Part shown: one piece after another, positions 1 to 52,000 of the stretch
How the letters are laid out: each line of letters begins with the position of its first letter
Numbering within the stretch: position 1 is the first letter of the stretch
NCBI GenBank assembly: GCA_009103225.1
Contig: RHPI01003570.1
Coordinates: 1-52,000 of the forward strand
Length of the DNA stretch: 52,000 nucleotides
Direction of reading: 5' to 3'
Source of the DNA: Chlorokybus atmophyticus
Lineage: Eukaryota; Plantae; Mesostigma and Chlorokybus algae
Notes under the pieces: model-generated
Seen by the model: only the letters and a program-made list of their open reading frames with translations
Told to the model about the DNA's origin: nothing
The model's database searches: none
Translations under genes and position numbers: made by a program

Positions 1-1
1 T

Positions 2-3000
2 TGTGTATGCTCTGGTGGCGGTAGCTCTGTCCGTGTGTATCCATGCTTGCCTCAGCTACATGTGCATGCTAGTCCTTCAACACACTTCTACCAGTGCAAC
101 CAGCCTGGTCAGCGCCGCGCGCTACCCACACTAGTATCCTATCCAGGCTCCTACGCGTTCCGCAATGCAGGCGACGGCATGGTGTTGGACTCCAACACTG
201 GACAGCTGGAAGAACCCAATGCCCGCGAGCGCGAGCGTGCTATGGGATTCTTTCCAAGCAGCATCACAGGCTCCACGCTGACAACCAGTCAGCAATGTCA
301 GTTGTTGGGGCGCGCCATGGATCAGAACAGCATGGTGTGGTACTTGGAAATGTGCTTTGCTCTCCAGGACCGCCATGTGTCCTTCCAGGAGCTCGAACAC
401 CTGGCTGGGGGGTGGATTGCTCGCTTTTCAGAGACCAAAGCAGCACACACCGCCCTCGAGACCGCCCACATGGAGGAGCAGGCAGCAGTTACTGTGGAAG
501 ACATTCCAGTGGTCGCCAACGCTACCTCATGGTCCCACGCCATTGGACCGCTGGCCACGGGCCAGACTCGAGAGCAACTCGAGGCTCTCCTCAACAAGTG
601 GAGGAGCCAATTCAATTTCAGTGTGAAGGAGCTGGGCATCTGCTCAGCATATCAGATGGACATTGAACTAGTGGACACCGAACCGGTGTTCAGAAGACAG
701 TACCGCCTCTCCAAGCTAGAAGAAGACTTGGTGGAACAGAGGTGCAAGGCGCTGCTAGATGCAGGCCTGATCGAGGAGTCCACATCGGACTTTGCGGCCG
801 CGACCGTCATGCCCCTGAAGAAAGATTCAGCAGGCAACTGGACAGACCGGCGCATGTGTGGCGACTATCGCCCCCTCAACAACAAGACCAAGCAGGACAG
901 GTATCCAATGCCTACCGCAGAAGGCATCTTTGACGATGTAGGAGACTGCACGGTCTTTAGTATCCTGGATATGCGCCAAGGGTACAACCAGATCGCCATC
1001 AAGGAGGAGGACAAGCACAAGACTTCCTTCTGGGGAAACCGGCAGCTGTACCAGTGGAAGGTCATGCCCTTCGGACTGAAGAACGCTCCGGCCAAGTTCC
1101 AGCGCGTCATGGACAAAGCCCTCAAGGGGTTGGACTTCGCACGCTGCTACATCGACGACATCCTCATCTTCAGTCACAGCAATGAGGAGCATCTCCAGCA
1201 CATCGAAGAGGTGCTACAGAGGCTGAAGGAAGTCGGGATGACGGTGCACCCTGACAAGTGCACCTTCTTCACCCACAAGGTACCCTACCTAGGACACATG
1301 ATTGTGCCCCATGGTGTGTACGTACAGCAGGCCAAAGTGGAGGCACTGGTGGCTATCCCTGCCCCCACAGACCTCACGCGGCTGCGGGCCTTCCTCGGCC
1401 TTGCCAACTATTACCGCCGGTTTGTCAAGGACTTTGCCAAGATCGCAAGGCCTCTCAACGAACTACTGAAGAAGGACACCGAGTTCTTGTGGAAGGAGGC
1501 ACAACAGGAGGCCTTTCAGGAGCTGAAGCTCCGCCTCACCACAGCTCCCATTCTGCAACGCCCTGACTACACCAGGTCGTTCATCCTGCACACAGACTGG
1601 AGCAAGCTCGGCATGGGGGCCGTGCTCGTACAGCACGACAACAACAAGAAGGAGCGCGTAGTGTCGTACGCCAGCCGCAGCAACAACAGTGCTGAGGCCA
1701 ACTACAGCAGCTACGAAGGGGAGTGTCTCGCCGCAGTGTGGGCCATCTCCTTCTTCCGACCCTTCCTGTTTGGACGGCAGTTCCAACTGGTCACTGACCA
1801 TCAACCCCTCAAGTGGCTAATGAACAACCAGCACTTGACAGGAAAGTTAGCACGATGGGCGCTGCTGCTCCAGGAGTACGACTTCGAGGTGGAACACCGC
1901 GCAGGCCTTGCCAACCAGGATGCGGATGGCCTCAGCCGTAACCCCCACCTCAGCACCAACGACGCCACAGGCGCCCGACATGAGTTGGGTCCTACAGCTG
2001 CACCTTCAGGTGTGGCCACCATGTTCGCTGTCGCTGCGCTACGCTCAGGACGCAGGACTCAGATCGCTGAGGCAGCAGCAGACGGGGACATGCCCGCTCT
2101 CGAGCCCGCCATCACCACCACCGATCCTTTATCAGAAGAAGCAATCGCTGCCGACCCTGAGGTGGATGATGAGGAGCTGGCACCCACCGACACACGACAA
2201 GACATCTGGCTGGACGAGCCATCGCTCGCACTGCTTCAGACTGGACAACTTCCAGCAGGCATGAGCGCACGCGAGAAGGACCGCGTCCGGCAACGCACTC
2301 AGCGTTACCGCTGGGCCAACGACAGGCTGTATCGACGGATACAAGATGCAGATCAGGAGGTCCCCACACCAGCTGCACGTGAAGGCATCATCTCCTCCCT
2401 TCACACCGAGCTCGGGCACTTCGGTGTCAAGCGCACGGTCAGCCTGGTCAGGACCCAGTACTGGTGGTATGGGGTGCACAGACAGGTGCGGGAGTTCGTC
2501 AGCAACTGTCAGCAGTGTGACATGGTTCGCGCCAGCCTCAACACGCGCAATGCCACCTTGCATCCCCTTCCCATCTCCGGGTTGTTCTACCGCTGGGGAC
2601 TGGACATCCTTGGAGACCTAGCGCCCTCAGCGCGAGGCAACCGCTACATCCTCGTCATGATCGAGCACTTCTCCAAGTGGGTGGAGCTGGTGCCCCTGCC
2701 CGACAAGAGCAGTGAGGGAGTAGCCCAGGCTTTCCTCTCCCATGTACTCGGACGTTTCGGCAGCTGCGCTGAAGTCATCACCGACCAGGGTACGGAGTTC
2801 AGAGGAGCCTTCGACAAGCTTATCGACAGATGCTTCATCGACCATCGTCGCACCTCACGCGACCACCCGCAGGCCGACGGCCTCGCCGAACGTACCGTGC
2901 AGACCATCAAGAAGGCACTGCGCAAGTACGTCCTTGCCTACGAGAAGAATACCTGGGATGATCACCTCCCATGGGTAGCAATGGGCTACCGGCTGTCCAA

Positions 3001-3664
3001 GCAGGCAGCCCTGCGAGAGTACAGCCCATACTATCTACTGTTCGGAAGGCAGCCACTGCTCCCTTTCCGCGCACAGCAGGAGGTCGACAGAGTGGTGGAC
3101 AATCTCGACAACCCCGACGAGATGTTGTATGATCTGACAGTGCGCAGTGCGCTGTTCGAACACACAGTCCCCATGGCCTTCAACAACCTGCGCATCGCGC
3201 AGCACCGCGACACGCTGCGTTATGAGCGTGTGCGCAGTGGTTTCTACAAGGAGCGGGAGCGCCGCTTCGAGTCAGGAGACTTCGTCTACCGTATGGCGTC
3301 CACACGCGACACCCTCGATACCTCCGTCGGGCGTGCTGTTTACAAGGTATTGAAGGTGCACCCCACAGGGGTACTGGACCTGTTGGGACAACGAGGCGAG
3401 CGCATGAAGGACAACATGGTCAACTGTGCGCCCTGTCATCTCCCCTACATTGCTGGCTTCACCAAGATCCAGCACCCGCGTCCGCTGCGCAGCACCCGAT
3501 GCGAGAAGTGTGGCAGCGCCGACGACGACCCATTGATGATGTTATGCGATGGCTGTAATCAAGGCATGCACTGCTACTGCCTTGACCCTCCACTGGACGC
3601 AGTACCCTTATGGGAGTACTGGTGCGATGACTGCCGCATCAACGGTCCCCCACACAATCGGTAG
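2..3664 (+). CDS. pol: Pol polyprotein, 5'-truncated: C-terminal part of a DNMT3-like cytosine methyltransferase, reverse transcriptase, RNase H, integrase, PHD finger
   Basis: The frame is open from nt 2. RT: MPFGLKNAP and YIDD (1148-1159). RNase H: ILHTDWS (Asp 1595-1597) and TDHQPL. Integrase: HHCC zinc site (LHTELGH...CQQC, about 2400-2520) and D(2603)-D(2783)-E(2888) with 35-residue spacing. C4HC3 PHD at 3500-3634. The N-terminal ALPTLVSY...ERERAMGFF...QLLGRAM resembles DNMT3 TRD and motifs IX-X. Confidence 0.95.
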   Translation, partial: CVCSGGGSSVRVYPCLPQLHVHASPSTHFYQCNQPGQRRALPTLVSYPGSYAFRNAGDGMVLDSNTGQLEEPNARERERAMGFFPSSITGSTLTTSQQCQLLGRAMDQNSMVWYLEMCFALQDRHVSFQELEHLAGGWIARFSETKAAHTALETAHMEEQAAVTVEDIPVVANATSWSHAIGPLATGQTREQLEALLNKWRSQFNFSVKELGICSAYQMDIELVDTEPVFRRQYRLSKLEEDLVEQRCKALLDAGLIEESTSDFAAATVMPLKKDSAGNWTDRRMCGDYRPLNNKTKQDRYPMPTAEGIFDDVGDCTVFSILDMRQGYNQIAIKEEDKHKTSFWGNRQLYQWKVMPFGLKNAPAKFQRVMDKALKGLDFARCYIDDILIFSHSNEEHLQHIEEVLQRLKEVGMTVHPDKCTFFTHKVPYLGHMIVPHGVYVQQAKVEALVAIPAPTDLTRLRAFLGLANYYRRFVKDFAKIARPLNELLKKDTEFLWKEAQQEAFQELKLRLTTAPILQRPDYTRSFILHTDWSKLGMGAVLVQHDNNKKERVVSYASRSNNSAEANYSSYEGECLAAVWAISFFRPFLFGRQFQLVTDHQPLKWLMNNQHLTGKLARWALLLQEYDFEVEHRAGLANQDADGLSRNPHLSTNDATGARHELGPTAAPSGVATMFAVAALRSGRRTQIAEAAADGDMPALEPAITTTDPLSEEAIAADPEVDDEELAPTDTRQDIWLDEPSLALLQTGQLPAGMSAREKDRVRQRTQRYRWANDRLYRRIQDADQEVPTPAAREGIISSLHTELGHFGVKRTVSLVRTQYWWYGVHRQVREFVSNCQQCDMVRASLNTRNATLHPLPISGLFYRWGLDILGDLAPSARGNRYILVMIEHFSKWVELVPLPDKSSEGVAQAFLSHVLGRFGSCAEVITDQGTEFRGAFDKLIDRCFIDHRRTSRDHPQADGLAERTVQTIKKALRKYVLAYEKNTWDDHLPWVAMGYRLSKQAALREYSPYYLLFGRQPLLPFRAQQEVDRVVDNLDNPDEMLYDLTVRSALFEHTVPMAFNNLRIAQHRDTLRYERVRSGFYKERERRFESGDFVYRMASTRDTLDTSVGRAVYKVLKVHPTGVLDLLGQRGERMKDNMVNCAPCHLPYIAGFTKIQHPRPLRSTRCEKCGSADDDPLMMLCDGCNQGMHCYCLDPPLDAVPLWEYWCDDCRINGPPHNR

Positions 3665-3702
3665 GAACTGAGTTCTGGAGCAGAGGGCTACCCCAGAATC
3701 TC

Positions 3703-3710
3703 AGGGGGGG
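3703..3710 (+). promoter_or_regulatory. Polypurine tract (plus-strand primer site)
   Basis: AGGGGGGG lies 39 nt after the pol stop and directly before repeat B1 (TGGCTT...). Confidence 0.75.
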
Positions 3711-3949
3711 TGGCTTGTTGACTGTGTGCACTACGACACAGTCTGTACACAAAGGTGGCGAGCGGCATCGGCTCGTCCACTGCACTAAACACCGCGTAGG
3801 CTCATCTTCAAGCCTATGCCCACGATTGGGGGGTTGTCTTTTGCTTGCATGACTCCAATGCAGTGCACGGCACTAGCATGCGTGCAGCACTAGCACTCCT
3901 CTGCAGCCTGTCCGAGACAAGGTTGCCCTCGACCATGGCAGGCACGACA
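3711..3949 (+). repeat. Terminal repeat segment B, first copy (239 bp)
   Basis: Matches 4602-4840 with 3 substitutions (compared by eye) and ends GGCACGACA. Confidence 0.95.
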
Positions 3950-3951
3950 GC

Positions 3952-4601
3952 TGTCATGCCATCTACCCTCGCATGCCAGTTCTTCTCAAGCATGCCTACA
4001 CCCAGCCCCACGCCAGGGCTACCAGCATGAAGACCGCGCGAGCCCCAGCCTACTGCTAGCTACTGTATCACTCATGTAGCATGTAGCTAGGGCTACTTTA
4101 TAGACCTGTCTGTAGGGACCGCGCGTAGCTGATCAGTTGCAAGTCTGTTAAGAACACATGTGCTATATCAAGTCTTAGGAGATTTCCGAAATAGCATGAG
4201 GCCTCGATGTGACCGTTGGCCTAGTGCCCGCGTGGCACTGCACAGTCATGATTTGACATGTATAAGTAGGAAGTCACGTCACCAGACTGGCTGGTGACAC
4301 TGTAAGTGAGTACTGTGAGTACTAGGAGTACTAAGAAGTAAAGACTCTGTTTCTAAAGAGCTTGTGAAGCGACTTGAACTGGAAGCACGCTGCCCCGGTT
4401 GCCAAGAATTCCCTTACTGCGTGAGACACGGTGCATGCTCTTGTGCGCTGTGCCTGCCATTGCTGTGAGCTTGACGGTGGTGTGTTGTTTCAGTAGTCAG
4501 GGTGTTGTATCCACGTGTTGCACACTCATTCACCTCACTTAACAGTGTATCATTCTATCCACTCATGCAAAGAACTGTGTCCACAGCACTACCTATCGTA
4601 G
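3952..4601 (+). repeat. Terminal repeat segment A, copy in the 3' block (650 bp)
   Basis: Starts TGTCATGCC. Collinear without indels with 48271-48920 (about 20 substitutions, about 97%, by eye). Contains TATAAG at 4261-4266. Confidence 0.95.
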
Positions 4602-4840
4602 TGGCTTGTTGACTGTGTGCACTACGACACAGTCTGTACACAAAGGTGGCGAGCGGCATCGGCTCGTCCATTGCACTAAACACCGCGTAGGCTCATCTTC
4701 AAGCCTATGCCCACGATTGGGGGGGTGTCTTTTGCTTGCATGACTCCAATGCAGTGCACGGCACTAGCATGCGTGCAGCACTAGCACTCCTCTGCAGCCT
4801 GTCCGAGACAAGGTTGCCCTCGACCATGACAGGCACGACA
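4602..4840 (+). repeat. Terminal repeat segment B, second copy, forming the right end of the element
   Basis: Similarity to B1 stops exactly at ...GGCACGACA (4840), followed by unrelated TCCTG. GGCACGACA is an 8/9 inverted repeat of the A start TGTCATGCC. Confidence 0.92.
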
Positions 4841-6220
4841 TCCTGCACATTACATGCTAACTATGTGGAGCGTGTCACCTAGCAGCAATGGTCTCAGTGC
4901 CTGTTGCGACTTGCAATGCCACTCTCCTTATTGTACACGACCTCTTGCCGTCTAGCACCACCAAGTATATAGCCCCCAACACATAATCCAGTAGCGCATA
5001 TTAACATCTCCACAGCTGCAAGGGAGCCTTGGTTGCCTTGACCAAGAGGGAATGGTGTATGTGCAAAATGAATCCCCGAGGAGTTCGTCTTCTTTTTCAA
5101 GTTATTGCCGGCGTCCAACATAAGGGTAAGGTGCACGTAATCATTAGCGTCTAGCAGGGTTGATCAGTCCCCACTTAGTCCATCCCTCTGTCGACCAGCC
5201 CTCAATTAGTATCCGTCTACATGCAATGTGTCTTATGTGACAAAGGCATGATACCGTCCGCATCCATAGGCTGTGCTTCATAAACTCATCGCACTCGTCA
5301 TACCGGGGTGGCGCATGCACAACCATAATGCCACAAAAACCTTGTAGCAAAAATAACTCCGCGCGGGCATCATAAAAAATATCTACTAACTTTTCGGCAC
5401 CCCTCACTATGCATTGTAGCGATCATGCACTGTAACAAGCTGGCGCCCTTCTTACGAATACTAAGATAACTAATTTTACAGGCCTCTTTTACAAAGATTT
5501 TGTGACACTATGGTAGTCCTTAGAGATGGAAGCCTCGCAGTGTTTAGCGATGGAGGGCGAGGTCGCGAGTGTATGCATCATTGTTAATAGAATGCGTATG
5601 GCGCTTATTAAGCTATCCTTGAGTGGTATCAAGCAACACCCAATGGCTTCACAGTGACATCGGCATTTTGTCAATAGGTCGTTTACAAAATATGTTGCAC
5701 ACACCTCATGTGCACGAGGTCGCTTTAGTGCACCAGGCTAAACAGGGTGTGCTGCAACATCCGCGGTGGAACGAGGACTGACGTTGTGGGCATTTTGCAA
5801 ATGAGGTGCGATACCGTTGTAGCCCTTGTTGAATATATCTAAGCTGGTCGCAAATGTGCAATTACAACATTGTTGTTGTGTACACCGATCTACATTATGC
5901 ATGCACACTTAGAGCCTGCGATATTGTTGTAGCACCTGCCTGTGCAAGAACATCTTGGTTCTTACGCTGGGAAGTGCTTGCTATGTCAATAAGTGAGGTT
6001 TGTCTCCAGTTGTTTCCATGGCCGCATTCTGGGTGACGCATTATTAGGTGTTTGCTAACAGGGGTCGTGATGCATCGAGACTGTGATCACTGCAAACATG
6101 TTAACACGCAGTGCGCAAATTGCCATATGCTGCAGAACAGCCTGCTGCTGGATGGAGCTTGTCTTAAGCTCCATTTCCGGTAAGTGCCCCACATTGGATT
6201 GCCAAAGGCCAACATTTATA

Positions 6221-7105
6221 TTATGCACATGATATTGCAAAAAAGAAATGAGAGTGGTGTTCCTCACGTTTGCGCATGCAACGTTTCAGTTGTATAGCAG
6301 AGAGGAGCGGAACATTGTCGCGAGCAACACGTGCGAGTACAGGTGCGATTAATGTCACCTTACATTTACCCTTACGAAGGGTGCACGTATTTGCTCGAGA
6401 GTCCAATTTCAAACCTGTTTCGGTGTGCCGCTGTTCACCCAAAACAACATCCACCCCGGGGATACCTATATCCGCCACGATGAAAGTTGGTCGAGTCTTG
6501 TGGCTGTTAATAACAAAACGCCCCTTCACCTCCCCAATGGCATTGAGGGTGGAACCAGCAGCACGTACATACGACGTGACTGGTGTGAAAGGTATGTTAT
6601 TACGTTGCACCCAAGCATGTTCAACAAAGTTATGGTTTGCACCGGTATCAATTAATGCTGTACATGGTGTGCGCATAAGTTGACTCTCACATCTCCATTT
6701 GAGTGGTCCCGAGTGACCATCGAATGTAGCTAATGTCGGAGTGCCGTGATCGGTAGCAGGCTTGATAAAGATCACTTGCAACGGTGAAGCTCCTGTATCC
6801 TTGCGTGAGAGTTGCATAATTACTTCTCCCCCTTTTAACAATTGCGACCACGGGCCATGATATCGAGGGATAACTACACATGCAGTGACAGCATGTTGTA
6901 ATTGCAACTCGTGTAAGTGCTTAACAGCAGTTACTAATTTAAAAAATGGAACATTGATTAAAACACAACCGTTTGCATTTGTCAACACAGGTGGTGTGCT
7001 CATATCAGTCCATACATCTGATACATCACAAAGAGAGGAAACTTTATCAAGAAGTACAGAGTTTTCAAAGTCGTTCTGCTCGACTAAGCTACCAACCACG
7101 GACAA
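6221..7105 (-). CDS. Retrotransposon aspartic protease region (truncated pol start)
   Basis: ALIDTGANHNFV catalytic motif and a downstream VDVVLG (ILG-type) motif; in frame with the upstream gag. Confidence 0.8.
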   Translation of the reverse strand: MSVVGSLVEQNDFENSVLLDKVSSLCDVSDVWTDMSTPPVLTNANGCVLINVPFFKLVTAVKHLHELQLQHAVTACVVIPRYHGPWSQLLKGGEVIMQLSRKDTGASPLQVIFIKPATDHGTPTLATFDGHSGPLKWRCESQLMRTPCTALIDTGANHNFVEHAWVQRNNIPFTPVTSYVRAAGSTLNAIGEVKGRFVINSHKTRPTFIVADIGIPGVDVVLGEQRHTETGLKLDSRANTCTLRKGKCKVTLIAPVLARVARDNVPLLSAIQLKRCMRKREEHHSHFFFAISCA

Positions 7106-7108
7106 TTC

Positions 7109-8155
7109 CTATTTCTTGTCCCTCTGCTGCTTGGCCTTCTGTGCATTCCGCTTTGCATAGCACTTGGCCTCCTCATGACCTGTCTTCTTGCAGAAACTGC
7201 AAGTGATGATGGATTTGGCCGCGTTGTAGGGGCCAGCAGGCTGAGATGTTTTCGCCTTTTTCACAAAAGGTTTGTTGTCAGTGGCCGGGCGCTTTGCAGC
7301 TGAAACCGGGGCTGCCTCTTTTGCCGTGGTTTGCATGTTTGCGTGAGAGCGCTTTACACTGTCCACAGTAGCAACCATCTGCATCAGCATTTGTAAATCC
7401 GTCGAGGCCCACTCTTGCTGAACCGGACGCCCGTTCTGACGCAAGTTGTGCAGCTGGTTGCGAGCAACCTGGGCACGATCTGCGCCACCATAGCGCTGCT
7501 CCATGAAAGAGCACAACTGATTTACTTCCCACCCGAGGTTCGTATCCCGTTGCTTACGGCGATACCACTTTGCCAGAGCATCGTTTGGGATCAGCAACTC
7601 AGCTACACGCAACTTCCCCTCCTCAGAAATGTGAAGGGAGTTGACATAGTGTCTTAGCTTCACGAGCCAGTTGAAAATTGCCGCTTGTTTGTTGGGAACA
7701 AACTCGGCAGGTCGAGCAAGCGCCTGAACAGGTGGACCATTATCAGAGCGTTGAAGGCGCTCGATCATGTTCAAAACACGTTTTCCTTCACCCATCGATC
7801 CCTCCCAATCTTGCCCCATAAAGGTGGTGAGCTTTGAGATCTTTTCCGCCATATGAAAGAGGAAGTTGACAAGCGTGAGAATCGCCTCGCGAGGATCCTT
7901 ATCATAGGTGCCAAGAAAGTGGTCCATTAACTCTTGTTTTGTCAAGTGCATTGATCTTTCAAGCTGAACAAATGATGGTGGTGGTGGTGGTCCGTTTGGT
8001 TCCACCAAGCCATCCACATCCTTAGCAGCATGAGACTCATCAGGTGCATCATCCGGGTTGGAAATATCCTCCATGGAGAGAAACTCCTCCTCACGAGATA
8101 ATTGCTCTTTTTGCGAGCTTTCCCCCTTTGAGGTGGGCACCGAGTTCTCTGCCAT
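7109..8155 (-). CDS. gag: Retrotransposon Gag with one CCHC zinc knuckle
   Basis: 348-aa ORF with CSFCKKTGHEEAKC (CX2CX4HX4C) near the C-terminus and a Ty3 capsid-like ALAKWY...FMEQRYG...ARNQLHNLRQ region. Confidence 0.85.
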   Translation of the reverse strand: MAENSVPTSKGESSQKEQLSREEEFLSMEDISNPDDAPDESHAAKDVDGLVEPNGPPPPPSFVQLERSMHLTKQELMDHFLGTYDKDPREAILTLVNFLFHMAEKISKLTTFMGQDWEGSMGEGKRVLNMIERLQRSDNGPPVQALARPAEFVPNKQAAIFNWLVKLRHYVNSLHISEEGKLRVAELLIPNDALAKWYRRKQRDTNLGWEVNQLCSFMEQRYGGADRAQVARNQLHNLRQNGRPVQQEWASTDLQMLMQMVATVDSVKRSHANMQTTAKEAAPVSAAKRPATDNKPFVKKAKTSQPAGPYNAAKSIITCSFCKKTGHEEAKCYAKRNAQKAKQQRDKK

Positions 8156-8365
8156 TTGTCTGCAAAACAGGCAAAATGGAATGGTGAGAATCTCACCAAT
8201 GGTGTAGGTTCAACGAGAGGGTAAAAATGACCCCACGTTGTAAAAGTCTCAAACAGAGTCCAAACCAGTCATAAAACAGAAAAGGTTGGACTTAGAGTGT
8301 CACTAAACAGAACAAGTCTAAGTGGGACCAGAATGTTCTAACCCTATGTTATACACAACCAAGTC

Positions 8366-8838
8366 CCAATCTCCAGGCCGAAGCTAGAGGGGGAGGGTTT
8401 CAGACTAACAGTGTTTGGGAACAGGTTGTCCTAGAACCTCCCCAAAACTGTCATAACCGAGTTCCGATCTCCAAGCCGAAGCCAGAGGGGGAGGGTTTGG
8501 GAACAGTTTGGTTTAGAACTTACGGACCCGGGTCAAGCGACCCGGAAAAACCGCTGGCAGGTCACAGATACGTCACAGGCATGCAACAGGCAAGCCACAG
8601 GCATGCAACAGGCAAGCCGCACAGTGACCAACTATGACATGCACTGGCAAGCACAATGACAAGAAACTACCGCATGCAATGACAGGCAATCATTGCAAGC
8701 AATGATAGTGCACTGAGTGTGACAAGCAGTGATGGCACTAGCAAGCGGCACTCATGCACTGACAAGTCACTGGCAAGCATAATGACAAGCAATCACCGCA
8801 TGCAATGACAGGCAATCACTGCAAGTAATGATGGTGCA
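8366..8838. repeat. Cluster of short direct repeats upstream of the minus-strand gag
   Basis: 35-bp pair (8366-8400 and 8464-8498, ending AGAGGGGGAGGGTTT), 7-bp-stem hairpin CCGGGTC/GACCCGG (8528-8545), 22-bp tandem pair (8575-8618) and an approximately 70-bp pair with 126-bp period (8642 and 8768). Confidence 0.7.
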
Positions 8839-9118
8839 TGAAAGTACACACGTGCACCTGACAAGCAGCTGGCAAGCAGGCAAGTCACCGACGTGTGTGA
8901 TGGTACCTCACACGTGGAGAGGCCGCCTATTTGATGGGTGGCTTCAACGCGCAAATAATTGTAGCCTAGCACTCTAGTGTAGACTTGTGTGTACATCAGC
9001 CTATAACTATGCACTTGTACACTTGTATTGTAATGCACTTGGGTGCTGGGCATAGCCACCGTGCGATCGACCCATAGCGACCCCCCAGCATAAGCTGTGT
9101 GTCGCATGTAACTCGTGT

Positions 9119-11215
9119 GTGAGTTCTACCTCTGCCTTTACCAACAGCTGGTGGAGTAGGACCTTTGCACCCACCACCACCATTGATTGGCGCCGCCTCG
9201 GGCCCGTCATACCAACCACCACTCAACGACTCATCCGGCATAAACAAGCGCACAGCTGTGGCAGCACAGTGCACTATTGCCCTTGCCTCCACACCCTTCT
9301 CTACCTCCACTCCACATCGTGCTCATTATTGAACATCAACTGATCATGCATGGAGTTAGTGCAAGCACAAGTACACACGTTGTACTCGAGCATACACACA
9401 AGCCTAATAGCAAAGGCTCTATAAGGATTACAATAAAGTCATGCTGCGGGCTTTTATACCTGCCAGTTGCACCTGTCTACTCTAGTGGCCATCACGTCTT
9501 CTACACTTAACACTAGGGATGTAGATGTTAACCAACTCCTGAGCTCCAAGTTGTTCCACATAGCTACCTTTTGGAGCTCTTCAACAAGCTTTCACGCATC
9601 ATGTAGTGACGTAACCACCGATCTGAAAAAGTTCTACCGCCACGCCCAAAACTTTCTCGACTCGACTTATGTCCGCGCCCGGATCTTCTCAACTAAAGTT
9701 CGCGCCTGGACCCTTCTCCACTGCATCTTCTGGCAAACTATCCTCAACCACAGGGCGAGCTAATCAGACTCGAGAATATCCTCAATACTTATGAATCACT
9801 TAGCGTCTCAGCCAACGCTGTCATGACCGCCCACCAAGGTAAGCACGTGCTCATCAATAGCATAGCACCAGTGAGAGTATTGCTGGACACCGGCGCACAG
9901 CCCGTGCTCATTGGCAAGCACCTCGCGCGCACCCTTAACGTCACCATAGAGCTATTGTGCCCGTACTCCCTCAACACTCATCAATAATGCGCAACAAGAA
10001 TTTGGCATTGCAATGCGTGCCATTTTTGTCACCCTAGTGGGTCTCGACTCTACTCACACCACTTCGGTGGATTGGCACGGTGTGGTTGCGGGTCCCCGTA
10101 GTTACAACAGGATTTTTAAGCTGAAGTTGGACCTTTCCTGCCGGCAGGGAGATTAGCTGCTCAAAGGAGGCTTGGCTCTTGCCAACCAAGTATACTAGCA
10201 ACAGCATTGCTACAAAATTCCCTGTCATTATAATCGTGATAGTAGGTGCCAACACACGTAGCGCATCAATAACGCAACACGTCACGAGTCACGCGCACAC
10301 GGCATTCGAGCCACGTTGACCAACATGGCTGCTGTGGAAGAATTGTTTGTGGCAGAACATCGATCTGGGACACGCTCACAGGGCCTTAAGGTGGATGCCA
10401 TCCTTGACCACGATCACAAGGCTACCCGTGCAACCCACCCAACCAACCTCGTTGCGCCCTACACTGGTCTTATACCGTGGCACATACGCCTTCCGGAATT
10501 GGGGGGAGGGCATGGTGTGGGACAGCACCACAGGTTAGTTACAAAAACCGAATACCCAACAGCGCAAACGCGTGATGGGTTTCTTCCCACACATTGTGTC
10601 CTTTTCCAACCCTAACGACAGTTAACAGCGACAATTGCTAGGCCGCACCATGGATCGGAAAAGCATGGTGTGGTTGTTGGAGACGTGTTGCGCCATTCAT
10701 GACCATCGTGTGTCCCCAAAGGACTTTGAACATGATTGGGAGTAGATCAATCGCCCTCAACACGTCCCAACCTACACAACACTCGAGATTGCTCGTGCGG
10801 AGGAGCAGGTCGCAGTCACTGTTGAAGACATCCTTTAAAAGGCCAATGCCACTGTTTTTGGATTACAGCATGGGCCCCCTCGTCACCGATACCATTCGAC
10901 AATAGCTGAAAGCCTTGCAGAACAGGTGGAGAGCAAAATTTAGCTTCAATGTCAAAAAATTGCGTAATTACTCTGTCTACAGTGTGGACATTGACCTCAT
11001 TAATGAAGTGCCAGTCTTTAGGCGACAGTACAAGCTGTCCAAGCTGGAGAAATGTTCAATTGAACAACGCTGCTAAGCACTACTCGAGGTCGGCCTCATT
11101 GAGGAGTCAACATCTGACGCCGCTGCCACTATCATGCCACTCGAATAAGATGCTAATGGCAACTGAACAAATGGACTAATGTGTGGAGACCACTATCCCG
11201 CTAACAACAAGGCCA
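9119..11215 (+). pseudogene. Degenerate relative of the DNMT-bearing gypsy family (protease, DNMT C-terminal part, RT N-terminus)
   Basis: VRVLLDTGAQPVLIG protease at 9871. PTLVLYRGTYAFRNWGEGMVWDSTTG, RKRVMGFLP and LLGRTMDRKSMVW align with the left-hand pol. VPVFRRQYKLSKLE...GLIEESTSD aligns with its RT N-terminus. There are several stops and frameshifts. Confidence 0.85.
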
Positions 11216-12652
11216 AGAAGAGATGGGAGGCCTAATAATATAGTGAGTAGTGTGACAAGATGGATATGCTGTCAGTCTACAATCACCATAGATAAATCCC
11301 CTTGGACCAAGTGTCAGATTCTTTATTAAGATACTCTGCTTCATTACACAATCCCTTTGGCAGTGTAGCAGGTGTCTCCAGCGGTTGCTATGGCATAGGG
11401 GTCATTTGTACACGTTGAAGCTCCTAAGAACATTGGATGCCAACATTGGAGATGTTGAGAACTAGTGATGCGCGTAGTGTGTGTGTATTTGCCTCCCACA
11501 TACAAGTGTGCACACACCAAGGACGAGTGTAGCAAGCACGCCAACTATAGAGACAATGTGCGACCCACTGTATTAAGCAGTATACAGTGTCTCATATACT
11601 ATGCTACTAAGCACTAGTCAACTCTAGTCAACTCTGGTCAAAGTCAACACTAGTCAACACTAGTCAATGGTCAAAGTTAAGTATGATCATGGTTGACCAT
11701 AACTGCCGTAACTCCCGTAACTCTCGTGACTATAAAGGTTAAGCTAATCGTACCAACTACATGTAGGCGCCGCCTATACATGTACTTTCAATGAGCTATA
11801 CCATTTAACACTCCCACGCGAGTAGCTTGACCTTGAACTTCAAGTTCTTTTCGTAAGCTTACCCATATTGACTTACTCTATTGAACACTCTCACAGATGT
11901 GTTGCCAATTCCCCACTACCATCGGCTGTGACCCAGAGTGCTGCGCTAACGCCTCAGGCCTCGCCTTCGTGTGCTAGGCAAGAAGTAGCCGAGTGTTCTG
12001 CACATCCTGCCTCCCCTCAACCACAGCCACATGCTCGCAATATCAACTCAGCACCCTCCTTTTCAGCCGCGGAGACTTACTACTTGCCACCGCACTCTGA
12101 CCATCCGGAGGCATGTCCATCAAGAAGCAGCTGTAGCTCGCCCTCTCCCTCCAAGCTTGCCACATTGATCCCAGCCTGTCTTGTTGGTAAAGAGATTGAT
12201 CGAGGTGTCCTAAAAGCTGCGCTGAAAGACAAAGGCTTCATGCCTGACCTCTCAAAGCAACATGAGAGATCGTGGAGGAACGGGAAGCAACCAACAAGCG
12301 CAAGGCTGTGGAGCAAGAAGATAACGCTTTACCTCCTCTAAACGACAGTGCCACAGCGAGCGCCTGCCAGAATGTGCAGGTTGACAAAAAAAAACGAAGA
12401 AGGTTGTTGCAACAAAGGACGCTGACAGGACCAAAAAAGGAAAGGTGAGGCATCGTTACGACATTAGAAGAAGCGCAGCGCCTTGAAGCCTCACTGGGAC
12501 TGACTGTGTGTCCTGAGTAGGCACAGGCGGGTTTACAGCGTCAAGTGGCTGCTCAGCATCGTCCTTAGGGACAGCCGGTGCGGCACGAGCTGCCTAAGCT
12601 CAAAGCACCGACGCGCAGACGCTTTTAGGGGCTGACTCGTAGTGCAAAGGAG

Positions 12653-13356
12653 TTGATCGCCCTACAATACGCCCAAGACGCGCTGCATCACCACATGCGG
12701 CATGCCTCGAGGTGGGTGACGAAAGTGTGCAATAAGTGGGAGCAAACGCGGAGAGTGCGTTCTAAACAGACCTCTGAGGATTGGCCGTGGTTGGAACCCA
12801 TACACGATATGGTCATCCATAGGACGTTGTTGCCCCTCGCCGTCCTCGATATGATGGTATTGTTGCTGCAGCAGCAACCCGGCAATGTGCAAGAGCTATC
12901 CGCGGAGCACAACTTCCACCCGCTGCAGCAGATGTACCTGTCGATGTCGACTGCTGCGGGTCGAGATGTGTGCCACTACTTGAGCAAATATACTGGGTGG
13001 CAAGTAAAATCATTCAAGCTGTTCTTGGCATGCTTTGACTGGCAATGGCTGTATGTCATATGGCACGTCGAGCTGATTCTATGGAAGCTTGAAGAAAATG
13101 ACGATGCGGGGGAGTACACGAGTGACGACAGCCATGTCGAGGGCCTGGATGAACGCATGCTTGACGAGACCACCAAGACCAGCAGGTGGTGTATGGCGGC
13201 AGTTTGGCAACAAGTAATCAAGCAAGCAGTGGAGCGTTATGCTGCGCCATTCAGATGGGAGTCGCTACGCCTGCAACGCGATAACAGAGTTTGGTGGCAG
13301 AGGCAGCTTGCACACCCGCGTGCACCATGTGTGCTGATTTGTTGCATTGAAGAGCC
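12653..13356 (+). other. Unidentified ORF (about 235 codons, Trp-rich) running into an assembly gap; probably a decayed gene or TE ORF
   Basis: The frame looks protein-like and continues upstream through isolated in-frame TAG codons (for example 12626-12628). No recognisable motif. Confidence 0.3.
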
Positions 13357-13683
13357 NNNNNNNNNCACGCCTGGTTGAGGCTACTACAATCCTTCATTTG
13401 CATGTTCATAAGCATGCACATGGGAAGTGCAGGACACTGTCACATGTCACAGTATTGATCATCTGCATGCTTACAAGCATCCCCCCCCGCGGATGGGGAG
13501 ACGCCCTGTTGCAAGAAAGCGATGTGCCATGTCTGCAAAACACATCAGAAGACTGTGGCAAATAAATCAAAGAATCCACAAGCGTGTCCCTTCTGCAAGC
13601 AACCTCACCCATTTTGGTCGCCACGCCTGATGCAAGACGCCAACGTGTCGGCGGTGATTCGGCCCCCGCTTTAATGCCAATTG

Positions 13684-13817
13684 TGCATGTATTGTAGTTT
13701 TGTGTTGGCTTCATGTGAACCATGTAGGTACATGTACAGTTGCAACATGGTGCATGTATTGTAGTTTTGTGTTGGCTTCCTGTGAACCATGTAGGTACAT
13801 GTATAGTTGCAGCATGG
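13684..13817. repeat. 67-bp tandem duplication (2 copies)
   Basis: TGCATGTATTGTAGTTTTGTGTTGGCTTC...CATGG starts at 13684 and again at 13751, with 3 differences. Confidence 0.9.
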
Positions 13818-14227
13818 TGCATGGTGCACCCGAGATCTGCTGTTGTCAGAAGCATTGGCTGTACATGTGTATGATGACTGCCCGGCGCATGGATCAGTGT
13901 ATGGCTTGCATACCTCGCTGGTTCAAAGCGTGGTTGACAGCAACAAATTCGGACAGCGCTCTGGGTTCCATCGAATGACAGCACAGTATTACTCTACGAT
14001 CATGGTAGTATGCGAGTATCCTTGTACTGTAGTACCATTAACAGATGGAGTACCATTCATGTTGATGTAGTACCATGCATGGGTTTGCAATAGCGTCCAT
14101 GGTACAGTCGTGCTTCACTTGAAGTTTGACCCGTTTAGGGTTCATAAGCTGGCAATCCTAAATTGATGCCCATACCCCAAAGTCTCGCTTAGTTTGTGGA
14201 CAGCCGTGCCTATTCCTATTTTGCAAG

Positions 14228-15179
14228 ATGTCGGCGGCAGCAGTTGATTGCCCCTCACCTAGGAGACCATGCTTGGTGTGCCCACAATGCAATGCGTACG
14301 TATGTGCCAATGGCCGTAGGCAGCAAATGCGAGCACACTTGACCGAATGCCAGCGAGTGCAGACAGTGTGCCACGGTTTTAGTGCTGCTTGCTGGCATCA
14401 CACCACACACAATGTCGACGTGTTTAGCTGCCGCCTCGGCCAAGTGCTGTGCAAGGAACCAGAGTTTTTCCATTGCGTGCAGTGCGTGTGCAAATTGTGC
14501 TCGCGCTCATGCTTCGAGTGGCGAGGGGAACCCATGCGCTTCTTCACTTGGACAACACCGGGACATGTGGTGGATGCTGTGGTAATTTGGCAAAGTGGAC
14601 CACGTAGTATCACTGCATGTTATGTTGGGCGTATGCTTATTTCATGCATGTTGAAGCTGTTGTCGCATTCAGAGCAGTCTTGCACGGTGTGGGCGTGGGC
14701 AGTTCCATCCCCTGGCCGCTGTAGAGGAGGCAGACCATCGACCGTTGGACAGCGCACTGCATCGGCTGCGGAACGCAGTTAAGTTGGGATGCGAGCAGCT
14801 GATCGGTGTGAGTGTCATGGTGCATTGGCCGCTGGATGGGGAATGGTATGCGGGCGTTGTGGAATTATTCAAGCAAGCGTCAGGTCAGCATCGCTTCGTG
14901 GCGTGCGAGATTGAGGACGCATCATATATGCATGGTGCAATGGAAAATGTTTTTGCAGGGCAGCACCGTATAGTATTCGATGACGGTGATCGACCACAAA
15001 CCATCAACTTCAAAGGGCACAACGTATTCGCGTACACATCAGTTGACGGGGCACGCCATGTTCTGCGCGCCGGAGGGGAGAACGTCAGTCGCAAAATAAG
15101 CCTTTCAGGCAGCGACAGGCAGGCTCAGACAGGCTCAGGCACCAGTCAGTCCCTCAGTCCGTGGTCAGTCACCATGTAA
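14228..15179 (+). CDS. Small spliced gene encoding a Tudor/Agenet-like domain, with a possible Cys-rich (zinc-binding) upstream exon
   Basis: Removing the GT-AG intron 14884-14958 gives LIGVSVMVHWPLDGEWYAGVVELFKQASGQHRIVFDDGD, which matches the plant PDS5/MSH6-type Tudor pattern (VxWPxDxxWYxGxV...HxIxYDDGD). Acceptor at 14672. The 5' exon (CPQC...H...C) is uncertain. Confidence 0.6.
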
Positions 15180-18100
15180 AATTTGCGGCGATAACATCCC
15201 TTGGCGCCAATAACTAGTACTAGACTACAACTACAAAGAAGTGGCGAAATTTTTACCTCTCGTTTCCCGCCAAAAACCGTCTTAGCGGCGGCGGGTTGGG
15301 GGCTAGCAATGGCATTGTTGTCTGCCATTAGCATGCATTGTGTCTTTTTTTCGTTTTTTTGATATTGCCAAAAGGGTTTGCGTGTGTGCATGCATGCATG
15401 CTTCCGTTCCTGCTGACACTATTGACATGATGCGGCATTATCTGCAATGTGATTTGCGTGCACGTATTAGATACTTGTATGCAGAAAACAAATGTCACTG
15501 TGTTGCTTCATGGCAGCCGCTAGCTGGAATTTTGTTGGAATTTGGAGCACTACGCTACTAGCGCATGCTCCTTGGTCTGCTATTGACAATACAGTCCACT
15601 ACTACTGGGTGGTTGTTGATAAAGCGCAGCTACCTGTGCCTTACTGGTGCTGAAGCAGAGTGGACAAGCAGCATGTGGAGGAGGAGTTGCAGCATGCCAC
15701 GCGTGGCGCAAGGCTAAAAGTACGCAGCGGTGGTGCGTATAAGCAATACATCATAAGCAGTGGCTGAAGTTTGTGCTTGCAGACCAGCTAGCAATTAGTC
15801 AAGTCATCAGCAAGTGTATGACATTGCCTTGACGTGACTGGGCAAGCATGTGCGCGGCGTTCCATATTGCAGCTAGACGGTCTATGCTTGACAACCTGCA
15901 GCCAGCTGCAACTGCAAAGATATTCTCTTGTATGGCTGATCAGCATGCCCAGCATGGGACCGCACAATGCAGCTTCAATTGACGCAGCTCATTATAGCGC
16001 TGTCGCTGTCAACCTCCCACAAAACACAAGGTACGTTTGCTGCATGAGCAACATGTTTGGTTCTGCAGCGAGGGAGTATACAATATATAGGATGCAGAGA
16101 TTGTGGCATATATCACAATGTGAGGCATGCATTGTACACCACACACAACAGCACACAATACTTACATACACCACCGGGTGCTCTTCCTACTTACTACCTA
16201 CCTAACTTCACTACTAGCCCAAACCCCGTTAGACAAGCATGCATGCACGCGCATCACCTGCACCACGGCCATTTGTTAGCGGTTCCATCATCCAGCAGGC
16301 AGCAGCAGCAGCGTCAGCTTACTCAACGGACTCCCCCTCCTCCGCCCACATCACCGCCGCCACCCACGACAGCGTCGTCCCTGCTCAACGCGACTGCGTC
16401 GTTAGGGTTTGCGCCCATCATCGCGCAGCATGCATATGCACAGCACGCCGCACTCCCTGTCGCAGTGCCGTTGCTGTGCGCCTACTTCGATGACACGGGT
16501 AGTTGGTACTGCTCCCCATGCACTCAGACTCTCTCTTTGTCTGTAGTCTTAATCTTTCGCACTGCCATGCATGCCAACAGGGCGGGCTCTAACTACTGAA
16601 CACTACCTATGCATGCAGGGTGCTCCCGGTCAAGCACCCACCTAACCACGCCATACTCATGCAAGGCCACTAACAACACATATGTTGTTGTTTTTGCTCA
16701 TTCCAGAGGGGTTGTGTATGTTTTGGTTTTAACACTACCAAAAATAGCCAGCTGTTGGCGTGGACATTGAGCTTGTAATCAACGGACGTATGTGGACATT
16801 TGTGCACCTGTGATGCAAGCGCTTGTGTGTTGGTCGTTTGTTTTCCCTGGACTGCTACAAGCAGTGGGCGCTAGCTCAAAAACTCAATTATTATCCACTG
16901 GCACTGACGCACTCAACCATGCACTCTTTGTGTTGTCGTGTTCCATGGAGGAGTGTACGTATAGCTGGCGTGCCATGCACACGTAGCATGCAATGCTGCT
17001 ACTACACCTGACGTTGAGCACCCTCAGGTGTGTGAGTCTGCCACAAGTCACTGTCAACATGCGACGCTGGTCAATTGTCTGGCTTGACACACCAAGTAGA
17101 AAGGCTGAGCTTGTTTCCATACGAGCTCTTTTTCTCTCTTGCACGGTATTCATAATCACCCATAGCAATTTGCTGCCAAACACACTGCGAAGCTAAGGGC
17201 GCCATCTTGGCTTGCCCACTTAGCACGGAGCAATATGCTGAGGTGGCAACCGTTGCGTTGAAGGGCAGGTATGGGAAGTAAAAAGTGGAACAACATATGC
17301 ACCGCACAGTGGTGTTACAAAGCGACATGTTTGAAATTCGGAAGTGGGTTGAATGCACTGCAACACGCATAATCTCAGATCATGGATGTAAGCACATGTG
17401 CTGCATGGCACAGCTACAACACAAGCTCTCCTTCTGCAGCCTGTGTAATTTGAAGGCACTCCATTGGGGAGCTGGCTCAGCAACAATGCATGAGTCTCGT
17501 AGCTTGAGGATGCATCTTGACATGGTATCTTACCCCACCCATTGTCTCTTGGCAACAATGCGTGTGACGTGGGCAACACAGCAAGCGGGTCCAACTCTCT
17601 CAACTCTTTCAAACAACCATTACACGATCAGCAAACCCATGGCATCATTATGATGGTTATGATAACCATCACTCTGCATCTTTGTTTGCGGTTGAAGTAG
17701 ATGACGCTGATTTTGTCTTTAAGCTGTGTAACAACAGAGCACAACCGTGCGTGTGCAGCACTTGCCCATCTTGCAAGTGAGAGTGTACATTTACAACCTA
17801 ACATACACCACGCCAAGTCAAGTTTGTCACTATTGCACATACTATTCTTAGTATTGCACAACTCTATTTTGCACACTCCGATGAATGACACTGTGACCCT
17901 TGCAAAATGCTGCGAGGCCCCTAATTGGGCGCGCATTGACGACATGTTGATGATGTGTTTTACCGTTGAAATGATGCACAAGCATGGCATGTGCACTCAT
18001 GTGCCCGCGGCAACAAACAGTACACATCATCCGTGTTCATGTCAGACGTGCACGTGTCTACGCATGTGATGATTTGAGGGTGCAGCACCTTTGCTTAAGA

Positions 18101-19016
18101 CAAGCCATGCATATGTGGATGTGATTTTTGGCGGGTCAGCGACAAAGTCATATACACCAACCGGTACTTCGACGCCGATGCTTCCTACGATGAACCCAAC
18201 AATTTTAAATGCAACAAACTGTGGGTGGATCTCGGGCACTGAGCTGACACCGGCAATACTACTTTAAGAGCAGCAGCCAGAGCAGGCGCATCCTCTGCTT
18301 GTGAATCCTTCAAAATGTGACGCTATGGCTATGTAGTTGCATGCGTGCACATGCATGTGCATTAACCACCTGGCGACATCACACCGTTACAGTGAAGTTG
18401 AACAGCTGACGTGTGCGTGTAGGTACATGTTTATTGAGCGCTCACCCTCTGTGTTGCTAGGTACATCAGTGCAGCTCCCCCCCCCCCCCCCCCCCCCCCC
18501 NCAATATGGCTGAACACGCCTGGTTGAGGCTACTACAATCCCCCCCCCCCCCCGCGCCCCGGGGGGCACCTACCATTAATGCCTCCATTACTCCTGCCCC
18601 TCCTCCATCTTTGTTGCTCACCCTCTCCCCCATTCGCTGTGGCAGTTCACGCACGCCGTCTGTTGCTCTTCTTTCACAAAAGGATGCCCTCGAGGGCTCA
18701 ACTGATTCAAGCCCCCGGCGCCCTGCGGGCCGCACGTTAACGGGTCATTTGCACTCACTCACGCACAAGGTGGGTAAGTGCAGACGACAACTTGGTCATG
18801 GAGATGTCTAGCGGCGCAAAACATGCAAGCCGCGTGTGACTGACAGTAGCACACAGCAAACGTACCTATTCCCTACAAATCTTACTGCAACCAGAGGGCC
18901 GATGCGACACGAAGTTGTAGTTCGCACTCCAAAATACATAAGGAGGTCATGTTGCACCGCCACAGTTGCTGCAGCTATTGTAGCCTGCTGAAAATACGGC
19001 TGCCTAGCTCAAGCAG

Positions 19017-20314
19017 AAGTATTCCTTTCCAGAGGTGCTGGAAGCCACGCATTGGTTTGATGCGCAGCGGCACATTGGTAGCGGTGCCTTTGGTAACGTG
19101 TACGGGTGTGCAGCAACATGCATGCATGCACATGCATTTGGGTTGGCTCGTTATAACTTCACACAGTCAGTCGTCCCTCTATTGCGCGGTGAAAACTTGC
19201 TCAAAAACAGCAATTACCACGGAGCATCACTACCATTAAACTACAGACCCACCACTTTGTAATTATGGTAGAAGAGTATTGTACCAAGCGTTGCTGACGA
19301 CAAAGTTGGCCGTACTGAGTAGGATTGTGACGGTGCTCGTGCCTTGTCACCTGTCGACTGTTACAAAGGTGGAGCATCTCAAGCTTGCGCGCATGCATGG
19401 GTACTGCCAAGAGGGCGAGCAGTGCGCGCTCGTTCTGGAGCTCCTTGACAAACTTGCTAGAATACCACATTTGCAAATGAGGTGAGAAGAGTGAAGCGCG
19501 CACGCGCACGCAAGCACTCATGTACCCGTATGAGTCGGTTGACATTTGTGTGCGCAAGCAGTATCAAAGAGTTGAGGCAAGTGTCTGATTTATTCTGCAC
19601 GCAGGCAACACGTTTACATGGCCGCTCCGGCTACAAGCACTGCTTGGGGCCGCCAAGGGCCTGGCGTGCTTACACCACGAGCTGTAAGAGGCACTTGTGC
19701 ACAGGGACATCAAGCCCGCCAACATTCTCCTGGACGTCAACTACCAAGCCAAGGCATGCACACGTGACCACCTTCAGAAGCAATCAAGCATTCATACTAT
19801 CTGTTGACACATCATTAGCAAGAGCACAAACCATCACAGTTATGAGCACAACAACATGTGATAAATTTTGGGCTGGTGCACGAGGTGCCGCAAGTTTTGA
19901 CACACGCGCACTCCATCCCGGTTGGCACCTTTGGGCACATGCTAATCGGTTTATCCTCACTCGGATGTGTACTCCCTTAGGGTGACCTGAAGAGGCATGT
20001 TGCTTGCAGCAATAGCTTACCATAATCAACACCCACATGCAAGCAGCAACCGCTGCAGTGCACTTAAGGCACAGCGTGCATGCATGTAGTTTTACCTCAA
20101 ACATCATATGCACTCGGATGCCATAAACACGCAAGTTGCGGAGGGCATGGGGTCATTCTCTACCTTATTGGATCTCCAACTTCGCGATTGCAGCGTGGCG
20201 CAAGCGTTCGCGTTGGCGAAGCCGGCTACCCGGTGCGTCGCCAAGGAGGTGGATGCGCGGCCGAATGCAAGGGAAGTTGCTGCATCTCTGACGGAGTTGG
20301 TGGGTGGGGTATGA
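19017..20314 (+). pseudogene. RLK/Pelle-family protein kinase, probably a pseudogene
   Basis: Subdomains in order: YSFPEVLEATHWFDAQRHIGSGAFGNVY, CAVK, HGYCQEGEQCALVLE, WPLRLQALLGAAKGLACLH, HRDIKPANILLD (19700), GTFGH and C...RPNAREV. There is an in-frame TAA at 19685-19687, and DFG is changed to NFG (19864). Confidence 0.8.
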
Positions 20315-23300
20315 CCAGGATGGCGAGAGAACAGACAGAGAGGAAATGTTTGCTCTGGTGAGGTGACTCGTTGCTGCCCGGCCGACACCGACATTGTTCA
20401 CTTGTTCACATCAGGAGCTCATGCAGTTCAGAAGAACCAATTGCATATGTCAGGCTGACAAGGGAAGGCTTTTGCACACGAATCTTTTTACTTACGATTG
20501 CAAATCAAGGTGTGCTGGATTGCCGATGATCTGTTGTGCTATTTTATGCATGTATTTAAGGGCGGTTTGTAGTGCTATGTATATTGTGCATCGAACGCTT
20601 GCCCTGCTGTTAATGGGGAAAGACGGATTAAGGCTGTGTGCCGAAACTACTTGATGCATGGCCATTTCAAGCAGGCCCGTCAAGGGCAATGCGTATTGGG
20701 AATCTGACATGACATAGTGTCACAATTTGGGCAGACAGCATATCCAAGCTAGCGCTACATGCCCAGTAACAGCAAAGCGCATCATGATGCGCTTTGCTGT
20801 TACCTAGCGGTGTCGACACGGTGGGAGCATTGTTGTGTGTGCAAGAAGCATGCGGGAATACTCGTGTGGTTCCATGCTTGACTCGACGTTGAAGTCTGCG
20901 AGTCATCCTCATAGCGATGCAAACAATTATTGTTTCTGCAGGCAACACAGCAAGCGTGCAGTTGCCAACGAGGTCACTCTCACAAGAACGTACTATAATA
21001 ACAACTTATACATTGCAACCATCTACAATTAGCCGGAGTAGTGCACGCCTACACAGATGGACCGGGCATTAACTCTATATATGCTACAATGTCTGATGCG
21101 GACGCTCATAGCGACTGAGCACCATTGTATTGTAGCACAGCTACTACAGTTGCTGTTGCTCATAACCTCTTAAAATACACATATCCGCAGCACAAGCTTG
21201 TATGAACTTGAGCATAAGCACGCGCGTCTCCACATACTGTAATTGTGTTGCTTGAGGTTGGTTGGTTTCGCTATTGCTGCTTGCAGCCAATTCTCTGCCC
21301 CACGACCATTGCATTGCATAGCAAATAGTAGCACTTAGATTAGCGAGGTTGTGGCCCCAAGTATAAAAACAATTGCCCTTGCTTGTTACCTGCTCTACTT
21401 GCTTTGTTGTGCATCCCTGCCTATGCACGCACGTGTGTGCATGAAATACCACAATCTATACCCTATATAGGGTATACATAGGAATGAGAGCATATATACT
21501 CTCATTCCTTTGTGTTCTTATCTAATTTTCTCCCGCAGGTGTACATGTATCACCCTCAAAAGGGCTCAATCGGGGTGGCGCAAGTCACACACTCTCAGCT
21601 GTAAAATGATGTGGTGAGTAAAGACGTTTGGGTGGAGGCCCACTGCACGTTGCAGTGTACACATGTGGCAATTGACACGGGTGCTTATGGAGTCGGTACT
21701 TATGCGATTTGTGGGCAAGGACACAAGTAGCTACACAATGCATTGTCAATCATTAAGCAAAGGGCTGCTTGAGGTTGAAAAAACCAGCGCAATGGAAGTA
21801 TCACCCTAGGTGTGATGTTTCGTGTCAAAAGAGGCCGGCCCGTCATGACAATTTAACGCAGTCATGTCAAGTCCGCTTTTAGATTGATGTATTGGGTTGA
21901 AGAGCAAATAAGATGATATGTGAATCATTCTCGAGTTGTCAAGCTTAAGGGGCATGCATAGACAAATGCATAATGGCTATTCAATTATAAGTGGGTGCTT
22001 TGTTGTACAAATGTTGAAGGTGCTCTTACGTTTTAGGGGTATACCTCTTAGAGTTGGGATGCTGTGTTAAATCTGACAAGGAAGGTTGGTGGTCGTTCTC
22101 TCACATGCTCATGTTTGTCTCTGGTGCTGCGGCTGTATGTAAGTTGTTGCAAGATGGTGTACTGTATCAAAGTCACGTGTGCACAAATGCAGTTACGAGT
22201 ATGCTTGACATTGCATGTGCCTGACACCTTGCATGCTACTGCTGTAGCATACTATCTCTTATGTATACTAGCTTGCTACTTGTTCGTATATCAGTAGGTA
22301 AGTGGGTAGTGAACATGGAGCAGTAGGTGTATACACGTGCGAGTTGATGCATACAATTTTCTTGCCCGCTTACGACGCCACTTGCAACTTACAAGTTTTA
22401 ATGCAATGCAGCATGTAGTGGCGGTGGACATATTGTGCGTCAATGCCATGAACTCGGCGAGCGCGTGAGTTTGCGTGCATAATCATTAATAGCACAAACC
22501 ATCAATCGCTGTGTTAGATTGTTGTAGCACATACGATTGCTTATTACCAAGACTTCGCCAACTTGGAGTCAAGCTAAACAAAACGTTGTGCTTACTATTG
22601 AATGTCGATCAAGTAAACGTCACCTCTCACCTCAATAATCTGCAAGGCATACACACATGTGCGCTCTCGCATCAATCAATCAATTATCGTCGACGTTACG
22701 AAATTGATGTATAAGCTTACTCGATGATGCCGCAGCATTACATGAAAGGATGATATATGTATGTTGTTGCAATTGCACTTATAATTATAATTCAGTTATA
22801 TCGCCTTTGAAGCCTACATATATTGCAGCATGTTCTCACTTGTAATTATGTGTGTGGAGTACGTGTCGCAGGAGCAATTGCATATTACATGTTGTGATGA
22901 ATTGTGCTTTACAAATTGTGTATAGCATTGGCTGTTACACCTTTGCAATGTATAATGGTAGCCATTGGCAAGTGTCCGCAACCTTGTGCAAACCTTTTAG
23001 ATGTTAAATCAAAAAGCTATGGTATAAAACCGTAAAGACCGCGATCGCCAAACAGACTGTAATGCTTTGAAGCAATGCGCACTGTCAACAAGTTAAATAT
23101 GTGCATCTGTTACACCATGTGACTCACCAAGCCGAGACACCTCTCACTATCAATGTAAGAGGAGACTTTATGAAGAAGACTTCGGTAGTAGCATGAAATG
23201 TAAAAATACGAAACAGCCCACAAGTAAATGTTGGTGCTTAAGAAACTATTCTAACCCACGAAGAGCAATGTTTTGTGTAATTCTCGCAAGTTTTAACAAG

Positions 23301-23853
23301 CAATGTTCCATTGTCGACGGAGCAGCGCGTGACGGGTAAGACATAAGACATGATGGGCAAGGTGTGAAGCGTGATTAGCGTGATAGGCGCAATGGATATA
23401 GCGTGATGTGCGTGGCGTGATGGGCGTGATGTAACGGGTATAGTCGCGTTTATACCATGCTGATGCTCTTTACATTTAAGAACATATTATGGTCTTGAAC
23501 GCCAAGAGATCTACCCCGTCAAGAGCATGAACTTGCCGAAGATGAACAGCATGCTCTTAGCGGAGGTGGAGTCTACCCGGTAGACTGCCCTCCGTCACTG
23601 ACGGTTCGCGAAGGTAGGCTGGCTCGATCCATCAGCCCACGTTGGCAGTTGGTATGCCACCCCACCCCTAACCCACTCCAACCCAAGCTTACAACCCCTC
23701 CACCGCGAGGTCGTTAGCCGGCCGGGGGCGGCGGCGGCGTTTCTAAGGCCGACGGGGAGCGGTGTATCCGTCATCGTCGAGTAAGACGTGGTTGGTGCAC
23801 GGGTAAGGGAGGCTGGGCTGTTGGGAGAAAGGTGAGGGGCTGCGAGGTGTTGG

Positions 23854-26800
23854 ATGGTTGGAGAGAAGCGCAGTGCGGCCGGCAGCGTTGACGTCGAGGT
23901 GACCGTCGCCGCCACCGCTACCGCCGCCTCCGCCGCCTCCGTCGCAGGTGCTGCTGCCTCCGCCCTCGGAGGCGAGGAGGGAAGCGTCAAGAGGGCCAGA
24001 TTGGAGAAGGTGTACCTCGCCCCTGGTGCCGTGATGACGTCCAACAACAACAACAACACCAGCGATGTGGACGGCCATGTTGCTGGCGCCGTCCATATGG
24101 ACATCGATGAGGACTTGCACAGCCGCCAGCTTGCAGTGTATGGCAGGGAGAGCATGCGGCGCCTTGCTGCCAGCAACGTGCTCATCTCGGGGCTCAAAGG
24201 GCTTGGCGTTGAGATTGGTATGTGAGCTGTTCACTTCTGCTCTGTATCCATCTTTTAGCGTTACAGCGTGTGCATGTAAATGCATTGTGCTGCACTTCCA
24301 CAACAGGCGGGTTCTTTGCTAACAATATGGCTGAACACGCCTGGTTGAGGCTACTACAATCCTTCATTTGCATGTTCATAAGCATGCACATGGGAAGTGC
24401 AGGACACTGTCACATGTCACAGTATTGATCATCTGCATGCTTACAAGCATGCATGTCTGAAGTGCAGCTCCGCATAAAAAGTAAATGCAGGATAGTGTAA
24501 CTATAACACCTCGTCACTGCATGTCCAAACTGCTGCAATGCATGGTATATTGTTGAACATTCACGGTACACAGCTTGTTCTCAGGTTCATGAACTTTGAA
24601 CACGTTCATATTATGTATTTTCATGCTTAGTGCGGTGCTCAACGACGCATGGCAGTATCTGCTCATGATTGGGGCTTTTGGACTGCACATCACTTAGCAC
24701 TGTGCTCTGTCCAGCAAGTGTGCTTGTGCTGTTTTTTCATGGACACTGTGCATGTGTTTGAACAACTATTGGTATTATTTGGTAACAAGTTCAAACATAT
24801 ATAGCTCGAAAAGGCAGTGACATCACAAGCCAGTGCATGCTGTTTTGGTTGGGTACAAGCAACAAGACTGTGGTTTGCTAATGCAGTGTTCTTAGCAAGC
24901 TTACAGCGCAATTATTAACTTATGCAGCGAAGAATGTGATTCTCGCTGGTGTCAAGTCAGTGACCCTTCACGACAGCGGCACGGTGGAACTCAAAGACCT
25001 TTCGGCGCAGTTCTACCTCACGGAGAGCCAAGTGGGCACCAACCGCGCCGAGGCCTGTGCCGCGAAGCTGCACGAGCTCAACGCCAGCGTCAGCGTGGCG
25101 GTGCTCACCGGACCTCTGGCAGAAGACGTGCTGGCGGGTTTTGAGGTGCGCATCTTGTTGCAGACATCTATATGTGCGTAGGTGAGCGCGCATTTTTACA
25201 TGCGCGTTTACACGCACACACAGGAGCACATGCACGCACACGCATGTGCTCCTCTTTGTGTGCATGTAAATGCGTGTGTGCGTGCATGCACGCGCATGTG
25301 TGTGCACACCTGCCATGTTAGTTCTTGCACGGCTATGCGCGCGTGCATGTGTTCCGGTGTGCGTGCACGCATGCGCATGTGTGTGCACACCTGCCGTGCT
25401 AGTTCTTGCACGGCTGTGCGTGGCTGCGTGTGTCTTAGAGAACGAATGCAGCCCATTGTCTCATATGAGTGTAATTGCTGCGCAGGTGGTTGTCTTCACA
25501 GAGACAAGTCAAGCTGAAGCGGAGAGGTGGAACAACTTCTGTCACAACCACAGTCCGCCCATCGCTTTTCTCTGGGCGGACGTGAAGGGGTTGTTTGGTC
25601 GCTCTTTCACCGACTTCGGCCCGAGCTTCAAAGTCTTGGACCCGACCGGCGAGGACGCGCACACTGGCATCATTGCGTCCATCTCCAACGACAACCCTGC
25701 TCTTGTGACTTGCGTGGAGGATGAACGCCTGGAGTTTGAGGAGGGAGACTACGTGGTTTTCTCGGAAGTAGTGGGCATGAACGAACTCAATGACAAGCAC
25801 CCCCGCAAAGTGAAGAATGCTAAGCCCCATTCGTTCACACTTGAGGAGGACACCACAGGGTTTGGCCAGTACGTGCGTGGTGGCATCGTGCAACAGGTGG
25901 GAAGGCTGCTGTTGGCTGCAATTGTTGCTGTGTGGTTTTGGGTCTGTTTTGCGAAGCTTTCTGCAGCAGGTGAGTGCACATATATGTGCATGTGTGCGCA
26001 CTCACGTGCGTGTATACATGTGTCCAGGCGCGCGTACTTTGCGTGTAAGCATCTAGACACGTATCTGTATGATATGTACACTCTCGAAACACTCTTACTC
26101 ACATTCTTAACGTGTTCAGGTCAAGCAACCCAAGGTGTTGAACTTCAAGCCATTGAAGGAAGCCATGTCAGACCCCGGCGAGTTTCTGTTGAGCGACTTC
26201 GCCAAGATGGAGCGCCCGCCACTGCTTCACCTGGGGTTCCAGGCCCTTGAGGCCTTTCATCAAGAGTCGGGCCGTCCCCCGAGGCCCGGTGCAATAGAAG
26301 ACGCGGACCGACTCGTGGCCCTCGCACATGACATTAACGAGAAGGCGGGTTCGCAGAAGCTGGAGGGCGTCAATGAGGGCGTGTTGCGCCATCTGGCGGC
26401 GGGAGCCAATGCGCAGCTAAGCCCCATGGCGGCCATGTATGGCGGCATTGTTGGGCAGGAAGTGGTCAAGGCGTGCACTGGCAAGTTCCACCCCATCGTG
26501 CAGGTATGGCACACGTGTGCAGAGTTGGACTTGTGTGCTTTTGCGTGTTTCTGTACTGTGCGCGCGTGCATGCACGTGTACCTGTGTGTGTGTGTGTGTG
26601 TGTGCGTGCGTGCGTGCGCGCGCGCCTGTGCCTGTGCCTGTGCCTACGTGCGTGCACTTATACTAGCGTGCATTTGCACAGTTCTTCTACTTTGATGCAT
26701 TAGAGGCGCTGCCAGCGGAGCCGCTCATGCCAGAAGAAATCAAGCCCGCAAACTCGCGCTACGATGATCAGATTGCCGTGTTCGGCAGATTGTTGCAGCA

Positions 26801-28929
26801 GAAACTCCAAGACTTGCACGTGTTTGTGGTGGGCGCTGGCGCGTTGGGATGCGAGTTTCTGAAGAACCTCAGTCTCATGGGCGTGTCGACCAGTGCCAAA
26901 GGACTGCTTACCATTACAGATGATGACGTGATTGAAAAGAGCAACCTTAGCAGACAGTTTTTGTTTCGCGATTACAACATCAGCCAACCAAAGTCAACAG
27001 TGGCTTCAGGTACATGCCAAGGGTGTCGTGCTTGACTTTCTAGTGGATTGTTTGCAAATGTGGCAATGACAGTCAGGTACATGCCAAGGGTGTCGTGCTT
27101 AACTTTCTAGTGGATTGTTTGCAAATGTGGCAATGACATGTGGTTAGTACTGATACATCTGTCAACAGGTGCTGCGGCATTGATCAACCCAGACATCAAG
27201 ATCCGCGCGTTGCAGAACAGAGTCAGCCCTGAGACCGAGACAGTGTTTGATGACGCTTTCTGGGAGAACACCGATATCGTAATCAACGCCTTGGACAACA
27301 TCTCTGCGCGCTTGTATGTAGACTCGCGGTGCGTCTATTTCAACAAACCCCTGCTGGAGTCCGGCACGCTGGGTCCAAAATGCAACACTCAGATGGTGAT
27401 TCCCAGGTGAGTTGCGTGTGTGCATGTGAGCAAGTGTCACACACATGCGTAAGCTTGCACACCAGTCAATGTCAAGCTGGTGCATAACACGACCTGTTTG
27501 CACTTGCAGGCTTACAGAAAACTATGGTGCTTCAAGAGACCCTCCGGAAAAGCAGGCCCCCATGTGTACGGTGCACTCATTCCCGCACAACATCGACCAT
27601 TGCTTGACATGGGCGCGCTCAGAGTTTGAAGGGCTGTTCGAAAAGACCCCGACGGAGGCCAACCTGTTTCTAAACAAGCCCGAAGATTATGTCAAGAGCA
27701 TGAAACAGGCCGCGGACGCGCAGGCTCGTGAGTCTCTCGAGCGCGTGGTCGAGTGCCTCGTCACGGAGCGTTGTACAACATATGAGGACTGCATAGCGTG
27801 GGCACGCAACAAGTTCGAGGACTACTTTGCCAACCGCGTGAAACAGTTGACGTTCAACTTTCCCGAAGATGCGGCCACAAGCACGGGAGCCCTGTTCTGG
27901 TCTGCGCCGAAGCGCTTTCCGCGCCCGCTGCAGTTCTCCACAGATGATGCAAGCCACTTCACGTTCATGCAGGCCGCTGCCAACTTGCGTGCACAAGTGT
28001 ATAACATCCCGCGGCCGGCGTGGGCTTCTGACCGACAAAGGCTGTCGGAGGCCATCAACAATGTTGTCGTCCCTGAGTTTGTGCCCAAGTCTGGAGTGAA
28101 GATTGTGACCGATGAGAAGGCCACAAGCGTGTCGCAGTATGACGATGACGAGTCTGTCATCGACAAGTTTTTGAATGAGCTGCAAACCCACTCCAAAGAC
28201 TTGCCACAGACTTTCCGCGTGTCCCCCATTGAGTTTGAGAAGGTTTGCACGCATTGACAGAACGGACATGTGTGCAGGTGCATGTCGCTGTTGTTGTAGA
28301 TTGTTCAACAGTGACTGATCTGGTGTGTCTATCAGGATGACGACACCAACTTCCACATGGACCTGATTGCTGGTCTGGCCAACATGCGTGCGCGGAACTA
28401 CTCAATTGAGGAGGTAGACAAGCTGAAGGCTAAGTTCATCGCAGGGCGCATCGTGCCCGCCATTGCCACAACCACAGCACTTGCCACCGGCCTAGTGTGC
28501 CTGGAGCTGTACAAGGCGGTGCAGAGCAAGCCTATTGAATCCTACCGAAACTCCTTTGTGAACTTGGCTGTTCCTCTATTCGCCATGGCCGAGCCCATCG
28601 CGCCAAAGAAGATCACTTTCAACGACCTCGAGTGGTCCATTTGGGATCGATGGATCATCGAGGGTGATGTCACGCTGAGAGAGCTGCTAGAGTGGTTTGC
28701 TGCCAAGAAGCTGATTGCCTACAGCATATCATGCGGGCAAAGCCTGCTGTACAGCTCTCTGTTCCCCAAGCACAAGACCCGCCTCGACCGCAAGGTCTCA
28801 GAGCTGGCCGTTGAGATATCCAAGCTGTCTATTCCAGATAACAGGCGGCATTTTGATGTTGTTGTGGCGTGCGAGGATGAAGAAGGGGAGGACTTAGATG
28901 TGCCGCAGGTTTCCATCCGCTTTCGGTAG
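23854..28929 (+). CDS. UBA1: Ubiquitin-activating enzyme E1; 8 exons: 23854-24217, 24928-25145, 25486-25896, 26120-26503, 26682-27009, 27169-27406, 27510-28242, 28336-28929 (3270 nt, 1089 aa)
   Basis: [28 protein letters not shown] (ATP site), [15 protein letters not shown] (catalytic Cys), [12 protein letters not shown] and a C-terminal UFD. All introns are GT-AG and the exon phases join into one open frame. Confidence 0.97.
27006..27138. repeat. 67-bp tandem duplication spanning the UBA1 exon 5 donor site
   Basis: TCAGGTACATGCCAAGGG...GGCAATGACA starts at 27006 and again at 27073, with 1 internal mismatch. Confidence 0.9.
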
Positions 28930-29736
28930 CTAGCATAGGGTAGTTGTGATCGGAGCTAGTGGCTTGGTCGTTGACGATGGCCATAGCGTGCTCTCTGTGT
29001 GGATTTGTTCACCTCAACCAGGAAAAGCAGGTGTACAAAAGATGCAAGAGGGATACTCGTTCATGCACACCCACGTGCACATGCAAACATACAAACAATA
29101 CAAACTGTGTCAGGACGGACACTGATCTGTTGCAGATGGCTGTGTATATAGTGCATTGACGCCCAATTGCCTGGCTCATGTTGGTGTGTACCTGACTGTG
29201 TCACATTGCCTGACTTCTTGCATGGACACACATGCAAGATTGGGTGTGCATGATCGTGTGAGGTTCAGCAGCACAGCACGCTACACATAACCCATGTACA
29301 TATGTACATAGGATGTTACATATGCAAAAGGTTGTTATGTATTTGCATGGACATACATGCAAGGTTGCTCATGAAGGTGCCCACTTTGCAGCTGGGCTCA
29401 TTGCAATGATAGACATTGCAACGGCCGCCTGCACAACTTCTCGTAGTGCCTGATTGCATGTACAAGTCACATTCGCTAGCACCTGCAGAAAGTCCCAAGT
29501 GATTGCCTGGACTGATGCATGGCGAGTTGCAGCTGCACACTCGCCTGCTAAAGTGTGCTATGCCTATGTACTAGCAATAAGCCCCTACTAGCATTGGACA
29601 AATGTGGCTTATATCGCTGAGTTTGAACTCAAAGCGCTAACATGCGTCACGCAGAGGCGGGCCACCAGCGAGGAACTGGTTGCCGCAAGCCGACTAACTT
29701 CTCTTGCGCAAGCTGCTAGCTACCAAGTTCTGTTAA

Positions 29737-32700
29737 CTACCTACTTGGTGAGTCTAAGGGTGAGTTTTTGGGTGAGTTTTTGGGTGAGAATAGATCTGTT
29801 GGCGGGGAGGATGGGCTCGTGGGTGGTGTGCAGCGACGGAAGTGTGCCACAAACCCGTATGCGTCGTCTTTCTTCCTTTGTTGCACCGGTTGCACTTTCA
29901 CCGGCTTGGGGACCACACTAAAGTCTAGTGCTAGACGAGGTGCAGGTGGTGATGCGGGCGGGGATGCAGCCTTTTCTGTAGTGATGCTTTGTTGGATGGC
30001 CTCCTTCAATCTGGGCCAGTTAATGGGTTTGGTCAACACGCCTGTGAAGCGATGCTCCGCGACCAGCATGTTGGTGGTCGCCAGAACATCCGCTGTGAGG
30101 GCGAAAATAGGAAGCTTCCCTGCTACGCCTGCACAGACAAGTGATGATTGAGAGAGACATGCAAGCACTTTATGCACCGCTTTTTGGTTGAAGTTAATGA
30201 CGCTTCCCACTTACCTGGCAGTGTGCGAATGATGTCCACTGCAGCTATCCCGTCGAGAACAGGCATCTGCAAGTCCATGAACACAACGTCGTACACGTCT
30301 GATCCCATGTGCTGGATGGCGGCCACGGCTTCGGCGCCATTGTTGACCACGTCAACGCGATGCCCCTCTTTGATCAACATGCGCTTAATCAACTTCTGGT
30401 TCACCGGGTTGTCTGAAAATGCACACCACACAGAGTCAGCAAAAGTGCTCACCTCTTCTTCTGACACTATAAGGCACGCGCGCGTGCGCACACGCACGCA
30501 CGCACAGTTGAAGGGAGTTACTAGTGTCATACCTTCCGCGACGAGTATGGTTGCACAGACTTTGCCAAGCGGGCTTTGCGAGCCATCATTGTCGCTGCCG
30601 CTGCTGAAAGGGAAGCTGGCAACGCTCCTTGGTGAGCTGCTTGCAAAATGGTCAAGGTTCGACCGCTCTGCTGCAGTTGGGGACTTGGGCAAAACCAGCG
30701 TTGCCGTGCGCTGCAGCTTGACATAGAAGATGAATGTGCTCCCCTGTTACACAAGGAGTCACGAATGTTAAGTCAGTTCAACTATAGGTGTCGTGTTCAA
30801 CACACGCTCCCATCAAGGTTAATTGGTTGGTTAACAAACCAGCATGACAATCACCATATGTTGCTTACCGTTCCAGGAATGCTTTCAACACGTACGTCAC
30901 CACCCATGGCATTAATCTGTTCAACAGGACAGGTTTGCAGATCAGCACCACGAGTATGTCGCATACCTATTTGCTCTAACTACAACTATCAGCATGCTCA
31001 CCAGGTGTTTGCTGATGGCCAACCCCAACCCCGTACCGCCAAACCTCCTGCAGTAATCACAACTCCAGTCAGCAAGAAGCAGCCTTTGGATTGCTGAGCA
31101 GATAATATATGCCAACTTGTACTACCTTGTAGTTGACGAGTCGGCTTGGCTGAAACGCTGGAAAAGCCTTGACTTCTGATCTTCGGTTATGCCGAGCCCA
31201 GTGTCCTGGACCCGAACTTCGTAGCAGAGCGAGTCCTGGTCCCAAAGCTTTGCACTGCCCAGCAGTGCCTCACTCTTCGGCCAGTCCAACTCTTTAATAT
31301 TGTCAACTTTGCGCAGCGAGAGCGTAACACTCCCTCGCTCTGTGCAACACATGGTTGAGTTTTGGACTGTCTTTACTGCTACAGACTGGTGCCTGTACAA
31401 GCCGCAAACCTGATGCGTGCCAACATACCTGTAAACTTGATTGCATTTGACAGAAGGTTGTTTAGGATCTGCGAACAAAGCACACGCACTAGTCAGCACA
31501 TTGTTTGAACCGCAGAGTAACAATTGAAGTCACCAGACCATTGCTGGCATTTGTACGCGTGACATGTTGGTTACCTGTCTAAGCCGTGTTGGGTCGCCCC
31601 GTGCGATGATGGGGCTGTCGTGAGGCTCGGGCATCTCAAGAGTCAGTGTGAGCTTCTGCTCAGCCGTGCGGCCGTGAAAGAGTGAGCACACGCCGATGAA
31701 CACGGCGCGAAGGTCAAACTCTACGTCCTCCAGAACCATGTGACCAGCTTCAATCTTGCTGAAGTCGAGTATGTCTAAAAAAACACGAAGAAACGTCAGC
31801 AACAGTTCTCAATTGCATTCAAGTGGGAAGAAAGGGACTAACCGTTAAGTATAGTAAGCAAGAGCTCCGCAGAGCCATGCATTGTGGTCACGTAGTCTGC
31901 TTGCTCTTCGTTGAGGTCTGTTCGCATCAGCAGCGACAGCATTCCCAGCACGCCCGTCATAGGTGTTCTCAGTTCTGTGCCATCAGGGAAACCAGTGTCA
32001 GACTTCCAAACCTACTTACTTTGTATGTGTAGTTTAGTGCTTCCGCTTAGCCACTATGCCTCGAGTGCTTCCACTCACCGTGTGACATAGTAGCCAAAAA
32101 AGCACTCTTTGCTCTGTTGGCAGCATCAATCACGTCTCTTGCATCGCATTCAGTGGTGATGTCCTCAAACATCCACACCTGAGTGCAAACACTAAGGTTA
32201 GGTTGAGAAAGAGCCCGCCATTGTGATGCCTCTTGTGCACCCTCACTCATACTGATGCTTGCTTGCTCACCCTTCCTCGAGCGCGCCCGCGCAACGGATA
32301 GCAACGCAATCGCAAAACGCAATGCGGATCCATCAATGGCATGACTATCTCGGCGCCCGGCGCAAGGGGCTCCTCTTCTTCATCGCTGCTGAGGGATGGC
32401 CTAAATAGTTGCTGTGGGCACGACATACAACAATGAGTCCAATGACAGTTTTGCACACATCCTGCACCAAATGCACCTCGCGCAATCAAGCCAAGCGCCA
32501 CCACAGCAGCAGTGTCTCACCTGTGCAATGAGCCACTCTTGTAGCGCTACCGATGAACTGCAGCGCTTCGACAAGGCCTGCGAGGGGATTGGTCAAGTTT
32601 GCACCGTATTTGTGAGGAATTCAACACGCGCATATCATGTTGGGGGACACGCAAGACACGGATGCTTGAATGCACATATACACGCACCTGCATGGCTTGC

Positions 32701-34773
32701 GCCAGCTTTATAGGTGGCAGATGTCCATGCGGTACTCCCAAGAGCTTGGAGGCGGCTTCGTTTACCAGTGCGTGTCCTTGATCTTCCTCAACGTAAGCCA
32801 CACCCTACTCATGATATGATACATTAACAGACTGTGAGGTACTTATTCATGCACGTGTTGCAAGCAGGTGACTCATTTTGCTATACGCACTTGAGGCATG
32901 TGGCTCAGTATAGCTTCCAAGCGCACCGACCTACGATCCAACTGGACATTCTTCAGCCCCTGCCCCACAAAAAGCCGTATCAGTCATCAGAGCATGCGTC
33001 GATGTTGCAATGTGCACACACACGTACGCAATGCAACTTACATTATCTAGCGACTGCACAAGTCCGATGACGGCTTCTTGCACATACTCCGATATCCATT
33101 CGGGAATCACCAACATGTCAACCCAGCACAGGATCAGCAGCCCCTGCCGTCCAGACTGCAGCGTCAACGGATGACACAAAATTGCCTCCGGTCTTTTTCG
33201 ACAGGAGGTTGTTAGCGCGATTGGTAAGCGCTGTCCTGCAGTCAACACCACCAGAGGGCAAACCTGCCGAGCACAGCTGAGTTCATGCGCGTGCACGGGT
33301 GGGGGTGGTTTTTGACCTCAAACCACGTATACATTGGTTCTTGTCATCAGAACCACTTGACAGCTGTGGTTGCAAACAAGTTGTGTGAGCTGGATGTAAC
33401 CTTACTCTGTCCTCTTCCGGCATAAAGGGTGGGCCCAACTTAAGCTTTTGTTGCAGTTTGCCCGGGGGTACACAGACGGCGGGTGCTGCCATACCCTCAG
33501 CATCCAACTCCAATGCCGTTGCAAGCTCGCAACGCAGCGCAATGCACATCATGCTCAGAATGGACTCACAGCACGCATGGTGCGGGTGGTTCACGGTGTG
33601 AGCCACAGGCTGCGGGAAACCACACCCGAGTTTGTTAACCACACCTCCGTCTTGAGGCTAGGCAAACAGGCGATGAGAGAAAGAAGTATTGGCAATTCGT
33701 ACATGCACATGCATCTGCCAAGAAGCATGAGCGTGCTATCACACCATCACATGTTGCACTGTTGACTACTTGGATGCATGCGCATTAGGCAATCTCGTTG
33801 AGATATGTACCTGAAATGCATGACCCAGACGCGTCTCGAACATTCCAACCGCAGAGCCTGGGCCAGGCCCAGCGAAGCGCCCGGAGAGAGCGCGGCCATC
33901 GGGAGTGGAAGGGGGACTGAGAATAAACCTCGCTGCAGACGGAGATGAGCCGCCACTGTTGGTGTTGCCACACGCCGTCGGTTTGGAGCTTTGCACATCG
34001 TTCGACTTTGTAACTGAAAGGGTGGTTGGGAGAAAAAGCGCCGGTAGTGTGTCTGTGCGGATGTTGCGAAGAGGTGGATCCGGCATAGACCCTGATTGCG
34101 AGCGTTCATCTGCTTTTTGTGGAGTGGGCGGTGGACTGAAGGTCAGTTCGGGTGCATGCGATATGATTGCAGGGCAGCTTTGTTGTTTGGTCCAGGCTGG
34201 AGGAGACAGCTTCAATTCATGCCAGAGTGGGACGGTGTGCATGCTATCCAATGGTGAAGGCGGGAGGCCGCGCTGCAGGATCTTGTAGTCGGGCATTGCC
34301 ATGTTGCTCTGCGTGTTGCCTCGGGTCAACATGCTGCCGCTTGATGTCCAGTCAATTGGCGCCTTCGCGTTTTCTTGTTGTTGTGCGGCTCCAACCATTC
34401 CCCCGTGAGTCGAGTCCTCCATACTTGTCCAACCGCTGAATGACGGCATGTTCAGTCGTGGGGAATCATCTGGAGTGTCGGCATTGCGCACACTGGTTTT
34501 CGACAGTGTTTGGAGCAGCAGCACCTGCTCCAGCAGCTCTGCTGTGTCATTGCATGCAGGATGCTGGCTCTCATTGACTACATCTGAACTGCTTGAGCAG
34601 AAACTTCTGGCTGCTGCTTGCACTTCACCCGACAACAGTACGGGACTGTTGCTGGAGAATGCTTGGCAAGACAGCTGCTGCACCGTTGAGATGATGCTAG
34701 CCCCTGCCAGCGTGGTTGTCATTGCTGCAGAACCTCCTCCTGCATGGCAACTGCAGCCCCAGCTGCTGAGCAC
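29737..34773 (-). CDS. Multi-exon hybrid histidine kinase (PAS-like region, HisKA, HATPase, receiver); 5' end uncertain and may extend to about 36300
   Basis: H-box AFLATMSH|ELRTPMTGVLG (His codon 32080-32082), NDILDFSKIEAG, N-box LNNLLSNAIKF, G1 DTGLGI, F-box LFQRFSQAD, G2 FGGTGLGLAI and receiver ILVAE|DNPVNQ...MDLQMPVLDG...KPI. PAS-like HALVNEAASKLLG lies upstream. Confidence 0.92.
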
Positions 34774-37700
34774 GTTGCTGCTGGCGAGACTGATGATGCA
34801 GCCTCATCTCTCATGCAGTGTGGCATTGACGACCGCCAACAGGACGCCTACGATGAAAAGCACAGAGGCTCAGTACAAGGACCCATAATTCTAGCATTGC
34901 AATCAGGAAAGCTGGCACACGGCTAGTTGAACACTCACGCACAGGCAGCTCCACTGAAGACCTGATTGCATGCATGAACAGCCTCAGGCGTGAGCGCATG
35001 CAGGCGCGCACAGGGGTGCGTGCGTGTCTTGCTGTTGTACGGCACCATTGATTGCAACTAACACACGACAGGATGCTTAACGACACAAGCTGATGCCCTC
35101 AGGTAGCAGTACAACAAGCATACACGATGAGTCATGAAGGGCCCCACACTCCTTCAGCATGTAGGCTTGAGTAAGTTTGCTTGCTTAGTTCATGAAGCGC
35201 AACTGACATACCATCTCACGCCTCAACGGATCCGACACACAGCTTGCAGCCGTGATGAAACCGCTGCAAGCGGTGTGACGGATCCTAGCAAGGAGCGGCT
35301 TGCAGACAAACGGACCGTCACTCATGATTGTAGTGCTGAACTTGCACCATCTTAGAAGCAAACACTGACTCACCCTTGAACTGGAACGCTGCTGCAGCAT
35401 CGCTTAAGCTTAAGACACGCGAGCTTGCCAGGACGGTCATCTTATGGGGACCTAGTTTATAGCTATCGAAGCTTCACGTTTGGACCTTATCGTTTTCTGT
35501 AAACCTTGTGACAGCCACCTTTGTAGTCGCAAGCTTGAAGTGATTCCTAGAATCCGTTGAGTGCAAGTAGTGACATGCTTTGCTACCACCTTCTACCAGG
35601 ATCGGAAGAAGGTGACATCACAACATCAGCAGCATTGCTGCGCTACTTGATGTTCAGCTGTATTGTCTGAACACTCACGTACCTACACAAACTCAAGCTA
35701 GTTGTCATTGGAGCTACTTGAAGTCTGAACTCAAGCAGCAACTCACCACCTGGAGGTTGCAATGTGCAGCGGTCCACGCTTGCCTGCTCCGTGCCTTCCT
35801 CACAAGCCACCTCCCCTACTCCCCTTTGAAGAAGAGTCGCACCGTCCACTTCAACATCGACCAGTAGCAGAATGACTAGCTCATGCAGATCCCCGACTTT
35901 GCCGACCCTGCCGCCGACAACCTCGCCGCCACCACCGCCGCCGGCAGCAGAACGCAAAGCTGAATTTGGGCCATCCTCAAAACGCGAGTACTGAGGTTGA
36001 CTGGCGCCACACACGTGCGTTATTTTGTGTGTGCGTGCCCTTAGACGTGCGTCAATATTCGTTCGTGCCGATCGGTTGTCACTATGATCTAGACCGCTGC
36101 AAGAGTTATGTAACCGGGGTGCAGTTTGCAGTGTATCCGCCACATTTGTTGTGTAGTTAACAGCCATAGGGTGGCTGATGAACGACTTTGTCTTGCTCCG
36201 GTCAAGGTCGGAAAGAACGTAAGTTGCTAACGGTAACGGGCGTCGTGTGCGGAGCGGGTGCTGCGTTACAAGAAAGTTTGCGGGCAAATGGCGACGAGAT
36301 TTGCGGGTTTCTCTTCGCTGTTGATCCGGAACCGCGAAAACTGCATTGAACTACCTGAAACTCTCTTTTCAGCCAGCCGACAAAACTGCTTGTAACTTAC
36401 TCTGGATTGATGGAATGATTGAGTGATGACAGCCTGCTGCTGCTTGAGGTGACAGCACGGACAGTGTCCCGTCAAACCAATTGGTTGCAAAAGGAGGTGC
36501 TCTCATAGAATCTCTGGACGGTTCAACGAAAGCCATACATGATAACAGCACCTCCTTTGGCACTCTACTAGAGTGCTACCGAACTCACGCATAGAGTCAG
36601 TCATCAAACTTCAGCTTCAGTAGGGTCTAGGCAAAGCCTGTAGGCTACGCAGTTTGAGCCAGTACGGTGTCGACCTGAACCCTCGTCAATCAGTTTTCTG
36701 CGTGGCAGTGCGCGCATTTTCCGGATACCTGCGATTCGCAGGAATCAGGCTGCCTGACTCCACGTCACGTACGCGTGGGTTCAGTTGCTGCAGACTTGCA
36801 GGTTCAGCTGCTTGGGTTGGGTTCAGTAAACCACACGAAGTAACTCAGTCCCCAGTGGCATAAAGAGTATACCAAGGCGAAGCAGAGTGAAATGTACTTG
36901 CCCAGGCCTTAACCTATTGCCAGCCTGCAGTGCAGGGCCTGCACGCGACTGCCTACTGCTGTGGGAAGTGGTGAGGGATTACTGCATAGGCCAGATTGTA
37001 GCAACGCACATGACTGACATGAACACCACTTACATGCACAAATACGCCGTGCTAGCATGCGCCCAAGTCAGGGCATAACCTCTTCCTCTCCCTTTCTTTG
37101 TGCTTACGCCATGCTTTGCATGTACAGCTACTGCTTGTGGCGTGCACTGAGCTAAGAAGCCCCCTTAGCGCTAGGGTTTCTTTTTTATTGTAAACTGCTT
37201 GTTGCGCGTGATGACACGTTGTGTGCTTGCTTGTGTGTACAGAAAAATGAAAGTGATCATGATACATGCAACATGCATGACACATGCCTTGTTCACCAAG
37301 CTCATCATCATGCAATGATTATTTACCATCGGAGTTTACCTACACTAGCCACACGTAAATATTGTAACTACTGCCTTCAACCCCCATCAAACATACATGC
37401 ATGCATTTGCTCATTACCTGTACACAAGGCGCCAACATGTGCTACTACTGGGGGACCCTCTACTTTACCCTATGCGTAGCTGCCTACCTACCACACAATC
37501 ATCACACCAGGCCTTTTAGCAAGCAACGCATGCACTGCGCGTCGTTTGCCGCACATCGAGTTGTTGAGTGATTGTGGTGGATGTGGCATTGCATGTTTAC
37601 GTAGATTTGCATGTGTAAATTCCCTTTGTATCTTTGTTACAAACAATGCCCTACAATGCCCCTGCAGGCACAGCTATGCGCTGCTTGCTGCCGCAATTTG

Positions 37701-39003
37701 AGTCTGCCATGCATGCCTGTACAGGATATGCGCAAAGCAGTTGTCCTTGCACATAGCAACCACCCCCCATAGTTTGGTTGTGCTCAAGTAGTTGGAGTGG
37801 TTTTGTACTATTCTGTGTAGCGTATATGCAATGCTATGCATGTGACCCCATTGCATTGTGCACATGCATGACACATGCAAACACAAGCGCACTCGCACAC
37901 GCCAGCAAACAACAACTTGTTACACCACCGGGCTACCTATACATACTAGGAAGCTACCTTCGCTAAGCCCTTGCCCCGTTAGTCAACATGCATGCGTAGT
38001 TACCTGTACACAATGGCGATTCAAACAGTTAGGCACCGGGTGAGGCTGAGCGGTAGCAGTAGCAGACAGCAGACGGACTCCCCCTTCTCTGTCTCCCTCT
38101 CTCTCCGCCTCTTTCCTGCCGCCTCCCTGCTTGCAGTACGTGCGCTCCTTGCACTACGTGCTGCTGTTGACGCAGCTAGGGTTGCATCGCCTACGTCAGC
38201 AGTATGCTACTGCTGGCATGCCTGCCGCGACTCGCCCTCACGGGCAGTAGTGGTTCAATGCCGCTAGTCCTGCCAGTGCAGTGTGCTAGGGGTTGGGGTG
38301 CCAGTGGCAGTCAGGTGCTGCGGTGGGGTTGGGTGGTGGGGTTGGAGTGACACGTCCTTCGCACGGGCAAGCTGCTATTACCATGCAGCTTGCTCCCCGC
38401 GCATGATGCTTGTCCAGCAGTGTGTAACGCCGGCAGATGCACTGTGTCGTCAGCGTTATGGTTGCTGCTTGACTTTCTTCACCACCATCATGTACAACAG
38501 CATTGGTGGTGTACAGTAAACATAGTCCTTGCTGCGCAGTAGGCGTTGCCTCAGGGTAGTCAGCAGCTTGTTCAAAGGGTGTCCATCATGTTGCATGGCG
38601 TGCAATAAGTGTGTGGTTGCCTGTTGGTGTCATGTGCTGTGTCGACTTACCAGTATGATGAAAGCCTGTTTTAACCTAGACGCGGTTTAATGCGACTGAT
38701 TCCATATACCCTAGATGTACCCACCATACCTACTGATGCTGCTTTAACCGACAATAGCATTTCTCGTTTGCTACTTGACTCTTTGAAGGAGCAATGACAA
38801 CATGAGTTGTTGCAAAAGGTTAGTCATCTAAATACAGCGACACCTAGCAAGGTCTACTTTGTTCACATCAGGTCTCGTATTTCTTATGATTGCGTTGACC
38901 ACCAGTCAGGCCTATTTGTACAGACATTACAGCAAGCTACTCTCACATGATGCAATGCTAAGCGGAGGAACATATACAATAACAATACAATTGGGGCAGC
39001 CAA

Positions 39004-42000
39004 CTACTCTTGCGATTTCAGTTGCTGGCATATAAACTGAGCAATCATGTACGAGACAGCCTGCGAACGAGCAACCGCATGTGAGTAGACCCATATGCGA
39101 ATGTCGTACCGACTGCCAAACGATACGATGACATACCATTATTTGTTATGCTAGTGTTACCTCTGTAGTAACCATTGGGTTAACACCTGATGGCGTAGGC
39201 AGAGTGCTCGCGTCTGCAACAAACAATTCGTCCACCTCCCAAGTCTCCCCAGTGGGCTTGATGACCGACACCTCCGGGTCCGTACCCATCCGACATGTAC
39301 CCATCTGCCAAGCACCATGTGAAGCATTCAGGTACAGAACACCTGTTTGACACTGTACTACGCGATAAAGATTCCGATTGTCTCTGACCAGTGCACGCTA
39401 TGCACGACTTGCACTGATCCAAAACATCATGCGGGCATGTATATACCAATGACAGCTTTTTGCTTGGTTTGCGAAATCCAGAGTTTCAATCAGGTAATGG
39501 TGAGCCAGCTGACCTGGTGAGCGGAGCCAAGAAGGACTCCATGCCGATCCGTGTGCCACCCACGTACTTGTTGCAGGTATTTATCAAAGGCACTCTTGTC
39601 GGACAGCCTGCATTGGTCTTTACCATTATGCAAGGTGAACACCTGTGGACAGGGATAGAGCTTGAGTGCAGCCATGAAGAAGATGCGAAAGATGAGCTGG
39701 ACGGTTCCATACTAGAATGTGTCAAAACAGACATATGGCCTCTGCAGAGAAGTTTGTCTTCCTTCTGCAGCCCTAAGACTGCATCAGGTCAAAGTGAAGA
39801 ATAGTAATCATCATTGGCCGCCAGGTCACTGAAATTGCAATGGGACAGATGTAGGGACATAATTACAACACACAGAAGCCCCGAGGTTACCTCTGCAGCT
39901 CCAGCAGCTGCTAAAACACGAAGGCCGGCAACTATGCCTTCCCTCATGTTCATGTCATCCTCTGGCGACAGCACATAGTGCACCTCAGGCCCACCAGTCT
40001 TATCTAGGATGACCTTCCCCTGTGAGCAGCGATGCTGATTCAACAACGCAGATCACTCAACGTGCTATGGGGCAGCTGTACATGCGTATGAATGCACGAA
40101 CCTCCCCCTTGTCTCGCAGCAGAACAAGCAAAGAACTCGTGTGCGAAAATCTGCTGACAAAAAACTTGTGCTGCGCAGCGCTGTCCCATGGCACAAACGC
40201 AGCGAACCCGCCAGGATGGACAGAAGGTGTCTCTATAAGGGGACCATAACCTTGCGCATGACCGATTACAGTTACGGCCGCGCATGTTGAGAAGCGTTAT
40301 ACAATACACCGTGGAGTCAGAGATCCATGCATGCAACCCACATCAAGAGTGGCAGCCTCAAGAAAATGGGGCAATACTTCACCTGTTGTCTCCCAGTTGG
40401 CATATTGTTTGCTGTAAGCACTCATTATGCACCCATGGTAAGGATTGATGGGTCTGTTTGGGAAAAAGCCAGAGACGAAAGTCGCCGGATGCAGATGAAG
40501 ATGCTGCCCAATATTTTTGTTCTGCAGGCCGCTTCGGAGCAACAGAGCTGGCGAATGCAGCGACCCTGCTGAGACCACAACTGCCTTTGCCTTCACCAAC
40601 AACCTTCGTTTGTCAGCACCTGGCAGCAAAAGAGACTCTGGATTGTGGCAACAACAGCAGTTCGCAGCGTCAGCAATAGTGCGTGTGCGCGCGTGTTCGC
40701 ATGTATGTGCGCGTGTGTGTACTGCATGATGTGCTGACCTGAGCCAACAACAGCCGCCACACCATGTACACTCTTCGGCATGCCGGAAGTGTACAGGACT
40801 CGCTGCACATGACAGCCCACGAGTATCTTTGCGCCATGCTGCACAGCATCCGGCAGCCATGCAGCCATGCTGCCTTGTTTATTGCCAAGGACGCACCCCC
40901 ACTGACACCAACCGCACTCGTGTGCGCCACGCGCGTTCCTTGGTATGATGCCTTCGTGCCAGCCCAGCTTTTGGCAGCCCTGCGCAAGAAACATCAAACC
41001 TAGCATTCTAAATCGGCAACACTCACGCATGACTTGGCATGAGCGGCAGATGAGTGCACAAGATGCAATGCTTGATAAGGCAAGGCTGTACGCGTGTCCA
41101 AGTGCTGGGTCAATGGAGGCATATTACCTCTACAAGAATGGTGTTCTGGCCGTTGTGCTTGGTCTCGGTGTCATGAACGCCGATGCGCTTGCATACAGCA
41201 TCCAACGCCATGTCATAATCAGCTCCAGCAAACTGCTTCAGGCCGTGCTTCTCGGCCCACTCCATGCGCACGTGCTTAGGTGTACGAAATGATGCACACC
41301 TGGCATGTGATATATTGGACACTCACCTCAGGCTTACGGCATTGACTGACAGTGCACATAGGCATAGTGGATGGTTGCATACCAATTGATTGTCGTGCCT
41401 CCACCAAGTGTGTTGCCAGCTAACAACTGCACCAAGCATCAACAAAGTAGCATAAGCACGGAAGTGAACTATATAGACAGCAGCTGTTGTAACAAGCATA
41501 CACGCACGCACAATGCTTTCACAGTATGTCACCAATGAACACCTGAACAGCACCATCAGCAGTTCCAAATAGACCTTGGCCTTCGTACAGTTGGATTGGT
41601 CCCTCCCGCTCTGTTCCAGCTAACTCCTGCAGCAAAATATGATGGTTAGCAAGGACCCGCTAATCAGCAAGCAAGTATGGAATCGAGTTGGTGGGCATGA
41701 CCTGACCTCAGGGCGGACATAGTCTCCCTTCTCCAACACAACCACTCTGTAGCCAGCAGCAGCAAGCACAGCAGCAGCAACACCGCCACCAGCACCAGAG
41801 CCGACTATTGCTATATCGCATTCCACTGCACAAGTGTCCATTGACTCCTGCAACTGAGTGCCCGCGAGAAAGCACATCTGCATGGCAACAAAATGCAAAC
41901 AGCCACTAACTGAGTGTCACTGTACATGTAGTTGAGAAATTCAAGCAAGTGCGACAAAATTCAAAGCCACAATTTATTCTGGTGGTGCGAGCGAAAATGT

Positions 42001-43238
42001 CGTTCACATCACCAGCCAAGCATATCAGCAAAGTCAATGGTAGGTTTGTGAGCCCATAACTCTGCCAGAACACCTACCTTTGCAACCTCAACGGGAGGTA
42101 GTAACTTCAGACCAATGGAGGCCAGCTTATCAGGCAGCATGCGGCCTCCAGCCTTTATGTTCTCCAGCGAACCGCTAAACACGCACTGTTCCGCCTTCAG
42201 CTCATTGGCTTTGAGGTGCTGTAATCGGTTTGGGTCTTTTCCAGGATACTTCAGTGCTGGCCAAGTAGGATTTGTATTGCCATCTGATGGTACCTGCACA
42301 GAAGGATACTGACATATATGCGTACATGCACTAAAAAGGCATGCTATAGAATGAGATAGCTCAAGCCATGGCATGAATTGCTAAAAAAAAAGAATGTACT
42401 GCGTACACATTCCTGTACAGACGGATGCTTTGCATAAGCTTCCATGCAAAGGCATGCGATACTTGAAAAATGGCCCGCCATGCTCTTAGATGCGAACTGT
42501 GCTGTACAAACAAGCGAACACAGTTACCCTGTTGTAGTGTAGGCTAGCGACAAGGCGATAGAATGCTTGGAAGATCAGGCGTTTCACCGACAGCCAGCTG
42601 TCTCTCCAGCTCAGCATGATCTGCTCTCTACTGGACCTGGGCAGCTCAGGGAATGACAAAACAAAAGGGAATCTCCAGCTCAAGGCGGCCAACCCCGCCA
42701 GCAAGAATGTGCCAAGACGGGAGCCCAGCAGCCACATAAACAACAGCAACCCTTGCTGCTTGTCTGCTGGCAGCCTGCCAATGGTTGCCACCTAACCACA
42801 AGCGCAGGAACGCACATGCAGACGTAGTAAGCTCATGTGCTCTTGATCCGCGCATTTTCATGGTAAGAAAGGAAACACGGATAAGGAAGCAAACACACAA
42901 CCAATTATGCATGCTGGTACAATGCAATGCTAGCCAAGAAGCATTGGTAGTGGCAACCGCTACAACACAATGCTATGGCGCCAACGTCGTCCAACACAAA
43001 TGCGTAGTTGCGACCCTCGCCGGGCGCAAGCCAGCAAGCCAGCAGGCATATACGCACGCACCAGGTCCTCCGGAACACCATTGCTGACGGCAGATGCCTC
43101 ATAGAGGTGGGCGATGTCGTCGGCGGGGACGTCCGGCCCGAAGTCGGCCGCAGCTGGCGGCGGCAATGACGGCACGAAGGTGTCGCACAGCGCCAGCACC
43201 ACCGCCTGCTGTCTGGGCGACAGCTTCAACGCAGCCAT
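39004..43238 (-). CDS. FAO: Long-chain fatty alcohol oxidase (plant FAO-type GMC oxidoreductase), multi-exon
   Basis: N-terminal [14 protein letters not shown]-binding [15 protein letters not shown]...[59 protein letters not shown]|MGTCRMG and LFVADAS...GVNPMVT. Stop at 39004-39006. Confidence 0.93.
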
Positions 43239-43534
43239 ACCGCTGTCAGCTCCTCCTGGATCAACCCCTCAAAGCGGCGGCGGCTGCGCCTGCCGCCGCA
43301 GCTGACGCTGTCGACGTCAGTGTTCACAATGCAGACGTGAAGCATGAAAGGGCTTGATGTAACGATCTCTCCGCCTTTGTTGTAAGCAATGTGCTTTGCA
43401 GTGTTTGGACTATCAACTTGTATTAAGGCTATCATGCTATACGAATCAGGAAAAACTTTCCGACAGTGCAAAAATACCTTATGGTACCAACAGTATTGGC
43501 TTAGTGCCTCAAGACGAGACCTACCCCGGCTTGG

Positions 43535-45480
43535 ATGCTCAGTGGCAGCCTGGCTGTGGCGACGGCGGCGGAGGAGGAGGAGGCGAAGATAGCTTGCGTG
43601 GCCTTGGGGCCTTTGGCCTCTCGGGCAACGCGAGGTAATCCCAGCTGTCTTGTCACACGACGTTGTAGAGAAATGGCATAGCAGTGGCTTGCACGCGTTG
43701 AGCTGCTCCCTCGCGACTGGTGCGACATCTTGAGCACTCCGCCATGGTGTCACCTCAGCCTGAAGAGACGTGCCAAGCTGCGAGGACAACATAGTGCTTT
43801 ATGGCATTAACGTTATCTTGCCTTCAGAAAGCATGAAAGAGTTGGACATTGTAGCGATCTGTTGTTGGCAACGCGCTCGGTGCTGTAGCCCACACGGTAG
43901 TATTGCGAGATCGCCATGCATTTATGCAAATTGAAGCGCTTGAATATGGTAAATTCATTAAGGGGTAACATGTGTTTTGTGGTAAACTGAGCGTCTTCAT
44001 CTTATATGTGTGGATTCCCTGTGCGTTGCCTGCGCGCGAGGGTAATGCTTCTGCTGATCGGGTGAGCTTGCATGGCCAGCCTCAGGTTTTGCACTCCATG
44101 CTAAAACATTTGCAAGCTTGTGCTTCCTAAGCTTACACAACTCTCAATTGCTTGCAGGTGGTGAAGTAGCCGTCCCGTCTGAGCTTGATGGGGTCATCAG
44201 CAATGCTTACCTGCCAAGCACTGCGCTTGAAGTGGCCATTGCTGGCCTTGCTTCTTGTGAGGTGAGCTCAGCAATGTGCCTTCCCAAGCATAAGCGTTGC
44301 TTAGTTAAAGACTAACAGCGTGACCAAAACATTAGAGCAGTGTTGGCAATGTACAAGTGTGTGTTGCACGGTGATTACTGACATGGCCAACCTTGCAACA
44401 ACTACACCGCAAGCAATCAGGGTCCAAGCTGATCACCGTCTTTAGCAACTTGGAGTTTCCCACATGTGTCCGTTTTTCTACCAACGGGCGAGTGTTTGTG
44501 CTTGAGAAAAATCGTGTGTCAAACCAATCCTTAACTTAAGCGTTAAATCACCATGCCACTAACAGCTTGGTCCAGGTTGTTGGTGCTGAGTGCTGCTTTT
44601 ATGTTTATGTTTATGTATATACTGGTGTCAGGTAAAGTCAAGGTCTTTTAAGCGTGACGGACCTAGGGGCTCCCCCTATTATTGCCGACTTGCCATCGGT
44701 ACGTTTGCTTACCATTGTCAGCAACAATTGCACTATGTGTAAGGTGCTTTCGTATTTGGCAAGACATGTTGCTGATGGTGTTGCAGGTGCTGCAGGTGCT
44801 GGATACTCCAGTAGACTGCGGCATTCTGTCCATTGCAATCAAGCCAACACCAACAGCAGAGGGCTACATTCAGGTAACAACAGCACGCGTGCACATGCCT
44901 AAACGAGGATCTTGTGTTGAGCCTTGCGTAAAGTTGACTGTGTCGTTGCATGCAGCTGTACAACAGCTTTACTGTTCATGTTGATCCTGACATGTGCACT
45001 ACGGAGCCCTTTCTCGCCAACAACCGGCTTTTTCGTTGGACTTGGGGACCCGACAGTCAACCTGCCCCGAGCAGCACAGAAAAAATGCTGCTGGACGGCT
45101 TTCGATGCTAGGTAGCGTCATTAATCCTTGTGAGGTTGCATCAGTCAAGTCAATGTGTGTGCATGTGGCGTCTAATGTTTGTCACTTCTTTCGGGAGTAC
45201 CTCTCTTATAGTGCAGGCAAACTCATCCTCGACACTAATGAAAACCTGTACCTTACTGGCGGAGAGGGCGCATCATACAAAGTTGTAGACTTTGGTGTCA
45301 CATGTTGCATGTACAACCCCATTTGCACTGACGACTTGCACGCAAACAACCAACCCGTGTTGGCAAAAAACTGTGGGAACTTGTCTGGTAGCGGAACTCA
45401 AACTCACTCGGGAGCCCTAATGTCGTCCTCAACCCACCAGACGCAGAAGGCGATGCACTTCGAGCTCCACACTACAGGTG
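43535..45480 (+). CDS. Unidentified spliced gene divergent from FAO; exons 43535-43634, 44158-44261 and 44787-44873 supported, later exons uncertain
   Basis: Three exons with canonical GT-AG sites and matching phases give MLSGSLAV...GGEVAVPSELDGVISNAYLP...VLQVLDTPVDCGILSIAIKP. The candidate fourth exon reaches a TAG at 45109 or needs a frameshift. Confidence 0.45.
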
Positions 45481-47344
45481 ATAGTGATAGATGGGCCGTG
45501 TATGCATTACTTTCGCACTTTACCTGGTTGGTCCTTGTAGACACGATGCACAAAGTTTGTAACATGACAGCAGTTATAAAGTTGTACACGCACATCGACT
45601 GCATACTTGATCTTATATCTTTTCTAACACTTAAAGTCTTGTATTTATGAAGCAGCAGCCAAACCCCTTGGCTGCTTATCACGGTGCTGGCGCTGTTGAC
45701 ACTAAATGCCCTAACCGCCGCTGCATTGCTGAACACTGCCGGTTATGTTGCAAGTGATACGTCAGGAAAGAATCGCATACTGGTGAGCATTTGCTGTATT
45801 CGATAGTTGAATGCCCTTTCATAGTGGTCCCCCCGTTTGCTGATAACTGGTAAACTTTCTGTCACTTCACGGTGCTGGCTGTTGTCCTCACCATTATCCA
45901 CCTCTCAAGGCTCACGGCTTACGAAACCGCTATCGATAAGCGAGCAGAGCGTGAGGCTGTTGCAACCATTGCAACGCTGTGACAGTCTTGGGTAGTATCC
46001 GTATCTAAGCCAGCTCTGCTTGTAAGTTGATAAGTGTAAACACCTCGCAGGGGGTGTCCTCGACTAAGTACCAATGAGAGTTAAATGGCGACGTCGGCTG
46101 ATGTCTTAATCAGATGATCAAGGTTGTCATGACTCCCACTGCCGGTCATGTAGTAAACTTTAAGTGGCCTTGCCACCAATTATTGTAAATTGAGCTGAGG
46201 TTATGTGTTTATGCCACTTGCAAGGACTTGTTTTAGACTTGAGTTTGCGATAACAACTTGCAATACCCTGTGCAAGGCCCAGTGCCGCAACCGGGTTACC
46301 AGTCCGTAGCCCTCATTTGACCGCATACACGTCTTTGACCTTAGCAAGCGTCACTCCCCCTTTTTCAGGTACAGCTGCCAGCCAACTTGCACTCGCTTTG
46401 CGTGCATTGGTCACTAACTCGCTTCAGTTGATACATCATAGCTGAAGTCATTCCGCACCCCCAAACAAAAATGGCAAGTGCTCGGCAGACACCGGAAACA
46501 CCGGCTCGGCTGTTTTAGCCCTACAATTCTACAATGGAACATACTTTTCAGCTAAGTATCAGGGCGTTGTTCTTTGTGGACTATGCTGTGGGTGTGTTTA
46601 GGCAATGCTAAAGGACGCAAATGGCCAGCCAGACCATACCAGCATTGTGACGGTTATCGATGAGATCTCCGGTGTTAATATACAGTCTGCACCGGAAGGC
46701 GCAAGCATCCGGCTTGTATACAGTAAACTTATACGCAGGCTAGATTCATTGCATTAGCTATGGGGACGAATCAGTTTTGTACGCCGTGTTCACAACAGAT
46801 CAAGTGTGGAGTAAAACCTCACAAGATCATTCAACAGCTCACAATCTGCTGGGGCCCCACCCATCATTGCGTATGCATGGGACTTTAACGGAGATGGTGA
46901 GCATTGTTATTGCAATCCCGTGCTGTCATTTTCCACGCATTAAAGGTGCTTATGCTTAACCACTGCAGGTGTTGTAGAGTCTCCCGAAGAGTTGCCAACA
47001 TACATATACACCGCTACGGGCGAATGTGAAGCCTGCCTAACCATACACAGTGGCAGCGAAATCGCCACTACTACATAGAGGATAGCCTTCTGAAATCTGC
47101 AGCCGATCTGCCCGTTGCAGAGATAACTTCGCCGACTATCGGAGACTCTTTTACAGTCAATCAAGCGTTTGTGACAAGAGGACAAGTGGGACCGGCGAAT
47201 CCGCGAGAACTTGCGCATGTGTGTGCTCGTGAGTGCTCACGTGTGCATCTTTGTGCTTGTGGTCAATCTGAGGTGTTACACACTGCATTTGCAGAACAAC
47301 AATTGCATGCACGCTTTAATACGTGCACTCTTGCGTTTATGTCC

Positions 47345-47790
47345 TCAGTTGCTGCAGCTCTAAGATTTCATGTGTGTTTACGAGACGGTTTATGGGGTTT
47401 TTCTCGAGTAACCCGAAGTTAGGCCGCATCAGTTACTACAGCTGAAAGATTTCAGCTGTGTGTTACGTGACAAGATAGGGTGTTTCCCTTTGGTAACCTC
47501 ATGTTATGCCGCGTGGGCTGTTGCAGCTCCAAGATCTCATGTTTGTTATATGACAAGCAAGGGTGACCCTCTCTTACAGCCCCATCATAGGCCGCCTTGG
47601 TTACTGCAACTCTAAGACCTCAATTGCGTGTTGTGTAATTGAATAGGGATAGCTGCCAAAACGACCCCATGTTAGTTGCCTCAGGTACTGCAGGTCTAAG
47701 AATCTTAGATGTGTGTCGTATATCAAGATAGAGCGTTCCGCTCTAATAACCCCACGCTGAACGCCTAAAGTTTTACGGCTTCAAGATTTT
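47345..47790. repeat. Degenerate tandem repeat of about 84 bp, about 5.5 copies
   Basis: The core TCAGTTACTGCAGCTCTAAGATTTCA-like motif recurs near 47345, 47429, 47514, 47597, 47681 and 47766. Confidence 0.75.
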
Positions 47791-48270
47791 AAATTAATAT
47801 AGCACATGTGAGTTGTCGAACCGTAGGGAGTAGCATGCAAGGTCTTGCCTTGGGTCATAGAGTTCCCACACCCAAGCAACAGTAACACTTACATGCAAGT
47901 TGATAAAGCTCTTGTATGTTGTAGATCTTGGAGCTTCCTCATTCTATGTGTTCACATGCAGAAGTTCCCGCATGAGGTAGTACTGTGTTAATAAAATGTG
48001 TACTTTGAATGCTTCCATCCAATTCGCTCATGTCACAACAACACCATCAATGAAGTCTCTCATATGTTGCACATATTTAAGCTCCTTGACTTTGACACTA
48101 CCATACCACGCGCATATCACATACAAAAGTGGTTACTTCATTTCAAATAGATATACCGATTGAACACGCACGCACATACATATCAATACATGCGTAAGCA
48201 CACGCAGCTCTTTTTGTGTGCTAAAGTTTACGCCATAGACATTAGCATAGAAAACTGCAAGCATGTGCAT

Positions 48271-48920
48271 TGTCATGCCATCTACCCTCGCATGCCAGTC
48301 CTTCTCGAGCATGCCTACACCCAGCCCCACGCCCGGGCTACCAGCATGAAGACCGCGCGAGCCCCAGCCTACTGCTAGCTACTGTACCGCTCATGTAGCA
48401 TGTAGCTAGGGCTACTTTATTGACCTGTCTGTAGGGACCGCGCGTAGCTGATCATTTGTACGTCTGTAAATAACACATGTGCTATATCGAGTCTTAGGAG
48501 ATTTCCGAAATAGCATAAGGCCTCGATGTGACCGTTGGCCTAGTGCCCGCGTGGCACTGCACAGTCATGATTTTACATGTATAAGTAGGAAGTCACGTCA
48601 CCAGACTGGCTGGTGACACTGTAAGTGAGTACTGTGAGTACTAGGAGTATTAAGAAGTAAAGACTCTGTTGCTAAAGAGCTTTTGAAGCGACTTGAACTG
48701 GAAGCACGCTGCCCCGGTTGCCAAGAATTCCCTTACTGCGTGAGACACGGTGCATGCTCTTGTGCGTTGTGCCTGTCATTGCTGTGAGCTTGACGGTGGT
48801 GTGTTGTTTCAGTAGTCAGGGTGTTGTATCCACGTGTTGCACACTCATTCACCTCACTTAACAGTGTATCATTCTATCCACTCATGCAAAGAACTGTGTC
48901 CACAGCATTACCTATCGTAG
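48271..48920 (+). repeat. Terminal repeat segment A, 5' copy, forming the left end of the element; segment B is absent apart from its first 13 nt
   Basis: About 97% identical to 3952-4601. Followed by TGGCTTGATGACT (12/13 match to the start of B) and then by sequence unrelated to B. Confidence 0.93.
48580..48585 (+). promoter_or_regulatory. Putative TATA box of the retrotransposon promoter
   Basis: TATAAG lies 31 nt upstream of the sequence complementary to the PBS and is conserved at 4261. Confidence 0.55.
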
Positions 48921-48930
48921 TGGCTTGATG

Positions 48931-48946
48931 ACTTACAGTGTCACCA
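48931..48946 (+). promoter_or_regulatory. Putative self-priming primer-binding site
   Basis: ACTTACAGTGTCACCA is the exact 16-nt reverse complement of TGGTGACACTGTAAGT at 48611-48626. No tRNA-iMet PBS (TGGTATCAGAGC) is present. Confidence 0.75.
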
Positions 48947-49134
48947 ACTTTGCACAAGTGAGTGTGTTGCAATCTGCATCAGATAGTGCAGTCTGCACCC
49001 AGGGATACATCGCTGGGCATTCGTTATCATTGTCATCACATAGTGCGCACAAGCACTAGTGTATTGGGTGGTAACAGCATCAGGATAGACGGTAGAGCAC
49101 AAGCACTCTACCCTTTCACCTCTGGACCAGCTGT

Positions 49135-52000
49135 ATGAGCAGGCCCACCCCGTTCTCCCCAATAGACGAGGGTGACCTCAGCAGTTGGAGCCCAACCACC
49201 AACCTCACCTACGAGCGGACCAGTGACGGGAGCATCGACCGCAGCAGCAGAGGCTCGCGCTCCATCTCCAGCTTCACCCCGCTCCACTCTACTCCTCGTC
49301 ATCAAGCTTCTCCACTATCATCGGACAGCGACGACAACGAGATGGAGTCTTCCAGCTCAACCACATCCCTGCGCTTCTCCGGACGTGCCGGCACCACCTC
49401 GCTGGATGAGTTCATCATCAAGTTCCACTCCAAGATGCGGCAGCAAGCTCTGAAGAACAAAGACTGGTCAGATGAGATCTCTTTCCACATTGCTGCTCAG
49501 TATCTTGATCATGAAGCACACGATGTCTGGAAGTCCGTTGCTGAACTGCATCGAGTAGACGGCTATGGCGAGCTTGCCAGCACCATAGCATCTGCATCCC
49601 TGCACCGTCCAACAGGTGTCGTTCCACCTGCCACTTCAGTTGCAGTAACAGGCTTGTCCATAGCTGCAGCTCTCAAGCAGGCAGAGGAGGAGGAACCAGA
49701 GTTGGTACTTGTCAACTTGACCCCTGCAGAAGTTGAGTCCAAGGAGGCCACACGTCGAGTCCGCATCCTTGACCGTTCTGCCATCATCATTGAGGAACAA
49801 AGAGCTGTACAGCAAGCGGCAGCCGCAGAGTGGGGTACTCCTCTACCTCCAGCAACACCTGGCTCTCGTGCAGGAGGCAGCGCTTTCACCCTCGGGTCAG
49901 TAGCACTGCGCGCACCAGCCATCACCGTAGGTGCTGCCATCTCTGATTCTCCACTCAAGGACCTGTACGCTGCCCTGCGCCGTACCTTCCCTCCTCAGAC
50001 CACCAGCAAGGTTGAGGAGCTGAGACGCTTCCGACGCAAGCCCAATGAGGATCCCCTCCGCTTGTACTCCAGACTGGAAGGTCTGCTGAAGGACACTGAC
50101 TACAAGATTGTCAGTGAGGAGGCTGCTGCAGTGATATACGTCAATGAGTTGGATGCTGCTCTGAGCGAGTCGACACGCCTGACTCTGAACTACAGCAGGC
50201 CCCTTGGCTACACCCTCAAAGAAGCCTTCGAGACTGCACAAGCCATCCACAAGCGCTTGGTGTATGAGAAGGCAGTGCTGGACACCAACCGCAGCGCCGC
50301 ACGGCCTGTAGTCAGCACGACAACTGAGCCTCCTCGCCGCGACCGTGGCCGGGACGCTCCACCAGCACGCGACAAAGGGAAACGGTCAGCTCATGCTGCA
50401 CTTGCTGCCCCTGTGCTGTGTCATCGCTGTGGACGGCATGGGCACTACCAAAAGGAGTGCACCGAAGAATACTCAACTTTGGTTTGCGACCACTGTCACA
50501 AGATTGGTCATCTGGAGTCAGTCTGCTGGCTCAAGTTCCCAGAGTTGAGGCCCGCCAACAGCTACAACCACCCTGCCAACAACTTCAGTGGCTACAACAG
50601 CAACAACACTGGAGGCCACACTGGCAACCACTTCAGTGGCTACAATAGCAACAACACTGGAGCCCACAACAGCAACAACGCTGGTGGCAGTAACAACAAC
50701 AACAACGCCAATGTTCGCATGGAAGAGCAAGGCTACAGGGGGAAGAACAGACCTCCTCAGCGTAAGGGACCAGAGACACGTCCGCGCGCTGCTGCTGTTG
50801 CCGCCAAGGCTTCAGCCAACCCACCAGCTAATGACCATATGGCAGCCCTCATGGCGCGTATGGCACGCTTGGAGGAAGACAAGGAGCAGGACTACCGCGC
50901 CTGCTACGCTGCCCGATGGGCGCTGATGGCTGCAAAACGCGAGAGAGACAGGAACACTCCGTCCCGCGTGCAACCATCACGACGAGCACGAGGGGAAGCT
51001 GCAACAACATCAGCAGGCACCTCCTTCGAAGCCACCAGTGGTGCTGCCTCCGCAGCAACAGCCACACCGGCTACAACGTCGACTCCACCAACGTCAGCGG
51101 CACCCACTCCAGTTGCACCACAACCTGGTACACCGATGGACACCGTGACACCGACACTGGTGAGCACAATGGCAACAGTCGCCATCTCTACTGAATCTGC
51201 ACCAGCGAGCGGTGCACTTCCCACTGCAGCAGTGCCTCTGTCCGCAGGCGTTGAGACAACTCTCGCACCACTGACCGGTACTGACGCAACTGCCACAATT
51301 GCCATCGTCGAGCCCGCTGTCTCTGCAGCGACGCGCGCAGCCACTTTGCCCGCTCTCGACGTCACTCAGGCTGTCCCAACTGGTCAGCGAGCTGAGCGAG
51401 CATGGGAGACCATCCTGCGCGGAGCAGACCCCACTACCATCGCCTTCGGTCGGGGGGGGGAGCGCACCACGCGTGTCGCCCGCGATGACCGCGTCTTCCC
51501 GCTANTACCAGAGGTTCACACCCTTCCAGCACTCACTCAACACCAATTGGAAGATGAGATCCTTGCTGGCACTGCACCTCCGATGCGTAACAGAATGTTC
51601 TTGATCAGCTACGCGCCACCTGTAGTGTTGGAGTTGGCCCTGCAGCTGTTCTGGGCGTTGCACAACAACATGCAGACCGCCCCGCACCAGCCTGCACGTA
51701 TGCCAACCACCACCTTTGAACCCAGCCCGCTGGACACGTATCGGGACCGCCGAGACACCGTCCAGCAGCGCATCGCCGACGCAGCCGACCTGCCTTTGGG
51801 CACTAATGAAGCACTCGGACCTCCTGCAACCGCTCGCCTTTATCAGCGCTACCACGGACTGGAACAAGCATATCATTGGCGACAGGATCAAGCTGCCGCC
51901 ATTGCTGCACGTGATCAAGCTCTTGAAGCTACGCGTGCACCAATACCTCAGTCACCAACTGCTGGTCCATCCTCCAGCACCACTCCGCTCTTCGTCGAGA
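49135..52000 (+). CDS. gag: Gag polyprotein, at least 955 aa, open to the window end (absent from the ORF track because it has no stop)
   Basis: ATG at 49135 follows a TAG at 49093, and frame +1 reads without a stop to 52000. Two CCHC knuckles: CHRCGRHGHYQKEC and CDHCHKIGHLESVC (about 50419-50526). Capsid-like LRRFRRKPNEDPLRLYSRL region. Confidence 0.92.
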   Translation, partial: MSRPTPFSPIDEGDLSSWSPTTNLTYERTSDGSIDRSSRGSRSISSFTPLHSTPRHQASPLSSDSDDNEMESSSSTTSLRFSGRAGTTSLDEFIIKFHSKMRQQALKNKDWSDEISFHIAAQYLDHEAHDVWKSVAELHRVDGYGELASTIASASLHRPTGVVPPATSVAVTGLSIAAALKQAEEEEPELVLVNLTPAEVESKEATRRVRILDRSAIIIEEQRAVQQAAAAEWGTPLPPATPGSRAGGSAFTLGSVALRAPAITVGAAISDSPLKDLYAALRRTFPPQTTSKVEELRRFRRKPNEDPLRLYSRLEGLLKDTDYKIVSEEAAAVIYVNELDAALSESTRLTLNYSRPLGYTLKEAFETAQAIHKRLVYEKAVLDTNRSAARPVVSTTTEPPRRDRGRDAPPARDKGKRSAHAALAAPVLCHRCGRHGHYQKECTEEYSTLVCDHCHKIGHLESVCWLKFPELRPANSYNHPANNFSGYNSNNTGGHTGNHFSGYNSNNTGAHNSNNAGGSNNNNNANVRMEEQGYRGKNRPPQRKGPETRPRAAAVAAKASANPPANDHMAALMARMARLEEDKEQDYRACYAARWALMAAKRERDRNTPSRVQPSRRARGEAATTSAGTSFEATSGAASAATATPATTSTPPTSAAPTPVAPQPGTPMDTVTPTLVSTMATVAISTESAPASGALPTAAVPLSAGVETTLAPLTGTDATATIAIVEPAVSAATRAATLPALDVTQAVPTGQRAERAWETILRGADPTTIAFGRGGERTTRVARDDRVFPLXPEVHTLPALTQHQLEDEILAGTAPPMRNRMFLISYAPPVVLELALQLFWALHNNMQTAPHQPARMPTTTFEPSPLDTYRDRRDTVQQRIADAADLPLGTNEALGPPATARLYQRYHGLEQAYHWRQDQAAAIAARDQALEATRAPIPQSPTAGPSSSTTPLFVE

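Follow-up and report, generated by a model that had tools for sequence, protein, structure and literature searches.

How does a gypsy-type retroelement come to carry its repeats as separate modules, in a different arrangement at each end, when Ty3/gypsy LTR elements have two identical LTRs, one ending before the PBS and the other starting after the PPT? The question is raised by a 52,000-nt stretch of Chlorokybus atmophyticus contig RHPI01003570.1 (GCA_009103225.1), termed the window, which contains two partial copies of such an element. In copy 1, the pol stop at 3664 is followed by AGGGGGGG at 3703-3710, a module B (B1), the dinucleotide GC, a module A (A2) and another B (B2), after which unrelated DNA begins. 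In copy 2, a single A (A1) leads through a leader into an open gag frame, and B is absent after A1. Each copy shows one end only, so that the order A-ORFs-B-A-B in the window is a composite of the two copies. The complete layout and the target-site duplications come from relatives only and not from the window's own family. The features of the window are the following.

1-3664, + strand: pol frame of copy 1, open to the left window edge, with no stop before position 35
3703-3710, + strand: PPT, an A followed by seven G (AGGGGGGG), the plus-strand primer site, which adjoins B1; a G-run occupies the same place in all relatives
3710-3949, + strand: B1, start of the predicted reverse-transcription U3, which opens with the 14-mer GTGGCTTGTTGACT and ends with GGCACGACA
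3941-3960, no strand: internal near-palindrome of 20 nt, composed of the B end (CA), GC and the A start (TG)
3950-3951: GC spacer between B1 and A2
3952-4600, + strand: A2, the rest of the predicted U3, then R and U5
4261-4270, + strand: TATA box in A2
4292-4307, + strand: predicted transcript start and self-primer segment in A2, a 16-nt complement to the PBS
4601-4840, + strand: B2, the terminal B copy; the insertion ends on the right with its CA at 4840
48271-48919, + strand: A1 of copy 2, which starts with TG and forms the left insertion end
48580-48589, + strand: TATA box in A1
48611-48626, + strand: self-primer segment in A1
48920-48930, + strand: U5 tail of 11 nt, identical to the B start
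48931-48946, + strand: PBS of 16 nt, a perfect complement of 48611-48626
49096-52000, + strand: gag-containing frame of copy 2, with its first ATG at 49135, open to the right window edge

The two B copies are identical at 237 of 240 positions (98.75%, 3 differences), and A2 aligns without gaps to A1 of copy 2 (48271-48919) with 96.9% identity. No further copies of A or B occur elsewhere in the 52-kb window. Comparison of the repeats established their extents and places the coordinates of B, A, B and the sister A given in a preliminary description of this locus correctly to within 1 nt. That description had also read the 5ˊ end of the sister copy as A alone in front of gag, as found here. The A start, TGTCATGCC, is present in two different flank contexts, and the B end, GGCACGACA, likewise in two. 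As described earlier, the outer ends at the A/B borders have the form TG...CA, and the A-start and B-end pair forms an 8/9 inverted repeat, which has a chance probability of about 1e-4 at fixed positions. A 14-mer, GTGGCTTG(T/A)TGACT, opens both B copies (3710 and 4601) and recurs after A1 in copy 2 (48920); only one copy of it is present at the A2/B2 joint at 4600/4601. At 3941-3960, two integrase end-sites stand head to head with a 2-nt spacer, and this palindrome is the proposed site of integrase cutting. An exon of a UBA1 gene neighbours the element in the window and puts its host in the green lineage, without a narrower placement.

The pol frame of copy 1 displays the Ty3/gypsy domain order of RT, RNase H and DDE integrase. 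Its Pfam matches are RVT_1 (residues 270-423, E-value 4.6e-34), RT_RNaseH (511-615, 1.2e-36), Integrase_H2C2 (779-833, 2.3e-15), rve (853-944, 3.3e-08) and a C-terminal PHD finger (1.2e-06). No match to a tyrosine recombinase (Phage_integrase) exists in the window ORFs or in the main ORFs of the full-length relatives L085 and L086, in agreement with the original assignment of the element to the DDE-integrase gypsy type. The gag-containing frame of copy 2 is homologous to ORF1 of the relatives over 49951-50583. Aspartyl-protease matches in the relatives are weak, and the protease region of both window copies lies outside the window, as does the gag-to-RT stretch; the visible parts of the element contain no match to PF00145 (cytosine methyltransferase). 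Several relatives carry a Dnmt3-type cytosine methyltransferase domain.

The proteins nearest to pol are 48-54% identical, with the best match at 51-53%, and come from charophytes (Klebsormidium, Closterium), liverworts (Marchantia, Calypogeia) and metagenomes. Most of them have a PHD finger and many have a cytosine methyltransferase. A Dam-like methyltransferase was considered as a link to DIRS; the protein that carries it, P0059, comes from a locus (L089) without repeats. No second complete copy of the window's own family was found among these protein matches, and an exact look-up of a neighbouring window ORF gave no match. When viral contigs were scanned for the 18-nt junction, four phage contigs were returned, which are chance matches without pol.

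A scan of metagenome contigs by pol alignment returned 80 loci. Among those with enough downstream DNA, about 25 carry B1-NN-A2-B2 directly after a pol that is 37-53% identical to that of the window. In 12 independent metagenome loci, A1 is present as well, about 9 kb upstream, and these elements are complete; around 10 further elements are represented by their 3ˊ part only. The same order of A1, ORFs, PPT, B1, two bases, A2 and B2 is found on a related ENA contig (L002), which has the oddity of an inverted gag fragment between A2 and B2. The split layout also occurs in Klebsormidium nitens (L085) and Calypogeia fissa (L086), where the repeats are 99.4-100% identical, and in L090, which belongs to a deeper, methyltransferase-bearing branch. 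Across families the end motifs are conserved, with A starting as TGTCAT or TGCCAT and B ending as CACGACA or CACGGCA. The loci L001, L083/L084 and L091 are too short or repeat-less and provide no repeat information, and L087 (Closterium) has tandem repeats only.

The pol tree (FastTree) places the window pol, P0050 (K. nitens), P0012 (L002) and P0035 (Calypogeia) in one 41-row subclade with support of 97, which sits within a 65-row PHD clade with support of 100. Chromodomain elements fall outside this clade, and one of them, L088, is in the other major clade. This element (pol P0076) resembles that of the window: its RT-RNaseH-integrase pol shows about 42% identity across the RT region, its ends read TG...CA, and a target duplication of 4 bp is present. 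It has, however, two identical 1105-nt LTRs next to its PBS and PPT. No copy in the window or among the relatives of the split type has one repeat unit, such as B-GC-A, at both ends.

If A1 start and B2 end are the true ends of the inserted unit, target-site duplications should flank them, and the preliminary description had proposed a search for duplications of 4-6 bp. In the relatives they measure 4 bp. Eight have exact duplications (TTTA in L008, ATGT in L009, CCAA in L021, ATAA in L025, ACCT in L043, AACC in L062, TCTT in L085 and GTCA in L086), and four others have one mismatch (L006, L028, L038 and L045). For L013, L048 and L002, a duplication is absent or unclear. On the strength of these flanks, 4-bp duplications at the A start and the B end are read as the signature of a DDE integrase acting on those ends. 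The earlier argument that random truncation is unlikely to have produced the layout is borne out by the 12 independent complete relatives together with K. nitens and Calypogeia. Judged by these comparisons, a whole clade in green algae and liverworts has A-ORFs-B-GC-A-B as its regular layout, and the order is not a rearrangement.

The primer sites indicate which unit is reverse transcribed. The G-run PPT adjoins B1 in every family, and in all five families the bases right after A1 complement a segment inside A. The complementary stretch measures 16 nt in the window, 19 in K. nitens, 12 in Calypogeia, 11 in L002 and 10-13 in the metagenome loci. For the window, only 8 of 2000 shuffles reach a complement of at least 11 nt. 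In each family a TATA box lies about 31 nt upstream of the PBS-complementary segment. In Tf1-type self-priming, the 5ˊ end of the transcript serves as the primer by pairing with the PBS. The arrangement of complement and TATA box indicates such Tf1-like self-priming, with the transcript start as a prediction from these positions. Plant Tcn1 elements are likewise predicted to self-prime (PMC6317226), and both they and the Tf1/sushi elements have a PBS that complements the predicted 5ˊ end of their own RNA instead of a tRNA. However, those elements have ordinary LTRs and a chromodomain, in place of the split repeats and the integrase with a terminal PHD finger seen here. A tRNA primer was considered for the present elements and rejected; in the metagenome family, the site after A1 starts unlike a tRNA PBS, and the complement inside A is the better explanation.

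From the positions of the TATA box, the self-priming PBS and the PPT, it follows that the RNA would start inside A and that the LTR, as defined by PPT and PBS, would be B-GC-A. The earlier proposal that reverse transcription yields B-GC-A repeats gains from the fact that the PPT adjoins B1 and the self-priming PBS adjoins A1 in every family. The divergence between A1 and A2 is uniform around the predicted start (9.7% upstream and 8.3% downstream), and the identity of B1 and B2 tracks that of A1 and A2, indicating that both repeats are remade in each cycle in the manner of LTRs.

The two internal junctions differ in character. CA-GC-TG is the sequence of the B1-NN-A2 junction in the window and L090, in K. 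nitens and Calypogeia, and in those metagenome copies that are less decayed. If both strands of this sequence were cut after CA, the result would be normal 2-nt 5ˊ overhangs. The possibility that the junction dinucleotide (GC, AC, GT, AT, AA or GA) is made anew in each cycle was examined and dismissed; the variants are mostly transitions from GC and are found in old copies with decayed CG sites. Inheritance and decay are enough to explain this variation.

The A2/B2 joint was compared in the 11 elements with a full set of four known boundaries. In seven of these it consists of the end of A1 (the last base before the PBS) joined to the start of B1 (the first base after the PPT), and in the other 4 it is 2-3 nt short, where background indels would give an expectation of 0.02 (p = 5e-5). 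The PPT/B1 and A1/PBS boundaries are constant while A2/B2 varies. Further copies have 1-4 extra bases at this joint, and the joint variants do not follow the tree. By its composition and variability, A2/B2 looks like a joint of the cDNA tips (the end of U5 and the start of U3) that is formed anew and imprecisely, like the junction of a two-LTR circle. Slippage after insertion, in an AT-rich context, could be a partial cause of the variation. In the window family, 11 nt separate A from the PBS, so that an identical stretch of 11-14 nt stands at both tips of the LTR and is retained once at the joint; here tip joining would presumably make use of this terminal overlap of 11-14 nt.

We consider it probable that this is a PHD-finger Ty3/gypsy element that is integrated as a circular permutation of its reverse-transcription product. 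Transcription would begin inside A, about 31 nt past the TATA box, and the first 11-19 nt of the RNA would pair with the site just after A1 to prime reverse transcription. The predicted product is a linear cDNA with B-GC-A LTRs, in which the integrase-type TG... and ...CA ends would lie in mid-LTR, as the CA-GC-TG palindrome, and not at the cDNA tips. The tips would then be united, through ligation into a two-LTR circle or through a plus-strand template jump at the right end. In the LTR next to the PBS, integrase would cut the palindrome at CA on both strands, producing ordinary 2-nt 5ˊ overhangs, and the permuted molecule A-leader-gag-pol-PPT-B-GC-A.B would be inserted. Only the A-...-B-GC-A.B permutation would place the integrase ends outside and also preserve a complete A...A redundancy, and with it a terminally redundant RNA, for the next round. 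We infer the circle, the linear cDNA, the transcript start and the poly(A) site from the arrangement of sites in the DNA. The stronger claim, that internal cutting of CA-GC-TG by the DDE integrase is the obligatory route of integration, with cDNA tips that lack integrase sites and are joined first, is put forward tentatively, at a little under an even chance.

The preliminary description had proposed that a two-repeat circle is opened by integrase at an internal B/A junction. The behaviour of A2/B2 as a joint of cDNA ends speaks for this part of the model, in which the circle itself is putative. However, a circle contains two identical palindromes, and their use predicts A.B-GC-A-genes-B as often as the observed form. 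In the 17 loci with 5ˊ information, B upstream of pol was found in none, and the count of the two forms is 12 versus 0. A one-sided choice of palindrome would be accounted for by a template jump at the right end only, or by an order inherited through the RNA. The relatives were also tabulated by form, as the preliminary description had suggested: in addition to the 12 copies with A-BAB and none with ABA-B or with identical complete LTRs at both ends, A-genes-B copies without A2.B2 are common (at least 5). Among the latter, L041 (TTTT) and L082 (ATGG) have exact duplications, and the flanks of L022 and L079 are unmatched. Such copies could arise by integrase cutting both LTRs of the linear cDNA, or as B1/B2 recombinants.

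Three other explanations of the layout were weighed. That the copies in the window are one-off rearrangements of an ordinary LTR element, or that B2 is an assembly error, seemed worth considering for a draft window that contains N runs and in which neither copy is complete, but the order, the end motifs and the 2-nt spacer are shared by different organisms, in assemblies independent of one another and with duplications flanking the outer ends. Within the window, the two A starts coincide to the base despite their different contexts, and so do the two B ends. We regard this explanation as highly improbable. A version without a circle has integrase cut the palindromes of the linear cDNA directly, which makes A-genes-B the primary product, and A-genes-B-GC-A.B would be generated only when the plus strand jumped at the right end onto a released B fragment or another cDNA before integration. 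The frequency of A-genes-B copies, two of them with exact duplications, is consistent with this version; joints with one or two additional nucleotides or microhomology suit end-to-end template jumps by reverse transcriptase as well as ligation, and an extension confined to the right end would account for the missing A.B-A-genes-B. However, recombination between B1 and B2 explains A-genes-B equally well, comparable to the origin of solo LTRs, and unmatched flanks, as recombinants should have, are present in two of the four A-genes-B copies with both ends. On balance, a pathway that dispenses with the circle appears rather unlikely.

The remaining alternative is replication like that of DIRS and PAT elements, with integrase in place of the recombinase. 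In this case the RNA would run from A1 into B2, the order and the A2.B2 joint would be inherited through the RNA, B1-GC-A2 would be no more than a bridging template on which the ends are completed and joined, and integrase would open a new B2-GC-A1 junction. The layout equals that of PAT, Ngaro and DIRS (PMC5890265), and such replication directly explains why A-genes-B-A-B alone is seen and A.B-A-genes-B never. On the other hand, the PPT before B1 and the self-priming PBS after A1 suffice for an ordinary LTR cycle, which never copies B2. In addition, A1 and A2 are homogenised over their whole length, as are B1 and B2, and the variation of A2/B2 among close relatives with constant neighbouring boundaries speaks against a templated joint. 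We therefore judge DIRS- or PAT-like replication to be unlikely, and retain the circularly permuted product of an LTR-type cycle as the preferred reading.

The preliminary description knew of no earlier account of such a layout in a DDE element, but one exists. KnitGypsy-Dnmt3 of K. nitens is stated to have the repeat structure of a DIRS element together with Gypsy domains (de Mendoza et al. 2018, PMC5890265, Fig. 4c legend), and that paper gives no boundaries, target duplications, priming or mechanism for it. Full-text searches of the literature for split direct repeats with integrase and gypsy otherwise retrieved only papers on tyrosine-recombinase elements, and among the papers searched, no later one takes up the KnitGypsy-Dnmt3 layout. 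The element in the window shares with KnitGypsy-Dnmt3 the gypsy domain set and the A-coding-B-A-B order; the K. nitens locus L085 also has the PPT/B1 boundary, the CA-GC-TG junction, the self-priming PBS and the 4-bp duplication, and its pol belongs to the well-supported subclade of the window pol. The two differ in that the window pol is about 39% identical to K. nitens P0050, the A and B sequences are different with the end motifs alone in common, and the window-visible parts of the element have no DNA methyltransferase domain.

The tyrosine-recombinase elements PAT, TOC1, Ngaro and DIRS resemble the present elements in their A1-ORFs-B1-A2-B2 split direct repeats, in which the internal B1-A2 junction equals the joined outer ends. 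They encode a tyrosine recombinase, whereas the integrase of the present elements is of the DDE type and has an H2C2 finger; the inverted ends read TG...CA, the duplications measure 4 bp, and PPT and PBS occupy the positions usual for LTR elements. To our knowledge, DIRS-type elements insert without target duplication.

Precedent for internal cutting comes from retroviruses. The integrases of PFV and HIV-1 cut the palindromic LTR-LTR junction of 2-LTR circles (PMC1180852, PMC1905944), which, like the junction described here, is a head-to-head CA...TG palindrome cut internally by integrase. The retroviral palindrome, however, results from the joining of cDNA tips, and its cutting is at most an accessory pathway. 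In the present elements, by contrast, the LTR itself contains the palindrome, which has a 2-nt spacer and is inherited with it; the A/B tip joint is not palindromic, and internal cutting would be obligatory.

What is already known is thus the layout in one species, K. nitens, mentioned in passing and without a mechanism. New are the distribution across the clade, the boundaries and target duplications of the elements, their self-priming and the character of the A/B joint. Opening of an internal palindrome by integrase is a plausible mechanism that now has indirect support from these comparisons, with one unexplained asymmetry. Members of the clade occur in charophytes, in liverworts and on many environmental contigs, but no lineage of this kind is listed in a plant-wide survey of LTR elements (PMC6317226). 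LTR finders look for a pair of identical repeats at the ends and will overlook such elements, call A...A their LTRs, or file them as DIRS elements.

The anatomy of these elements separates the reverse-transcription unit (B-GC-A) from the integrase site (the internal palindrome), and so offers a natural system in which integrase cutting at an internal junction can be tested directly. It also shows that a split-repeat layout needs no tyrosine recombinase, which bears on the origin of DIRS, PAT and Ngaro from gypsy-like ancestors. In addition, members of the clade have PHD fingers and cytosine methyltransferases, and their replication cycle consequently matters for the interaction with host chromatin. 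If obligatory internal cutting is true, the old 'circle junction' model of integration would be realised in nature. The split repeats of the DIRS and PAT type would then be derivable from an ordinary LTR cycle, and these elements would represent a living model of the step before a tyrosine recombinase replaced the integrase.

The two partial gypsy-type elements in the window share it with a host gene and with the remains of another retroelement. A gene for a ubiquitin-activating enzyme E1, including an E1_FCCH domain, has exons at about 25270-28260 on the plus strand, and its best named matches are from land plants and green algae (52-66% identity), which puts the host in the green lineage. 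The remnant of a second retroelement, unrelated to either partial copy, occupies 6221-8155 (minus strand) and 10458-11220, and comprises two ORFs, one gag-like and containing a zinc knuckle, the other with weak aspartyl-protease matches. Another stretch of the window is 64% similar to the DNA that encodes pol in copy 1. There is also an exact 115-nt repeat (13366-13480 and 24336-24450), the first copy of which is adjoined by a run of nine Ns (13357-13365). This arrangement is possibly an artefact of gap closing or scaffolding.

Individual features stand out in several relatives of the window element, a clade in which the genes lie between segment A1 and the series B1-GC-A2-B2. In a related ENA contig (L002), a 763-nt inverted duplicate of the element's own gag DNA is present between A2 and B2 at 9039-9801. 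The source of this segment is 1827-2589 of the same contig (98.7% identity), and this copy of the element lacks a target duplication. Either it has been rearranged or, at 3x coverage, it is a chimera produced by the assembly. A metagenome locus (L074) carries a solo A.B unit at 6059-6528 (minus strand) with TG...CA ends and flanks of AAGT and AAAT, located 300 nt from the B segment of another element. This is the form expected from recombination between A1 and A2 or from cutting at both palindromes. The young copy from Calypogeia fissa (L086) has one in-frame stop, at 12260-12265, between the ORF for the integrase core and that for the PHD finger.

In two gypsy polyproteins, P0059 and P0058, a Dam-like domain of the adenine methyltransferase type (PF05869, 30.5 bits) is accompanied by a PHD finger between RNase H and integrase. 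In the pol tree, both proteins branch off basally to the two major clades. A search of L089, the locus of P0059, for terminal repeats found none.

L089 6540-11138: polyprotein locus

In the family of the window element, sequence comparison reveals that the start of B consists of the 11-nt U5 tail and then a copy of the PBS that is missing four bases (TACA), the loss of which destroys complementarity to the self-primer.

Window 3710-3731: U5 tail and PBS-like sequence at the start of B1
Window 4601-4622: the same at the start of B2
Window 48920-48946: U5 tail and PBS of copy 2

At the opposite end of B, the terminal 15 nt (CTACACGTCACGACA) are present in two copies in most members of the metagenome family, and in triplicate in B2 of L021 (about 14259-14288) and B1 of L043 (about 8854-8883), both metagenome loci. 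The integrase-proximal motif therefore forms a short tandem repeat of its own, and the number of its copies varies.
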